Below are positions 1 to 64,000 of a DNA stretch of 64,000 nucleotides, one piece after another; the first letter of the stretch is position 1, and every line of letters begins with the position of its first letter. The translations under genes were made by a program, and so were the position numbers. This DNA is from Callorhinchus milii. Its lineage: Eukaryota. The notes beneath the pieces were generated by a model, which did no database searches, was not told where the DNA came from, and worked only from the letters and a program-made list of their open reading frames with translations. The stretch is taken from the NCBI RefSeq assembly GCF_018977255.1, contig NW_024704771.1, positions 744,001 to 808,000 of the forward strand, given 5' to 3'.

Positions 1-103
1 TCGATGTTTTACACAAAGGCTTCTCTCCCGGTGACGACGCTGAAGATCATCTTATTTATGATTGTAAATGTATACGACAATAATGGTCTGATTCTCCCTC
101 CAG

Positions 104-615
104 TTACAGTCACTCTGGATCCTGACACAGCCCATCGTCAGCTCATCCTGTCTGAGGACCTGACCAGTGTGAGACACGGAGACGAAGAGCAGCCGCTCCC
201 TGACTCCCCGAAGAGGTTTAGTAACTATCCCATTGTCCTGGGATCTGAGGGCTTCACATCGGGGAGACATTACTGGGAGGTGCAGGTGGGCAACAAGAGA
301 GAGTGGATTGTGGGATTGGCCGCAGAGTCTGTCAACAGGAAACAACCAATCACTTGGTCACCACAGGGTGGGGTCTGGGGGGTGTGGCTGAGGGCTGGGG
401 TCTATGATGCTCTGACGTCACCCCCCACCCGCCTGCCCCTGACAGTGAGACCCGGGAAGGTCGGGGTTTACATGGACTATGAGGGGGGACAGGTGTCATT
501 TTACAACGCTCACAACATGGCTCATCTCCACACTTTCACCCAAACTTTCACTGAGAAACTTTATCCTCTGTTCAGTCCCAGGTTTGGTTCTGAGCCTCTG
601 ACAATCTGTCGGTGA
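104..615 (+). CDS. Terminal B30.2 (PRY-SPRY) exon of an upstream butyrophilin-like paralog; rest of gene is left of the window
   Basis: Acceptor ctccctccag at 94-103, phase 1. Reads [11 protein letters not shown]...[14 protein letters not shown]...[16 protein letters not shown]...LYPLFSP, stop TGA 613-615. Flanks are near-identical to those of the gene A B30.2 exon. Confidence 0.9.
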
Positions 616-739
616 CAGTTAATGAGGAGGAAAAATTGTCCATTATAATGAGGAGCAAAAACCCTCAGCCATTAACTTCATACAATGGCGGTGAAAATAT
701 TCTTGGGTGTGGGGGGGAAGGGTGTGCACTTTAAAATGG

Positions 740-1200
740 GCATCACCCCGACCATCACCCTACACACACCCTCACATATACACCCCACCCTCACATCCCA
801 ACACAAACACACGCTCACATTCCGCCTGCACCCCCCCCCCACCCTACCACACCCTCACATCCTCCTCCACACACACCTTCACACCCCGCCCCCACACACA
901 ACCTACCATCCCCCCACCACACACCCTCACATCCCCCCCCACACACCCTCACATCCCCCCCACACACACCCTCACATCCCCACTTCACACACACACTCAC
1001 ATCCCCACATGCACATCACCCTCAGACTCACCCTCACATTTCCCCCCACACACACATCCCCCTCCACACACACACACATCCCCCCACGCACACCCTCAAA
1101 TCCCCCCACACACACCCTCACATCCCCCCTCACACCCTCGCATCCCCCCACACACCCTAACACCCCTCCCCCCCCCCCCCCCCCCCACACACCCCCTCAC
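740..1200. repeat. C/A-rich degenerate minisatellite in the 3' UTR
   Basis: Repeated cacacaccctcacatccccc-like units; shorter counterpart at ~38890-39090. Confidence 0.85.
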
Positions 1201-1597
1201 ATCTGCGTTGAGAGAATCTGACTTGCCATCCAGTGTGTGACTCACACGCTCTGAGACAGGGATATATATCGCTGATATCTTTCTCTCCAGCAATGCCCAG
1301 TCTCACAGTCGGGGCTGTGCTCAGAATCTCACTGAAATCTCCCAAATCACTTTTATATCTATAAACAGGTGCCGTGTTGTTCCCCAGTGAGCAGCCGCGT
1401 CTCACTGTGTATAAATAAGGTGTGTTTTCAGTGACAGTTTTTATAATCTGTCACATTTCTCTCTCACTCACTGTAACAGTCACCCAAGAAGTGAGATCTT
1501 TAACCCTCACTAAACCGAAGTCGTGTCTGTGTCTGTTCAACTGGATATTAATATCCAAAATATTGTCGTTCACTTACAAAATACTCGATAAATTTAC

Positions 1598-1603
1598 AAT
1601 AAA
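1598..1603 (+). terminator. Probable poly(A) signal of the upstream paralog
   Basis: AATAAA followed by a T/GT-rich tract; conserved at 39562-39567 in the duplicate. Confidence 0.5.
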
Positions 1604-1654
1604 TTTGTTTTGTTATTATTTTATGTCCAATGATTGAACACAATCTGCACACAC

Positions 1655-1785
1655 TCCTCACCCCGATAAACACACCCCTAACCCTCACCCCCTGATACCC
1701 ACCCCTAACCCTCACCCCCTGATACACACACCTTAACCCTCACCCCCTGACACACACCCCTAACCCTCACCCCCTGATACCAAGA
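1655..1785. repeat. Telomere-variant-like tandem repeat
   Basis: ~24-26 bp units acaccccctaaccctcaccccctgat containing CCCTAA/CCCTCA; related arrays at 39610-39810 and 45085-45663. Confidence 0.7.
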
Positions 1786-3400
1786 ACAACAAATTACATT
1801 TTCGCAGCGCATTTCACATTAGGACATCTTAAGGGGCTGTGATGTTAGGAATGCCAACCCGAGCTGGTGGTTGGGATCAGGAGGGGTGGAGGGGGGGGAG
1901 GGTAGACGTAAGAGGGTGATCGAAAGAATGGTCAAAGAGGAGTGTCTTGAGATGGGCCTTGAAGGCGGCAACGGAGGGGGCGATGTGGAGGGACTGAGGG
2001 ATGGGGGCAGAGAGGCTGAAGCCCGCTCGCCAATGGTGGGGTGGACAAGATGGGGGACGTGGAGCAGGCCGGAGATGCTGAGCGGGGGGAGAGGACAGGT
2101 TGGTGGGGTTAAGTGGTCACAGTGGTAGAGAGGAGCAAAGCCATGGTGGGCTTTGAAGTTGAGCACCAGGATGTTGAACTGTATTGTCTGAGTGATGGGA
2201 AGCCAGTGGAGCCGGGCGAGGATGGGGGTGATCGGGTCACGGAGCCTGGTTCGGGAGGCTGACAAGGAGGGAGATTCTGCAGTCGAGCCTTGAGATGCCA
2301 AATGTGTGTATGAGGGTTTTGGTGGCCTGACGGGTGAGGTAGTGGTGGAGTCGAGCAATGTTGCAGAGGTGGGGGAAAGGCAGAGCGGGTCATGGTATGT
2401 ATATGGTGGAGAAAAGACAGTTGAGTGTCGAACAAGACACACCGTGTCCTGACTGGGGCTGGAAGTGAAACTGTTAGGAAGACATTTTGGAGATGGTGTG
2501 AGAGATAAGTCCCGAACAATTCAAGCGGAGAACCTTTAATTTTGAGGGGAGCGGAGAGGTGGTGGAGGAGGATGGAGTGGTCCATGGTATTGAAGGCAGC
2601 GGAGAGGTCGAGGAGGACAAGGAGCCAGAGGGAGCCCTGGTCGCAGATGAACAAAATGTCCTTTGTCACCTTGACCAGAGCAGTTTTTGTGCTGATAACA
2701 GCTCAGAAACCCAATTGGAGGGGATCGTGAAGGAAGTGGTAGGAGAGGAATGAACGAAGCTGGGAAGCAATGACTCTTTCAAGGACCTTGGAAAGAAAAG
2801 GGAGGTTGGAGATGGGCCGGTAGTTACAAAGTAGGAATGGGTCCAGGGAAGATTTGTTCAGAATTGGGATGAATCTAGCTGCTTTTAGGAGGATTGGAAC
2901 GGTGCTAAATGATAGGGAGCGATTGATGATGTCGGAGTGCAGAGGAGTGAGGAGGTGGAACTGGGAGGTAAGAAGAAGTATGGGGAATGGGGTCAAGGGA
3001 GCAGGTGGTGTGTTTCATGCTGGTTATGGTGGTGATGAGAGAGGAGGGGGAGACAGGTTCAAAAAGGTGAAGGGAGGTTATGGGTAGGGGTTAGAGTGTG
3101 GGGGGGAGAAGGGGAGGGAGTGGCGGTTGGGAGGGTGGAGGCAACTGAACAGATCTTCTGGATTTTGGACTTGAGGAAATCCAGCATCTCCTCACAGTCA
3201 GAACTTGAGGAGAGAATGGGTGAGGCGTGGGAGGGTGGATGGAGGAATTGGTGTTTGAGAATAGGAGGCTGGGGTCTTCCTTCTCGTCCAAGATTATCTT
3301 GGAGTAGAAGGACCATTTGGTGGAGGCGAGGGTGGAGCGGTACATTTGTGAGAGATGGGAGGGATGGAGGGTGGGCTTGAGGAGGGGTGTGATAACAGCG
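1786..3400 (-). mobile_element. Degraded L2-clade LINE fragment (RT region and 3' end)
   Basis: Minus-strand peptides [30 protein letters not shown] and LHWLPITQTIQFNIL; frameshifted and internally deleted relative to the copy at 39820-41770. Confidence 0.9.
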
Positions 3401-5207
3401 GGTTTCAGGGGGTGGTTGAAATGGCGTCTCCGTGCCTGAAACTGCTGAACCTTCGCCTCACTGGTCACTCACTACCACACGTTCATCCACCCGTGGCCTC
3501 AGTGGTCACTCACCACCACACGTTCATCCACCCGTGGCCTCAGTCGTCACTCACCACCATTCGTTCATCCCCCCGTGGCCGCAGTGGTCTCTCACATCTG
3601 TTGAACAGATGGGAGATTTGAAATTTCTTGCCCCGCCAGTGCCCGCCCACGGACAACCTCGTCCGGCTTTCATCGGCCAAACCTTCGACCCTCCCCACTC
3701 ACATCTTCCGCTGTTTACCGTGGTTTCCCGAGGCCCTGCCATTCACTGACTCATGAGCACGAGCACCATGTGTTGTGACCTTTGGAAGGACTATCTGTGG
3801 TCCCCCTCAGGACTCAGGACTTTCCCCTCCCAGCTCCCCTTAAACAGATGATGGTAATAGATTGGGGGGGCAGTGCGGGGCTGAGCCCCTCTAACTCTCA
3901 TCACCCGCTGTCTAAGCACAACTACAGGTCAAACAAACTTCACTTGTTTTCTCTTATTAATAATAATCAATCCTTGCTTTTCCCTTTGTGAGTGCTTTTA
4001 ATGACTATATTCATTTTAATACCTTTCATCTGTTTATTTAATTAAACAATGAAACATTAGATATGATTATTAATAATGCATTTGATATAGCGCCTGATAA
4101 CGTCTTTGAGACGTCTCAAAGCTCTTCAGAGAATATACTGTAAAGTTGATTGCATATATACTTTCAGCCGCCAATGGCGTACAGCAGTGTCCCACAAACA
4201 GTTGGGTTTCAAATTATTTCATTATTATTGAAATAATTTTGTTTCAATCCTAAACAGCTCAGTTTGTGTATGAAAAATAAAATATTTTAAGCTCCTTAAA
4301 CAATATTAAATTCTAATTTATAATAATAACGAGCTGTGCCCATTACAGCTTTGTTTGCAACCAAAGGATCCAATATGGAATGGAGATTGCAGTGATAGCA
4401 TTGACAAACCGTTTAACATACCACAAGCACTGTGTGTACACTTTAAGCAAAACTGCCACACATGTGCGACGGGTCATAGCTCATGAATGCCATACATGTG
4501 CGAGGGTCATAGCTCATGAACGAAAGAAGATCGTATCCAAGCTATGCCAACCAAAGCACTTTACTGTGTGATCCAACAGGTCTTCGAGTTGTTGCAAGAC
4601 TTCTGTGTTATTTGCAGTCCCCCCCTGAGGGGGACCACAGATAGTCCTTCCAAAGGTCACAACACATGGTGCTCGTGCTCATGAGTCAGTGAATGGCAGG
4701 GCCTCGGGAAACGGGAAACCACGGTAAACAGCGGAAGATGTGAGTGGGGAGGGTCGAAGGTTTGGCCGATGAAAGCCGGGCGAGGTTGTCCGTGGGCGGG
4801 CACTGGCGGGGCAAGAAATTTCAAATCTCCCATCTGTTCAACAGATGTGAGAGACCACTGAGGCCACAGGTGGATGAACGAATGGTGGTGAGTGACGACT
4901 GAGGCCACGGGTGGATGAACGTGTGGTGGTGAGTGACCACTGAGGCCACGGGTGGATGAACGAGTGGTGGAGAGTGACCACTGAGGCCACGGGTGGATGA
5001 ACGAGTGATGGTGAATGACCAGTGAGGCGAAGGTTCAGCAGTTTCAGGCGCGGAGACGCCATTTCAAAATCCCCATCAAACTCATTGCCGGACGTCACTT
5101 CTGAGCTCAATTTTCAAATCCATCCGTGTAAATCCCCCTGAAATCCGCTGTTATCACACCCCTCCTCAAGCCCACCCTCCATCCCTCCCATCTCTCACAA
5201 ATGTACC
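3340..5207. repeat. Inverted duplication: 3340-3810 (+) and 4620-5207 (-), ~810 bp spacer
   Basis: The reverse complement of 4620-4840 matches 3590-3810 almost exactly; both arms carry the ccacccgtggcctcagtggtcactcacc sub-repeats. Confidence 0.9.
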
Positions 5208-6290
5208 ACAATGTACAGGGTTTGAGATCATACCTTTCTGTGTTGAAGTCCAACTCTGCTGTTCTTTGTTCTTCAGTTTCGTTTAATTCGCCTTCTCTCT
5301 TTTCATAGCATTTTTATTTGTCCTTGAAAGGCTTGATCTTCGCTTCCGCATCTTTTAAGATTAAGAAAATTATTGGGAGGACTCCTGTTGGGAGGAATGA
5401 GTGAGAAGACTCAGTGGGAGGAGTCCTTGTTCAGAGGACTCCTGTGGGAGGACTTGTGTTTGGGAGGACTCCTTGTTGGGAGGACTCCTTTTGCCACTTT
5501 ATTGCAGAATATAGAATGGTGTGTGATTTTGTTGCAGAATACTGTGCATACCCCATATTTTGGTGCTTAAGCTCATCAACAATAGGAGATCCCCGAAAAA
5601 AATATGCCCATGACACTCCACTTTTTCCAATGAGGTATAAATCATGTTAATCGGTTATTGTGTTTTTAGCAGACAAACAAACAGACCTTTTTTCTATATT
5701 AGTTCAGATAATAATCCTTACATTTGATTTAGCACTTCATCACAGCTTTGAGGCGTCTCAAAGTGCTTCACAGGATATAATGTAAAGTGAATTGACTGAA
5801 AAATAAAATATTTTAAACTCCCGCAGTAACACTTTATTACAGACAGAGAAATAGATTCACCTTTTCCTCGTTTCTCCTGATGGATGTTGTGGTGTAATTT
5901 GAGGAATAGAATCATTTGCTGAAAGTTACTGTGGTTTAAAATGACAGTGAAGCCACACACAGCGTTAAATACATAAACCTGCAGTACCGCGTTACTGCCA
6001 ACAGATGGTGGTGTTGCACTGGGAAACTTCACCCCAATGTTCACAGTAAAACAACAATAATAATCATAATAATAATATTTGAGAAGTGCCTTTTCATATC
6101 AGGAGAACATCTCAAAGCGCTTCACAGGATTCACTGTAAACATATGAGCTGAGAAGTTACAGGACATAGTTACACAGTGAACCTCACATCAGTATAATTG
6201 CTGACGTCACACCTGAACCCGAGTAAATTCACCTTTTCCTCGTGTCTCCTGATGGATGTTGTGATGCGATTTGAGGAACAGAGTCATTTG
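4340..6290 (-). pseudogene. Remnant exons of an unidentified antisense gene (copy 1)
   Basis: AG/GT-bounded 58-nt exons at 6233-6290 and 5861-5918 (NDSI/VPQI..QHPSGE/DTRK), an acceptor at 5351, and a coding-like tract at ~4340-4600; contains stops. Confidence 0.4.
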
Positions 6291-6325
6291 CTGAGGCTTA
6301 AAACGACAGTGAGGCCGAGCGTATA

Positions 6326-8046
6326 CAGTGGAAGCCACTTAAGACGGACACGCCAGGGCCGGGCATTTTGTCCGAATTAAGAGGGGCCCTGAAGTTAACT
6401 GGTTTCAATGCATTAAATCTCACCCAGTTTTGTTCATCCAATTACTGCAGCAACAAACTACATTTGTACAGCGGCTTTCACGTCAGGAGGAAATTGAACC
6501 TATTTTATTGAAAACTTCTCTCAAGTCGGACTGCACAAGATCAGTGCGGCGTCTCTCTCTCTCTGCTGCTCGCAACGATGTCATGAAGTGCACTCTAACA
6601 CTTGTCATAGACTCCGCTCTTTAGTACAAAGCTTTCTGCCTCTCGCAGGCCAGTCAGAGCTGTGCCGGCCATCATGGTTGGGGCCTCGTTCTCCTCAGAG
6701 TTGCTGCCACTGTCATTCACGACTAGCGGCCGCTCGGCGACCACAGCTTCAGCCACGATGGCCTCCTGGTCCTGGGGATCACGGTAGAGTAGATCAGCAT
6801 CAATGTCCAGGAACTGGTCAGTGATCTGCCTCTCGCCCTCGGCCTCTGCGCTTGTCCTCCCCTCAGCCTCAGTGCAGGGAGCAGCGTCACCAGTCACAAA
6901 CCCGGCCTTTGTGAAGCAGTCGGACATGATCACAGGCTTCCTGCTCTCCCAGGCAATGGCAACCATGCCGATGGCATCCAGAGGCTGATGTGTCTCACCA
7001 CCTCTCCCCCCGTGTCATGGGGACTGATCACGCTGCCATCGATGGCGTCCAGGAGGCACTTTCATAGCTCCTTGCAGTAGGAGAGCTTCAGGTTTCGGAT
7101 GATCCCTTGACCCATGGGCTGGATCAGAGTGGTGTCCGGGGGGATCATCTCCAGGCAGATGTTCTCGAGGGTTGGAATGGGCAGGTGACGTGGTGCGCTG
7201 TCCACAAAAACAAGTATCTTACGCCCCTGCTCGACCAGCTCTGTGTCCCACTGTGTCAGCCACTCCTTAAAGATCCCTCTCATCATCCACACCATCTTGT
7301 TGGCCTTATAGGTGATGGGTAGAACAGTGAGATCGACCCCCTTCATACAGTGAGGGCACTGGCTCTTCCCGATGACCAGCGGTTTGCGCCGGTCGCTGCC
7401 GGTCATGTTAGCACAGGGCATCAGTGCGATGCTCTCCATTGCCCTCTTCACACGGCTCAGCGCCGTCCGGTGGAAATACAATCAGCCGTCTGTCCCTGGA
7501 CGTTAGTACAGCACTGTTTCCTCTGCGTTGTAGATGTCATCGGCGGCGTAGAATGAGAGCAGCACACTGCTGGTGTCAGCGCCCTCTGGGGCAGTGCTCT
7601 TGAGCTCTCCGGGAAGCAGCCTGTACATGATGTTGTTAAGTGCCTTCCAGCGGCTAAACCAGCCGTCAGTCACCGTGAAGCCCGGCTTCCCGAGGTCACG
7701 CGCCAGGCTCTCTGCTTTGGCTTTGAGGATGGGCCCATTGAGCATTTGCCCCTCAGTGGACGCCCTTTGGAACCACAGGAGAGTGTGCTCCACCTTGCGA
7801 TCTTTGCCTTTGCGATCCCTCTTCTTATGCAGACCAACATCGCCCTCGGCTGAGGAGGCCGCTGTGTGGCGCAGCTTCATCTCACTGGCGATGCTGTCAC
7901 CCAGTGTCGACTTCTTGACCCCAAGTCTTCTTGCCAGTTCTCGTAGCGGAGTCCCTCATGGCTCCATCTTGACTCTGTCTAACACTTCTGTCTTCTCCAA
8001 GAGCGTCCGAGACATTTTCTTCGACATGGCGGCTGTTTATCACGTG
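6326..8046 (-). mobile_element. Decayed pogo/Tigger-type (TIGD-like) DNA transposon with a pseudogenised transposase
   Basis: Kozak GCCGCCATG (ATG at 8027), psq-like HTH, CENP-B HTH (GPILKAKAESLA...DGWFSRWK), DDE_1 region (CANMTGSDRRKPLVIGKS, FVDSAPRH, IQPMGQGII). In-frame stops at 7956, 7503, 7482 and 7062, plus a frameshift near 6985. TA|CAGTGGAAGCCACTTAAG terminus-like sequence at 6324-6345. Confidence 0.88.
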
Positions 8047-8079
8047 CTGTGAAAGGGTGACATGAGTTAATGATAAAAA

Positions 8080-8080
8080 N
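8080..8080. other. Single N (possible assembly join)
   Basis: The only ambiguous base I saw in the window. Confidence 0.9.
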
Positions 8081-9134
8081 TAATAATCTGTGTATTTGCT
8101 ACAGCGCCTGATCACAGTGTTGAGATGTCTCAAAGCACTTCACAGGCAGTGAAGGCGGTGGATAGTGAAAGCTGTGTTAGAGAAAGAGCAACAATTTGGC
8201 GGGTGATGTGAATAGAGGAGCTGGCGGGGGAGGGTTTGGGGGAAAACGACTGTCAAGTATGAGTGATGAGAAGTAATAATAATATTTCTTGCATTTGATA
8301 CAGTGCCTTATCATGTCTTTGAGACGTTTCAAAGGGCTTCACAGTATAAACTGTGAAGTCAATTGACTGTGTGTTTTGTGGGCAGAGTATGACAGCCAAT
8401 TGCATACAACAGTGACCCACAAACACTCTTGGATTGAGTGACCAAATTATTTCTTTTTTAATTCAGTTGGGAAGGATGTGGATGAGGGAAGTGAGAGAAG
8501 GGGGTAGGGGTTACCTTTTGGAGGCAGGGGAGGCAGGCCTTGGGGTGCGCTGATGATGGGGCAGTCGGGGTGGCTGCTCTGGGACAATCATTGACAAGTG
8601 TTGCTGTGCTCCGGGTGGAGGAGGCCCAGGGCTGGAGCAGAGGGAAGTCTGTGGAAGGGCCCCGGATAGAGAGCAGACGAGGAGGGTGACAGGAGACAAG
8701 AACTGAATGTAATAATAATTCTTGCATTTGATATAGCACTTTAACACATCTTTCAGATGTCCAAAGGGCTTCACACAATATTGTGTAAAGTGAATTGACT
8801 GTGTATTTTGTGGGCAAAACGTGGCAACCAATTGCACACAGAGGTGTCCCACAGTCATGGATTCAGTGACCAAATTCTTTTTTGAGGGACTATTCCCCCA
8901 GAATGCGCCTAAACCTGGTTCCTATTGACTGTTTGGTAACCAGAGGTGTGTGCAGTGAGGGAAGTGGCCTCAGGTTTCTCCCCACTCGGGTATCCAACAC
9001 GTGATCGACAAGAGCTCAATCTGATATGTACTGTAGAGACAGAGAGAGAGAATAATAGTAACAATAATCCTTACATTTGGTATAGCGACTTAACACTTAT
9101 TCAACACATCTCAAAGGGCTTCACAGGATACACT

Positions 9135-9310
9135 CTAAAGCGCGGCCGCCATTGTGTGCGGTTATATCCCGCGGTGACGCTGTGTCACCAACGGGTGGCG
9201 CTGCAGCCACTCCGCACTGTCAGTGATACACCGCCACCATCACAGAGATAGGGCGCTTTCACCCGCGCAGTGCATTGTGGCTCCCGGGCACCGCCATTGC
9301 TGCTGTTCAG
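9135..9310. promoter_or_regulatory. Small CpG-rich patch, possible promoter remnant
   Basis: Local CpG enrichment, YY1-like CCGCCATT, candidate minus-strand donor at 9263/9262; a second patch at ~9620-9690. Confidence 0.25.
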
Positions 9311-9324
9311 GTCAATGTCAGAAA

Positions 9325-9520
9325 CACTGTGTGTATCTCTGTGAGTGTATCTCTGTGTTTGTGTGTGTGTCTGTGAGTGTGTGTGTATCTCTGTGGGTAT
9401 ATGTGCATAAGTGTGTGTGAGTGAGGCTGTGAATGTGTGTCTGTGTGAGTGAGTCTGTGTGAGTGAGTCTGTGTGTGTGTGTGTCTCTGTGTGTCTCTGT
9501 GTGTGTGAGTGTATGTGTGT
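9325..9520. repeat. (GT)n-rich microsatellite
   Basis: Visible GT/GA dinucleotide tract. Confidence 0.9.
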
Positions 9521-10369
9521 GTTGGGGGTTGTGACCCTGAGAGAGAGGAGGTGGTGACCCCCTGTAATCCACAGTCAGGACACTGATGAGCTTTGTGAGC
9601 AAAGCTGTTGTTTTGAGGCCTTCACACGGAGCGCGGAGTGGAAACTGCCATTCAGCCCTTCGCGCTGCGCTGTGTCGTTCCCGCAGTTTATATTAAAGAA
9701 AACATTAATAATTGATTGTACAACAATCTAATCTGTGATATTTCTTTATGTTTAATTGCTAATCATTGAAGTGAAAAATTATAGTTAAGCAGTAAAATGT
9801 ACCTCTCAATAACATCAATCAACTCCTCGCACTTTTATCCAAAATGTGTTTAGTTAAAAGCCCACAATTTAGGGCAAATATTTCTACAATGTTCTATTGG
9901 CCCCAACCATCACCGTACTTGAGAGTATCCAAACCAATCTGAGGATCCCACACATCCCCTCTGCACATAGAAACCCCAGAGATAGATTGTTGGAATGCAG
10001 ACTCTCTCCCTGGAGGGACACCTCATTTGGGAAAGTATCAGATAGTGTGTTGAGGTCCCACCCGAAGCGAAGGGGAGAGGTGACTGTAAGCACAATCAAA
10101 AAGGATTGCCTTTAGGTGGGATTTGAAATTGAGTGAGAGGGCAAGGAAGAGGGATTGGGGGGATAGAGTTCCAGAGCTTCAGGGCATTCTGGAGGAAGAA
10201 AGTAGATTTGGGTGTCATCCGCATATATGTGGAAGTCGACCCCATATCTGAGACGGAACGTGTAAGTGATAAAAGAAAGGGGCCAATAATGGAGCCGTGC
10301 AGTACCCCACAGGTGAGGAGAACCCGTTTCCAGAGGGAGATTTTTGGCAGATTCTTTGTCAAGTAGGAC

Positions 10370-11170
10370 TCAACAACAACAACTTGAACTTATATAGCGC
10401 CCTCCACACCGGACGGCGTCTCAGAGCACTACAAAGAAACGGATCCCGGTGTTGAGTCGGGGGGAGGGGAAGGAAGGTGACCAAAGGCGTGGTCGAAAAG
10501 AAAAGTCTTCAGCCGAGACCTGAAAATAGGAAGAGAGGGGTCGAGGTAAAGGACGTGAGGAAGGGAGTTCCAGGGTCTCAGGGCATAGTGGCTGAAGGCA
10601 CTGCCGCCGAGGGTGGAGAGGAGGGCTCAGGGGACAAGGAGTAGGCCAGACCCTCCTTGGAACAAAGGCCACAGGCACTGTTGTGAGGAGAGAGGAGGTC
10701 AGAGAGGTCGGGGGGTGCAGAGGAGTGGAGGGATTTGAAGACAAGAGTGAGGATCTTGAAGTCGATCCTCTCTGGGACAGGCAGCCAGTGCAAGTGTGGT
10801 GAGCGGGGAGGTGGTACAAAAGGATAGAGCAGTCAACAGTTTGAAAGACAGCAGAGAGGTCATGGAGGAGAAGGAGGCAGAGGGAGCCCTGGACACAGAT
10901 GGACAAAATGACATTATTCACTTTCAGCAAAGCTGTTTCTGCGCTGTGGGCAGCACAGGAACCTGATTGGGGGTACTCGCGAAGGGAGTGGCGGGAGCGG
11001 AGAGAGTGACACAGGGTAGCAAAAACTCATTCCAGGACATTGGAATGGAAAAGGAGGTTGGAGATGGAAAGGTAATTTGAGTTCCGAGAGGGCTTTTAAG
11101 GATGGGGACAGAGCCAGAGGAGAGGGACAGGTTGATGATGTCGGTGATATGTGGGGCAAGAAAGTAAAAT
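10370..11170 (-). mobile_element. L2 LINE fragment
   Basis: Minus-strand HWLPVPERIDFKILTLVFKSLH and ICVQGSLCLLLLHDLSAVF; typical L2 3' end near 10380. Confidence 0.85.
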
Positions 11171-11499
11171 ATAACAAGCGATCAAACAGCGGCTGTAACC
11201 AAAGTTAAATGCAGAGATTATGAATGTTGCAGAATGATTGGTGAGTGAGGTTAGTGCTGCTCACCCCCATTAACCAACATACTTTCCACAGATCAGCCCA
11301 GGTTACCCCATCTCTTACCCTCAGCGATTCCTGTAATAAAAGAGAGAAATGTGCGGGTAGAACAGTGTAATAGTGAGTCGATACTCCCTGCAATACAATG
11401 ATTGGCCGCCGTGTAACTAGTGACACTAATCTTTGTAACTCACAGTAAAACTGGACATGATTCAACACTGAACTAATATCACAGCGCTCTGAGACGCCA

Positions 11500-11930
11500 C
11501 CCGGCATGGAGGTTGATATATGGAGGGTGAGATATGGACCAGGGAGGTATGGAACGTGAGGTCTGGAGGGTGATTTACAGAGGGTGAGGTATGGAGGAGG
11601 GAGGAATGGAGGGTGAGGAGTGGAGGGGGAGGAAAGGAGGGGGGAGGTGTGGAGGGTGAGCTATGGTTCTTCACATCCCATTCCTCGCTCACCCACTCTG
11701 GAACTCCATCCCACAGTCTCTCCAACTTGTCCCATCATTTGCCACCTTCGAGATCAATCTCAAGACCCTGCTCTTCGACCGTACCTTCGATCTCCCTGCC
11801 TCCCACCCGGCCTCCACCCTCACCGACCCCGACCCCCAGGTCAGGTCCGAAACTCTATTTGTCCAGCACCTTGGGATGTCCTCCTGATGTGAAAGCGCTT
11901 TACAAATGTAATTTTGTTGATGTCTCACTG
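11500..11930. mobile_element. L2 3'-end fragments
   Basis: LWNSIPQSLQL...FEINLKTLLF on +; a purine-rich L2-like piece immediately to the left. Confidence 0.65.
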
Positions 11931-14099
11931 AGGTTAACTGTTGCAGTTTGGATACATCTGACAAGAGGGTAATTAACAACTTGACCATGTTGTCAGGAAG
12001 TCTGGCTAAAGCCAGGACACTGGACGTATCGAAAAAACAGCTCAATGCAGTGATGGGGGTGCAGGCGGGGGGTTGGGGGGGAGGAGGCGGGGATGGTTGG
12101 GGACATTGGGATGGATGTTCTGGGAGGATGTGATAAGGTGGAACAAAAGTCCTTCTTCAGCTAAACCAATCTTGGAAAACCTGTGATCTTGTCCTGGTAT
12201 TGAATCTCTGTTAACATTACGGTTAAGATGGGGTTTACAGGCCCAGTTCAAAAGGGAAGGGAATTCTCTCTCCCGGTATCCTGGCCAACAACTCCTCCAA
12301 ATAAAATTGGTCACTCGCTCCACGGCTGTTTGTGGGATATTGCTGTGTGGAAATTGGCTGACACAATTGCCTACAAAGCACACAGTCACTACATTACACT
12401 GTAAAGTGTTTTGGGACATCTCAATCATGTGTTCAGGTGCTGTACCAAATAATAATGAATATTATTATTTTGCTATTGCAGTTATGTTCACACCGTGTGA
12501 TTGGTTTCTAAATAGTTTTCAGTGACAGGTCAACCAGACCAACAACACTGTCACATTACACTTGAATAGATGTTACTTTTCTCAGTATGTTTGAACTTCT
12601 CAATACAACTATTTTCTGTGGACAGGATGTGGACATTTTGTGCACCATCTTCATTGTCAAATCATTTCTGAATTGTATATTAACAGTCCCATTTGCACCA
12701 ATAATTATAATAATAATAATCCTTGCATTTTTTGATATAGGACCTCATCAAGTCTTTGAAATGTCTCAAAATGCTTCAAACAATATATAAAGTATAGTGA
12801 CTGTACATAAACACGGCAGCTATTTGCACATAGCAGTGTCCCACAAACAGTCGTGCATTGAGTGATCAAATTATTATTATTATTTTTGAGTGGATTATTA
12901 GCCTGATCACTTTTGGTGGGTAATAATGTCTCAAAAAAAAAGTAATGGTCACTCAATGTTTGTGGGACACTGCTGTATGCAATTGGCTGCTGCATTTCAC
13001 CCATAAAATAGAATGAGTCAATTCACAGAATAATACAGCACAGAGGTCCATTTGGCCCATCGTGTCTTTGAAAAGAGCTGTCCAAATCAGTCCCTCTCCC
13101 CCGCACTCTCCCCATAGCCCTGCAAACTTGTCCTCCCCAAATAATTATCTACTTCTCTCTTAAAAGTTGTTATCGAATTGGCTTCCACCACTATTTCAGG
13201 CAATTCATTCCAGATCCCAACAACTCGGTGGGTGAAAAAAGTTCTCCTCACCTCTCCACTGGTTCTTTTAAGTTATTTTAAATTGGTTCCCTCGGGATAC
13301 TGACCCACCAACCAGTGGAAATAGTTTCTCCAGATTACTTTGCAATATACGTTATGAAGCGCTTTGAGACGTCTCAATACGTCATAAGGGGCTACAACAA
13401 ATGGAAGGATTATTCTGTTTAGGCTCTCACATCCCTATTAGTCAAACCAGCTGTAGTTCCTAACTACAAGACTAACTCCCCTGGACAGCTTTCCTGATTG
13501 AGCCCAATGTCAAGTTTGTGATGAGGGACATTCCTCTCTCAATGAGTGATACTCAGTCAAAGCAAAGCTCACCTCTGTGTCCCCAGGTGGTGGGTTTGAG
13601 CCCTACATCAGGACGCTGGAGTCTAACGTGACTCCAGTGCAATGCTGGGGGGAGGAGCGTGAACAGAATATGCTGTAGAGTGAATTGATATTATATGATG
13701 CGGGCGAAATGCAGAGCCAATTGCACACAGCAGCGTCCCCATGAACAACCATGGATTGAGGTGACCAATTTATATTTTTTAAAGAAGAAATTATTATCTC
13801 CAGAATAGTGATCCAGCAAACAAATAACAACCGGTGAGAATTGTATGAAATCACACGCCCTCGCTTTGAGCCATTGAGGACAGCTAAGCCACACACACGA
13901 CACACAGCTTCATTAAATACATATTTAATGTTAATAATAATTAAGTAATTTATTATTTGTGACACAAAACACATCGCACTCTTACAATCTACCTGAGAAA
14001 TCCCACACACAGGTAGGAATCCTCAGGCAGGTTATCGTGGGGTCTCCAGCGTTACAGGTGAATCATCTCTGCCGTTCTCTTACTGGTTATTCAGAACTC

Positions 14100-14625
14100 T
14101 GCAGCTTGTGTCCTCTCCAGCACAGGGCTCCGCGAGCCTATCCCCCCCATTCCTGCTCGGCTTCACTGGCTCCCAATCCCTCAGGGAACCGATTATAAAA
14201 CCCTCGTTCTCACCTTCAAGGCCCTCCGTGTTCTTGCTCCCCTCTGCCTCTCCCGACCTCCTAATCCAACATCAGTCTGTCCGCTCCCTCCGCTCGGCAG
14301 ACACCGGCTGCTTCAGGTCCCCCCACACTTCCCACCACACCATTGGCAGTCGGGCATTCAGTATCTCTGCTCCCACACTCCGGAACTGTATCTCACAGTC
14401 CCTCCATCTCACCCCCTCATTTGCCTCCTACAGGTCCCATCTTCGACAGTGCCTTCGGCCACTCTCCCTCCCCCACTCCCACCCCTGCCCTTCACCCCTC
14501 CTGACCCCACTCCCACCCCTGCCCTTCACCCCCCCTGACCCCACTCCCAGCTCAGGTCCAAACCCCCTGACTGTCCAGCGCCCTGGGCCGTCTTTCCAAT
14601 ATGAAGGACGCTGTACAAGTGTAGT
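14100..14625 (+). mobile_element. L2 3' fragment
   Basis: RSLRSADTG...TIGSRAFSISAPTLRNCI, followed by an L2 tail. Confidence 0.8.
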
Positions 14626-15981
14626 GTGTTGTTGTTGTTTGCCGTCTGGGCTGATGTTCTGGTGCAGTGCTGGTGAGCGCTGTTCGGGTGAGACGTTAAA
14701 CCAATGTCCAATCTGTGGCTGTTCAGGTTGACGTTAAAGAGCCGCGGAGCTACTCGAGAAGAGAAGGCAGTTCCTCTGTCCCGTGTCCCGACTGACAATC
14801 CCTCAGATAAACCATTCTCTCACCGCAGGAAAAGTTGTGAGACATTCCTGTGCACCAATTGGCATTTGCTCACGTACACATCAGCGCCACTCGGACTCGG
14901 CGGCCACCGGGTGTAACTGCAGTGAAAAACATTTTGAACGCTGAAGTACATTTTAGGCCATAACTCACGAACGATAAGAGATCCCGAACCCAAACCTGAC
15001 GTGTGACTGACTGACAGTTACAAGTCATTTCCAATGAGGTATAAATCATTGTCTCTACGTTAGTCGGTTATTGAGATCCTTTTTGAAGTGCAGACAGACA
15101 GACCGTTGTTTATTGGCATAAAAGATACAAAAGGGAATCTCCAGCAATTGCAGAAACAGAACAGTCAGTGAAGCTCTGCCTTAAAATCGTGTTCCCTAAT
15201 CAAACATGTGTTGTAATCATAGAATCGTGGAGTTAGACAGCACAGAAGGAGGCCAATCGGCCCATTGTGTCTGTGTCGGCTCTTTGAAATAGTTCTCCAA
15301 ATCAATCCCACTCCCCCGCTCTCTCCCCATAGTTCTGCAAATTTGTCCTCCCCGGATATCTCTCTACTTCTCTTTTGAAAGTTGTTCTCAAATTGCCTTC
15401 CACCCCTTTCAGGCAATGCATTCCAGATACGAACAAAAACATCTTTAATTCTACATTTCGATTACTTCTGTTTTTCAGCATCAAACGTGTAAACTCTTTG
15501 GGGGGAAGGGGACGAGGTTGACATCTCTGAGTGGAGAAATGGGGGTGGGGGGGAGGTGACCATTGCCACGGTCAAAAAGCAAGATTTTCAGGTGCGACTT
15601 GAAAAAGGTGAGAGAGGAGGGAAGGCAGAGGTATTGAGGGAGAGTGTTCCAGAATTTCGGGGTGTAGAGGCTCAATAGGTGACCTCAAATGATGGAGCAG
15701 AGGGAGTGATGGAGAGATTGAGATTGTTGTAGCCAGTGTCACACTCTCTGGGTTTGTTATCTTTGTTATCTGGGTTTGCCGCTCTCTCTCCTCACCCACA
15801 CTGGAATGAACTTTGCTCTGTTTACACATCAATGTCTTCACAGTTTAATCCTAGAAGTTATTCACAATCCCAGCTCCAAAGGTCATCGATAAAGGAGTGA
15901 AGTGAACTCTGTCACAGTGCGGGTCACACACACCACAGACCACAGTGTGTGAGATAGAACCAGAGAAAACTGAAGGTGAAC

Positions 15982-17326
15982 ATGGCTTCGAGACACCAGG
16001 ACCAGAGCTGGATTGAGGAGTTAAAGTGTCCTGTTTGTCTGGATCTCTTTACTGATCCCGTTTCCCTGGAGTGTGGCCACATCTACTGTTGATGTATCAC
16101 ACGGAGCCGGGAAACACAGGAGACAAACTCCTGTCCTGAATGTCGACAGGTTGATGGTAAAAGTAACCTGAGGGTTAATTGGGCTCTGGCGAATCTGTTC
16201 GAGAGAATTCGATGTCTAAGCCTGACTCCGACACTGAGAAAGTCAGGGTCACTGTGAGGAGCATCAGGGGGAACTGAAGCTGTTTTGTGAAACTGACAAG
16301 AAATTGATCTGTCTGATTTGTAGAGATGCTCAGAAAACAGAAATGCAACTTCATGCCAATACAGGAGGCTGTTCAGGTGTATAAGGTAAAACACCAGCTT
16401 GTCAATCGTGCTCAGTCTTATCTCAGTCTGTGTTTGTTTCATTCTCATACCTCACACCCTCTGTTGCCTCCTTCAAGTCCCATCTCAAGATTCTCCTCTT
16501 CGACTGTGCCTTTGGTCATCTTCATACACGTACCCTCCCTGCCCTCCACCCTCCTGAACACAACCAGGGTGTGGATCACTGACCGTCCAGTGCCTTCGAC
16601 CGTGCCTTCAGCTCCCGTCTCGACTCTCTACACCCTCCTCGCTCCCTCCCTTCCCTTTCCTCCCCTCACTCTGACCATTTCCCCCCTCATTCCCTCCCTT
16701 CCCTCCCCTCACCCTGACCATTTCCCACCTGCTCGGGTCCCGACCCAACTGTCATATATATATATATGTCATATAGTTCGGGACATATGTGCATGTGACC
16801 ACCAGGAACATGGAAGGCAAACTAGATGGACTTTGGGCTTTATTCATCTCACATTTCTTATGTCCTAATAATTAAACAAGAGTTTTCTTACTGTTTGTAT
16901 TTAATTCCAGGACAAAGTGAAATCCTCCTTAGCTTCTCTCACACAGAGGAAGGCCACTGCTCTTGGAGCTGAAGTTAAACAGAAACAGAATATTTCACAA
17001 GTGAAGGTAAGTTGTGTCGGGACTGATGTCAGGGCTCTCAGTCGTGTGTCTCTCTTTACTGTGCACAGTGTGATGTCCGATGCTTCATTTTGCAGCAACA
17101 GGCGAACAGTCTGGAGAACCACGTCACGGCAGAGTTTGCTAAAATGCGCCACAGCCTCACTGACAGAGAGGAGCGTGTAATCCGAGAGATCAGAGAGTGA
17201 GAGGAGGAGATGTTACACCAAATGGAGAATAATCTGCGACAGATTCAGGACAAGTTAGATTCTACAAAACATAATCTGTCAGAGTTACAGAAACTGATGG
17301 AAAAGGACACACTCACCTTTCTGCAG
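15982..17326 (+). pseudogene. TRIM (RING-B-box-coiled-coil) pseudogene lacking its 3' exons
   Basis: Exon 15982-16385: [34 protein letters not shown] and B-box HCEEHQGELKLFCETDKKLICLICRD. Characteristic 96-nt (16911-17006) and 231-nt (17096-17326) coiled-coil exons with AG/GT. TGA at 16090 and 17198; frameshifts near 16240 and 16340. Confidence 0.92.
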
Positions 17327-17929
17327 GTAAAGAGATTAAATTATAATGGAGTTCAGTAACAGTTACACACAGTCTGGAGCAGAAAGTCAAAGTCTGGCTG
17401 TTAAACAGCCCAGAGATTTTATTGATTATTTGGTATTTTCTGATGGCGACTCTGCTGCTGTCACTCAGTACAGAACTGAACCCACATCAGTCACTCCCAG
17501 GGCCTGCGGTGTCCCTGCAAAGCCAACATCCAGGGACACGTCAGCTGTGGTTATCCTGGGATCAACATTTATTCATCTGTGGGAGAATGTTATCATTTAC
17601 CATCTAATTACAGTGCAATCCTCTTACTGTTCTAATTACTGTATCTACTGTTGAGTACAGATACATCTGTCTATCTGTCTATCTGTGACCAGGGCTCCCT
17701 CTGCCTCCTCATCCTCCTCGACCTCTCTGCTGCCTTTGATATACCATAGACCACTCCATCCTCCTCCACCGCCTCTCCTCTCACCTCAACCTTTAAGGTC
17801 CCTCAGAGGATAGAATTCAAAATCCTTGTCCTCACTTTCAAGGCCCTCCTCGGCCTTGTCCCCTCCTACATCTCTGACCTGTTGACCCACCACCAACCTG
17901 TCCGCTCCCTCCATTCAGCTGCTCCACTG

Positions 17930-19940
17930 AGACACACAGTGTGACACACACTGTACATTCAGAGACACACATACTCTCTCTCTGACCCACACTCATATAC
18001 ACACGGTGTCGCACACTGAGACACACCCTCTCACACACTCTCTCTCTCTAACTGCATTATACACTGTAAACACAATCTTATACACTCTGTCGCACACACT
18101 AAACACACATGTGCTCTTTCTGTTTCACACACGCTGTACACACAGTCTGATACTCTGTCAGGCGCACACACTGTACACACTGAGATCAAGTGTCACACAC
18201 ACTACACACACGATGTCACAAACACTACACTGAGATACACACTATCACACATACTATACACACTGTCACACACACTGAGACAGTGTCACACACACTGTCC
18301 ACACTAAGACACACTGTCACACACTGTACAAACACTGAGACACTGTCACACACACTGTGTACATTGAGACACACTGTCACACACACACTGTGTAGACTGA
18401 GCCACAGTCACACACACACTGTGTACATTGAGACACACTGTCACACACACACTGTGTAGACTGAGCCACAGTCACACACACACTGTGTACATTGAGACAC
18501 ACTGTCACACACACTCTATCACATACACAATGTACATCTATACACACACACTTGTACACTCGCTGTGCACACACATACACTCTTTAACACACCCTCTTTC
18601 TGTGCACACACACACACTCTTATACTCCCTCTCTGTGCAAAAACACACTGTTGCACATTGTCTCTGTACACACACACATTGTTTTATACTTTCTCTTTCT
18701 GTGCACACACACTCTTGTTCACTCTCTGTGTGCACACAGACATTTTTATACACTCTCAGTGTATGAACCACACTCTTGTACACACATTCTCTCTTTCTCT
18801 GCACACACACACACACACTGGGACACAATCTCTCTCTCTGTGCACACACACACTCTCTCTGTGCACACAGTCTTGTACTCTCTCTCTCTGAACACACATA
18901 CACACTCTCTACCACATACACAATGTACACACACACTCTTACAAACAATCTTGTACACTCTCTCTGCACACAGACACTCTCTGTATGTCACACACTGACA
19001 CACACTCTCTCTCTACACACACTCTTGTACACACACTCTCTCTGCACACATTCTCTCTACACACACACACTTGTACACTCTCACTGTGCACACACAGTCT
19101 TACACAGACTCTCTCTGTGCACACACTCTCTCTCTTCACACACACTGTTGTACACTCTATCTCTCTGTGCACACACAACAGTCTTGTACAGACTATCTCT
19201 CTCTCTGCACACACACACACTCTCTCTCTCTGCGCACACACTCTCTCTCTGCACCCACACTCTCTCTGCACACACACTGTTGTACTCTCTCTCTCTGTGC
19301 ACACACACACACTCTCTGCACACACACTGTTGTACTCTCTCTGTGCACACACTCTGTCTGCACACACACTCTGTCTGCACACACACTGTTGTACACTCTA
19401 TCTCTGTGCACACACAACAGTCTTGTACAGACTCTCTCTTTCTGTGCACACACATACACTCTCTCTGCACATACACACTCTCTGTGCACACTCTCTATCT
19501 CTCTGCACACACACTTTTGTACTCTCTCTCTCTGTGCACACACACTCTCTGCACACACACTGTTGTACTCTCTCTCTCTGTGCACACTCTCTATCTCTCT
19601 GCACACACACTGTTGTACACTGTATCTGTCTGTGCACACACAACAGTCTTGTACATAATTTCTCTCTCTCTCTGTGCACACATTCTCTCTCTCTGCACAC
19701 ACACTCTCTCTGCACACACTGTTATACTCTCTCTGTGTGCACACACACACTCTCTGCACACACACTGTTGTACTCTCTCTGTGTGCACACACAACAGTCT
19801 TGTACAGACTCTCTCTCTCTGTTTGCACACACTTACACTCTCTGTGCACACACACTCTCTCTCTGTGCACATACACACTCTTTATCTCTCTGCACACACA
19901 CTGTTATACACACACTCTCTCTCTCTGTACACACACACAG
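17930..19940. repeat. Compound CA/CT microsatellite and minisatellite array
   Basis: Recurrent cacacactgttgtactctctctctgtgca-like units. Confidence 0.9.
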
Positions 19941-19950
19941 ATCAGATGAA

Positions 19951-20032
19951 GGAAATTTCTCAGAAAACGATGTGTTTTAACAAACCCGGAAATTAAGCAG
20001 TTGCTGTTTTTGCTGCGGAACTGAAGGTAACT
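19951..20032 (+). promoter_or_regulatory. Candidate promoter / non-coding first exon of gene A (copy 1 of 3)
   Basis: GAS TTCTCAGAA 19957-19965, ETS CCGGAA 19986-19991, donor AAG|gtaact at 20026/20027. Copies have donors at 21625 and 23180. Confidence 0.45.
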
Positions 20033-23000
20033 GTGAGGAGTGACCAGACAGCAATGTGAGGAGTGACCAGACAGCAATGTGAGGAGTGACCGGGCCAGAC
20101 AGCAATGTGAGGAGTGACCAGACAGCAATGTGAGGAGTGACCGGGCCAGACAGCAATGTGAGGAGTGACCGGGCCAGACGGCAATGTGAGGAGTGACCGG
20201 GCCAGACAGCAATGTGAGGAGTGACCAGACAGCAGTGTGAGGAGTGACAGGGCCAGACAGCAGTGTGAGGAGTGACCGGGCCAGACAGCAATGTGAAGAG
20301 TGACCAGGCCAGACAGCAATGTGAGGAGTGACCAGGACAGACAGCAATGTGAGGAGTGACCGGGCCAGACAGCAGTGTGAGGAGTGACCAGGCCAGACAG
20401 CAATGTGAGGAGTGACCGGGCCAAACGGCAATGTGAGGAGTGACCAGGCCAGACGGCAATGTGAGGAGTGACCAGGCCAGACGGCAATGTGAGGAGTGAC
20501 CAGGCCAGACAGCAATGTGAGGAGTGACCGGGCCAGACAGCAATGTGAGGAGTGACCGGGCCAGACAGCACTGTGAGGAGTGACCGGGCCAGACAGCACT
20601 GTGAGGAGTGACCGGGCCAGACAGCACTGTGAGGAGTGACCGGGCCAGACAGCACTGTGAGGAGTGACCAGGCCAGACAGCAATGTGAGGAGTGACCGGG
20701 CCAGACAGCAATGTGAGGAGTGACCGGGCCAGACAGCAATGTGAGGAGTGACCGGGCCAGACAGCAATGTGAGGAGTGACCGGGCCAGACAGCAGTGTGA
20801 GGAGTGACCGGGCCAGACAGCAATGTGAGGAGTGACCGGGCCAGACAGCAGTGTGAGGAGTGACCGGGCCAGACAACAATGTGAGGAGTGACCGGGCCAG
20901 ACAGCAATGTGAGGAGTGACCGGGCCAGACAGCAATGTGAGGAGTGACCGGGCCAGACAGCAATGTGAGGAGTGACCGGGCCAGACAGCAATGTGAGGAG
21001 TGACCGGGCCAGACAGCAATGTGAGGAGTGACCGGGCCAGACAGCAATGTGAGGAGTGACCAGGCCAGACAGCAATGTGAGGAGTGACCGGGCCAGACGG
21101 CAATGTGAGGAGTGACCGGGCCAGACAGCAGTGTGAGGAGCTGCTTTCAACATCAACACTGAACATCACAGGACTTTTCCCCACTTTATATTGTGGGGAA
21201 TATTTGAGCTGCACTTTCCCTGTTTGTGGGGCTATAACCAGATTTCCACAGAAACCGAAACCTCTGGACATCGCCATCGCCACAGTCTTGTACATAATTT
21301 CTCTCTCTCTCTGTGCACACATTCTCTCTCTCTGCACACACACTCTCTCTGCACACACTGTTATACTCTCTCTGTGTGCACACACACACTCTCTGCACAC
21401 ACACTGTTGTACTCTCTCTGTGTGCACACACTTACACTCTCTGTGCACACACACTCTCTCTCTGTGCACATACACACTCTTTATCTCTCTGCACACACAC
21501 TGTTATACACACACACTCTCTCTCTGTACACACACACAGATCAGATGAAGGAAATTTCTCAGAAAACGATGTGTTTTAACAAACCCGGAAATTAAGCAGT
21601 TGCTGTTTTTGCTGCGGAACTGAAGGTAACTGTGAGGAGTGACCAGACAGCAATGTGAGGAGTGACCAGACAGCAATGTGAGGAGTGACCAGACAGCAAT
21701 GTGAGGAGTGACCAGACAGCAATGTGAGGAGTGACCAGGACAGACAGCAATGTGAGGAGTGACCGGGCCAGACAGCAGTGTGAGGAGTGACCAGGCCAGA
21801 CAGCAATGTGAGGAGTGACCGGGCCAAACGGCAATGTGAGGAGTGACCAGGCCAGACGGCAATGTGAGGAGTGACCAGGCCAGACGGCAATGTGAGGAGT
21901 GACCAGGCCAGACAGCAATGTGAGGAGTGACCGGGCCAGACAGCAATGTGAGGAGTGACCGGGCCAGACAGCACTGTGAGGAGTGACCGGGCCAGACAGC
22001 ACTGTGAGGAGTGACCGGGCCAGACAGCACTGTGAGGAGTGACCGGGCCAGACAGCACTGTGAGGAGTGACCAGGCCAGACAGCAATGTGAGGAGTGACC
22101 GGGCCAGACAGCAATGTGAGGAGTGACCGGGCCAGACAGCAATGTGAGGAGTGACCGGGCCAGACAGCAATGTGAGGAGTGACCGGGCCAGACAGCAGTG
22201 TGAGGAGTGACCGGGCCAGACAGCAATGTGAGGAGTGACCGGGCCAGACAGCAGTGTGAGGAGTGACCGGGCCAGACAACAATGTGAGGAGTGACCGGGC
22301 CAGACAGCAATGTGAGGAGTGACCGGGCCAGACAGCAATGTGAGGAGTGACCGGGCCAGACAGCAATGTGAGGAGTGACCGGGCCAGACAGCAATGTGAG
22401 GAGTGACCGGGCCAGACAGCAATGTGAGGAGTGACCGGGCCAGACAGCAATGTGAGGAGTGACCAGGCCAGACAGCAATGTGAGGAGTGACCGGGCCAGA
22501 CGGCAATGTGAGGAGTGACCGGGCCAGACAGCAGTGTGAGGAGTGACCAGGCCAGACAGCAATGTGAGGAGTGACCGGGCCAGACAGCAATGTGAGGAGT
22601 GACCGGGCCAGACAGCAATGTGAGGAGTGACCGGGACAGACAGCAATGTGAGGAGCTGCTTTCAACATCAACACTGAACATCACAGGACTTTTCCCCACT
22701 TTATATTGTGGGGAATATTTGAGCTGCACTTTCCCTGTTTGTGGGGCTATAACCAGATTTCCACAGAAACCGAAACCTCTGGACATCGCCATCGCCACAG
22801 TCTTGTACATAATTTCTCTCTCTCTCTGTGCACACATTCTCTCTCTCTGCACACACACTCTCTCTGCACACACTGTTATACTCTCTCTGTGTGCACACAC
22901 ACACTCTCTGCACACACACTGTTGTACTCTCTCTGTGTGCACACACAACAGTCTTGTACAGACTCTCTCTCTCTGTTTGCACACACTTACACTCTCTGTG

Positions 23001-24462
23001 CACACACACTCTCTCTCTGTGCACATACACACTCTTTATCTCTCTGCACACACACTGTTATACACACACACTCTCTCTCTGTACACACACACAGATCAGA
23101 TGAAGGAAATTTCTCAGAAAACGATGTGTTTTAACAAACCCGGAAATTAAGCAGTTGCTGTTTTTGCTGCGGAACTGAAGGTAACTGTGAGGAGTGACCA
23201 GACAGCAATGTGAGGAGTGACCAGACAGCAATGTGAGGAGTGACCGGGCCAGACAGCAATGTGAGGAGTGACCAGACAGCAATGTGAGGAGTGACCGGGC
23301 CAGACAGCAATGTGAGGAGTGACCGGGCCAGACGGCAATGTGAGGAGTGACCGGGCCAGACAGCAATGTGAGGAGTGACCAGACAGCAGTGTGAGGAGTG
23401 ACAGGGCCAGACAGCAGTGTGAGGAGTGACCGGGCCAGACAGCAACGTGAAGAGTGACCAGGCCAGACAGCAATGTGAGGAGTGACCAGGCCAGACAGCA
23501 GTGTGAGGAGTGACCAGGCCAGACAGCAATGTGAGGAGTGACCGGGCCAGACAGCAGTGTGAGGAGTGACCTGGCCAAACGGCAATGTGAGGAGTGACCT
23601 GGCCAAACGGCAATGTGAGGAGTGACCAGGCCAGACGGCAATGTGAGGAGTGACCAGGCCAGACGGCAATGTGAGGAGTGACCGGGCCAGACAGCAATGT
23701 GAGGAGTGACCGGGCCAGACAGCAATGTGAGGAGTGACCGGGCCAGACAGCAATGTGAAGAGTGACCGGGCCAGACAGCAGTGTGAGGAGTGACCTGGCC
23801 AAACGGCAATGTGAGGAGTGACCTGGCCAAACGGCAATGTGAGGAGTGACCAGGCCAGACGGCAATGTGAGGAGTGACCAGGCCAGACGGCAATGTGAGG
23901 AGTGACCGGGCCAGACAGCAATGTGAGGAGTGACCGGGCCAGACAGCAGTGTGAGGAGTGACCAGGCCAGACAGCAGTGTGAGGAGTGACCAGGCCAGAC
24001 AGCAATGTGAGGAGTGACTGGGCCAGACAGCAGTGTGAGGAGTGACCTGGCCAAACGGCAATGTGAGGAGTGACCTGGCCAAACGGCAATGTGAGGAGTG
24101 ACCAGGCCAGACGGCAATGTGAGGAGTGACCAGGCCAGACGGCAATGTGAGGAGTGACCGGGCCAGACAGCAATGTGAGGAGTGACCGGGCCAGACAGCA
24201 ATGTGAGGAGTGACCGGGCCAGACAGCAATGTGAGGAGTGACCAGGCCAGACAGCAATGTGAGGAGTGACCGGGCCAGACAGCAATGTGAGGAGTGACCG
24301 GGACAGACAGCAATGTGAGGAGTGACCGGGCCAGACGGCAATGTGAGGAGTGACCGGGACAGACAGCAATGTGAGGAGTGACCGGGCCAGACGGCAATGT
24401 GAGGAGTGACCGGGCCAGACGGCAATGTGAGGAGTGACCAGGCCAGACAGCAATGTGAGGAG
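20030..24462 (+). repeat. 28-bp minisatellite arrays (20030-21140, 21630-22655, 23185-24462)
   Basis: Unit gtgaggagtgaccgggccagacagcaat, with 23-bp deletion variants; roughly 37-46 units per array. Confidence 0.95.
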
Positions 24463-24572
24463 CTGCTTTCAACATCAACACTGAACATCACAGGACTTTT
24501 CCCCACTTTATATTGTGGGGAATATTTGAGCTGCACTTTCCCTGTTTGTGGGGCTATAACCAGATTTCCACA

Positions 24573-24583
24573 GAAACCGAAAC
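24573..24583 (+). promoter_or_regulatory. ISRE-like element (also at 21251-21261 and 22766-22776)
   Basis: GAAACCGAAAC fits the GAAANNGAAA IRF/ISGF3 consensus; ~690 bp upstream of the gene A ATG. Confidence 0.5.
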
Positions 24584-25260
24584 CTCTGGACATCGCCATT
24601 CCGGACACACGATTAATTTACTGTTAACAGTGAAGATTCTTCTCTTTCAGAACAAAGCCTCAACAGTCAGTGTCGAAAATTGTTATTTTACCCTTAAAAT
24701 AACGCCTTAACTTTACTGCGATTCCAGTTACAGGATTCACTGGTTTCACTTTCACATGTGGTGATGTGGAGTTTAAATATGAAATAAATGTTCTCTATTG
24801 TCAGGTTTGTGTCAGTAGTAAAGCGGGAGCTCTGCAGTCAGTTTATTCCCAGTTTGTGGTTTAAACGCTGAGAATTGGAGGCAAGTGAGGAGGGAAGGGA
24901 ATGGGAGCTCCTCTCTGACCTGCACCATGTTGGGGTGAATAAGGAGCGGCTGTGAGGAGGGGGAGGGGAGGGGGACATTACAGCACTTACACATAACATG
25001 TTTCATGTTTCTTCCCCAAACCATCTGATGGAGACCCCCAGTGCGGGGCCAGGGGGGGCCTCACTGTCACAGTTAAAGATCCCACATCACTATTCCAACA
25101 GAGAAGGCAGTTTGTTCGCTGTGGGTGTGAATGCAAACAACATGTTTTATTAATTATGTTTTATATTTTATTGATTATATTTGATCACAAATCTCTGTGT
25201 GTAATGATCTGATTTGCTGTGTTGTAACCAGTTCTGATCCCATTGTGAAGGTCCTCGAAG

Positions 25261-25318
25261 ATGAGCTGCAAACACTGTATTCAGGTCCTGTGGCTTGTGC
25301 TTCCCCTCTCACTGACTG
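25261..25318 (+). CDS. Gene A (butyrophilin-like) signal-peptide exon
   Basis: MSCKHCIQVLWLVLPLSLT, phase-1 donor gtaagg; acceptor at 25231/25232. Confidence 0.8.
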
Positions 25319-25749
25319 GTAAGGAAACACATTGAATCTGTTTGATTTCTGTTGGTGTAAATTGCTGAAGATAAAGGTAAATGATGTGCACAGACTGGTT
25401 GCCGCCTTCCCTCCACAAAATACAGTCAGAGCGCTTTACAGTATATCCTATGAAGATTTTGAGACTTCTCAGCGATGTGATAATCATAGAATAATCAGAA
25501 AATCATAGAGTTATATAGCACAGAAGGAGGCCATTCAGCCCAGTGGGCCAACTCTTTTAAAAGTGCCATCCAAATCAATCCCAATCCCTCGCTCTCTCCC
25601 CATAGCCGCGCAAACTTGTCCATCACAAATAATTATCTATAAGGTGCTATATTAAATGCAAGGATTATTATTATTAACTCAGCGACGGAGTTTGTCTGAG
25701 TCAGTGTGACTGAAAATCCCAACTGTATCCATTGTTTGTTATTAAGCAG

Positions 25750-26097
25750 AGAGATTCATAGTCAGTGGCCCGGCCCTCCCTGTCCCAGCCATTGCTGGTT
25801 CGGATGTTGTCCTGGACTGTAAGTGTTCCACAGACCTGCCACGAGAGAGTGTGGAGGTGAAATGGTTCAGGACAAGATACGACTCCCCTGTGCACTTATA
25901 CAAGGAGGGACGACAGCAACTGGAAACACAGGATGAAGCCTACAGACACAGAACACAACTGTTTGTAGAGGAGTTTATCAACGGCGATGTGTCTCTCAGA
26001 CTGGGAGATGTGCGGGTGTCAGACAACGGACAGTACACATGTTTGGTTAGATACGCCGGATGGCATGAAGAGGCAGAGATAGAGTTGAAAGTTATAG
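25750..26097 (+). CDS. Gene A IgV exon (348 nt)
   Basis: ERFIVSGP..VVLDCKC..EVKWFR..VHLYKEG..AYRHRTQLF..GDVSLRLGDVRVSDNGQYTCLV; AG/GT, phase 1-1. Confidence 0.95.
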
Positions 26098-26258
26098 GTC
26101 AGTAATGATTGCAATTCATTTTACTTCATGTAATCTGTGTGTACAAACATTCATTATTTGTTAATGTTATCTTCAAAATGCAATACTTTATATAAACAAG
26201 AACAAGTTATCATTGATGTAAATGTATTCAGAATGTTGTGGCCTTCAGTAAAGTTACT

Positions 26259-26827
26259 GCTCGCCTCCACTGGCTCCCCATCCCCCAGAGGATTGATCTC
26301 AAGATCCTCATCCTCACCTACAAGGCCATTCACGGCCTTGCTCCCTCCTACCTCTCTGACCTACTATCCCCCTACCTACCTGCCCGTACCCTCCGTTCCT
26401 CCGGCTCCGGTCTGCTCCATGTCCCCCGCCCCAACCGCCCTACCATCGGTGGTCGGGCCTTCAGCCTCTCAGCCCCCAGGCTCAGGAACTCCATCCCCCA
26501 GCGCCTTCGCCGCTTCCTCCCTCTCCTCCTTCAAGGCCGGTCTCAAAACCTTTCTCTTTGACCGAGCCTTCAGCTCCCCTCTCGACTCTCTTCCCCCTCC
26601 TCGCTCCCTCCCTTCCCTCCCCTCCCCTCACCCTGACCATTTCCCCCCTCCTCGCTCCCTCCCTTCCCTCCCCTCACCCTGACCATTTCCCCCCTCCTCG
26701 CTCCCTCCCCTCACCCTGACCATTTCCCCTCTGCTCGGGTCATAACCAAACTGTGCAGCGCCTTGGGAAGTCCTCCTGACGTGAAAGGCGCTTTATAAAT
26801 TAAATCTTGTTGTTGTTGTTGTTGTTG
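26259..26827 (+). mobile_element. Young 5'-truncated L2 copy with a (TTG)n tail
   Basis: Near-identical to 60845-61369; TGCTC at both junctions. Confidence 0.92.
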
Positions 26828-26880
26828 CTCTGTAATGTCCCGGTATTAATATTGTCTGATTCACGTGTCCTGTCTTCCAG

Positions 26881-27156
26881 GCCTTGGCAGTCAGCCTTGG
26901 ATTCACGTTGATGGGCAGCACAGTGATGGTGTGAGTCTGCGGTGTGAATCCAGTGGATGGTTCCCATCACCAGAGGTTCTGTGGTTTGATGATCAGGGAA
27001 ACAACTTAACAACACTCAGTAACTGGACGGTCAGAGAGGATTCCAAAGGTCTCTTCAGTGTTAAAGGACAAATAGAAATAATCTATTCAAACAACAAGAT
27101 CAGGTGTCTGATTCACAATGAAGAAAATGAACAAGAAGGAAAACTCCAAATCTCAG
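26881..27156 (+). CDS. Gene A IgC exon (276 nt)
   Basis: GLGSQPWIHVDG..VSLRCESSGWFPSPEVLW..IRCLIHN..KLQIS; AG/GT, phase 1-1. Confidence 0.95.
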
Positions 27157-27607
27157 GTCAGTAAATACACTGAATTATTAACAATAGTCTGATATATATA
27201 TATGATGCAGATTTGGAGTTCTACAGAATTGGGGCAGAAATATGGAGTTAACCGATTACAGAGATAGGGAGAAGCAGGACCATGGAGGGCTTTGGAGGCA
27301 ATGAATCTTCTTATTACAAACTGAAATGACCGCAGTACTCCAGCTCACCCACCCTTCCTGCTAACCTACTTAAGCTGCTGATTACATTGTGAATGAATCA
27401 ATACTTCATAACTCACAGCCAACATTGCTTCAGAAAAGGCAAATGTTGCTGATCCACCTCACAGTGAAGGGAAGACTCCAAGTTAAGAGCTGAGAAGCTA
27501 CAGGACAACAACAACTGAAATGGGGGCAAATAAAGCTATTTGTGTTTGACATCCAATTTGACATCCATTTGTGTTTGACATCTTCCTCAGTAGCAAAAAC
27601 AGTAGAG

Positions 27608-28372
27608 TGGGTTATCTTTTAGAAGTGGAGAGATTGGAATGTGTTAGTGTCCAGAGGGACTCGGGTGTCCTTGGACACCAGTCACAGAAAGTTAGTCTGC
27701 AGGTGCAGCAGCAATTAGGAAGGGGAACGGTATGTTAGCATTCAGTATGAAAGGATTAGAGTATAAGAGTAGGGAAGTGTTGCTGCCACTGTATAGGGCT
27801 CTGGTGAGACCACACCTGGAATACTGGGGGCAGTTTTGGTCTTCTCATTTAAGGAAGGATGTACTTGCCTCGGAGGGGGTGCAGCGTAGATTTACTGGGT
27901 TAGTACCAGGGATGAAGGGGATGAGTTACGAGGATAGGCTGAACAATTTGGGCCTATATTCTGTGGAATATAGAAGAATTAGAGGGGATCTTATAGAAAC
28001 CTATAATATCAACAAAAGGCAGATAGAGTAGATAGTGGGAGATTGTGTCCCCGGTTGGAGAAACTAAAACCAGGGTCACAACCTTAAAATCAGAGGCAGC
28101 CCTTTCGCACTGAGTTGAGGAAGAACTTCTTCATTCAAAGGGCAGTGAATGTATGGAACTCACTGTCTCAAAGGCCTGTTGACGCTCAGTCCTTGAACAT
28201 ATTCAAGACTGAGATGGATAGATTTCTTCTTGCAAAAGGTATTAAGGGATATGGGGGTAAGGCAGTGTCAGGTTATTAGCTGGAGTTAGATTAGCAGATC
28301 AGCCATGATTGAATGGCGGGGCAGGCTCGAAGGGCCGAATGGCCTCCTCCTGCTCCTACATGTTATGTTATG
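27608..28372 (+). mobile_element. CR1 LINE 3' fragment
   Basis: LYRALVRPHLEYWGQFWSSHLRKDV..VQRRFT..RGDLIETY; ends gggccgaatggcctcctcctgctcct..atgttatg. Confidence 0.92.
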
Positions 28373-28416
28373 ACATCAGAATAGATGTTTAAATGTCTAT
28401 TTACATTCCTTGACAG

Positions 28417-28536
28417 ACGAGTTCTTTCCCAAAGTGCCAGTGGGTTTGGTGGTTTCCGCACTGCTCTTAGGACTTGCCATATTGGTGCTGAGTGTTCTTG
28501 TCCCCTACAGTTTAAAACAGCGCCGAGAGATCAAAG
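28417..28536 (+). CDS. Gene A transmembrane exon (120 nt)
   Basis: DEFFPKVPVGLVVSALLLGLAILVLSVLVPYSLKQRREIK; same length and phase as the gene B TM exon. Confidence 0.9.
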
Positions 28537-28852
28537 GTACGTTCCCATCAGTAACATCTCCCATCACAACACTGTTACTGTTTGTGTAAGAATGTGCAAG
28601 TTCTATAAAATAATTGGTCCCTCCCTTCACTCAGTGACCCCCGGCCTGTTTCATGTCACCGCCTGATCCTCCCTCCCCACCATCAGCAGCTCAGGCTTTC
28701 AGCCTCTCTGCCCCCACTCTCTGCAACTCAAGCCAAGAATCCTTCCGATTCGCCCCCTCCCGCTCCATCACCTCTTTCAAGGCCTGTCCCATGATCTTCC
28801 TCATTCTGCATTTTCAGTTAATTTTACCCTCTCACCCGCTCCCCCCCACCCC

Positions 28853-29063
28853 AACCCCAGCCCAGATCCCAGCTCAGATCCCAGCTCAGACCCCAGCTCA
28901 GACCCCAGCTCAGACTCCAGCTCAGACCCCGGCTCAGACCTCAGTTCAGACCCCAGTTCAGATCCCAGCTCAGACCCCTTCTCAGATCCCAGCTCAGACC
29001 CCAGGTCAGCCCCCAGCTCAGATCCCAGCTCAGACCCCAGCTCAGCCCCCAGCTCAGACCCCA
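28853..29063 (+). repeat. 12-bp tandem repeat expanded inside an L2 3' end
   Basis: Unit cccagctcagac; follows an L2-like RAFSLSAPTL tract. Confidence 0.85.
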
Positions 29064-29269
29064 GTCAGCATTGTGAGGGCTTTGGGATATCCGCCGTTGT
29101 GGAAGGTGCTGTGTAAATGTAAATGTTATTGTAATTCAAACCTCCTGTAATTGTGTTGAGCTGCACTTTGTGTAGTTTCTAACTGTTAATGTTGTAAACA
29201 TATAGACTGAGCATTAAACAATACTGGATTCAGGAGCGGTTTCTAACAGTTTTGTTTTGTATCCTCCAG

Positions 29270-29287
29270 ATCTTGAGAAGAGAGTGG
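29270..29287 (+). CDS. Gene A cytoplasmic microexon (18 nt, DLEKRV)
   Basis: ttttgtatcctccag| ... |gtaagt, phase 1-1. Confidence 0.75.
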
Positions 29288-29364
29288 GTAAGTCATCAAA
29301 ATAAAATAACAATTTCACGTTGTGATTAACCTCATTCACAAGCTTCACACAAAGCAGACATAGT

Positions 29365-30320
29365 TCATAGAATCATAGAATTGAACAGCACAAAAAGAGG
29401 GCATTCGGCCCATAGAGTCTGTGTCGGCTCTTTGAAAAGAGCAATGTAATGTCAGTCCCACTCCCCAGCCCTTTCCCCATAACCTGCAAACCCGTCCTCC
29501 TCAAATACCATCCATCGCGTTTTTAAAAGCTGTTATCGAATCGGCCTCGACTGCCATCTCAGGCAATGCATTCCAGATTCGAACAACTCGCTGCGTGAAA
29601 ACATTTCTTCTCACCTCCCCTCGGCTTCTTTTAGAGACTATTTTAAATCTGTGAACTCGAGTCACCGACACCCACCAGTGGGAACAGTTTTTCCCTTTCT
29701 AACCTATCAAATCCCCTCATGATATTGAAGACCTCTATTAGGTCCTCGTAACCTTCTCTGCTCCAATGAGAATAATCCTAACCTCTCTCGCCTTTCCTCA
29801 TAATCAAGGTCCCTCATTCCTGGTACCATCCTCGTAAATCTCCTCTGCACTCTTTCCAATGCCTGAACATCCTTCCTATAGTGCGGTGCCCAGAACTGGG
29901 CGCAGTATTCTAACTGAGGCCTAACCAGTGTTTATATAGGTTAATCATAACCTTCTGACTCGTGTACTCTATGCCCCTATTTATAAAGCCTAGTATCCCA
30001 TATGCCCTTTTTACAGCCTTATCTCCCTGTCCTGCTACCTTCAAGGATTCATTTACCTGCACCCACAGGTCTATCTGTTCATTTATCCCCTTAAGATTGT
30101 ATGACCAGCCTATATGGCCTCCCCTCATTCTTTCCACCAAAATGCAATACCTCACATTTCTCCACATTAAAATTCATCTGCCATGTGTCGCCCATTTTAC
30201 CATTCTGTCTATGTCTTCCTGCAGTTGGCTCCTATCCTTCTCACTGTTTACCTAACTTTGTGTCGTCCGCAAACTTGGAAATGGTGCTTGCTATATACCC
30301 AAGTCCAGATCACTTATGTT
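29365..30320 (-). mobile_element. CR1 LINE 3' fragment
   Basis: Minus-strand AVKRAYGILGFINRGIEY; catagaatcatagaa..cattcggccc end. Similar short ends at ~13010, 15215, 25485 and 49915. Confidence 0.88.
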
Positions 30321-30924
30321 ATAGTTTGCCAACAAAATACACAGTCACTACACTCTCCAGTAAATCCTGCGAAATGCTTTTGAGGAGCCAAATCTATTTC
30401 AAGGATTATTATTATAGAATAACAACAACTTGCACTTGTATAGTGCCCTCCACGCAGGATGGCACCTCAGATCGCTGAACAGAGACAGAGCCTGATCCTG
30501 AGCCGGGCCGGGCGGGGGTTGGTGGGGGGGTGTTGGTGGGAGCTGACTATAAGCACAGTCGAAAAGAAAGATTTTCAGGTGGGACTTGAAAAGGGGGAGA
30601 GAGGGGACAAGGCGGAGGGTTTGAGGGAGAGTGTTCCAGAGTTTTGGAGCGTAGTGGCTGAACGCACGATTTCCAATGGTGGAGCGGAGGGCAGTAGACA
30701 GGGAAGTAGACAGGTGTATGAGGGATAGAGACTTGAAGGGGTTAATGATAGGGCGGGGCAGCTGTTGTTAACACTTTGCTCTGAGAGCCCATATCGACTC
30801 GATGGTGAATGGCCTCCTTCTGGGCTGTAAATTTCAATGATTCTATTCCATGAATTATTACAGAGTGTTTAACTCCAAACATTGGTCTGTTTCACAGCTT
30901 CAACTTTCCCTTTTCTTCCCTCAG

Positions 30925-30933
30925 ACAACATTG
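30925..30933 (+). CDS. Tentative gene A 9-nt microexon (DNI)
   Basis: Strong acceptor ctttcccttttcttccctcag, donor gtttgt, frame-preserving. Confidence 0.45.
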
Positions 30934-31142
30934 GTTTGTGAACACACACACAGAGGGGGAGAGAGAATGAGTAGCTTCAATGAGGGAGAGAGGGAAGGAG
31001 TGAGAGAGGGAAGGAGTGGGAGAGAGTGAGAGATGGAGGGATTGAGTTAGAGAGAGAATGAGGGAGAGAAAGTGTGAGAGAGGGAGGGAATGTCACGAGG
31101 TGAGGAGCTGCCAAAGGTCTGATCACTTCTTCTTGTTTCCAG

Positions 31143-31169
31143 AGTGGAAAAGGATTCGCAGCTGCGCAG
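31143..31169 (+). CDS. Gene A pre-B30.2 microexon (27 nt, EWKRIRSCA)
   Basis: ttcttcttgtttccag| ... |gtaaga; splices in frame to VTVTLDP. Confidence 0.88.
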
Positions 31170-32371
31170 GTAAGAGTCTGAGTGACCAAGTAACCAACAT
31201 CCAACACACTGCCCCCCCCACACACACACACAATCACATCACCCCCCACACACACACACACACAATCACCCCCCACACACACACACAATCACATCACCCC
31301 CCACACACACACACACACAATCACATCACCCCCCACACACACACACAATCACATCACCCCCCACACACACACACAATCACATCACACCCCACACACACAC
31401 ACAATCACATCATCACCACACCCCCAACACACAGACCCTGACACTCCCATCCGCTTACAAACACACACATCCCTCACACACATTCCCCCACACACACCCT
31501 CACATCCCCTCACACACTCAAATGCCCCCCCACACACATTCACCCCACCCCGCACACCCCCTCACATTTCCCCACACGCTCACATCCCCCCACACACTCA
31601 CAACCCCCCACACTCTCACATCCCCCCACACGCTCACATCCCCCACACCCTCACATCCCCCACACCCTCACATCCCCCACACCCTCACATCCCCCCAGAC
31701 ACTCACATCGCCCCACACACTCACATCCCCCCACACACCCTCAAATCACCCCACGCGCTTACATTCCCCCACGCGCTCACATCCCCCCACACACTCACAT
31801 CCCCCCACACGCTCACATCCCCCCACACCCTCACATCCCCCCACACCCTCACATCCCCCCACACCCTCACATCCCCCCAGACACTCACAAACCCCCACAC
31901 CCTCACATCCCCCCACACGCTCACATCGCCCCACACACTCACATCCCCCCACACACCCTCAAATCACCCCACGCGCTCACATTCCCCCACGCGCTCACAT
32001 CCCCCCACACGCTCACATCCCCCCACACGCTCACATCCCCCCAAACGCTCACATTCTGCCACACACTCACATCCCCCCACACACCCTCAAATCACCCCAC
32101 GCGCTCACATTCCCCCACATACATACCCTCACATCTACTCCACACATAGATCCTCACATACACCCCCATTCACACATGCCCCCACACACACCCTCACAGC
32201 CCCTCACACACACACCATCACAGCTCATCCCCCACAAACATCCTTATATCCCTGAACACACACACCCCATACACCACCACCAACACACACATCCTCACAG
32301 CCACCTCACACCCACAACAGATCCCCCCCACCCACAAATACCCACACATCACCCCAAACACACACGGAGAT

Positions 32372-32880
32372 TGGTACCTGTAAGAATGCGGGCAGCAGAG
32401 TTTTGGATCACCTGGATTTTATGGATGGTAGTAGAGGGGAGACCGGCGAAGAGGGTGTTTGAATAGTACAGCCGAGAGGTGACAAAGGCATGGACCAGGG
32501 TTTCAGCGGCTTTTGGAGTGAGGTATTGGCGGAGACGGGCAATGTGTCGGAAGTGGAAGAAAGTGGTGCTGGTGAGGGACTGGATATGGGGGAGGATGGA
32601 TAACTGGGGGTCGAACCTGACACCAAGGTTGCATACGGGTTCGGATAGTTTTAGGGGGAGGTCGGGTAGATGGAGGAGGTGAGAAGCATGCAGTTTTAGA
32701 CTTTGACGAGAGCCAAAGTTTATGGCTTCCATCTTGTCGATGTTCAACTGAAGGAAATTCGCGCTTATCCAGCTCCTGAGGTCTGACAGACAGCTGACAG
32801 AACATCAGGGGATGGGGGGCTGCAAAGTGAGGCGGAAAAATAGAGTTGGATGTCATCCGCATACTTGTGGAAGTGTACCC
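32372..32880 (-). mobile_element. L2 fragment nested in the satellite
   Basis: NLGVRFDPQLSILPHI..ETLVHAFVTSRLYYSN..IQNSAARIL. Confidence 0.88.
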
Positions 32881-33849
32881 CATAATAATAATAATAATAA
32901 TAATAATAATCCTTGCATTTGATATAGCGCTTTTCACGTCGGGAGGACGTCCCAAAGCGCTTCACAGAACACACTGTAAAGTGAATTGACTGTATATTTG
33001 TGGGCGAACGCGGCAGCCAATTGCGCACAACAATATTCCCCCCACGCGCACACACACGCCCCCCAAACGCACACTCACGTTCCTCCACAACACTCTCACG
33101 TCCCCCCAGCACATGCACGCTCACGTTCCTCCACACACACCCTCATGTTGCTCCACATGAACCCTCACCTCCCCCCCACATGCACCCTCACATTCCTCCA
33201 CACACACACCTATTCATCACTCCCACACACACCCTCACGTCCCCTACACGCACCCTCATGAGCCCCCACAAGCACCCTCACGTCCACCCCACACGCACCC
33301 TCACGTCTGCCCCACACACAGCCTCACGTCTGCCCCACACACAGCCTCACGTCCACCCCACACGCACCCTCACATCTGCCCTACACGTAGCCTCACGTCC
33401 CCCACACACGCACCCTCACGTCCACCCCACACGCACCCTCACATCCACCCCACACGCACCCTCACATCCGCCCCACACGCACCCTCACCTCCCCCCACAC
33501 GCACCCTCACATCCCCCCCACACGCACCCTCACGTCCACCCCACACGCACCCTCACATCCACCCCACACGCACCCTCACGTCCGCCCCACACGCACCCTC
33601 ACCTCCCCCCACACGCACCCTCACATCCCCCCACACGCACCCTCACGTCCCCCCCACACGCAGCCTCACGTCCCCCCCACACGCACCTTTGTGTCCCCAA
33701 CACGAACCCTCACGTCCCCCGCACATGCACTTTCACGACCCCCACACGCACCCTTACGTCCCCCCCACCCGTAAACTCTCACCTCCCCCCATACGTGCCC
33801 TCACATCCCCCACACGCACCTTCACATCCCCCACATGCACCCTCACATT

Positions 33850-34175
33850 ATAATAATAATAATAATAATCCTTGCATTTGATATAGCGCTTTTCACGTCG
33901 GGAGGACGTCCCAAAGCGCTTCACAGAACATACTGTAAAGTGAGTTGACTGTATATTTGTGGGCGAACGCGGCAGCCAATTGCGCACAGCAATGTCCCAC
34001 AAACAGTCGTAGATTGAAAATGACCAATTTATTATTGTTTTTGGTTTTGGAGGGATTATTATTAGGCTCTGTGTGGAGTAAGGAAACTTGCCCAAGGTTT
34101 CGCCCTCTGCCTGGAATTGAACTCAGGTCTCTCACTTGCAAAGCGAGTGCTCTAACCACTGAGCTACAGGACTCC
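33850..34175 (-). mobile_element. Full-length tRNA-derived SINE with an L2-type tail
   Basis: Reverse complement begins GGAGTCCTGTAGCTCAGTGGTTAGAGCA (A box), GAGTTCAATTCC (B box), (TAT)n tail. Other headed copies at 44575-44948 (+), 51855-52228 (+), 56866-57176 (-) and 61730-62077 (-); many headless copies. Confidence 0.9.
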
Positions 34176-37100
34176 ACACACGCACCCTCACGTCCGCCCA
34201 TGAGGCACACTCACTTCCCCTGCACAAGCACGCTCATGTCCCCCGCACACACACCCTCAGACAGCTTCATGTCACCCCCACACGCACCCTCACGTCACCC
34301 CCACACGCACCATGTCTTGACCCTCACGCAGCCTCACGTCCCCCCCACATGTACCGTCATGTCCCCCGCACACGCACCATCACACAGCCTCACGTTCACC
34401 TCACACGCACCCTCACATCCCCCGCACATGCACCCTCACGTCCCCCGCACACTCACCCTCAAGCAGCCTCACGTTCACCCCACACGCACCCTCATGTCCC
34501 CCGCACATGCACACTAACGTCCCCCCACGCACGCACCCTCACGTCACCCCCAAACGCACCCTCACCTCCCCCCACACGCACCCTCACGTCACCCCCACAT
34601 GCATCCTCACGTCAACCCCACATGCACCCTCACGTCTCCCGCACACGCACCCTAACGTCCACTCCACACGCACCCTCACGTTCCCCCGACCCGTATCCTC
34701 ACGTCCCCCACACACGCACCCTCACGCACACCCCGCACGCACCGTCACATTACCCCCACACGCACCATTACGTGCACCACGCACATGACCCTCACGTCCC
34801 CTCTGCACGCGCACCCTCACATCTCCACCACACGCACCCTGACATTCCTCCACAACACCCTCACATCCCCCCCACACGAACCCTCACATCCCCCCCACAC
34901 GCACCCTCACGTTCATCCACACTCACCCTCACGTCCCCCGCACACGAACCCACACATCCCACATGAACCCTCACGTCACCCCCACATGCGCCCTGTCTTG
35001 ACCCCCACACACCCGCACTTCCTCCTCACACGCACCAACACGACCCCCCAACACACAGCCTCACATTGCCCCCACACGCACCTTTTCGTCGCCTCCACAC
35101 AAACCCTCACTTCCCCCCCAAACGCACCCTCACGTCCAACCTACACGCACCCTCACGTTCCCCGCACACACAACCTCATGTCCCCCGCACACGCACCCTC
35201 ACGTTTAACCCACACGCACCCTCATGTCCCCGCCACATGCACCCTCATGTCCCCCTCACACGCACCCTCACCTCACCCCGACACAACCTCACGTCCCCTA
35301 CCACGCAACCTCACGTCTCCCCACACGCACCCTCACGTCCCGCTCACATGCACCCTTACATCCACCCCCCATACACCCTCATGTCACCCCCACCATTCAC
35401 CCTCAAGTTGCCAGAAATGCAGCCTCACGTCACTCCCACAGGCACCCTCATCTCCATCCCACACGTAACTTCACGCCCCCACCCCACACGCACATTCGTG
35501 TCCCACACACGCCCCCTCATGTTCCTCCACTTACCCTCATGTTCCTCCACACACACACTCACATCCCCTGCACACACAATCTAACGTCCCCCCCCACACA
35601 CACCCTCACGTCCCCCCCACACGCACCCTCACATCCCCACACACGCACCCTCACGACTCCCCCCACACGCACCCTCACGTCCCCCCCACACGCGCCCTCA
35701 CATGCACCCCACAGGGACCCTCATAGCCCCCCACTCGCAACTTCACCTGGCCGCCATACGCACCCTCACGTCAATCCCACACGCACCCTCACGTCCCCCC
35801 CACACACACCCTCACATCCCCCCCACACGCACCCTCACGTCCCCCCACATGCACCCTCATGTCCCCCCCCACACGCACACTCAGGAGCCCCCAAACGCAC
35901 CCACACGTTCCCCCCCACCACACACACTCTCACATCGCTCCCACACGCACCCTCACATCCCCCTACTTGCATCCTCACGTCCCTCTCACACGCATCTTCA
36001 CATCCCCCACACCCACCCACACGACGCCACCACACGCACCCACACGACCCCCCGACATGCACCCTCACTTTCCCCCCCACACTCACATACACAACCTGAC
36101 TTGAGCCCCACACACACTGTCACTTCCCCCACACGCACGCTCACCTCCAGCCCACATGCACCATCACGTCCTCCCTATGCACACCCTCACATACCCGCGC
36201 ACCCTAACCTCCCTCCCACATGCACATTCACATCCCCCCCACACACTCACAACCCCACCACATGCACCCTCACGACCTCCCCACACGTACACTCACTTGC
36301 CCCTACACGCACCCTTACGTCCCCCCCAGACGCACCCTCACGTCTCCCCCACACGCATCCTCACATCACTCCCACATGCACCCTTACTTCCCCCACACAC
36401 TACCATCACGTACCCACCCACACATGCACCTTGTCTTGAACCCCACACACTAGCACATCCCCCTCACACACACCCTCACATCCACCCACACACACCCTCA
36501 TATCCCCCCACACACACCCTCACATCCCACCACGCGCACCCTCGCGTCCCCCCACACACACCCTCACCTCCCACAAACACACCCTCACCTCCCACACACA
36601 CACCCTCACGTTCACCCCCACACACACCTTTTCGTCATGCCCACACACACCCTCACTTCACCCCTCACGCACCCTCACGTACACCCCACATGCACCCTCA
36701 CGTCACCTCCACACGCACCCTCATGCCCCCCATACGCACCCTCACCTCGCCCCCACATGCACCCTCTCATCCTCCCCCCCCCACACGCAGCCTCACTTCC
36801 TCCCACATGCAACCTCATGTCCCCCCACACGCACATCCTCACGTTCCCCCCCATACGCACCCTCATCTCCTCCCCCGCACACACTCTCACATTCCCCCAC
36901 ACATACACTCACATCTCCCCACACACACCCTCACATCCCCCCCACACACACCCTCACATCGCCCCCACACGCACCCTCACGTCCCTCCCACACGCATCTT
37001 CACATCCCCCCACACGCACCCTCACATCCCCCCCATACACAATCTGACATGAGCCCCACTCACACCCTCACGTCCCCCCACGCGCACCCTCACCTGCCCC

Positions 37101-38228
37101 CACGCCCACCCTCACGTCCCCACCATGCGCACCGTCACCTCCCTCCCACATGCACACTCACGACCCCCCCCACGGGCACCCTCCGGACCCTCCCACATGC
37201 ACACTCACATGACCCAACATGCACACTCATGTCCCCCCAGACGCACCCTCACATCTCCCCTACACGCATCCTCACGTCGCTCCCACATACAGTTACTTCC
37301 CTCACACACTACCCTCACGTGCCCCCCACACATGCACCTTGTCTTGACCCCCACACACCAGCACATCCCCCTCACAAACACACTCATCTCAACCCCACAC
37401 ACACCCTCTCGTCCCCCAACACATGCAGCCTCACTTACCCCCACACGCACCCTCGCGTCTCCCCCACACACACCCTCACGTTCACCCCCAAACGCACCTT
37501 TTCGTCATGCCCACACACACCCTCACTTCTCCCACATGCAACCTCACGTCGCCCCACATGCGCAACCTCACGTCCCCCCCCACACGCACCCTCACCTCCA
37601 CCCCGCACCCTCACCTCCGCCCCACACACACCCTCACGACTTCCCAAACACACCCTCAAGTCCCCCCCACACGAACACTCATCTCCAGCTCACACGTACC
37701 CTCATGTCCCACCCACACGCACCCTCATTTACCCCCACATAATTACCTCACAGACCCCCAAAAGACACACCTTCAGCCCCACCCCACACAACCTCACATC
37801 CCACACAACTTCACATCCACCCCACACACAACCTCACTTCCCCTCACACACATACCCTCACATCCCCACCCCCACACACACACCCCCACACACACAACCA
37901 CACATACCCCCACACACACCCCCACTCATGCCCCCACACACACTCACACATACCTCCACACACACCCTCACATGACCACACACACGCACACACCCTCACA
38001 TCTCCCCCCCCCTCACACCCACACATCTCTCCCCCTCACACCCACACATTCCCTCCCACACAAACCCCTCCCCCACAGACACACAGACTCTCAGCCTTTT
38101 TTCTGGATTCTGTTCCCAGGAGACGTCGTTGTTTTACACAAAGGCTTCTCTCCCGGTGACGACGCTGAAGATCATCTTATTTATGATTGTAAATGTGTCC
38201 GACATTAATGGTCTGATTCTCCCTCCAG

Positions 38229-38758
38229 TTACAGTCACTCTGGATCCTGACACAGCCCATCCCCGGCTCATCCTGTCTGAGGACCTGACCAGTGTGAGAC
38301 ACGAAGACGAACTGCAGTCGCTCCCTGACTCCCCGAAGAGGTTTAGTGAAGATCCCATTGTCCTGGGATCTGAGGGCTTCACATCGGGGAGACATTACTG
38401 GGAGGTGCAGGTGGGCAACAAGTCATGGTGGACTGTGGGATTGGCCACAGAGTCTGTCAACAGGAAACAACTAATAACATGGACACCAGAGGATGGGGTC
38501 TGGGGGGTGGGGCTGTGGGGTGGGGACTGTTATGAGGCTCTGACGTCACCTCGTACCCGCCTGACCCTGACAGTGAGACCCGGGAAGGTCGGGGTTTACA
38601 TGGACTATGAGGGGGGACAGGTGTCATTTTACAACGCTGACAACATGGCTCATCTCCACACTTTCACCCAAACTTTCACTGAGAAACTTTATCCTCTGTT
38701 CAGTCCCGGGTATAATATTGATGGGGACAATCCTGAGCCTCTGACAATCTGCCGGTGA
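38229..38758 (+). CDS. Gene A terminal B30.2 exon (530 nt)
   Basis: Acceptor at 38228, TGA 38756-38758. Exon lengths sum to 1386 nt, an open 461-aa leader-IgV-IgC-TM-B30.2 protein. Confidence 0.93.
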
Positions 38759-39819
38759 CAGTTAATGAGGAGGAAAATTAGTCCATTATAATAAGGAGCA
38801 AAAACCCTCAGCCATTAACTTGATTCATTGGCGGTGAAAATATTCTTGGGGGGTGAGGGGGGGAGTGGCCACTTTAAGATGGACATCACCCCGACCATCA
38901 CCCTATACATACCCTCACATTCCACCCGCAACCCCCCCACCCCATCACACCCTCACATTCCCCCACACACACACCCTCACATAACCCCCCCACATACACT
39001 CACATCACCCTCACACACACCCTCACACCCCCCCCACACACACCCGCACATCCCCCCCCACGCACCCTCACATTCCCCCCCCCCCCCCTCACATCTGTGT
39101 TGGGAGAATCTGACTTGCCATCCAGTGTGTGACTCACACGCTCTGAGACAGGGATATATATCGCTGATATCTTTCTCTCCAGCAATGCCCAGTCTCACAG
39201 TCGGGGCTGTGCTCAGAATCTCACTGAAATCTCCCAAATCACTTTTATATCTATAAACAGGTGCCGTGTTGTTCCCCAGTGAGCGGCCGCGTCTCACTGT
39301 GTAGAAACACCGTGTATTTTCAGTGACAGTTTTTATAATCCATAACATTTCTCGTTCACTGTAACAATCACACACCAGCACATCCCCCTCACAAACACAC
39401 TCACCTCACCCCCACACACACCCTCACTTCCCCCCACACGCACCCTCGTAAGAAGTGAGATCTTTAACCCTCACTAAACCGAGGTCCCGTCTGTGTCTGT
39501 TCAACTGGATATTAATATCCAAAGTATTGTTGTTGACTTACAAAATACTCGTTCAATTTACAATAAATTTGTTTTGTTATTATTTTATGTCCAATGATTG
39601 AACCCAATCTGCACACAATCCTCACCCTCTGATACACACACCCCTAACTCTCATCCCCTGATACACACACCCCTAACCCGCACCCCCTGATACACATACC
39701 CTAATCCTAACCCCCTGATACACCCCCCCAACCCTCACCCTCTGATACACACACCCCTAACTATCACCCCCTGATACACACATCCCTAACCCGCACCCCC
39801 TGATACACACCAAGAACAA

Positions 39820-41770
39820 CAAATTATATTTTCGCAGCGCATTTCACGTCAGGACATCTCAAGGGGCTGTGATGTTAGGAATGCCAACCCGAGTTGGTGG
39901 TTGGGATCAGGAGGGGTGGAGGGCAGGGAGGGTAGACGTAAGAAGGTGATCCATGGAATGGTCAAAGAGGAGGGTTTTGAGATGGGCCATGAAGGCGGCA
40001 TCGGAGGGGGCGAGGTGGAGGGACTGAGGGATGGAGTTCAAGAGGATGGGGGCAGAGAGGCTGAAGCACACTCGCCAATGGTGGGGTAGACAAGGTGGGG
40101 GACGTGGAGCAGGCCGGAGCCTGCTGAGCAGGGGGAGAGGACAGGTTGGTGGGGGTTAAGGGGTCACAGTGGTAGAAAGGAGCAAAGCCATGGAGGGCTT
40201 TGAAGTTGAGGACCAGGATGTTGAACTATATCGTCTGAGTGATGGGGAGCCAGTGGAGCCGGGCGAGGATGGGGGTGAACGGGTCACGGAGCCTGGTTGG
40301 GGAGGCTGACAAGGAGGGAGATTCTGCAGTCGAGCCATGAGGTGGCAAATGCGTATATGAGGGTTTCGGTGGCCTGACGGGTGAGGTAGTGGAGGAGTCG
40401 AGCAATGTTGCGGAGGTGGCGAAAAGGCAGAGCGGGTCATGACATGTATATGGGAGAGAAGATATTTGAGTGTCGAACAAGTCACACAGGATCCTGACTG
40501 GTTTGGTGAGGTGGAGTGTGAATCCTTGGATGCTGATGCTGCCAGTGCCTGAGGTGCGGAGGGGCTGGAGTGAGCCAATCAGGAGGGCCGTGGTTTGCTA
40601 ACATTCAGCGGTAGAAAGTTGACTCTCATCCTGGACTTGATGTCTGACAGACAGTCTGTCAGGATGTTAGTTGTCCTGGAATCGATAGTGGAGGCAGAGA
40701 GATAGAGTTGGGTTTCATCTACATACATGAGGAAGTTGACCCCATGTCTGCGCATGATGTCACCGAGGGGGTGTATGCAGTGAATAAAAATGAGGGGAAC
40801 TGAGGAACACCTCACAAGACTGTGGGGCTGGAAGTGAAACTGTTGGGAGAGACAAATTGGAGATGGTGTGAGAGATAAGCCCTGAACCATTCAAGGGGAG
40901 AACCTTGAATTTTGAGGGGAGCGGAGAGGTGGTGGAGGAGGATGGAGTGGTCCATGGTATCGAAGGCAGCCGAGAGATCGAGGAGGACAAGGAGCCAGAG
41001 GGAGCCCTCGTCACAGATGGATAAAATGTCTTTTGCCACCTTGACCAGAGCAGTTTTTGTGCTGCTAACAGCTCGGAAACCCAATTGGAGGGGATCGTGA
41101 AGGGAGTGGTAGGAGAGGAATGAACGAAGCTGGGAAGCAACGACTCTTTCAAGGACCTTAGAAAGAAAAGGGAGGTTGTAGATGGGCTGGTAGTTAGAAA
41201 GCAGGGATGGGTCCAGGGAAGATTTGTTCAAGATGGGGGTGATTCTACCTGTTTTTAGGAGGATTGGAACAGTGGTAAATGATAGGGAGAGATTGATAGT
41301 GTCGGAGTGAAGAGGAGTGAGGTGGTGGAACTGGGAGGAAACAAGAAGTGTGGGGATGGGGTGAAGGGAACAGATGGTGTGTTTCATGCTGGTTATGGTG
41401 GTGTGAAAGAGGAAGGGGAGACAGGTTCAAAAAGGTGAAGGGATGTTATGGGTAGGGGTCAGAGTGTGGGGTGGGGGGAGAAGGGGAGGGAGTGGCAGTT
41501 GGGAGGGTGGAGGCAGCTGAATGATTTTGGACTTGAGGAAATCCAGCATCTCCTCACAGTCAGAACTTGAGGAGAGACTGGACGAGGTGTGGGAGGGTGG
41601 ACGGAGGAGCTGGTTCGTGTTGGAGAATAGGAAGCTTGGGTCTTCCTTCTCATCCAAGATTATCTTGGGAGTAGGAGGACCATTTGGCGGAGGCGAGGGC
41701 AGAGTGGTACTTTTGTGAGAGATCAGAGGGATGGAGGGTGGGTTTGAGGAGGGATGTGATAACAGCGGGC
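39820..41770 (-). mobile_element. L2 fragment (duplicate of 1786-3400)
   Basis: [45 protein letters not shown]. Confidence 0.9.
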
Positions 41771-42609
41771 TTCAGGGGGATTTACACGGATGGATTTGGA
41801 AATCCTGCTTTGGAAATTTGGAAGCTGCCAAACCTTCGCCTCACTGGTCACTCACCACCACTCGTTCATCAACCCGTGGCCTCAGTGGTCTCTTACACCT
41901 GTTGTACAGATGGGAGATTTGAAATTTCTTGCCCCACTGGTGCCCACCCATGGCCAACCTCGCCCGGCTTTCATCGGCCAAACCTTCAACCCTCCCCACT
42001 CACATCTTCCACTGTTTACTGTGGTTTCCCGAGGCCCCACCACTTGCTGACTCATGAGCAAGAGGGGCCCATGTGTTGAGGCCTTTGGGAGGACTGTCTG
42101 TGGTCCTCCTCAGGGCTAAGGACTTTCCCCTCCCAGCTCCCCTTAAACAGGTGATGGTAATAGATGGGGGGGGGGGGGTGTCTGAGCCCCCTCTAGCCCT
42201 CGTCACCCGCTGTCTAAGCACAACTACAGATTAAACAAACTTCACTTGTTTTCTCTTATCAATAATAATAAATTTTTGCTTTTCCCTTTGTGATTGCTTT
42301 TGACAACTATGTTCATTTTAATACCTTTCAGCAGTTTATTTAGTTAAACAATGAAACACTAGATACGATTATTAATAATACATTTGATACAGTGCCTGAT
42401 AACGTCTTCAAGATGTCTCAAAGCACTTCACAAAATATACTGTAAAGTTGACTGCAGTGTCCCACAAACAGTTCGGTTTCAAATTATTTAATTATTATTG
42501 AAATAATTTTGTTTTAATCCTAAACAGCTCGCTTTGTGTATGAAAAATGAAATATTTTAAACTCCTTCAACAATATTAAACTCCAATTTATAATAATAAC
42601 GAGCTGTGC

Positions 42610-45600
42610 CCATTACAGCTTTGTTTGCAACCAAAGGCTCCAATATGGAATGTAGATTTCAGTGATAGCATTGACAAACCATTTAACGTACCACAAGCAC
42701 TGTGTGTACACCTTAAGCAAAACTGCCATACATGTGCGATGGGTCATAGCTCATGAATGATAGCAGATCTTATCCAAGCTATGCCAACCAAAGCGGTTTA
42801 GTGTGTGATCCAGCAGGTTCTCGAAGTGTTGCAAGGCTTCCGGGAAGACGACATTTGCAATTTTTCCTTCTTCGGCCATGATGTACAGGGTTTGAGATCA
42901 TGGCTTTCTGTGTCAAAGTCCAACTCTGCTGTTCTTTGTTCTTCAGTTTCATTTAATTCATGTTCTCTCTTTTCATAGCATTTTTATTTGTCCTTGAAAG
43001 GCTTGATCTTCATTCTGGCATCTTTAAGATTAAGAAAATGTGCTATTGAGAGGACTCCTGTTGGGAGGAATGAGTGAGAAGATTCAGTGGGAGGAGTCCT
43101 TGTTCAGACGACTCCTGTGGGATGACACCTTGTTGGGAGGACACCTTATTGGAAGGAATCCTGTGGGAGACTCCTGTTGGTACTTTGTTGCAGAATATAG
43201 AATGATATGTGATTTTGTTGCAGAATACCATGCACACCCCATATTTTGATTCTTAAGCTCATCAACAATAGGAGATCCCTGAAAAAAATATGCCCATGAC
43301 ACTCCACATTACAAGACCTTTCCAATGAGGTATAAATCATGTTAATCGGTTATTGAGTTTTTGGGGGACAATCAGACAGACATTTTATCTCTATTATTGC
43401 AGATGATAATCCTTGCATTTAATATAGCACTTCATCACAGCTTTGAGACATCTCAAAGCATTTCACAGAATATAATGTAAAGTGAATTGAATAAAAAATA
43501 AAATATTTTAAACTGCTGCAGTAACACTTTATCACAGACAGAGAAATAGATTCACCTTTTCCTCGTTTCTCCTGATGGCTGTTGTGGTGTAATTTGAGGA
43601 ATAGAATCATTTGCTGAAAGTTACTGTGGTTTAAAATGACAGTGAGACCACATACAGTATTAAATATATAAACCTGCAGTACCGCGTTACTGCCAACAGA
43701 TGGTGTTTTTTAATTGGGAAACTTCACCCCAATGTTTGCAGTAAACAAACAATAATAATCCTGACAAAGTCAAGTTGTCTCGGGGAGGAACAGCCTCCAA
43801 CCACATGGAGAAGGTTTCCACTATAGTTCGGATATATTTATTTCAGGACGTCAAGTCCATGGAGAGGGTGCAGAGGAGATTTACCAGAATGATACCAGGG
43901 ATGAGGGACTTCAGTTATGTGGAGAGACGAGAGCAGTTGGCATTGTTTTCCTTCAAGCAGAGAAGGTTATGGAAGATTTAATAGAGGAGTTCCAAATTAT
44001 GAGAGGTTTTGATGGAGTGGATAGGGAGAAACTGATCCTCTGACGGGTGGGTCGGTAACCAGAGGATACAGGTGCCCAACTTTACTGTCAGGTTCGATCC
44101 ACAGCTTTCCTTTCTGCCACACAGCCATTTGTTCACTGACCAGTACCACATTTTTCCACCTTCGCCACATTTCCCGCCTCCGGCTGTACCTCACAACCGA
44201 TGCATCAGAAAGCCTCATCCTCAACTTCGTCACTTCCCGTCTGGACTATTCTAATGCCTTCTCCGTGGTCTCCCCGGCTCCCACATACACAAATAAAATT
44301 GATAAAAAACTCCGCCATTCACATACTCACCAGCACAAAACTCCATATCCCCATCACACCAGTCCTTGCCAAGCACCACTTGCTCCTGTTACCATACAAT
44401 AATATTATTCAAAAAATAAAATTGATAACTCAATCCACTGCTGTTTCTGGGACGCTGCTGTATACAACTGACTGCTATGTTTCGCCCTCAAAACACAGTC
44501 AATTCACTTTACACTATATTCTGTGAGACGCTTTGAGACATCTTGAAAACATGATAAGGCACTAAGTCTTTTATGGAGTCCTGCACCTCAGTGGTGAGAG
44601 CACTCGCCCTGACATTGGTTCAATTCCCGGGCAGGGCAAAGGCTGTGCAGGTTTCCTTACTCCACATGACTGTTGACCAAGAATTGAGTATCAACCTGGT
44701 TGTCAGTCGATTAGCAGATCACTATCTGGGGGGAAATTCACTTCAAAATATAAATAAAATTATAATAATTTGGTCACTGAATCCGCGAGTGTTTGTCAGA
44801 CACCGCTGTGTGCGATTGGCTGCCGTGTTTCTCCCACAAACAGGCAATTCACTTTACTATATATTTTGTGAAGCGCTTGAAGATATCTCGAATACGTGAC
44901 AAAGCGCCATTGTAATTACTATATCAAACGCAATGATTATTATTATTACCTGCTCCTGATCGGTGATGAAATCCGCAGACATGGAAATAATTACCACATG
45001 GATACCATGTGTCTGAGGGCGAGAGAGCCACGACCCCAGGACACAACATTCTGGGCAGGTTCCCGCTGAGTGGACACAACTAACCCTCACACCCCCCCCC
45101 CCCCCCACCTGATATACACACCTCGAACCCTCACCTCCCGACACACACACCTAAACCTCACCCCGACAACACACTAACCCTCACCCCCCCCCGACAAACA
45201 CCTCTAACCCTCACCCCCATATACACACCTCGAACCTCACCCCCCGACAAACACCACTAACCCTCACCCTGACACACACAACCCTAACCTTCACCCGGAT
45301 ACACATATCTCAAAACCTCACCCCGACAAACACACACCCCAAACCCTCACCCCCTGACACACACAACCCTAACCCTCACCCCCTGACACACAAACCCCTA
45401 ACCCTGACCCCTGACACACACACCACTAACCCTCACCCCCCAACACACACACCCCTGACCCTCACCCGACACACACACCCTAACCCTCACCCGACAACAC
45501 ACACCCCAAACCCTCACCCCTGACACACACAACCCTAACCCTCACCCCCTGACACACACTACCCTCACCCCCACACATATCTCAACCCCCCCCCCCCCCC

Positions 45601-45990
45601 GACACCACCCTTGACCCTCACCCCCTGACCCTCACCCCCTGACCCTCACCCCCTGACCCTCACCCCCGGGGCTCAGGGCCACACGGCCGCCGAGTTGGGA
45701 ATGTCGGTGTTGGTGTAGAAAACCCCTTTGATGTGAAGCTGTTGATAGTCACAGAGAATAATAATGTATTTGATGTCATTATATTATACAATAAGTGATT
45801 GAATCTTCAATGAAAGGATTTCCCACTGAATATGTAATGTATATAACAGTATATGTGCCATTGCTGTTGACTATAGTGACTTTATACCATATTCTCACCA
45901 GTTGGGGCGGAGGTGTCAGAGGGACTGTCGCTCGAGCGCGTTTCTGCCCTTCGGCGCTTCTGGAATGTTCCCGCCCTCCCCCCGCGCATG
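42610..45990 (-). other. Candidate spliced antisense transcription unit (lncRNA or decayed gene)
   Basis: Donor CTG|gtgaga at 45899, exon 45664-45738, exon 43556-43613, acceptor at 43021; all AG/GT and phase-compatible. Confidence 0.45.
45085..45663. repeat. Telomere-variant-like tandem repeat
   Basis: acaccctaaccctcaccccctgac units. Confidence 0.8.
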
Positions 45991-46680
45991 CGCACCTTCC
46001 CGAGTCTGGTCCCCGGCGGGAAAGCGCGGGAGCGCGGGACCGAGTGACGGTTGGAGACGGGACACAGCGCGCACGCGCGGGAAGGCGGGGCCGCGCGAGA
46101 CGGAGAGCGGCGGGAACAGTGCGCATGTGCCGACACCACGTGACAGCGCTTTGGGCGTCAGGACCCGAGAAGAGCGCGAGAGTCGGTAAGTGAGGAGCGG
46201 AGGACCGACCCCGCGCTCCCCCCCCGGACCCCAACACACACACACACACACACAGTGACCGCACACCGACACCACACACTCCACACACCGGTGGGAGCCG
46301 CTGAAGGCGGGAAACTGGGCAGAGAAGCCGCACAAAGGCTGTGACAGGACAGCGGAGCCGTCACCGCCCCTCACACAGACTGACACACACAGCGGGAACG
46401 GGAGGCAGTGGCTCCGGACACGGCTCTGGGCCTGAGAGCCGCGGTCTGACCACCTGCCACAGGCGGGAAGTGTGTGAAGGGACACAGTGGCCGCCACACA
46501 CAGCGGGTCCTGGGGGTCACTGGTTTACCGCACACACCACACAAGTGCGGGAAGGGCGGACAGTGCTCGAGGAGCGAGTCCCGGCAGCTGCTGTCTTACC
46601 TCCCGCAGGAAGAGCTTCACACGAGGAGGAGGAGATGGCGTCGGTTATCTGTGGTGACGATCGGATGTCAATAGCGTTTG
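45899..46680. promoter_or_regulatory. CpG-island promoter of gene B, probably bidirectional
   Basis: High CpG; NRF1 GCGCATGCGCA 45984-45994, GC boxes 45971 and 46084, E-box CACGTG 46137-46142; + donor gtaagt at 46186, - donor at 45898. Confidence 0.8.
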
Positions 46681-47647
46681 AAGTTGATTTGGGTTTGAGT
46701 TATAAAAGGAAATGCTGTTGAACAGTGAACAGATAGAGAGACGGTGCGGACACGTTTACGCCACAGAATTGAATAGAATTCAATACAATATAAATAGTAT
46801 AATTTAAGTGTATCGCTGAAGCTGAAAGAGCCGTTGAAAGAGAAAGGAAACTGTTGTGAATCGGGACAAGAAAGTTTGTAAATGTATATTATTAAACAAA
46901 CAAGAAATATTTTAAAAAGAGTGGTTTGAGGTCCTCTGTCCGTCTGGAAACAAAACCCTTCGGCTCTGCTTTTGCCCATCTCTCCCCTCCCCACCCCCTC
47001 AGCTCCCATTCCCCCCTCAGGTGCCCATCAGCTCTGTGAAGCGCTTTGAGCCATCATCTCGACATGAGGCGCTGTGTCAATATAAACTGTACTGTCACAT
47101 CCCAAACTGGTCTCAGTGACTGTGAGGCTGAGAGCAGCTGAACTCACGGACTTGTTTTAAACCAGAAATATATTTCTTTGTTGATAGAATATATATTTAC
47201 ACTTTCCTCAAAAAGAAACAAATGCCAAAAGAGAATGAAGAAACACAACACGTTATTGTACCATTACGGGACGTGACAGCCCCGACCCCTTGTGGTGGGG
47301 GGTTGGGGGGGAGGGGCTGCCATTGCGCACTCCACTTTGGTGGAGGGACCAAGGCTCCCCCCCCCCCCCCCCCCGGGATCTGCTGCCCGTTGCGGGATGT
47401 GCTCACATTTCTTGGGGGGGAAATGTGTGACTGCACACACCCTGATAAGGGGCACTTCCATTTACAGATGTCACCCCAATGTGCACCGTAAACACATATA
47501 ATTACACTAACAAAACACCCCGAGACATCGAACACAAACCCTACACTGCAATAAACACAACCAGTCAACCCCCTGTCACTGTGTGAGGTTAGTGACTGAG
47601 CTCAGTCGCTGTGTGAGGGTAGTAACTGAGCTCAGTCACAGGATTAG

Positions 47648-48090
47648 CCTCTGGACATCGCCATCCCGGACACAGGTTTAATTTACTGTTAATAGTGAAG
47701 ATTCTTCTCTTTCAATGCAAAACCTAAACAGGTCAGTGTCGGAAATTGTTTTCTGAAATGAACTATTATTTTACCATTAAAATAACGCCTTAACTTTACT
47801 GTGATACCAGTTACAGGATTCACTGGTTTCACTTTCACATGTGGTGATGTGGAGTTTAGATATGAAATAAATGTTCTGTATCGTCAGGTTTGTGTCAGTA
47901 CTAAAGCGGGAGCTCTGCAGTCAGTTTATTCCCAGTTTGTGGTTTAATCGCTGAGAATCGGAGGCAAGTGAGGAGGGAAGGGAATGGGAGCTCCTCTCTG
48001 ACCTGCACCATGTTGGGGTGAATAAGGAGCGGCTGTGAGGAGGGGGAGGGGAGGAGCACATTACAGCAGTTACACATAACATGTTCCTTC
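47648..48090 (+). repeat. Non-coding block paralogous to 24584-25015 upstream of the gene A leader
   Basis: Shared cctctggacatcgccat..ttaatttactg..ggggtgaataaggagcggctgtgagg. Confidence 0.9.
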
Positions 48091-49175
48091 CCCAGTCTGA
48101 TTGCTGTCAGGTCACTGGTGTTTACAGTATTTCCTGTGAAGCGCTTTGAGACGTCCCTGGATGTAGAAGGTGCTGTGTCAGATGTCAGGATTATTATTCT
48201 CCGAGGTCACCTTGACAAGGGCTGAGGGTTGAAGCTCAGACAAACAGACTCTGTGTGAGTTTGGTGCCTGAACCAGCAAAACGTTCTACTGTTTCGAGTT
48301 AAAAGCGAATCAGTGTCAGAAATTGTTTCCCGATATGGAAAGTTTATTGTGATTAAAAATAATCATTTTATTTTTACTGTTATCCCACTGACTTGGTTTA
48401 GCCGAAACTACAAGAGCAACTTATATATCGCCCTCCATGCAGAGCAGCGTCTCAGAGCGCTTAACAGTGGTGATGCCTGACTCTAAGCTGGGGTGAGGGG
48501 TGATGTAGCGGTCAGCACTCTTGTCCCTGAAAAAAAACAGCCCCGATCCACCCGCTCCACTATTGGCGGGAGAGCCTTGAGCCTCTCTGCCTCCAACTTC
48601 TGGAATTCCATCCTCCAGTTACTCTGCTTCACCCCCTCCTTAGCCTCTTCAAGTCCTGCCTCAAGATCCTCCTCTTCGACTATGCCAACGGCCACCCCCT
48701 TCCCCTCCCCTCCCTTCTCCGCCCCCAACCTCAGCTCAGGTCTGAAATGCTGTACATTGTCCAGCGCCTTAAGACATCGTCCCGACGTGAAAGGCGCTGT
48801 ACAAATGTAATCTTGTTTTTGTTGAATCAAAGGGTTGCGGGTTCAAGTCCCACGTTAGGACTTTGACCTCACAGTTTAGGCTGATACTCCCCCTCGCAGT
48901 ATATGCTGTGGGAACATAGCATTGTTGGAGGTGATGTCCTTTGGATGTGAGGTTAAGCTGAGGTGCTGTCTGCCTGTCATGTGGATGTCAAAGATCCAAA
49001 TTGCTGTTGTTGTCCCACCTGTTTCAGGCAATTACGTTATTCCCCAATTTTGGAAGAACACTTTGTTCAAATGCTGATCTGGATTGTGACACAGATCTGG
49101 TGTTATTGTGTGTTATTAATTTATTATGAATTGTCTGTTGATTTCCTCGTGTTTCATTGCTCGATGTCCTGACAG

Positions 49176-49233
49176 ATGATGGAGAAGATTTTCATTGTGA
49201 TTTTCCTGTTTGAGATTCCGGCTTCACTTTCTG
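49176..49233 (+). CDS. Gene B (butyrophilin-like) signal-peptide exon
   Basis: cag|ATG ATG..MMEKIFIVIFLFEIPASLS, phase-1 donor gtgagc. The ATG is the first base of the exon, so an upstream non-coding exon is required. Confidence 0.82.
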
Positions 49234-50265
49234 GTGAGCAACACAGTCATTTTCTGCCTAATCACTTTCACATTAACATTGCTATTTATTACAGAGGCAA
49301 CTAAAAGATTAGCTCACTTGTCAAAGTAGAGAATAGTTTTGTTTCTGATAAAGAATCCACTCACTGTAACTGGAAGCTGGAGCTTGTAATCACTGCAGCT
49401 GAACCTGCCCCAGAAATGTATTGCTTTTATCAACTTCCCTCAGTCTATCAGCCCATAACTGTGGCTGAAAGGTCCTCATCAAACCTGGTATAGACTTCCC
49501 AGCTTCTCCTGATCACCTCCCGTTGTTCAGTGGTGAACAACTGTATCTCATTTGTGAGAGAAAAGACAATTCCTGACTGTGTTAATGAGCTGAACGAGAG
49601 GACATTCTGGCTGTGTTTACTCTGGAGCCGTATTTCAAACTATATTTGCAAAGGTTGTGAGCTGTCCGTGTTCACAGAACTGAACTCCGAGAGTAAATGT
49701 ATCAGGTGAAGCTGAGATGGGAAGATGGGAGGTGAGTATTCTGGGAAGATGAGGTCAAATGGGCTGAAGGACTTTCTTCATCTGAACCTCTCTTGTGATC
49801 GGGTGAAATGTGTCCACTGATGAGGATATAAACTGGTGATATACATTCACCTGTTAAATGATAACATTGCTGCACATTTCCAAATAACATATATTTCTGT
49901 AATAAGACATTTCATAGAATCGTAGAATCGTACAGCACAAAAAGAGGTCATTTGACCCATTGAGTCTGTGCGGCTCTTTGAATCGAGTAATGTAAGGTCA
50001 ATCTCACACCCCAGCCCTTTCCCCATAACCCTGCAAACCTGTCCTCCTCAAATACCTATCCACCGCGTTTTTAAAAGTTGTTTTCGAAGTTTCTGTGCAG
50101 ACTCAGGTCACTTCATATCTCAGACTTTCAGGGCTTCAGAAAACCAGACATTGTAAACCCGTCAGTGACAGTGACACAAATAAACTATTGAATCTCATAG
50201 TTTCACATTTAAATAGAAACAAATCATAATAACAGCTTAATAATTGATACTGTATTGTTCATTAG

Positions 50266-50613
50266 ATTCTTTTATAGTTAATGGTCCACGTCAGCCTGTC
50301 CTCACAGCTCTGGGGAACGATGTCACTCTGGGATGTTGGTTAACACCAGGAGTGGCTGCAGATATGATGGACGTGGAATGGAGTAAATCTGATTCTGGGG
50401 ATGTGGTGCATTTATGTACAAGTGGAGAGGATCAACCTGATCAGCAACATGAAGCCTACAGAGGAAGAACCGAGCTCATTAGAGACGGGATGACTCGAGG
50501 AAACGTGTCTCTCAGACTGAAGAACGTGAGGTGCTCAGACCAAGGAGAATACACATGTTTTGTGGGATCAACAACAGATTTTGGTGAAACAACAGTGGTT
50601 GTGAAAGTTGAAG
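50266..50613 (+). CDS. Gene B IgV exon (348 nt)
   Basis: DSFIVNGPRQPV..VTLGCWL..VEWSK..AYRGRTELI..GNVSLRLKNVRCSDQGEYTCFV. Confidence 0.95.
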
Positions 50614-51249
50614 GTTTGTTGTGTTTAAACTGTACATTTCCCTATTCTAAGCTCATATTCCCACCCCGTCCCAGTCAATATATTTTCCAGCCTCAGAAAT
50701 GCACCATAATCTCTACCAGAGCCCCGTGTGTACTGCACAATGTAATGATTTGTCATTCTGGCTCAATGTGGGCAATTGGCTGCCGCGTAACACCCACAAA
50801 ATACACAGTCAATTCACTGTACAGTGTATTCTGTGAAGGGCTTTGAGATGTCTCGAAGACGTGATAAGGCTCTATATCAAGTGAAGGATAATATTGTTCA
50901 TTGGAAGGACTCTTGTTGTTTGGTTTAGAGGGTTGTGGGTTGAAGCCCCACATCAGCACCTGAGCTCATAGTTCAGGCTGATACCACACTCTGTCACTGA
51001 AGGACACTCAGTGTTAGAGGCTGACGTTTGGTGAGACGTGAAAATTGACAGGTTGCACCTGTCTGTTCAGGTGGACATTAAAGATCCCATAAACTGATGG
51101 AGAATGTAGTGTATTGCAGATTAATTGGCCATTCACTTGATGGTACACGTGAGTGATTAGGTGTAAAGTACTGAATGTTTTGATTTGATCAATTGTTACA
51201 AAAGTTCTTTCATTGCATTTGGTGATAACACAGTGTATTATTGTTACAG

Positions 51250-51525
51250 ATCGCAGACGGCTGCCCTTGATTTCCATGGCAGGTTACCAGGACTCGAGGC
51301 TTAAACTCACCTGCAAATCAAAAAGCTGGTATCCCAAACCTCGTGTGGTTTGGTTTGATAGGAGTGGAGCAGAGGTGAAAGCCAAGACTGAAACATGCAC
51401 TCAGGGGTCTGAAGACTGTTGGAAATGTGAAAGTAGCATTGATATAACCAGAGATTCTACAGACAGATTCACGTGTCTGACAGGAAACTTTCTGGAGGAA
51501 AAGAAGGCAAAGATCCAGGTATCAG
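51250..51525 (+). CDS. Gene B IgC exon (276 nt)
   Basis: DRRRLPLISMAGY..LTCKSKSWYPKPRVVW..FTCLTG..KIQVS. Confidence 0.93.
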
Positions 51526-52258
51526 GTCCGTGAAACATTTGGAAAAATATAAACACTTCAATGCAACGTATTACAGTTAATATTGTGATGTGGAACAATC
51601 CACAGCAGCTCCCAATGTTCAATCTGAGGCTTTCATTCTGATTTTCTTTCAGCCACTTTCATCATAGGATAGTTTGCTATTGTAATTACAAATAATGAAT
51701 TACACAACAACAACAACAAGATTACATGTCTATAGCGCCTTTCACGTTGGGAGGATGTCCCAAGGCACTGGACAGTGACAGCAATTCATGTATTATTGAA
51801 ATACATGAATTTAGTGTGTGTGGCTTTTCGCTGTTAGTGTTTCCAGTCAGTTGTGGAGTCCTGTAGCTCAGTGGTTAGAGCCTCACAAGCGAGAGACCTG
51901 GGTTTGATTGTCGGAGACGCTGTCCTTCAGATAAGACGTTGAACCGAGGACTTGTCTGTTCCTGTTCAGGTGGATTTTAAAGTTCCTCTGACACTTTTCA
52001 TGAAGAGAAGGAATTTTCTCTAGGTATCCTGGCCAACAATCCTACAGATAAATTGGTCATTCATTGCATAACTGTTTGTGGACATTGTGTGCGCAAATTT
52101 GCTGCCATGTTTGCGTACAAATAAAAAGTCACTACATATCACTTTAACGCCTGTGAAGCGCTTTTGAGACTTCATACAAATGTGATAAAGTTCTATATCA
52201 AATGAAAGAATGAAAGGGTTATTATTAAATATGATACAAAATGTTCTTTATGTTACAG

Positions 52259-52378
52259 AGGAGCTTTTCCACCGAGACCCAGACTGGATGGTGGCTTTCC
52301 TTGTGGCGTTCAGCCTTGTGCTTGGAGCAGTTGGTGTGTTGGTGTTCTTCTGCAGAAAACGATTGAAAAAAGTTAAAG
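52259..52378 (+). CDS. Gene B transmembrane exon (120 nt)
   Basis: EELFHRDPDWMVAFLVAFSLVLGAVGVLVFFCRKRLKKVK. Confidence 0.92.
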
Positions 52379-52449
52379 GTAATAAATGATTTTAAGTTTC
52401 CCCCAAAATATAATCTTTACTTTCATCCTTTATATAATCCATAACATAG

Positions 52450-53760
52450 TGAGGAGAGCACTGGCAATGTCTGAGCGGCAGGTGATGAAGGCGAGAGTGA
52501 GTGTTTCCGAGGTGTTGGGTGTGAGGTAAGGGCGGAGGCGGGTGATGTGATGGGGGTGAATGAAGGCGGTTTTGATGAGGCAATGCATGTGAGGGAGAAA
52601 GGAAAGCTGGGGATCAAACCACATGCCATGGTTGTCACTGAGAGAATTAGAGAGAGAGGCCGGGGAGGCTGAGGAGCTCAGAGTCAGAAGAGAGGAGGTG
52701 TTGGCAGGAGCCAAAGGTGATGGCTTCAGCCTTATCTAAACAAACAAATTGAGTCGGATCTTGAAGGCGGCATGAGAGGGGGTGAGGTGGGATGCAGTTG
52801 CAGAGGGTGGGGCCAGAGAGGCTGAAGGCTTGCCCACCGATGTTGGGGTAGGCAATGCGGGGAACATGAAGCAGGCCGGAGGATGCTGAGTAGAGGGAGC
52901 GACAGGTTGGTAGGAGGTTATGAGGTCACAGGTAGGGAGTAGCAAGGCTGAGGAGGTGAGGTGAGGATCAGGATCCTATGAGTCATGTGGAGCCGGGCGA
53001 TCATTAGGGTGATAATCTCGCGGTGCATTGCAGGAGAGGACAGAGGCTACAGACTTCTGGACAATCTGCAGCCTGTGGAAGGAGGAGTTGGGGAGGCTGA
53101 CAAGCAGGGAGTTTGTGTAGTTGAGCCTGGATGTGATGAACGTGTGGATGAGGGTCTCGAGAGTAGTGGTAGAGCCGGGCAATGTTGCGGAGGTGGGGAA
53201 TGGTGAAGCGGGTCATGGCAACGATATGGGGTATGAAGGTCTGTTAAGAGTTGAACAGGACACTGAGGTTCCACATTGGCTCCATGATGTGTAGAGTACA
53301 GCCATGAAGGGTGATGCTGTCAGTGCACGAGTTATGGAGGCATTGACAGGAGCAATGCAGGACGGCCTTGGTCAACTGGAGAAAGTTAGCTCTCATCCAG
53401 GACTTGAGGTCTGACAGACATTCTGTGAGGACAGCAGTGATCCTGGAGTCGAGGTGGAGGTGGAGTTGGGTATCATCACATATATGTGGGAGTTGACTCC
53501 ATGTCTATGGATGATGTCACCAAGAGGGATCTATACTGAGTTGGAGGAAATTTTGGCTCATCCAGGCCTTGATATCTCACAATCAACTGGACAGATCATC
53601 AGGGACCTGGGGTCGAGAGTAGATTTCGGGTCATCCACATCCATGTGGGAATTAAGGCCATGTCTGTGGATGATGTTGAGGGACAAAGTGACTGTGTTGG
53701 CCAGTAGTGGGCAGAGGAAGGGCAATTGGGTGGTCAGGAGATGGGTGGGGAGGTTGTTGA
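52450..53760 (-). mobile_element. Rearranged L2 fragments
   Basis: ETLIHTFITSRLNYTNSLLVSLP and FDPQLSF motifs; another 3' piece at 54880-55260. Confidence 0.8.
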
Positions 53761-54360
53761 GGGAGTAGGTGGTGAGCTTTATGTTATGAGAAGGGAGATG
53801 TAGCCGGGGGTATTTTGTTGATTTTTTGTTGTTGAACGTGAAAGGCACAATATAAATATAAGTTTGTTGTTATTATTGTCTATTGTCTCTCACACATAAA
53901 GAGAAGTTGTGGGATAAAAGGCTGGAAATGTTAATCAGATTATGTCTTGTCGTTTCCAAACTGCAGAAGGATTTGCTCACACAGAGGGATGTCAAGATGT
54001 AGAATTCTTTGCCCCAGAAATCTGTGGAGAAGGAATCAATGTGAATTTTTAAATGAGAGACAGAGACTCGGATAGTAGAAATATTTGGGTAAAGAGCAGG
54101 GAATTGGATTTAAAAGATTAAAATTGGTGGAAGAGGCTCATGGGCTGAATTGTCTCCTCCTGTTCCTCTTTTCCATTACTAAAAGCTGATTTCAATGAGA
54201 AGTTACCTGAAGCAAAGCCTTTAGTGCACTGTTATTTTGACTCATATTTAATAAAATATTGTATTAACATTTCTGCTGGATTGTTTCTGTTACATTTAAG
54301 GGAAATGTCCTACAGTTTATTGATGAGGACAACACTGACGATTGTGTTTTTATTTTCCAG

Positions 54361-54396
54361 TTTATGAAAATCTAAAAAAGGGATTTAAAAATCTGG
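54361..54396 (+). CDS. Gene B microexon 1 (36 nt, VYENLKKGFKNL)
   Basis: ttttattttccag| |gtaagt, phase 1-1. Confidence 0.82.
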
Positions 54397-55609
54397 GTAA
54401 GTAACAACATTACAAACATCCCCGAGCCTCAGCCTCCCGAGAGTCAGGTCCTCGGAGACCTACCACAAGCCCTTCCTGTGCTCTCTGGTGACCTCAGCAT
54501 TTACATATACACACACACCCAGACATATGCACACACACCCAGACATATACACACACACCCAGACATATACACACACCCAGACACAAGCACACAAGCACAC
54601 ACACAGAATCACAGAACAACCTGAACTAAACCCATCTCCTGTGGAATAAAGAAACATGTGACAATTCTGTGCAGATGAGGAGAATCTCAGTGTGTTTGAC
54701 TGTAGAGAGAAAGTGAAACTTACACTTTAACACAAATTAAATCATTCTGATACAATGAATGAATTAAAAAACATGATGTAAACGAGTCTATGAATGAGAT
54801 TCCACTCAGTTAGATTCTGTCCAAAATGTGACCTGAAACAACAATTTACATTGATACAACTGCCTCCATGCGCCGGGTCAGGGTGAAAGGGGAGATGACC
54901 GTACACACGGTTAAAGAGGAAGGTCTTCAGGTGCGATGAAAATGGTCAAAGAGTGGGGAGTGAGATGGAGGGATTGAGACAGGGAGTTCTGTGGGTTTGG
55001 TGGTTAGTGGTTGAAGACTTGGCCACCAATGGTGGGGCGGAGGGGAGTCAGGGATGAGCAGAAAGCCAGAGCCGCCCAAATGAAGGGGTGGGTAGAGGAG
55101 TGGGTTGTGAGCAGGTCGGAGAGGTAGGGAGGTGCTGGACATGAGGTGATTTGTCAGTGAGTGTGAGGATCTTGAAATGGATCTGTTCAGTGATAGGGAG
55201 CCGGTGGAGCCCGGCAAGGGCTGGAGTGATGGGGTATGGAGTTTGTTGTGGGTAATGTACCAAATGTTAAGGATTATTACTATTATCATTATTCACTTAT
55301 TGAGATTGTAAATGTCTAATCAGTTTTATCAGTTTCTACAGTGCAAAAAATCCCCATTCTTAATGTGAATTACAACACAAATTGTGAAATAAAAATAGAT
55401 GAGGAAGAAAATCTTATATTTTTGGTTTGTTCACTGGTTTCATTTCCTTCATTTGATGTGAGCACGTATCCTCCTATCACAGTGAGTTTGGAAAGTTTGA
55501 GCTTAAAGGAAAATAAAGAAACTGAATAAAATAAACCAGATAAGTTTGTTAACTTTTTTTTCAAAAATTTAAAATTACATTTTCTAAAACCTTTTCTTTT
55601 GTTTTAAAG

Positions 55610-55636
55610 ATAATGAACTGAAATCTGCCAAACAAG
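55610..55636 (+). CDS. Gene B microexon 2 (27 nt, DNELKSAKQ)
   Basis: cttttcttttgttttaaag| |gtacag. Confidence 0.75.
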
Positions 55637-55814
55637 GTACAGTACATTGTGTTATTGGCACTAAGTGTTTATGATGGAATTCCATCAGTGATGATGTCCC
55701 ATAAGTGAATCAATCAATGACGACTGACTTCAACATTCAAACCGTCTTCACTCAATGACTTTCAGTCTCGTGAGAAACTTTACATTGTTTATCAATATTT
55801 GTTTCTTTCTTTAG

Positions 55815-55841
55815 ACCAAAAATACATGAAAAAAACACTGG
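55815..55841 (+). CDS. Gene B microexon 3 (27 nt, DQKYMKKTL)
   Basis: tttctttctttag| |gtaagt. Confidence 0.82.
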
Positions 55842-56403
55842 GTAAGTTTTAATCTCCTGGAGCGTGAAATAAGTTTCCTTCTCATCGCGCCTCCCCTTGT
55901 TTTAAAGGATGATTCTGGGAAGGGTCAGTGGGAAAGGGAGTTAGTGAGAACTTTGGATAATGATAAGCTGTGAGGTTTCAGCAGGAAAAACATGAGCAAT
56001 TCCCCTCAATCCATCCTCTGTGGACCACAAGCCTTGCTTCTGGCCAACCCATGTCTAAACATTAGTAAACCCGGGAGCATGGCGCTGGGGAGAGGGTTCA
56101 TTCTGTATCAGACAGACACGGAAACTCTATACACAGTTTGTGGAACTCCGAATAGTTTGGTTTGGAGACTCTTAACCCCAGTGATGGGTTTGTGTGTGTG
56201 TCAGACTCTGATCAAAACTAAGTCCATGTGTTTTTTTTAATTGGTGAAAACAAACTCTGATTGGGATTTGGTGAGATCCTGAAGCCTCAGTGCTGAAGGG
56301 TTGTTTATCAGCTGAATCACAAGACTGTGAATAGGTTCAGTGTGTAACAGTGGGGGGTGATTTGTGCAAATAAACAATCAAAAAATATACTGTTCCCTTT
56401 CAG

Positions 56404-56430
56404 AACTGAAAAAACAGTTCACCAAATCAG
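56404..56430 (+). CDS. Gene B microexon 4 (27 nt, ELKKQFTKS)
   Basis: ctgttccctttcag| |gtactt. Confidence 0.75.
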
Positions 56431-57383
56431 GTACTTGATGACTTTATCCTCATTTACTGTTGTTGATGTTATTGATGTAGAATTGTGCTGCTTCTCAAAG
56501 GATCAATTATTATCACCTCTGATAAAGATAATAAATTAAATGTAAGAAATACGATTATATTAAGATTATAAGCAAAGTTTGACGTGAACTTTCAATGTAA
56601 AGGTTCAGTCATCTCACATCTACAAATGTGATCAGTTTGTCAGACTCTGTAACCTGGTGTGATCTGAACCCAGATATTGAGTTACATCGATAGATCACAG
56701 TAGAACAGAAGAAATGCTGAGGAAAAAAGCCCAATATCCATCCAGTTTGCCTTCCACCTTCCTGGCAGTCGCACACAAATATGTCCCAAACTACCTCTGT
56801 ACTATATCCCATAATGTTATTGCCTAAAAGAACATTTCTAATCTGTGTTTGAAAGAATCTACTCAATAATAATAATCCTTGCATTTGATATAGTGCTTTT
56901 CACATCTTCTAGATGTTTCAAAGCGCTTCACACAATGTACAGTAAAGTGAATTTACTGTATATTTGTGAGCGAAATGCTGCAGTCAATTACGCACAGCAG
57001 CGTCCCACAAACAGTCGAGGATTGAAGTGACCAATTTATTATTATTTTCCTTTCTAGAGGGATTATTATCAGGTGTGTGGAGTAAGGAAACTTGCCCATG
57101 GTTTTTCCCTGTGGGAATTGAGCCCAGGTTTCTCGCTTGCAAGGGGAGTGCTCCAACCACTGAGCTGCAGGACTCCACAGTGTCATTGGTGAGATCATAC
57201 TCTAAGTAAAGTCTGGACTCACCAATGACTTTCAAAGTGACCCGATTACCCCACTATTTCCATTTGCTATTGATCTTTTGATATATCCCAACAACAGATT
57301 TCAGAAGTAACATATATTGAAGTCTACAAAAGATGAAATTATAAGCAAAATCTTATTAAATTAAAACTTCTGTTTCTTTCCAG

Positions 57384-57410
57384 AGTGGGAGGTCGTTGAC
57401 AGTTGTAAAT
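57384..57410 (+). CDS. Gene B microexon 5 (27 nt, EWEVVDSCK)
   Basis: ttctgtttctttccag| |gtaagt; resembles gene A EWKRIRSCA. Confidence 0.82.
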
Positions 57411-57416
57411 GTAAGT

Positions 57417-57785
57417 TACCCCACATTACAGGCTGGTTATACACCCCACATTACAGGCTGGTTATACACCCCACATTACAGGCTGGTTATAGACCGCACA
57501 TTACAGGCTGGTTATACACCCCACATTACAGGCTGGTTATACACCCCACATTACAGGCTGGTTATACACCCCACATTACAGGCGGGTTATAGACCCCACA
57601 TTACAGGCTGGTTATACACCCCACATTATAGGCTGGTTATACACCCCACATTACAGGCTGGTTATACACCCCACATTACAGGCTGGTTATACACCCCACA
57701 TTACAGGCTGGTTATACACCCCACATTACAGGCTGGTTATAGACTCCACATTACAGGCTGATTACGGACCCCACATTACAGGCCG
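57417..57785 (+). repeat. 25-bp minisatellite, resuming at 61370-61437 after the L2 insertion
   Basis: Unit ttacaggctggttatacaccccaca. Confidence 0.95.
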
Positions 57786-57789
57786 GCAT

Positions 57790-60700
57790 AGATTAGTTTT
57801 CAGGTGCGTGCGTGCGCACGCAACAAAGAAAAAAAAAAACCTCTGCGCCCCCCCCCCCCCCCCCCCCAGGGTTCACATCAGAGCCCACTATGGTCCTGTT
57901 GCGTTCGCTGCCCCAATCTACGGGATAATGCCATCCACCTGACCGCTCGCTCCCGGTCCCCGCGTGCGCACTATGGCTGCCGCTTTGACCCGAGCCCCCG
58001 AGCCCCCTCCCGCCCCCCTTCTCTCTCCCCCCAAACCCTCCTCCCTCTGCATCTCTCCCGCTCTCTCCTCCTCTCTCTCCGTCCCTCTCGTCTTCTATCC
58101 CCACTTGACCCTCCCACAACCTCCGTCTGCTCCAGTCTGGGAATCCTCCGCCGGGCTCACCGTGGCACTCGGCGTTGGCTGTCCAGCAGCAGCCACACCG
58201 ACTGCCCCATTCTCCACCACACTCGCCACCCACCCCGGGCACAGACCCGGGGAGTCAACCTCTCCTCCCTTAGCCCCATTCCCCCCACCCCAGCCTCACA
58301 ACCTGGACCCCCCTCCCCTCCCACACACCCTTCTGTCAACCGCTCCCTCCACATCGGACTGCAAAATGTCCGCTCCCTCTGCAACAAGGCCCTGGTCATC
58401 AACGATCTCATCCTTGATGAGAACGTTGACATCATGGCATTAACAGAAACCTGGCTCACCCCAGGCGACACCTTCCCCCTCACGGAGGCCACGCCACCCG
58501 GCTACACCTCCCACCACATCCCTCGCCCCAACCGCCGTGGCGGTGGTGTTGCCCTTATCTCAAGGACACCACTTGCCCTATCCCCCTACTCCACTGGCTC
58601 TTTCCCCTCCTTTGAGCACCTCACCCTCTCCCACCCCTCATTCCTCTCCCTTAAAATCCTCCTCCTCTACCGGCCCCCTAAAACCTCTCCCACCTTCATC
58701 TCTGACATTTCAACACTCCTCACATCTCTTTGCCTCTGCTCTGATCGCCTCATCATCCTGGGCGACTTTAACCTACACTTCACCCCCTCCTGCTCCATCT
58801 CCACAGACTTCTCTTCCCTGCTCTCCTCACTCAACCTCTCCTTACACATAAACTCCCCCACTCACAGTCACGGCCACCCACTCGATTTGGTGATCACCCG
58901 GGGCCTCAGTGTCTCGGATGTCACTATTACCGACAAGGCCATCTCTGACCACTACTTCATCTCCTTCACCACCTCCACCCCCCTCCCCACCTCCACCAGA
59001 CCCACCACCATCTTCTACCGCCCTTGGAAGAAGTTACCCCCACAATCCCTAACCGATGCCTTGGAGTCCTCTGAACTCCTCTCCCTCTGGCCTTCAACCC
59101 TCACCGACCCCTCTTCTCCTCTCTCCCTCCTCCACAATACCCTCTCCTCCACACTCGATACTCTTGCCCCCATCACTTCCCGCACTGTCTCCTACTCCCG
59201 CTCCTCCCCCTGGTACACCACCCACCTCCGCTCACTGAAAAGCCAGGTGCGGGCTGCTGAACGCACCTGTGTCAAATCTGGCCTAACGGTCCACCGACAA
59301 ATCTGGCTGGACCTCCTCAAAATTTACCGCTCCACTCTAGCCTCGGCCAAGTCGTCCTTCTACTCCAGGATAATCCTGGAGGCGAAGAACAACCCCAGGC
59401 TACTGTTTTCCACCACAACCCGACTCCTCCGTCCCCCCCGCCACCCCGCGCAGGTCATCTCCTCCAACCTTCACTGCGAGGAGATGCTGGATTTCCTTGA
59501 ATCCAAGATCAAGGGAATCCGCTCCGCGGTCACTTCCCCTCCAACTTCCACCCACCACCCACCCCTTCCCTCCCACACTCCGACTCCTACCCATCCTCCC
59601 CTACACACCTTCGTACCCGTTTCCCCACCCTCTGTCACTGAACTCATCCTATCCCTAAAACCAACCACCTGCTCCCTTGACCCCATCCCCACTCCACTCC
59701 TTATCTCCCAGCTCCACTTTCTTGCCCCACATATCACTGACATCATCAACCTGTCCCTCTCCTCTGGCTCTGTCCCCATTCCATTAAAAACTGCCATCAT
59801 CACGCCCACCCTGAAAAAACCCTCCCTTGATGCGTCGCAGCTATCAAGCTACCGGCCCATCTCCAACCTCCCCTTTCTCTCCAAGGTCTTGGAAAGAGTT
59901 GTCGCCTCCCAACTGCGCTCTTTCCTTTCCACCCATTCTCTTTTCGAACCCCTTCAGTCAGGTTTCCGTGCTGCCCATAGCACAGAAACTGCCCTGGTCA
60001 AGGTCACCAATGATATCCTGACCATCTGTGACCAGGGCTCCCTCTGTCTCCTCGACCTATCGGCAGCATTCGATACGGTCGACCACGCTATCCTACTCCA
60101 CCGCTTGTCCTCCCACCTCAACCTTCAAGGCACTGTCCTTGAATGGTTTAGGTCGTACCTTTCTCACCGTCTTCACTTTGTCTCGACGAATGGCTTCTCC
60201 TCCACCCCCCGTACTGTCTCATGTGGTGTCCCTCAGGGCTCTGTCCTTGGTCCCCTCCTCTTCACCCTCTATATGCTCCCCCTTGGTGACATCATCCGCA
60301 GACATGGAGTTAACTTCCACATGTATGCGGATGACACCCAACTCTACCTTTCCTCCTCTACTCTCAACTCCACGACCACCGATGTCCTGACAGCTGCCTG
60401 TCCGACATCGAGTCCTGGACGAGAGACAACTTTCTTCAGCTCAACGTGCGAAAAACCGAGGCCCTCCTGATTGGCTCACGTCAGCGCCTCCGCACCTCAG
60501 GCGCTGACACCATCAGCATCCAAGGCTGCACTCTCCACCTCTCAAAGCCAGTCAGGAACCTCGGCGTTTTGTTCGACCCTGAGCTGTCCTTTCTCCCTCA
60601 CATCCGCACCACAACTGGCACCGCCTTCCATCACCTCCGGAACATCGCCAGACTACGGCATTACCTCACCCCTCACGCTGCTGAAACCCTGGTTCACGCC

Positions 60701-61369
60701 TTTGTCACCTCAAGGCTGGACTATGGGAACTCTCTCCTCGCCGGCCTTCCCGCCACCTCCCTCCACAAGCTGCAGGTCATTCAGAACTCTGCAGCTCGTG
60801 TACTGTCCCGCACCAGGCTTCGGGACCACATCACTCCCACCCTCGCTCGCCTCCACTGGCTCCCCATCCCCCAGAGGATTGATTTCAAGATCCTCATCCT
60901 CACCTACAAGGCCATTCACGGCCTCGCTCCCTCCTACCTCTCCAACCTACTATCCCCCTACCTACCTGCCCGTACCCTCCGTTCCTCTGGCTCTGGTCTG
61001 CTCCACGTCCCCCGCCCCAACCGCCCTACCATCGGTGGTCGGGCCTTCAGCCTCTCAGCCCCCAGGCTCTGGAACTCCATCACCCAGTGCCTTCGCCGCT
61101 TCCTCCCTTTCCTCCTTCAAGGCCGGTCTCAAAACCTTTTTCTTTGACCGTGCCTTCAGCTCCCCTCTCGACGCTCTACCCCCTCCTCGCTCCCTCCCTT
61201 TCCTCTCCTCACCCTGACCATTTCCCCCCTCCTCGCTCCCTCCCTTCCCTCCCCTCACCCTGACCATTTCCCCCCTGCTCGGGTCATGACCCAACTGTGC
61301 AGCGCCTTGGGACGTCCTCCTGACGTGAAAGGCGCTTTATAAATGGAATCTTGTTGTTGTTGTTGTTGT
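57790..61369 (+). mobile_element. Near-intact L2-clade LINE (APE endonuclease + reverse transcriptase)
   Basis: Frame open from 57804: [37 protein letters not shown], then [10 protein letters not shown] and YADD (60324-60335). 1-nt frameshift near 60393, continuing in 60446-61147; (TTG)n tail at 61351-61369. Confidence 0.95.
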
Positions 61370-61685
61370 GGTTATAGACCCCACATTACAGGCTGGTTAT
61401 AGACCCCACATTACAGGCTGGTTATAGACCCCACATTGTCAGTGTGCGGAGGAAGTTGCTCTAATTGACGATGTGTAGAAATTATCAGCAAAATGCAGGT
61501 TCATCAATTGATTAACAAAATATCGCTCATAACCTAATTTTCAGTCTAATTTCCAGTTGTGTAAAGTGCACACATCACACTGTAGATGTGTACCCAATAA
61601 ATACTGTATGTGTGATAGGACGGGTGGGTGTAGCAGAGACGGTTGTGTCAAGTGGACTCACTGATAAACTTGTGTTTTCTCTCAG

Positions 61686-61712
61686 GCTGCAAGGATCTTC
61701 TCGTGGGGTTTG
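61686..61712 (+). CDS. Gene B microexon 6 (27 nt, CCKDLLVGF)
   Basis: tgtgttttctctcag| |gtaaga. Confidence 0.78.
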
Positions 61713-62188
61713 GTAAGAGACTTGATTTAATACAATGCTTCATCACTTCGTTGAGACGTCTCAAAGCGCTTCACAGAATATACTGCAAGGAGAATTGACT
61801 ATATTTTCTGGGCAAATCGCGGCTGCTAATTGCACACAGACAGCAGTGTCACACAAACAGTCATGAATAAATCACCAAATTACTATTTTTGGGAAAGGAA
61901 TTATTACCCCCGGAAAGAGATCCACTAATCGACTAACAAGCGGGTTCCTACTTCCTGCGAGGTAAACAGAGACAAGTGGAGTAAGGAAACTTGCCCAACG
62001 TTTCACCCTACCAGGAACCAAACCCAGTTCCTCTCTTTCTTCCAAGGCGAGTGCTCTAACCACTGAGCTAAAGGACTGGAATATTAATGCAATAAAGAAA
62101 ATGATTGTGTAATGACGCATAAACACAACTGTATAAAACAATCTCAATTGAACAAATTGATTCTAACTAAATTTTCTTTCATTTCCAG

Positions 62189-62215
62189 TCAAGGCCAGAA
62201 TCCACAACTATGCAG
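62189..62215 (+). CDS. Gene B microexon 7 (27 nt, VKARIHNYA)
   Basis: ttttctttcatttccag| |gtaaga. Confidence 0.82.
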
Positions 62216-63290
62216 GTAAGACATTAATATAGTATAAATGATACAATTCAGAACTGCTCAGATCCCACCCCAGATTTAGCACAAAGATGTACAGACAGAA
62301 GGTCCCAGTCTGGTCTGTGCTGAGGTATCTGATCTCAGTCGGGGAGGGAGGGGGCTCTACACATGGCCTCAGGGCCCGGATATGGATAGACAATAAGCCA
62401 AAGTCACTGTTCCTCATCACATTCAGGGATTCCCCCCCACTCCCATCCCAGCCTTTCTGTAAATACCGGGTGAGGAGAGGATCAGGCTGTGATGCCCTCA
62501 ATGGTTGAATAGCCAACCAACACTGGCTGTCCAGGCTCCCACATGAACAAGTCACTAAAGACAGCTACATGCCAGACACAGTGAGTGTCAGCACTGAGCC
62601 CGACTCCTGCTCATCGCCCTCTGCACGGTCACTAAAGCTGAGATGACATGTTGAGGTTGTAGAGATGTCAGTCCAATCCTGTGCCCCAGGCGCTGGGCAC
62701 AACAGCTGTTAGTGTGTGACTGGAGAATGGTATGTGACTGTACCTGGGGAAGTTTCTGATAGACCAAATACTACATACACTGTTATTGTATTTACTACAT
62801 TACTTAGTGTCATCCACACTGTCATCTGTCGTAAAATACTCACTTTATATTGTGTGAAGGAATCGGATTACTGACCAATAACAGTCAGTTGTCATGACTG
62901 GATGCTCATGTGATGTCCTCGTGTGAGTCCCTCTTGACTCAGGACATCAGTGTGTTTCAACTAACGATGACCACATTATGGTGACATGGTGTTTGTCCAC
63001 AGCAAACTCTGATCTTGTTGCCTGATCAGCAGCCCATATATTTATATATAACTGACCCCCCCTCCCCCCCCCCGATCAATCAACCTGTCCACTCAGTTTC
63101 AAGATCTAGATTAGTCCACATCGCCTCTCGCAGAGGGACACCGCACCCAAATAACACCCAGACCTCACCTACACCAAACCTATACCACCCAAACCACAAC
63201 TACAGCACACCCAGACCTCATACAGACCACACAGGGCACACAGCTACATGTCTTAATGATAACAGCTGACAACATTCTGCTTTCTTACAG

Positions 63291-63317
63291 GTTACGAGGA
63301 GGTTCTCACAGAATTAG
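63291..63317 (+). CDS. Gene B microexon 8 (27 nt, GYEEVLTEL)
   Basis: ttctgctttcttacag| |gtaagg. Confidence 0.8.
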   Translation, partial: VTRRFSQN

Positions 63318-63521
63318 GTAAGGTATTTGGGTCAGTTTGATAAACAGCCATTCTGTCACTCCCCTTTCCCCAAATAAATGTTAAAATATATTAATGGGGA
63401 GGGGGAGCGAGGAGGGGAATATAAAGCAGTTTGGGGAACAGAGAAAATGTGACTGGCAAAACCGTATAAAACCATCCTCATCAAATAAATCTATACCAAC
63501 TGAACTTCCTTTATTTTACAG

Positions 63522-63557
63522 AAAAGACCCAATTTGGGTTGTACAGAAGTTATGCAG
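63522..63557 (+). CDS. Gene B microexon 9 (36 nt, EKTQFGLYRSYA); gene continues beyond the window
   Basis: cttcctttattttacag| |gtaaga. Confidence 0.8.
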
Positions 63558-64000
63558 GTAAGATATTTAATATCATATAAAGTGTGAAATTCGGAAATCC
63601 TTGACAGAACACAGGGTAAAAATCTGTATCTGCCACCTGTCTGCCCACCGTGCGATCCTATCAGTGCACTCTCACAGAGGTAGGAAGGAGCAAAGCCGTG
63701 GAGGGCTTTGAAGGTGAAGATGAGGAATTTGAACTCTTTCCTGTGGAGGATGGGGAGTCAGTGGAGCCGGGCGAGGGTGGGGGTGATAGGGTCATGGAAA
63801 GTGGTTTGGGAGAGGACACAAGCTGCAGAATTCTAGATGATACCCCTCCACACAGACCCTCACACCCCCCCCCCCCCCACCCACCCTCCCACACACACAC
63901 AAACAATCTCACCCTCTACCACAAAAACATACAGTCACATCCCCCACACACATCCTCTCCTCCCCGTCCACATACACACACCTTCACCTGCCCCTCAGAC

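What the first reader, a model, noticed from the sequence alone, without database searches (positions are those of the whole stretch)
104..615. Two B30.2 paralogs differ almost only at amino-acid-changing sites clustered in loops
Seen: a manual codon alignment of 104-615 against 38229-38758 gives about 25 amino-acid-changing codons plus two in-frame indels (3 and 15 nt), but only 4 purely synonymous codon differences. Long framework stretches are nucleotide-identical. Changes cluster at [61 protein letters not shown] and [13 protein letters not shown]. Known: B30.2 variable loops are the ligand surface (TRIM5alpha-capsid, TRIM21-Fc, BTN3A1-phosphoantigen). Inference: diversifying selection on an intracellular sensor domain of a fish-lineage butyrophilin, implying different ligands.
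Basis: partly seen in the sequence, partly recalled or inferred. Interest (0 to 1): 0.75.

Follow-up and report, generated by a model that had tools for sequence, protein, structure and literature searches.

The report
Shark butyrophilin sensor domains diversifying rapidly
Two neighbouring butyrophilin-like immune genes of the elephant shark are recent duplicates whose intracellular B30.2 domains have changed amino acids several times faster than neutral DNA, at the positions that form the ligand pocket in human relatives. This is a new example of a well-known kind of arms-race evolution.

Summary
Exon 104-615 and exon 38229-38758 are the last (PRY-SPRY/B30.2) exons of two tandem butyrophilin-like genes of Callorhinchus milii (contig MU249860.1, 744001-808000). 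They differ at 27 amino-acid-changing codons, 4 purely synonymous codons and two in-frame indels (3 and 15 nt).

The whole-domain pairwise dN/dS (1.5-2.6) is not significant on its own (P=0.20). Stronger tests support diversifying selection:
- At 56 columns that are hypervariable in 44 other paralogs, A-B dN is 0.28 against dS 0.03.
- That dN is 8 times the intron divergence (0.036) and 3 times the 3' flank divergence (0.093).
- M2a beats M1a in 13 paralogs (LRT 103) and in the four closest copies (LRT 39-43, all topologies).
- Recombination tests are not significant.
- Four of the six positions equivalent to the BTN3A1 basic ligand pocket differ between the copies.

The identical framework needs no gene conversion between A and B: recent duplication plus purifying selection explains it.

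Across the wider family, B30.2 exons are shared between two butyrophilin types and TRIM genes at 88-93% nucleotide identity, with sharp borders near the exon ends. This suggests exon exchange.

It is a new member of a known kind (TRIM5alpha, finTRIM). The ligands are unknown.

The parts
104..615 (+). Last exon (B30.2 = PRY+SPRY, 169 codons + TGA) of butyrophilin-like gene A. Gene A is XP model P0023, 453 aa; its first six exons lie upstream of the window.
   Evidence: Acceptor ...ccag at 100-103 and an open frame from 106 to the stop at 613-615. Pfam PRY and SPRY. 100% identical to P0023 residues 285-453. Gene A maps to contig MU249860.1 736825-744615 in 7 exons.
38229..38758 (+). Last exon (B30.2, 175 codons + TGA) of butyrophilin-like gene B (P0003/P0004).
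   Evidence: AF2 model pLDDT 81. TM 0.89-0.94 to BTN3 B30.2 and TRIM21 PRYSPRY. phmmer E 4e-50 to human BTN3A1 B30.2.
25261..31168 (+). Exons 1-6 of gene B. Whole-codon ranges: signal 25261-25317, IgV 25746-26099, IgC 26883-27155, TM 28416-28535, and cytoplasmic mini-exons 29269-29286 and 31142-31168.
   Evidence: Exact mapping of P0004 onto L008, which equals window 22261 onward. Pfam V-set and butyrophilin Ig-C (C2-set_3).
1..6065 (+). Segmental duplicate of 38126-43760: the end of intron 6, the B30.2 exon and about 5.4 kb of 3' flank. It serves as a neutral yardstick.
   Evidence: Self-BLAST. Substitution divergence in 616-6000 is 408/4398 = 0.093.
38126..43760 (+). Partner copy of the duplicated segment around gene B's B30.2 exon.
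136..141 (+). Variable cluster RQ (A) / PR (B), just before the strand at B residues 13-15.
   Evidence: Column 12 has posterior(omega>1) 0.97.
223..228 (+). Variable cluster NY (A) / ED (B). It aligns with BTN3A1 W350/H351 in the phosphoantigen pocket.
   Evidence: Alignment to BTN3A1. Pocket residues from PMC4303140. Posteriors 1.00 and 0.95.
298..309 (+). Variable cluster REWI (A) / SWWT (B). The I/T position aligns with BTN3A1 H378.
   Evidence: posteriors 1.00 and 0.998.
346..408 (+). Variable region PITWSPQG...WLRAG-VYD (A) / LITWTPED...GLWGGDCYE (B), including the 3-nt indel. D/E aligns with BTN3A1 R412.
580..591 (+). C-terminal loop RFGS (A) / GYNIDGDNP (B), with a 15-nt length difference. 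It lies just after the BTN3A1 R469 equivalent.
   Evidence: The short form is shared by A, L1 and L2; the long form by B and all TRIM-type exons.
50244..52386 (+). First exons of a third, different butyrophilin-like gene (gene C, type 2): IgV within 50244-50843, IgC within 51189-51530, TM within 52189-52386. Its B30.2 exon lies beyond the window end.
   Evidence: Pfam V-set and C2-set_3. The IgV is 35% identical to gene B's IgV. It is collinear with paralogous unit L001, whose B30.2 is P0012.

Best explanation
The window holds part of a tandem array of at least four butyrophilin-like genes of the elephant shark. Each encodes signal peptide, IgV, IgC, a transmembrane segment, a short cytoplasmic linker and a B30.2 domain.

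Shown:
- Genes A and B are young duplicates, with intron divergence of 3.6%.
- Since duplication, their intracellular B30.2 domains have fixed amino-acid replacements far faster than neutral DNA changes.
- The replacements are confined to about 55 hypervariable positions, while the beta-sandwich framework stays under purifying selection (omega 0.3-0.5).
- These positions vary in more than 50 paralogous B30.2 domains of the same genome.
- They include the equivalents of the residues that line the ligand pocket of human BTN3A1.

Inferred:
- This is positive diversifying selection on binding specificity.
- Each copy senses a different cytosolic ligand, probably pathogen-derived or a variable self molecule, and reports it through the Ig ectodomain, as BTN3A1 does for phosphoantigens.
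- Some variants are new point substitutions and some are states reused from the family pool.
For: Identity and architecture:
- Pfam PRY+SPRY, V-set and BTN Ig-C.
- 100% matches to C. milii 'butyrophilin subfamily 1 member A1-like' models.
- Seven-exon maps for both genes.
- Fold TM 0.89-0.94 to BTN3 and TRIM21 B30.2.

Rates between A and B:
- HV columns were defined from 44 other paralogs.
- HV columns: dN 0.276, dS 0.026. Framework: dN 0.019, dS 0.062.
- HV non-synonymous differences are 27/117. Against the 3' flank (408/4398) P=1e-5. Against introns 1-5 (157/4414) P=4e-14.
- Whole-domain non-synonymous differences (32/384) against introns: P=3e-5.
- Exons 1-6: dN only 0.026.

Likelihood tests:
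- My GY94 code reproduces IQ-TREE's M0 lnL of -3059.92.
- M2a vs M1a LRT is 103 for 13 exons, with 18% of sites at omega 4.2.
- LRT is 39-43 for A, B, L1, L2 under all three topologies, with about 17% of sites at omega about 10.
- LRT is 50, 30 and 19 in three partitions with their own trees.
- The partition model with its own synonymous rate gives omega(HV) 4.8-6.1 (P<=7e-5), with dS(HV) equal to dS(framework) in the young subgroup.
- Lineage-unique derived states: 19 non-synonymous to 1 synonymous (P=0.03).

Location of the changes:
- A/B differences fall on family-hypervariable columns (P=1.5e-10).
- Only 5 of 27 lie in predicted strands, against 37% of the domain (P=0.03).
- 4 of 6 BTN3A1 basic-pocket equivalents differ (P=0.006), and 3 of 6 are selected sites.

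No recombination signal:
- PHI P=0.13-0.25.
- GENECONV-like A-B P=0.34.
- In the A/B/L1 triplet, unique changes are interspersed.
Against: - Whole-domain pairwise dN/dS is not significantly above 1 (P=0.20).
- In 17 of 37 differing columns both states also occur in other paralogs. Part of the difference could therefore be imported by short conversion tracts that PHI cannot see.
- Across all 13 exons the synonymous rate is 2.2 times higher in HV columns, and omega(HV) falls to 1.45 (P=0.01) once this is allowed for. The family-wide M2a estimate is therefore inflated.
- Several differences are multi-nucleotide (AGA GAG / TCA TGG; GTC / TGT), which single-step codon models can over-read.
- The neutral yardsticks disagree with each other: introns 0.036, 3' flank 0.093.
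- The site models are my own implementation, with NEB rather than BEB posteriors.
- HV columns come from paralogs of the same family, so they are not fully independent.
- 3D clustering was not measured because no coordinates were available.
- There is no evidence on expression, on ligands, or on signalling through the ectodomain.
Confidence: 0.72

Rival explanations
1. Mosaic gene conversion. The clustered A/B differences were pasted in as short tracts from other B30.2 exons (butyrophilin or TRIM) of the 4-Mb cluster. On this view the pair records shuffling of an old variant pool, not new adaptive substitutions in A or B.
For: - In 17 of 37 differing columns both states occur in other paralogs. 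For example, B shares GAA GAT and GGG TAT AAT with TRIM exon L4c, and A shares AAC TAT with L3a/L3b.
- Exon A nt 7-474 is 92.5-92.9% identical to TRIM exons with no flank similarity.
- Homoplasy is high at all distances.
- The exon tree is poorly resolved.
- Family-wide dS is 2.2 times higher in HV columns.
- Gene conversion among B30.2 exons has been reported for zebrafish NLR-B30.2 genes.
Against: - PHI is not significant (P 0.13-0.25).
- No pair involving A or B passes correction in the GENECONV-like test; A-B gives P=0.34.
- 20 columns carry states unique to A or to B, at 19 non-synonymous to 1 synonymous.
- dS in HV columns is not raised between A and B (0.026) or within the young subgroup, whereas imported tracts should carry synonymous differences too.
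- Even if true, the pool itself has omega>1, so selection is still needed.
Confidence: 0.15
2. Relaxed constraint. The loops are simply free to drift after duplication (or one copy is decaying), with no positive selection.
For: - Whole-domain omega is near 1-2 and not significantly above 1.
- Exons 1-6 also have a high omega (0.79), on few changes.
- Copy A carries unique replacements at otherwise conserved positions: T74A, E88Q and D138H in 13-exon alignment columns (A73, Q87 and H136 in copy A's own numbering).
Against: - Drift cannot exceed the neutral rate, yet HV dN (0.276) is 3-8 times the flank and intron divergence (P 1e-5 to 4e-14).
- M2a is strongly preferred to M1a, which already contains a neutral class.
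- omega(HV)=1 is rejected.
- Both genes keep all seven exons open.
Confidence: 0.05
3. A mutational artefact. Clustered multi-nucleotide mutations or a local hypermutation process hit these codons and mimic selection.
For: - Several adjacent multi-base changes.
- Transversions are enriched in the exon relative to the flank: 18:22 against 257:151 (P=0.04).
Against: - Synonymous sites inside the same HV codons are not elevated in the young subgroup.
- The changes recur at the same structural positions in more than 50 paralogs, with a fixed framework.
Confidence: 0.05
4. An assembly artefact: collapsed or chimeric paralogs in a repeat-rich region produce a false pair.
For: The region is rich in minisatellites and low-complexity DNA.
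Against: - The window is identical to the public contig over the stretches compared.
- Both exons sit in long collinear flanks.
- Both match independent full-length gene models.
Confidence: 0.02

Closest known systems
Teleost finTRIM (ftr) B30.2 domains (van der Aa et al. 2009, PMC2657112)
   Same: A lineage-specific multigene expansion. The B30.2 is encoded by one exon, with a conserved framework and hypervariable positions. M1a/M2a detects positively selected sites concentrated in the TRIM21-type variable loops.
   Different: Here the domain is attached to an IgV-IgC-TM butyrophilin body, not RING-B-box-coiled coil. The host is a holocephalan, and that paper found no finTRIM counterpart in the elephant shark draft.
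Primate TRIM5alpha B30.2 (capsid recognition)
   Same: Positive selection on patches of the B30.2 variable regions, including length changes in loops. Basis: established knowledge, as cited in PMC2657112.
   Different: TRIM5alpha evolves between orthologues of different species, and its ligand is known. Here the divergence is between tandem paralogues in one genome, and the ligand is unknown.
Human BTN3A1 B30.2 (phosphoantigen sensor)
   Same: The same architecture and fold: E 4e-50, 47-48% identity, TM about 0.9. The variable positions of A and B coincide with 4 of the 6 basic pocket residues.
   Different: The basic pocket is not conserved. The equivalents are Y/D, I/T, T, D/E, P/R and S in place of H351, H378, K393, R412, R418 and R469. 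Pyrophosphate binding is therefore not expected.
Zebrafish NLR-B30.2 family (Howe et al., 10.1101/022061)
   Same: B30.2 exons are exchanged or homogenised between gene groups that differ elsewhere, and the domain stays variable in amino acids.
   Different: The partner domains here are Ig ectodomains and TRIM modules, not NACHT-LRR.

Membership tests
B30.2 (PRY-SPRY) domain | A PRY motif followed by a SPRY domain, both above Pfam gathering scores | tested here: met
   Copy A: PRY 87.5 bits (cut-off 27.5) and SPRY 79.7 bits (cut-off 26.3). Copy B: 83.5 and 92.7 bits.
B30.2 (PRY-SPRY) domain | Distorted beta-sandwich fold | tested here: met
   AF2 model of B has pLDDT 81 and 12 strands. Foldseek TM 0.89-0.94 and rmsd 1.5-2.2 A to BTN3 and TRIM21 B30.2.
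Butyrophilin / butyrophilin-like | Type I membrane protein: signal peptide, IgV, IgC, TM, then a cytoplasmic B30.2 encoded by one terminal exon | tested here: met
   Gene B exons were mapped in the window. V-set E 5e-12 and BTN Ig-C (PF22705) E 2e-22. A hydrophobic TM exon is present. There are seven exons in both A and B.
Butyrophilin / butyrophilin-like | One-to-one orthology with a named mammalian BTN (BTN1A1, BTN3A1) | tested here: inconclusive
   The best hits outside C. milii are at most 61% identical in the B30.2 and come from mixed BTN and TRIM proteins. No gene tree of the ectodomains was built. The name 'BTN1A1-like' is an automatic label.
BTN3A1-type phosphoantigen sensor | Basic pocket H351, H378, K393, R412, R418, R469 | tested here: not met
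   The equivalents in A/B are Y/D, I/T, T/T, D/E, P/R and S/S.
Diversifying-selection B30.2 families (TRIM5alpha, finTRIM type) | A class of codons with omega>1 supported by a likelihood-ratio test | tested here: met
   M2a vs M1a LRT is 103 (13 exons), 39-43 (4 closest) and 99 summed over partitions. Partition omega(HV) is 4.8-6.1.
Diversifying-selection B30.2 families (TRIM5alpha, finTRIM type) | Selected sites lie in the variable loops or on the ligand-binding face | tested here: inconclusive
   Enrichment outside strands is modest (P=0.03) and at BTN3A1 pocket equivalents is clearer (P=0.006-0.02). No 3D distances could be computed.
Diversifying-selection B30.2 families (TRIM5alpha, finTRIM type) | Lineage-specific multigene expansion | tested here: met
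   At least 56 distinct C. milii B30.2 domains at 70-87% identity. There are at least 4 tandem BTN-like genes at contig 0.74-0.86 Mb.
Diversifying-selection B30.2 families (TRIM5alpha, finTRIM type) | Binding of a pathogen or other variable ligand | not testable with these tools
   There are no functional data.
TRIM (RING-B-box-coiled coil) | N-terminal RING and B-box | tested here: not met
   Genes A and B have Ig domains instead. Only the B30.2 exon is shared with TRIM genes.

The most novel reading that the evidence does not exclude
The elephant shark keeps one common, exchangeable pool of hypervariable B30.2 exons. The pool is plugged into at least three gene bodies: two butyrophilin types whose IgV domains are only 35% identical, and RING-B-box TRIM genes. 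The same evolving cytosolic recognition module would then be coupled either to a cell-surface Ig display (inside-out signalling to lymphocytes) or to an E3 ligase (direct restriction). Exon-limited gene conversion homogenises the framework, while selection keeps the pocket positions diverse.

Evidence so far:
- Exon A nt 7-474 is 92.5-92.9% identical to two TRIM exons (88-90% to the others), with sharp borders near the exon ends and no flank similarity.
- The B30.2 exon and adjacent intron of the type-2 gene are 97-99% identical to those of A and B, although the ectodomains are 35% identical.
- Family-wide dS is 2.2 times lower in the framework than in HV columns.
Probability: 0.3. Interest if true: 0.7.

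Novelty: new member of a known kind. Interest (0 to 1): 0.5.

Why it matters
Butyrophilins are known mainly from mammals. There one member (BTN3A1) uses its B30.2 pocket to sense phosphoantigens and alert gamma-delta T cells.

A tandem array in a chimaera has B30.2 pockets that diversify under positive selection. This suggests that intracellular sensing by butyrophilins is old and was once, or still is in this lineage, a multi-specificity system rather than a single-ligand one.

It also gives a compact natural set of near-identical domains that differ only at pocket positions. Such a set is useful for working out what B30.2 pockets can recognise. The sharing of the exon with TRIM genes bears on how vertebrate innate sensors exchange recognition modules.

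The phenomenon itself, positive selection on B30.2 loops, is already textbook for TRIM5alpha and finTRIM.

Tried and rejected
- **Whole-domain pairwise dN/dS as a test:** not significant (P=0.20), so it cannot carry the claim.
- **3' flank alone as the neutral yardstick:** it is 2.6 times more diverged than introns 1-5. Both are reported. Intron 6 (0.19) was discarded because minisatellites make it misalign.
- **Loop versus strand enrichment:** only modest, because 63% of the model is non-strand.
- **Gene conversion of the framework between A and B:** rejected. dS(framework) is 0.062, no lower than the intron or flank divergence; the GENECONV-like test gives P=0.34; the longest identical run gives P=0.075.
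- **A recombination breakpoint among A, B and L1:** suggested by the short flanks but not borne out by the triplet pattern.
- **Family-wide NG86 at HV columns:** gives omega 1.07 with raised dS. This showed that the 13-exon M2a estimate is inflated, and led to the partition model.
- **BTN3A1-like phosphoantigen binding:** rejected, because the pocket is not basic.
- **Literature:** searches found no paper on elephant-shark butyrophilin B30.2 evolution. The library is incomplete, so this is not proof of absence.
- **Assembly gap:** the single N at 8080 was left as it is.

Full report
**What is there**

The window is Callorhinchus milii (elephant shark, a chimaera), contig MU249860.1 positions 744001-808000. 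Locus L008 fetched from that contig matches the window from 22261 onward.

Coordinates 104-615 and 38229-38758 are single open exons behind AG acceptors, ending in TGA. Both score as PRY plus SPRY well above Pfam cut-offs. They are 100% identical to the C-termini of two NCBI models named 'butyrophilin subfamily 1 member A1-like': P0023 (gene A, 453 aa) and P0003/P0004 (gene B, 459 aa).

Both genes have seven exons: signal, IgV, IgC, TM, two mini-exons and B30.2. Gene B lies wholly in the window (25261-38758). Only the last exon of gene A is in it.

An AlphaFold model of copy B (pLDDT 81) superposes on BTN3 and TRIM21 B30.2 structures with TM 0.89-0.94. By sequence the best solved relative is human BTN3A1 B30.2 (E 4e-50).

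**Checking the observation**

A protein-guided codon alignment gives 169 aligned codons: 138 identical, 27 amino-acid-changing and 4 purely synonymous. There is one 3-nt and one 15-nt indel.

The changes are clustered: 21 of 27 have a neighbour within two codons, against 13.2 expected (P=0.006).

The count '25 versus 4' overstates the case. Multi-hit codons contain synonymous steps, and Nei-Gojobori gives Sd 7, Nd 33, dN 0.091, dS 0.059 and omega 1.5 (ML 2.6). Fisher P=0.20. The whole-domain pairwise ratio therefore does not reject neutrality.

**Neutral yardsticks**

The exon sits in a segmental duplication, 1-6065 against 38126-43760. Its 3' flank differs by 408/4398 = 0.093.

After fetching gene A's upstream part (L007), introns 1-5 of A and B differ by 157/4414 = 0.036. 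Exons 1-6 have dS 0.033 and dN 0.026. The B30.2 exon has dS about 0.05.

The pair is therefore a young duplicate. With framework dS 0.062 and omega 0.30, long identical stretches are expected without any special mechanism. The longest identical run (74 nt) is not unusual (P=0.075), and a GENECONV-like permutation test for A-B gives P=0.34.

**The family**

A search with gene B returned more than 5000 B30.2 proteins. The top of the list is almost entirely C. milii.

There are 56 distinct domains at 70-87% identity. They come from butyrophilin-like and from TRIM ('zinc-binding protein A33-like', 'nuclear factor 7') genes, many on the same 4.1-Mb contig. They share a nearly invariant framework and vary at the same positions where A and B differ.

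I fetched DNA for eleven more exons (L001-L006) and codon-aligned 13 exons. A, B, L1 (P0012) and L2 (P0059) form a butyrophilin subgroup with a common intron end. Pairwise omega within it is 1.3-2.5, against 0.45-1.0 in the rest of the family.

**Tests of selection**

1. *Site models.* My GY94 implementation reproduces IQ-TREE's M0 likelihood (-3059.92).
   - For 13 exons, M2a beats M1a by LRT 103, with 18% of sites at omega 4.2. Of the 19 sites with posterior above 0.9, 14 are A/B differences.
   - For the four closest exons the LRT is 39-43 under all three topologies, with about 17% of sites at omega about 10.
   - For three partitions with their own trees the LRTs are 50, 30 and 19.

2. *Columns defined in advance.* Hypervariable (HV) columns were defined from 44 paralogs not used in the DNA set (entropy >= 0.8; 56 columns).
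   - A/B differences fall on them (Mann-Whitney P=1.5e-10).
   - In HV columns, A-B dN is 0.276 and dS is 0.026. In the framework, dN is 0.019 and dS is 0.062.
   - HV non-synonymous change (27/117) exceeds the flank (P=1e-5) and the introns (P=4e-14).
   - The whole-domain non-synonymous rate also exceeds the introns (P=3e-5).

3. *Synonymous-rate check.*
   - Across all 13 exons, NG86 dS is higher in HV columns (0.39 against 0.14).
   - A partition model with separate rates gives omega(HV) 1.45 (P=0.01), with a 2.2-fold higher synonymous rate in HV columns. The family-wide M2a value is therefore inflated.
   - In the young subgroup dS(HV) equals dS(framework) (0.10-0.13), and omega(HV) is 4.8-6.1 (P<=7e-5). 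The case is strongest exactly where the finding lies.

4. *Polarised changes.* Nine columns carry states unique to A and eleven carry states unique to B among 13 exons. These are 19 non-synonymous and 1 synonymous (P=0.03).

**Recombination**

- PHI is not significant (P 0.13-0.25).
- In the A/B/L1 triplet, the unique changes of each copy (16, 17 and 11) are interspersed along the exon.
- However, in 17 of 37 differing columns both states also occur in other paralogs, and the exon tree is poorly resolved.

Reuse of family variants, by short conversion tracts or by convergence, probably contributes. It does not remove the need for selection, because the pool itself has omega above 1.

**Where the changes lie**

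- Only 5 of 27 changes are in predicted strands, which make up 37% of the domain (P=0.03).
- Aligning to BTN3A1 with one numbering offset puts all six published basic pocket residues (H351, H378, K393, R412, R418, R469; PMC4303140) on the right residue types. Their equivalents in copy B are residues 41, 68, 83, 102, 108 and 158.
- Four of the six differ between A and B (Y/D, I/T, D/E, P/R; P=0.006), and three are selected sites (P=0.02).
- None of the copies keeps the basic pocket, so a phosphoantigen-like ligand is not expected.
- I could not compute 3D clustering because model coordinates are not exposed.

**Context worth noting**

The array has at least four genes: A, B, C (window 50244 onward) and D (L001).

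C and D are a second butyrophilin type. Their IgV is 35% identical to B's. Yet D's B30.2 exon and the 105 nt of intron before it are 97-99% identical to those of A and B. P0012 is the TM-to-B30.2 half of D.

Exon A nt 7-474 is 92.5-92.9% identical to TRIM B30.2 exons 3.3 Mb away. That is closer than A is to B (89.8%), and there is no similarity in the introns or 3' flanks.

Together with the lower framework dS family-wide, this points to exchange or homogenisation of the B30.2 exon across gene architectures. The same has been proposed for zebrafish NLR-B30.2 genes (10.1101/022061).

**Comparison and novelty**

The pattern matches teleost finTRIMs and primate TRIM5alpha: one-exon B30.2, fixed framework, positively selected variable loops and lineage-specific expansion (PMC2657112).

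The new elements are the carrier (an IgV-IgC-TM butyrophilin), the lineage (a holocephalan) and the shared exon pool with TRIM genes.

I found no paper describing this in the searchable library. That is not proof of absence.

**Verdict**

It is a new member of a known kind, of moderate interest.

Noticed in passing
window 106-579 vs L003:12334-12801 and L003:18143-18610: The butyrophilin B30.2 exon is 92.5-92.9% identical in nucleotides to B30.2 exons of RING-B-box TRIM genes 3.3 Mb away on the same contig. That is closer than copy A is to copy B (89.8%). Similarity starts at codon 3 and stops before the C-terminal loop, and there is no intron or 3' flank similarity. This suggests exon-limited exchange or conversion between gene architectures.
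   Followed up: partly
window 50244-52386 (gene C) and L001:1424-4112 plus 10001-32877 (gene D): There is a second butyrophilin-like type in the same tandem array. Its IgV is 35% and its IgC 30% identical to gene B's, and it has a longer coiled-coil linker. Yet it carries a B30.2 exon and adjacent intron 97-99% identical to those of A and B. NCBI splits gene D into a 229-aa Ig protein and a 307-aa 'nuclear factor 7, ovary-like' protein (P0012), which is probably one gene.
   Followed up: partly
window 163-167 alignment columns; nt 586 in A, 38711-38725 in B: The 15-nt length difference is a deletion shared by A, L1 and L2. B keeps the long form found in all TRIM-type exons. B groups with the deleted copies by its flanks, so either B is basal in the subgroup or its C-terminal loop was re-acquired.
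   Followed up: partly
introns 1-5 of genes A/B (L007, L008) vs window 616-6000 / 38759-43760: Neutral divergence between the two units is uneven: 3.6% in introns 1-5, about 5% at synonymous sites of the B30.2 exon, and 9.3% in the 3' flank. Either the 5' part was homogenised later or the 3' flank mutates faster.
   Followed up: no
window 33038-37985 (also 700-1200, 31227-32119, 38900-39100, 45116-45574): Large C-rich minisatellites (23-nt unit CCCCCCACACGCACCCTCACGTC and variants) fill most of intron 6 of gene B. They recur just after each B30.2 exon. GC skew reaches -0.79.
   Followed up: no
window 20044-24462: A 28-nt minisatellite (CCAGACAGCAATGTGAGGAGTGACCGGG) of about 159 copies lies between genes A and B.
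   Followed up: no
window 57792-60467 (+): An 892-codon open frame with endonuclease (Exo_endo_phos) and reverse transcriptase domains. It is a LINE element inside an intron of gene C, preceded by a 25-nt tandem repeat at 57418-57783.
   Followed up: partly
window 6598-7955 (-): A remnant of a pogo/Tc5-type DNA transposon (DDE_1 endonuclease and HTH_Tnp_Tc5), broken into several frames.
   Followed up: partly
window 322-324, 364-366, 511-513 (copy A): Copy A carries replacements unique among the 13 exons at positions otherwise conserved: A73 (others T or R), Q87 (others mostly E), and H136 in the YNADNM motif (D in all 56 paralogs seen). This could be specialisation or slight relaxation of A.
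   Followed up: no
window 8080: A single N. It was left untouched.
   Followed up: no

Follow-up and report, generated by a model that had tools for sequence, protein, structure and literature searches.

The question raised by this locus of Callorhinchus milii is how three nearly identical tandem units came to lie upstream of a butyrophilin gene, here called gene A, and whether they have any bearing on its expression. Butyrophilins are fast-evolving immune regulators, and to our knowledge almost nothing is known about their control outside mammals. The analysis covers a 64-kb stretch of DNA (the window), throughout which satellites are abundant.

Gene A is complete and BTN1A1-like, with the IgV-IgC-TM-B30.2 layout of a butyrophilin. 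Its leader exon (25232..25318, + strand) contains the ATG at 25261 and follows an acceptor AG at 25230-25231. The IgV exon (25747..26097, +) and the IgC exon (26881..27156, +) match Pfam V-set (4.5e-12 on 25749-26096) and C2-set_3 (1.2e-22 on 26883-27155), respectively. A hydrophobic transmembrane exon (28417..28536, +) and small exons at 29270-29287 and 31143-31169 lead to the B30.2 (PRY-SPRY) exon with the stop codon (38229..38758, +; PRY 8e-24, SPRY 2.2e-26). The elements that place a protein in the BTN/BTNL group, i.e., a V-set, a butyrophilin-type IgC and a TM segment followed by B30.2, are all present, so that the immune gene proposed in a first-pass annotation of this DNA is, by its domains, a member of the butyrophilin family. 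The exons (449 aa) are 98% identical, over the full query, to P0001 ("butyrophilin subfamily 1 member A1-like", C. milii), the residual difference consisting of one small exon and one codon omitted from the query.

The triplication upstream of gene A looks real and very recent, and covers its 5' region. The units, 1639, 1515 and 1802 bp long, follow each other in tandem. Unit 1 (19643..21281, +) is composed of CT/CA low-complexity sequence (19643-19937), a core (19938-20026), a minisatellite (VNTR) of 41 repeats (20027-21140) and a block containing a hairpin and an interferon-stimulated response element, or ISRE (21141-21281). Unit 2 (21282..22796, +) lacks a 40-bp low-complexity segment and has a VNTR of 38 repeats at 21626-22655, and unit 3 (22797..24598, +), with 47 repeats at 23181-24462, ends 16 nt beyond the ISRE, within the start of a conserved exon-1-like block. 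Outside the VNTR, the units differ by one mismatch and one 40-bp indel in 525 aligned bases. The 5' duplication breakpoint lies inside a CT/CA-rich low-complexity tract (18000..19642, +) that runs on into the units. The junction between units 1 and 2 (21269..21300, +) reads CATCGCCAT-CGCC-ACAGTCTTG, in which CGCC is a 4-nt templated filler; the second junction (22784-22815) is identical, filler included. Identical novel junctions, together with a single-copy relative (gene0, see below), identify a tandem segmental duplication by unequal exchange, and are consistent with the order of events proposed at first pass, one duplication and then an unequal crossover. The triplicated unit itself had been described there too; its repeat structure is beyond doubt, and all coordinates given for its motifs (GAS, ETS, donors, hairpin and ISRE) were reproduced. 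There are no N runs at the locus, and the unit count was read in one assembly, GCA_018977255.1, from which both the window and the locus copy L001 derive.

Like other VNTRs, the minisatellite is a head-to-tail array whose unit falls in the 10-100 bp range, with variant repeats scattered through it. TRF reports a period of 28 and 158.7 copies, in one row covering all three arrays and the sequence between them. Across the three arrays, 20 distinct forms of the 28-bp repeat occur, one being the truncated terminal repeat. The repeat maps are distinct yet mosaic: the 5' part of the unit 1 array is common to unit 3, and its middle part is common to unit 2. Three different mosaic maps favour distinct loci over a simple assembly repeat. 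Half of the variant positions are CpG/CpA changes, suggesting germline methylation, which an active CpG-type promoter would not normally show.

The neighbouring paralogue, gene0 (L002), contains the module once: its core is 100% identical, it has 28 repeats, the ISRE is intact and the 3' flank uninterrupted. The triplicate state is therefore derived, and it arose long after the genes themselves had duplicated: divergence between units is at most 0.2%, against 1.2-5% between gene A and gene0. In an older paralogue, L003, only about two degenerate proto-repeats are present, and the minisatellite grew from such proto-repeats. Gene A and gene0 are 98.8-100% identical in the 5' region and 95.1% identical in the next intron (Fisher p=1.5e-4); in the core, 87 of 87 positions agree where the intron baseline predicts about four differences (p=0.013). 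The stretch of low divergence is about 1 kb long, takes in non-exonic DNA and could reflect a tract of gene conversion instead of constraint.

The core (23092..23180, +, with copies at 19938-20026 and 21537-21625) is a candidate non-coding first exon plus a piece of promoter. It contains the motifs TTCTCAGAA and CCGGAAAT and ends in the splice donor AAG/GTAACT, the last exon bases being 20026, 21625 and 23180. The donor in each unit, already pointed out at first pass, has a PWM score of 4.62, in the top 1.25% of GTs of the window and within the range of the proven donors of gene A (2.97-5.59). The proposed acceptor for an exon starting at 25232 also holds up: the AG has its last base at 25231, 29 nt separate it from the ATG at 25261, and six paralogues conserve the acceptor together with the 48 nt before it, which include a pyrimidine tract and a CTGAT site resembling a branch point. 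A competent 5' splice site upstream of a conserved acceptor is what would be expected of an alternative first exon. The core donor is not conserved in L003, which reads GAAG/ATTATT at the homologous place.

Directly 3' of the triplicated unit lies the exon-1-like block (CTCTGGACATCGCCA...AACA, 24584..24668, +), which the first-pass annotation did not include. In L003 and L004 it ends in CAG/GTAAGT, with a PWM score of 8.75, and in a fragment at 47648 in CAG/GTCAGT (4.56). Gene A and gene0 have lost 1 bp here and read ACA/GTCAGT, with a score of -0.88. The two donors are thus reciprocal: L003 and L004 keep a perfect old donor, and gene A and gene0, where it is crippled, have the core donor, which is absent from L003. 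That the old donor is crippled exactly where AAG/GTAACT occurs suggests a switch of first exon, and gives some support to use of the core donor.

The signal originally seen in the units was the co-occurrence of GAS, ETS, hairpin and ISRE motifs, of which only the last stands out. The GAS TTCTCAGAA (19957, 21556 and 23111) does match the palindrome TTCNNNGAA; in the window, GAS motifs are not enriched (19 matches against 16.5 expected), and neither are matches to the ETS site CCGGAAAT (19986, 21585 and 23140; three against 2.0). Perfect 8-bp hairpins such as TTCCCCAC-N8-GTGGGGAA (21177, 22692 and 24499; 8-bp stem) have a background of 0.7 per kb in the window. The homologous stretch of L003 contains no GAS, its ETS match is altered to CTGGAAAT and its hairpin is broken. 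With three of the four motifs at chance frequency, the co-occurrence comes down to the ISRE.

ISRE-1, GAAACCGAAAC, is found at 24573..24583 (+) in the proximal, ancestral copy, with duplicated copies at 21251 and 22766; ISRE-2, GAAAGTGAAAC, at 24743..24753 (-), lies outside the triplicated unit and had escaped the first-pass annotation. Both match the core GAAANNGAAAC, for which six matches were observed against 0.57 expected, reducing to three independent sites. Two of these, 170 bp apart, precede the leader exon of gene A. Gene0 retains ISRE-1, as does L003 in the form GAAACCGAAAG, and the element is lost in L004 and in the fragment at 47648; the ISRE-2 half-site TGGTTTCACT is invariant across five paralogous sequences. 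No clear footprint is seen over ISRE-1 among related promoters, its flanks being similarly identical. By their match to the core, these are candidate elements for an interferon response. In the single-copy state, the ISRE is directly 5' of the conserved exon-1-like block. As had been proposed, the duplication left ISREs 305 and 345 bp ahead of the GAS that follows; the element itself predates the event.

The reading to which we incline combines these observations: a recent triplication of a butyrophilin 5' region, a switch of first exon and a candidate promoter driven by ISREs. The ancestral single module would have contained, in order, the CT/CA tract, an 89-bp core with the strong donor, the 28-bp minisatellite and a 140-bp block ending in the ISRE. 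The first duplication would have been a non-homologous join, leaving the templated filler of 4 nt; the two copies would then have become three by unequal exchange, and slippage and exchange within the minisatellites would have given the mosaic arrays. With the 3' breakpoint 16 nt past the ISRE, the extra units carry core and donor, minisatellite and ISRE-1, and the exon-1-like block and ISRE-2 remain single, outside the copied unit. In genes of this clade, expression may be driven by a region with IRF/ISRE sites that lies about 0.5-0.7 kb before the leader exon. Where the ancestral first-exon donor was crippled, in the lineage leading to gene A and gene0, the upstream core donor would have replaced it, and the core would now form the 5' end, a non-coding first exon spliced to 25232. 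Within 3.5 kb, gene A would then have four ISRE cores and three candidate first exons of identical sequence, and the extra units could add start sites or IRF occupancy; their effect on expression, if any, is probably modest. The event itself looks like a tandem duplication of an ordinary kind, recent and set in DNA rich in repeats, for which a regulatory reading is plausible.

The most serious alternative, possible though clearly less probable, is that the triplication and the growth of the minisatellite are neutral by-products of repeat-dense DNA prone to breakage and unequal exchange, without effect on expression and with motifs that are incidental or redundant. The breakpoint within a 1.9-kb CT/CA tract in a window filled with satellites fits such an origin, as do the background frequencies of GAS, ETS and hairpin, the confinement of the module to the youngest clade and the CpG-decay variants of the VNTR, which suggest methylated, non-promoter DNA; the units are also too young for any trace of selection. 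However, chance motifs would not readily account for ISRE cores that are paired and above expectation, nor neutrality for a core without any of the roughly four differences predicted between gene A and gene0, and the reciprocal donors suggest that the core donor is in use.

The model of the first-pass annotation, in which every unit combines a first exon with a promoter inducible by interferon (GAS and ETS, and the ISRE of the preceding unit 300-345 bp upstream), and copy number is a heritable dial of inducibility, seems doubtful to us. It can draw on the strong donor and conserved acceptor, on the ISREs that duplication set 305 and 345 bp ahead of the core that follows and on human precedents: BTN3A and BTN2A1 respond to interferon-gamma with transcript levels that depend on factors of the RFX enhanceosome, and BTN3A promoters are transactivated by NLRC5 (PMC7753138), while a report on human gene-proximal VNTR eQTLs describes VNTRs that modulate expression (PMC8024321). 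However, its GAS and ETS are unenriched, and absent and altered, respectively, in L003; unit 1 has no upstream ISRE, so the three units are not equivalent, and unit number comes from one assembly only. A still bolder version is quite improbable: a germline copy-number dial, in which, within one young butyrophilin lineage, the first-exon switch set an interferon-responsive non-coding exon before a newborn minisatellite, the cassette of promoter, exon and ISRE amplified, and a polymorphic unit number sets the interferon induction of a butyrophilin that is an innate or gamma-delta T-cell ligand gene. We also consider it unlikely that the count of three is an assembly error, made by wrongly joining a genuine duplication or heterozygous alleles that differ in VNTR length, because, although near-identical sequence outside the VNTR is hard for assemblers and the copy number relies on GCA_018977255.1, an assembler cannot invent the filler junction, making at least one tandem duplication real, and the different repeat maps, the private 40-bp indel of one unit and a locus free of N runs also argue against it.

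Under the favoured reading of triplication and first-exon switch, the locus would record how a 5' region evolved in stages: about two proto-repeats becoming a minisatellite of 28-47 repeats, loss of the old first-exon donor, gain of a new upstream donor and then triplication of the cassette. If the ISRE pair is functional, interferon/IRF control of butyrophilin-family genes would date to the base of the jawed vertebrates, and if unit number varies among animals, the locus would provide a natural series for promoter or enhancer dosage.

The human BTN3A1-3 and BTN2A2 promoters contain an SXY module and are under NLRC5/CIITA and interferon-gamma control (PMC7753138). The shark genes resemble them in belonging to the butyrophilin family, in their layout (leader, IgV, IgC, TM, short exons, B30.2) and in putative 5' elements of immune-inducible type; unlike them, they have an ISRE pair as the candidate element, not S-X-Y boxes, and are lineage-specific paralogues, not orthologues. 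All three interferon types are reported from cartilaginous fishes in one account (PMC6640115), and the elephant shark has interferon and IFIT genes (PMC3688568). Two standard ISREs, the ISG15-type GGGAAACCGAAACTG and the reporter GGGAAAGTGAAACTA, have the very 11-nt cores found at 24573(+) and 24743(-) (PMC9907019). In contrast to these, the shark flanks lack GG 5' of the core and carry C at the 3' end where the standard elements have T, and the species is a chimaera.

Minisatellites that modulate expression include the INS VNTR, the MAOA uVNTR and the 28-bp HRAS1 minisatellite. Like gene-proximal VNTRs, the shark array has a short unit (28 bp) in 28-47 head-to-tail copies with variant repeats, lies less than 2 kb from the gene start and varies in length between paralogous copies; unlike them, minisatellite and flanks are together repeated three times as a higher-order unit of 1.5-1.8 kb. 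In UGT1A and the clustered protocadherins, an array of alternative first exons shares one set of downstream exons. The first-pass model resembles these in that several first exons in tandem, all with a donor and an upstream region of their own, would be spliced to a single acceptor. Whereas those arrays are old, divergent and coding, the candidate exons of gene A are non-coding, identical and extremely young. If transcription starts 5' of the core, two upstream ATGs inside it count against the favoured reading.

The triplication of the 5' cassette of gene A, the butyrophilin gene downstream of it, is real, very recent and lineage-specific, and overall it is an ordinary tandem segmental duplication grown by unequal exchange. 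Unit 1 occupies window positions 19643-21281, unit 2 positions 21282-22796 and unit 3 positions 22797-24598, and all motifs placed there by the first-pass annotation were recovered at their coordinates. In every unit, a low-complexity segment of CT/CA (295, 255 and 295 bp in units 1 to 3) is followed by a core of 89 bp, a 28-bp minisatellite and a post block of 141 bp, which is cut short to 136 bp where unit 3 ends. With the minisatellite set aside, a single mismatch and a 40-bp indel are all that separates the units. The two unit boundaries share the junction sequence CATCGCCAT-CGCC-ACAGTCTTG, in which the four-nucleotide filler repeats the CGCC before it, a signature of templated insertion. 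As the same filler is present twice, the junction was formed one time, and as such a junction is beyond an assembler's invention, at least one duplication must be real. That there are three units is likely, since they hold three different arrays, with the copy number taken from one assembly (the fetched locus L001 is byte-identical to the window).

The arrays contain 41, 38 and 47 repeats in units 1, 2 and 3, respectively, and their variant-repeat maps are mosaic: the first 12 repeats of unit 1 are shared with unit 3 and the following 29 with unit 2, while an internal three-fold HHEE... block is private to unit 3. The maps thus describe three distinguishable copies with exchanged segments. Together with the identical junctions, they fit the order of events proposed earlier, a single duplication followed by unequal exchange. 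The array is a typical minisatellite, and gene-proximal VNTRs are reported to affect expression in humans (PMC8024321). Changes between CpG and CpA at repeat positions 14 and 23 make up 54 of the 106 variant calls among the repeats (20027-24462), which hints at germ-line methylation of the array. Every 28-bp repeat also contains a donor-like AAT/GTGAGG (PWM 3.69, a rough score). A minus-strand open reading frame of 516 codons through the VNTR (23058-24608) gave just sub-threshold noise against Pfam and was rejected as coding; it results from the 28-bp (84-nt) periodicity. A transposon origin was rejected for the unit: the core, VNTR and post block were found only upstream of close butyrophilin paralogues, with a collinear degenerate homologue in one of them (L003) and no sign of a mobile element. 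Rfam families gave no match at E<=0.1 in the 17-27 kb part of the window.

The upstream regions of five fetched paralogues served for comparison. In gene0, the paralogue directly upstream on the scaffold, the module architecture is present exactly once: a low-complexity tract precedes a minisatellite of 28 repeats, the core is identical to that of gene A at 87 of 87 positions, and the post block holds the hairpin and GAAACCGAAAC. Its 3' flank is intact (...CATCGCCATTCCGG...) and the 5' breakpoint region is likewise unbroken. The triplication is therefore derived, and it is young: divergence between units is at most 0.2%. In L003, a collinear older paralogue (protein P0006, 81% protein identity), the place occupied by 28-47 copies in gene A and gene0 holds about two degenerate proto-repeats (5500-5600), so the 28-bp array arose within the gene A/gene0 lineage and L003 shows how a minisatellite looks at its birth.

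Gene A and gene0 are 1.2% apart in the 5' region, against 4.9% in the intron past the leader exon. Mismatches number 9 over the 762 positions that run from post block to acceptor and 21 over 426 positions of the next intron (Fisher p=1.5e-4); over the 87 positions of the core there are none (p=0.013 if the intron rate applied). The low-divergence tract measures about 1 kb and takes in the intron's first 150 nt; gene conversion would account for it equally well as selection.

Gene A is a complete butyrophilin. The model assembled from its exons is 98% identical to P0001, a C. milii protein of 459 residues annotated as 'butyrophilin subfamily 1 member A1-like isoform X1', and Pfam matches to V-set, C2-set_3, PRY and SPRY cover every domain tested for the family, which gives the immune gene of the first-pass annotation its name. 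It consists of a leader exon (25232-25318, with the ATG at 25261), IgV (25747-26097), IgC (26881-27156) and transmembrane (28417-28536) exons, two small exons (29270-29287 and 31143-31169) and a B30.2 exon (38229-38758). The acceptor of the IgV exon is a NAGNAG (aag/cag, 25744-25749), and it is the upstream AG that serves in the annotated protein. In the annotated isoform X2 (P0002) the in-frame transmembrane exon is skipped, which would attach the Ig domains straight to the cytoplasmic part. P0001 maps exactly to scaffold MU249860.1 of GCA_018977255.1, which puts the window at 744001-808000. Many butyrophilin paralogues are located on the same scaffold. The last exon of gene0 (P0003) is at window positions 4-615, the locus fetched for it (L002) ends at 7615, and gene B, a butyrophilin of another subfamily, has its IgV exon at 50244-50640.

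All six paralogues keep the acceptor at 25231 together with its pyrimidine tract and a branch-point-like CTGAT, which makes it very likely that genes of this butyrophilin family have an upstream non-coding exon. A candidate, overlooked in the module as originally described, is an exon-1-like block (CTCTGGACATCGCCA...AACAG, 24584-24668) directly 3' of ISRE-1, the ISRE core at 24573. The block is conserved in gene A, gene0, a fragment at 47648-48085, L003 (5730-5812) and L004 (6413-6490); in L004, with only 70% protein identity, similarity begins exactly at the block. Nothing is alignable upstream of the acceptor region in L005 and L006, where upstream homology does not extend beyond -77. At its end L003 and L004 have the donor CAG/GTAAGT (PWM 8.75) and the fragment CAG/GTCAGT (4.56), while in gene A and gene0 a 1-bp deletion leaves ACA/GTCAGT (-0.88); these scores are rough, with donor frequencies after published vertebrate tables. 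Gene A and gene0 have instead a core donor, AAG/GTAACT, which scores 4.62, in the top 1.25% of all GTs and within the range of the proven donors of gene A (2.97-5.59). The homologous place in L003 reads GAAG/ATTATT. The block donor is thus crippled where the core donor is present, a reciprocal pattern in two lineages that suggests that the gene A/gene0 lineage moved from an ISRE-proximal exon to a core exon; it is the best support found for the donor proposed earlier. The candidate core exon would include an upstream open reading frame of 16 codons if transcription began 5' of 23100. Exact look-ups of P0001 and a search with the 137-residue N-terminus returned genome- or annotation-derived proteins only and no RNA-derived contigs, and the retrieved gene ranges are of coding sequence, without UTR information. 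A search for a paper that describes how 5' UTR exons are arranged in butyrophilin genes found none.

Co-occurrence of GAS, ETS, hairpin and ISRE motifs had been put forward as the signal of an interferon-response module, but three of the four are at background. GAS (TTCNNNGAA) matches 19 times in the window, against 16.5 expected, and ETS (CCGGAART) three times, against 2.0, all three being copies of one site; neither count is evidence of enrichment. The hairpin is one of 46 perfect 8-bp hairpins in the window. In L003 the GAS stretch is missing, the ETS match is changed (CTGGAAAT) and the hairpin is broken, while the ISRE core is retained as GAAACCGAAAG. The argument therefore comes down to the ISRE. 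GAAANNGAAAC has six matches in the window versus 0.57 expected, a number reached by none of the shuffles. Once copies are collapsed, three independent sites are left: the triplicated ISRE-1, ISRE-2 (GAAAGTGAAAC, 24743-24753, minus strand), which lies outside the unit 170 bp 3' of ISRE-1 and has a paralogous copy at 47826, and a third at 54709. Two independent cores 170 bp apart, no more than 660 bp from the leader exon, are unlikely by chance (about 0.006 expected in 700 bp, in a post hoc test). TGGTTTCACT in ISRE-2 is unchanged in five paralogous sequences while its flanks diverge. Both cores occur unchanged in standard ISREs used in reporters, GGGAAACCGAAACTG (ISG15) and GGGAAAGTGAAACTA (PMC9907019), a likeness in sequence only. 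The ISRE was rejected as a trait of the wider family: the GAAAGAGAAAG match in L004 is part of a GA-microsatellite and was set aside, and L005 and L006 have no homologous sequence that far upstream.

At its 3' end the copied segment breaks off 16 nt inside the exon-1-like block. Every extra unit therefore has a minisatellite and an ISRE-1 in addition to the candidate core exon, without the body of the ancestral block and without ISRE-2; what was copied is a cassette in which a plausible non-coding first exon is combined with one of the two ISRE cores. Duplication does place ISRE-1 copies upstream of core 2 (305 bp) and core 3 (345 bp), as had been noted, but no such copy precedes core 1, so the units are not all equivalent. 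Where the module is single-copy, ISRE-1 lies in intron 1 if the core exon is used and otherwise immediately 5' of the ancestral first exon, not before a promoter in the sense first proposed. The earlier observation is thus confirmed and its interpretation upheld in part; copy number as a dosage dial for interferon inducibility is a hypothesis we consider rather improbable.

In humans, NLRC5 or CIITA drives the SXY modules of the BTN3A and BTN2A2 promoters, and the transcript levels that BTN3A1-3 and BTN2A1 reach after interferon-gamma are dependent on factors of the RFX group (PMC7753138). This is a precedent for immune-inducible butyrophilin control, although the elements differ, being ISRE cores in gene A. 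The elephant shark has interferon and IFIT genes (PMC3688568) and all three interferon types are reported for cartilaginous fishes (PMC6640115), so the pathway is available.

The copy at 47560-48085, 91% identical to the gene A upstream region 24583-25002, has two minisatellite proto-repeats ahead of it and ISRE-1 deleted. It sits upstream of gene B. As a gene B promoter it was rejected: protein identity over the exons of gene B is just 30-41%, in contrast to the 91% upstream, and no leader exon follows, making 47648-48085 an orphan fragment.

Several repeats were also seen. C/A-rich satellite, with GC skew down to -0.79 and long spurious 'PHTHT' reading frames, fills the large gene A intron that precedes the B30.2 exon (31200-38100), and the intron past the transmembrane exon contains 18 copies of a 12-bp tandem repeat, ACCCCAGCTCAG (28854-29068). 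By eye, the long reading frame 57804-60470 (within 57804-61217) resembles a LINE reverse transcriptase. The sequence directly 3' of it (60845-61369) has 5'-truncated copies in both orientations at 26259-26825, inside gene A intron 2, and at 40264-39960, 2217-1880 and 14150-14398. Three adjacent minus-strand reading frames at 6595-7880 look, again by eye, like remnants of pogo/Tigger-type DDE transposases, and a single N is present at position 8080.

Follow-up and report, generated by a model that had tools for sequence, protein, structure and literature searches.

What do nine very short exons in a butyrophilin-like gene of Callorhinchus milii encode, where do they come from, and are they spliced singly or as a set? 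The cytoplasmic tails of chicken BG proteins are textbook microexon arrays. The signals that butyrophilins send to γδ T cells originate inside the cell and pass through a juxtamembrane coiled coil, the length and register of which matter (PMC10665462). The window analyzed here, a 64,000-nucleotide stretch of the C. milii genome, contains two genes of this type, gene A and, downstream of it, gene B, which carries the nine microexons.

Gene B and its neighbors

Gene B is a butyrophilin-like gene, and the nine microexons are its cytoplasmic stalk. All features below are on the plus strand. The leader exon (49176–49233) encodes MMEKIFIVIFLFEIPASLS plus one base, runs from phase 0 to phase 1, and is followed by GT; its peptide matches the leaders of the RefSeq proteins P0163–P0166. 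The IgV exon (50266–50613, 348 nt) and the IgC exon (51250–51525, 276 nt) are separate and both phase 1-1, as in BTN and BTNL genes. The two domains have Pfam matches in paralogue P0166, to V-set and to C2-set_3 ("butyrophilin Ig-C"), respectively, and BTNL3 is matched at 1e-28 to 1e-32. The TM exon (52259–52378, 120 nt) encodes a predicted helix and ends with the basic anchor CRKRLKKVK. As in BTN and BTNL genes, this single-pass TM exon is followed by very short phase 1-1 exons. The leader exits in phase 1, and the four exons 5′ of the first microexon (m1) join in frame. All 13 coding exons of gene B within the window are open and have canonical splice sites.

The B30.2 exon of gene B lies outside the window. 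In paralogues it is spliced to the ninth microexon, m9 (L001 and L002 copy 2), and the RefSeq model XP_042200686 (P0003) has PRY and SPRY Pfam matches. Gene models with all nine exons spliced to B30.2 thus agree with the initial annotation, which had placed the microexons in a cytoplasmic stalk encoded by a butyrophilin-like gene.

The window lies within a tandem BTN-like array, since it also contains the B30.2 exon of a further upstream gene (104–615), outside genes A and B. Gene A, the upstream paralogue of gene B, has a TM exon (28417–28536, 120 nt), an 18-nt microexon (29270–29287, (D)LEKRV), a 27-nt terminal exon (31143–31169, EWKRIRSCA; splice scores 11.2/11.0), and a single B30.2 (PRY-SPRY) exon (38229–38758). 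The same 18+27 layout is found in RefSeq P0174/L006.

Nine microexons in one frame

The stalk of gene B is encoded at positions 54361–63557 by microexons of 36, seven times 27, and 36 nt. Each is phase 1-1, is single-copy within the window, is preceded by a polypyrimidine tract and AG, and is followed by GT. Joined, they form 261 nt that encode 87 residues without a stop, and the remaining two frames are stop-rich. With a simple splice-site weight matrix the acceptors score 6.9–11.8 and the donors 4.5–11.0; most of the splice sites are strong. The coordinates, lengths, phase, and frame in the initial annotation were all reproduced.

m1 (54361–54396, 36 nt) encodes (V)YENLKKGFKNL, and its last nine codons are similar to exon 1 of ray arrays (ALKKSAGAL). 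m2 (55610–55636, (D)NELKSAKQ), with the lowest-scoring splice sites of all the microexons (6.9/4.5), is identical in L001 and both L002 copies. It is followed by m3 (55815–55841, (D)QKYMKKTL), by m4 (56404–56430, (E)LKKQFTKS), whose final KS also closes the penultimate exon in sharks, rays, and sturgeon, and by m5 (57384–57410, (E)WEVVDSCK), the sole exon of the nine that ends in T. Intron 5 contains, at 57418–61437, a 25-nt minisatellite (57418–57783 and 61369–61437) interrupted by a 3.6-kb non-LTR retrotransposon that has ORFs for endonuclease and reverse transcriptase and is present in the window copy only, being absent from L001. Beyond it lie m6 (61686–61712, (C)CKDLLVGF) and m7 (62189–62215, (V)KARIHNYA), m8 (63291–63317, (G)YEEVLTEL), which is similar to elasmobranch xYxKLxxEx exons, and m9 (63522–63557, 36 nt, (E)KTQFGLYRSYA), which joins the B30.2 exon in paralogues. 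The six microexons between m1 and m8, and m8 itself, are 27 nt each.

Reading through the TM exon donor gives ...KVKGNK and a stop, and RefSeq P0165 terminates with KKVKGNK. Likewise, reading through the m1 donor gives ...NLGK and a stop, and P0163 and P0167 terminate with KNLGK.

Paralogous copies

P0003 and UniParc UPI000457575E (P0001) contain all nine microexons in the same order, 91–97% identical, joined to B30.2; the inclusion of each microexon in the gene B copy is read from such paralogue gene models. In L001 the B30.2 exon lies 13 kb beyond m9. L001 and L002 copy 2 keep nine microexons and L002 copy 1 seven, with lengths, frames, and AG/GT sites retained, so that all nine are found at unchanged lengths in three copies. 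L002 copy 1 is without m8, m9, and a B30.2 exon of its own; it carries 26 substitutions, yet none of them introduces a stop or destroys a frame or splice site. Microexon numbers among paralogues are 2, 7, and 9, and the differences are genomic.

Identity between tandem copies is 98.1% in exons versus 97.3% in flanking introns, 97.3 versus 97.7%, and, for L002 copy 1, 86.9 versus 91.9%, with m6 and m7 of the latter having diverged faster than their introns. The microexons are therefore no better conserved than the introns, and this comparison does not demonstrate purifying selection.

The RefSeq name of P0003, "nuclear factor 7, ovary", is an annotation artefact. Its B30.2 domain is 42–48% identical to TRIM21 structures and, as in TRIM proteins, is preceded by a helical region. 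A TRIM/NF7 identity was rejected: P0003 has neither RING nor B-box, its Pfam matches are only PRY and SPRY, it has an N-terminal TM helix, and its Ig exons lie directly upstream at the same locus.

An 18-residue repeat and a predicted helical stalk

The initial annotation had taken the 9-residue exon as the module. However, all six stalks show self-similarity maxima at lags 18 and 36 (P ≤ 0.005 for each), with no elevation at lag 9. In gene B the top lag is 18 (0.00 versus a null of −0.82 ± 0.25; P = 0.04 corrected over lags 2–30), as in the five other stalks. The protein repeat is 18 residues, that is, two exons or five helical turns. The hydrophobic period is 3.5 residues in gene B (power 84 versus 25 in shuffles) and about 3.6 in elasmobranch stalks.

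In the AlphaFold2 model of P0003 (pLDDT 87; 59–81 over m4–m9), a predicted helix at residues 18–93 comprises the TM segment and m1–m5, a second at 97–112 comprises m6–m7, and a third at 117–133 comprises m8–m9, followed by B30.2. The best structural matches of the model are full-length BTN2A1/BTN3A1 cryo-EM chains. The stalk of gene B is accordingly predicted to be helical and of coiled-coil type.

Stalk exons in other species

We define here a 27-nt fish-type BTN stalk class, based on shark, ray, and sturgeon models in RefSeq: a 120-nt TM exon and, after it, a continuous run of 27-nt phase 1-1 exons. Gene B shows the same arrangement. The models of Cetorhinus (XP_078422643), Hemitrygon (XP_072889953), Leucoraja (XP_055486586), and Acipenser (XP_058868292) comprise IgV, IgC, a 120-nt TM exon, a 27-nt phase 1-1 run, and B30.2. 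Between the TM and B30.2 exons lie 12 such 27-nt exons in basking shark (Cetorhinus), 10 in red stingray (Hemitrygon), and 2 in zebra shark (Stegostoma), while the interval in sterlet sturgeon (Acipenser) holds 36+27+27+27, so that its stalk, like that of gene B, opens with a 36-nt exon. In little skate (Leucoraja), an intronless RNA contig (L009) holds all 12 modules. RefSeq names these relatives "butyrophilin subfamily 2 member A1-like" and similar.

Since the same 27-nt exons fill the TM-to-B30.2 interval in these species, the module is inherited, and the proposal of an independent expansion is not supported. Gene B and its elasmobranch and sturgeon relatives also have in common the 18-residue periodicity and an exon of EW type, which is the terminal EW(K/D)R exon in the relatives. 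Their stalk sequences are only weakly similar except at m1 and m5, and a word-based search with the gene B stalk found no match beyond C. milii. The gene A exon at 31143–31169 fully fits the pattern of a 27-nt EW(K/D)R..S.A exon immediately 5′ of B30.2. The EW-type exon of gene B is m5, which scores 14–17 (BLOSUM62) against the terminal exon of four species and 27 against that of gene A (null −4.5 ± 6.8). This similarity marks m5 as the putative equivalent of the conserved EW(K/D)R..S.A exon that comes last in the stalks of other gnathostome BTNs (EWKRIRSCA in gene A). Gene B differs from the elasmobranch and sturgeon genes in having four more exons, m6–m9, between the EW exon and B30.2, and in its 36-nt last exon. 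m7 with both its flanks is homologous to the m9 region (local score 47 versus a shuffle maximum of 23), and m6 and m8, likewise homologous together with their flanks, share 16 of 27 nt. By these alignments m8–m9 are a duplicate of m6–m7, m8 corresponding to m6 and m9 to m7 with a 9-nt insertion. Only m6–m9 look specific to the gene B lineage.

The literature describes the heptad exons of BTNs and also the coiled coil next to the membrane that governs IgV/B30.2 topology (PMC6790196, PMC4046983, PMC10665462). Mammalian BTN3A1, BTN2A1, and BTNL3 share with gene B the domain order and the short phase 1-1 exons from TM to B30.2, and mammalian BTN/BTNL genes have a 27-nt W(R/K)R exon. Mammalian BTNs have only 2–5 stalk exons, mostly 21-nt heptads (PMC6790196), whereas gene B has nine, with an 87-residue stalk and three predicted helices; none of its exons is 21 nt, and it therefore departs from the tetrapod plan of one heptad per 21-nt exon. 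The stalk exons of duck BTN1A1 (21+21+33) and orangutan (Pongo) BTNL3 (21+27+27) agree with the tetrapod exon numbers in the initial annotation. Chicken BG genes also have long phase-compatible microexon arrays for a cytoplasmic coiled coil, with exon groups that grow and shrink by duplication in a tandem family and with alternative tails from intron read-through (PMC4046983, PMC5938342). Unlike gene B, they have 21-nt exons (7, sometimes 8, residues), much longer arrays, a single IgV, and no B30.2; gene B, with its IgV and IgC, 27-nt exons, and paralogues ending in B30.2, falls outside the BG type (PMC4046983).

The locus had been put forward as a candidate for an undescribed system. Its exons are already in RefSeq models; our literature search found no paper describing them. 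We regard gene B as an ordinary representative of a 27-nt version of the familiar BTN/BG microexon stalk, a version that is annotated but seems not to have been described. The novel reading does not survive the refutation that the initial annotation had set for it, a single isoform with ordinary fish BTN-like architecture.

Proposed model and alternatives

What this analysis established is the exon structure, its conservation over four paralogous copies, the cross-species homology, the helix predictions, and the two periodicities, of 18 and of 3.5 residues. The best explanation, which we consider likely, is that the microexons provide a type I butyrophilin-like receptor with its alpha-helical, coiled-coil-type juxtamembrane stalk, built as in other cartilaginous fish and sturgeon, plus m6–m9. 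Gene B would be one copy of a tandem array with the layout leader-IgV-IgC-TM-stalk-B30.2. m1–m5 would represent the inherited array, with m5 as its terminal EW exon, and m6–m9 two extra two-exon units located between m5 and B30.2; m8–m9 would have arisen by tandem duplication of m6–m7, with a gain of 9 nt in m9. Stalk lengths among paralogues would change through genomic exon duplication and loss, not through splicing. In human BTN2A1/3A1, the juxtamembrane helices form dimers and govern the topology of IgV and B30.2 (PMC10665462). By analogy with this coiled coil, the stalk of gene B probably dimerises and fixes how far the B30.2 sensor domain stands from the membrane and in which rotational register, and it may have a role in signaling.

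Each microexon is too short to be called singly, and the possibility has to be weighed that splice-like motifs in intronic or intergenic DNA line up by chance. At the same splice thresholds, however, nine open 27/36-nt candidates are found in the region versus two in the remaining 54 kb of the plus strand, and none on the minus strand of the whole window; 200 dinucleotide shuffles of the region give a mean of 0.13 and a maximum of 2. Moreover, the nine share one phase, one length class, and one frame; they recur in independent gene models and have homologous arrays in other species. The chance reading is effectively refuted and its probability negligible. Another possibility is that the gene B copy, or its m6–m9 extension, is decaying in a fast-turnover array, its splice sites kept only through recent duplication. 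The exon and intron identities between copies would fit this, as would the absence of m8, m9, and B30.2 from L002 copy 1, the intron 5 retrotransposon in the window copy only, and the truncated RefSeq forms that stop just past the TM exon or past m1. But all 13 coding exons in the window are intact, the nine exons have equal lengths in three copies, the 26 substitutions in L002 copy 1 cost no open frame or splice site, and retrotransposons in introns are commonplace; we regard decay as quite unlikely. (One of the two plus-strand candidates outside the region is a genuine exon of the neighboring gene.)

The initial annotation proposed instead a set of nine cassettes, any combination of which could be skipped in frame to tune the membrane-to-B30.2 spacer. 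Every exon is indeed phase 1-1 and a multiple of three, and 496 of the 512 inclusion patterns are stop-free; the claim fails for the m5–m9 junction, which creates TAA. Weaker splice scores at m2 and at the m4 donor, the documented skipping of a heptad exon in macaque BTN3A (PMC6790196), the alternative splicing of chicken BG cytoplasmic exons (PMC4046983), and the variable exon number among paralogues would all suit such cassettes. However, that variation is genomic, the splice sites are mostly strong, and no skipped isoform occurs among the C. milii gene models, each of which has every microexon of its copy, or among seven transcript-derived skate proteins, all of full length (553 aa). With an 18-residue repeat and a 3.5-residue hydrophobic period, losing one 9-residue exon would put the hydrophobic seam about half a turn out of line. 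Combinatorial skipping is therefore unlikely, and we infer that the microexons are mostly constitutively included in the receptor stalk.

Beyond gene B, we tentatively advance a broader proposal, whose chance of being right we put somewhat short of even. The ancestral gnathostome BTN stalk would have been an 18-residue (7+11, five-turn) repeat from paired 27-nt phase 1-1 exons, surviving in chimaeras, sharks, rays, and sturgeon. In tetrapods, the 21-nt heptad exons of BTN and chicken BG would have replaced it later, leaving the 27-nt pre-B30.2 exon as the relic. The two-exon unit would be the duplication quantum that sets stalk length, and hence B30.2 reach and register, in each paralogue, and the gene B lineage would have added two helix-plus-turn units past the ancestral terminal exon. 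If the oldest lineages of jawed vertebrates do form the stalk from 18-residue repeats of paired 27-nt exons, the BTN/BG cytoplasmic tail would have a concrete ancestral state, and stalks of 2 to 12 exons would form a natural length series for testing the effects of length and helical phase on B30.2 function.

At the gene B locus itself, the practical value is chiefly improved annotation. Several array models in RefSeq are split, fused, or misnamed. The P0003 model is cut off from the Ig exons that belong to it, and the P0166 model takes the B30.2 exon of the next gene.

Exon layout of gene B

On its + strand, the window carries BTN-like genes in tandem array, and the database proteins nearest to them all come from Callorhinchus milii (elephant shark). 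The array contains the B30.2 exon of one further BTN-like gene (104–615, + strand), gene A (about 25.2–38.8 kb, + strand), and gene B, which runs from 49176 to past the window end (+ strand). The leader exon (49176–49233), IgV exon (50266–50613, 348 nt), IgC exon (51250–51525, 276 nt), and TM exon (52259–52378, 120 nt) of gene B, all on the + strand, are in phase 1 and join in frame. The C-terminal end of the TM exon reads CRKRLKKVK. The window contains a single N, at 8080.

The initial annotation proposed that the cytoplasmic stalk of gene B is built from nine microexons (m1–m9; 54361–63557, + strand). All nine are found at those exact positions, with lengths of 36, 27 × 7, and 36 nt, and each is preceded by a pyrimidine tract and AG and followed by GT. 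The proposed 87-residue peptide is the phase 1-1 reading of m1–m9, and the remaining frames are closed. A scan for open 27/36-nt exons with a simple splice matrix returns nine candidates in the 9.3-kb m1–m9 region, compared with a mean of 0.13 and a maximum of 2 in dinucleotide shuffles of that region. In the remaining 54 kb of the + strand there are two candidates, one of which is a true gene A exon; the opposite strand yields none. The observation of nine microexons is confirmed. According to the splice scan and a peptide motif, the stalk of gene A is encoded by 18 + 27 nt only, as is that of its RefSeq counterpart P0174. Blastn-short searches with each microexon and 60 nt on either side, run against the 49.5 kb upstream, find no paralogous copy in gene A.

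Gene models and tandem paralogues

The proteins P0003 (RefSeq XP_042200686) and P0001 (UniParc UPI000457575E) contain TM, then m1–m9 all in order, then B30.2. Mapped by exact splicing, P0003 falls on L001, a tandem paralogue 91–97% identical to gene B, where the 36/27×7/36 layout is also present and the B30.2 exon lies 13 kb past m9. A second locus, L002, contains two more copies. One has m1–m9 and B30.2; the other has m1–m6 and a divergent seventh exon (ENNRHRIYA), and is without m8, m9, and its own B30.2. The model P0166 (XP_042200745) joins the seven microexons of this shorter copy to B30.2 of the copy that follows it, at a distance of 55 kb and across one whole gene and an assembly gap. 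P0003, named "nuclear factor 7, ovary-like" in RefSeq, is the TM–stalk–B30.2 half of a BTN-like gene, the Ig exons of which are modelled apart as P0164. The RefSeq models of this array (L001 1424–32877; L002 3001–70144) are unreliable, and P0003 is misnamed.

Tail-less RefSeq models (P0163 and P0167, 281 aa; P0165, 270 aa) have the ends ...KNLGK-stop and ...KVKGNK-stop, which result from reading through the donors of m1 and TM, respectively. Identical read-through stops are present in the window, ...NLGK-stop at the m1 donor (54393–54404) and ...KVKGNK-stop at the TM donor (52375–52389). Isoforms of this kind would lack B30.2, which recalls human BTN3A2.

All copies keep intact exon lengths, frames, and AG/GT sites. 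Among the four tandem copies, exons are no better conserved than flanks (98.1 vs 97.3%, 97.3 vs 97.7%, and 86.9 vs 91.9%), and the purifying-selection test from these identities is uninformative or negative. Either the duplicates are too recent or the stalk varies too freely for conservation to serve as proof of function here. In the most diverged copy (L002 14507–15025 vs window 61686–62215), m6 and m7 differ at 7/27 and 10/27 positions, while the flanking introns are about 90% identical. Change in these two exons has outpaced that in the introns, although length, frame, and splice sites are retained, a pattern that could reflect relaxed constraint or diversifying selection.

The 27-nt exon is inherited

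We mapped the TM-to-B30.2 intervals of RefSeq proteins onto their own genomic loci. Downstream of a 120-nt TM exon, the stalk exons measure 27 × 12 nt in basking shark BTN2A1-like, 27 × 10 nt in red stingray BTN3A3-like, 27 × 2 nt in zebra shark BTN1A1-like, and 36, 27, 27, and 27 nt in sterlet sturgeon BTN1A1-like. Duck BTN1A1 has a 105-nt TM exon and stalk exons of 21, 21, and 33 nt, and orangutan BTNL3 a 114-nt TM exon and stalk exons of 21, 27, and 27 nt. The stalk exons of all six genes are in phase 1-1 without exception. An independent expansion of a 9-residue module, as initially suggested, is therefore not supported: 27-nt phase 1-1 exons are also present in shark, ray, and sturgeon genes, and the module is inherited.

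A homology search with P0003 gives mostly B30.2 matches and led, via a Narcine model, to the elasmobranch genes. A stalk-only protein search finds no match outside C. milii, which says little about distant homology since shared 5-residue words were required. A 1803-nt intronless skate contig assembled from RNA (L009, run SRR13269355) codes for twelve 9-residue modules in a protein nearly identical to little skate XP_055486586. For this skate gene, the seven proteins derived from transcripts or taken from RefSeq are uniformly 553 aa long. Splicing into isoforms that differ in 9-residue modules was considered as the origin of skate proteins of 553 and 527 aa and was rejected; the two proteins come from separate genes and are only 32% identical.

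That the BTN/BG stalk is encoded by microexons is well known (PMC6790196, PMC4046983, PMC5938342), and the 27-nt arrays of shark, ray, and sturgeon are already in RefSeq. In full-text literature searches that reached a minority of subscription journals, we found no description of 27-nt exon arrays or of an 18-residue repeat in fish BTNs. The 27-nt-exon stalk is an apparently undescribed variant of the known microexon-encoded stalk, within which the gene B locus is unremarkable except for the m6–m9 extension.

The protein repeat spans two exons

The 87-residue stalk has no proline and contains 17 K/R and 13 D/E. Its hydrophobicity has a single dominant period of 3.5 residues (power 84 vs 25 in shuffles, P<0.003). 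This period, characteristic of an amphipathic helix of the heptad type, spans the whole stalk independent of exon borders. All six stalks tested, gene B among them, have self-similarity peaks at lags 18 and 36. The single-lag P is at most 0.005 per stalk, and at most 0.04 in five of the six after all-lag correction. The peaks indicate that the repeat unit is two exons, that is, 18 residues or five α-helix turns. None of the six stalks shows an elevated lag 9; in gene B, a search for a 9-residue protein periodicity places lag 9 under the null value and recovers real periods of 18 and 3.5 residues instead. Thus, the 9-residue "module" is half a repeat. In elasmobranch stalks, hydrophobicity peaks at 2.25 (9/4), about 9, and 3.6 residues. 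The stalk exons in the shark (L003), ray (L004), and skate (L009) sequences are of two alternating types, xYxKLxxEF-like and xKEKxAxxA-like, an alternation that accounts for the lag-18 and lag-36 self-similarity and the strong 2.25-residue harmonic.

AlphaFold2, run on P0003 with a 24-sequence alignment, gives a mean pLDDT of 87, but 59–81 over m4–m9. In the predicted model, one helix extends from TM through m5, up to a break at GSC next to the CKCC cluster; m6–m7 form a second helix, followed by a break at SYAG, and m8–m9 form a third, with B30.2 after it. On this prediction, each added two-exon unit would be one short helix and a turn. The best Foldseek matches to the model are full-length BTN2A1/BTN3A1 cryo-EM chains (~300 columns aligned), and the B30.2 domain is 45–49% identical to those of BTN3A1 and TRIM21.

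m6–m9 lie beyond an old terminal exon

The exon just before B30.2 is recognisably the same across the species compared: EWKRIQSNA in sharks, EWDRMRSHA in rays, EWKQIQAES in sturgeon, EWKRIRSCA in gene A, (D)WRRKHGQA in orangutan, and (A)WRRCLLPQNR in duck. In every comparison, this terminal exon is the best match of m5 (EWEVVDSCK), with BLOSUM62 scores of 14–17 for other species and 27 for gene A (null, -4.5 ± 6.8). In addition, m1 is similar over its last nine residues to exon 1 of rays. Therefore, m1–m5 correspond to the inherited array, and m6–m9 are an addition that separates the old terminal exon from B30.2. DNA homology between m7 and m9 takes in ~100 nt of flank per side (local score 47 vs shuffle maximum 23), m9 being m7 plus 9 nt, and m6 and m8 share 16/27 nt. 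The sequences point to tandem duplication of a two-exon unit.

The m5/m6 junction peptide SCKCCKD (57402–61696) contains a three-cysteine cluster, C-K-C-C, the middle cysteine of which is a split codon (T|GC); m5 is the sole exon of the nine with a terminal T. The long helix of the AlphaFold model is interrupted just ahead of this cluster.

Exon skipping and proposed working of the stalk

In BTN3A1 and BTN2A1, the juxtamembrane coiled coils form dimers and determine the topology of IgV and B30.2 (PMC10665462, PMC10533412). By analogy, the gene B stalk most likely dimerises, and would then determine how far the B30.2 sensor lies from the membrane and in which rotational register. The initial annotation proposed that skipping of any subset of exons tunes the stalk. 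Skipping is arithmetically possible, in that 496/512 patterns are stop-free; however, the m5→m9 junction creates TAA, no model or transcript examined supports skipping, and removal of a single exon would rotate the hydrophobic seam roughly half a turn. On the present evidence, paralogues differ in stalk length because exon pairs have been duplicated or lost in the genome, the process also reported for chicken BG genes and their 21-nt exons (PMC4046983).

Introns and surrounding repeats

Intron 5 of gene B (57418–61437) contains a 25-nt minisatellite that starts 8 nt past the m5 donor, with 14.6 and then 2.8 copies, interrupted by a ~3.6-kb non-LTR retrotransposon whose endonuclease and reverse-transcriptase ORFs have a frame break. 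The retrotransposon is missing from L001. SINE copies of ~330 nt are dispersed in the introns of genes A and B (33850–34185, 56865–57181, and about 61900–62090) and are also present in L001; the SINE head is tRNA-Ala-like (ARAGORN call at 34102–34172, - strand).

The last intron of gene A (31400–38100) contains ~6.5 kb of CA/CT-rich simple repeat, the ORFs of which translate to PHTHTLTSP-like peptides. L001 has a similar block ahead of its B30.2 exon (28382–33477; 77% identity over 5 kb), indicating that it is a conserved feature of the array's repeat unit. Just upstream of gene A, a large satellite block with CA-rich microsatellite on its flanks (18400–24610) comprises three near-identical ~1.55-kb units, with 509–530 aa ORFs on the - strand and shorter internal repeats.
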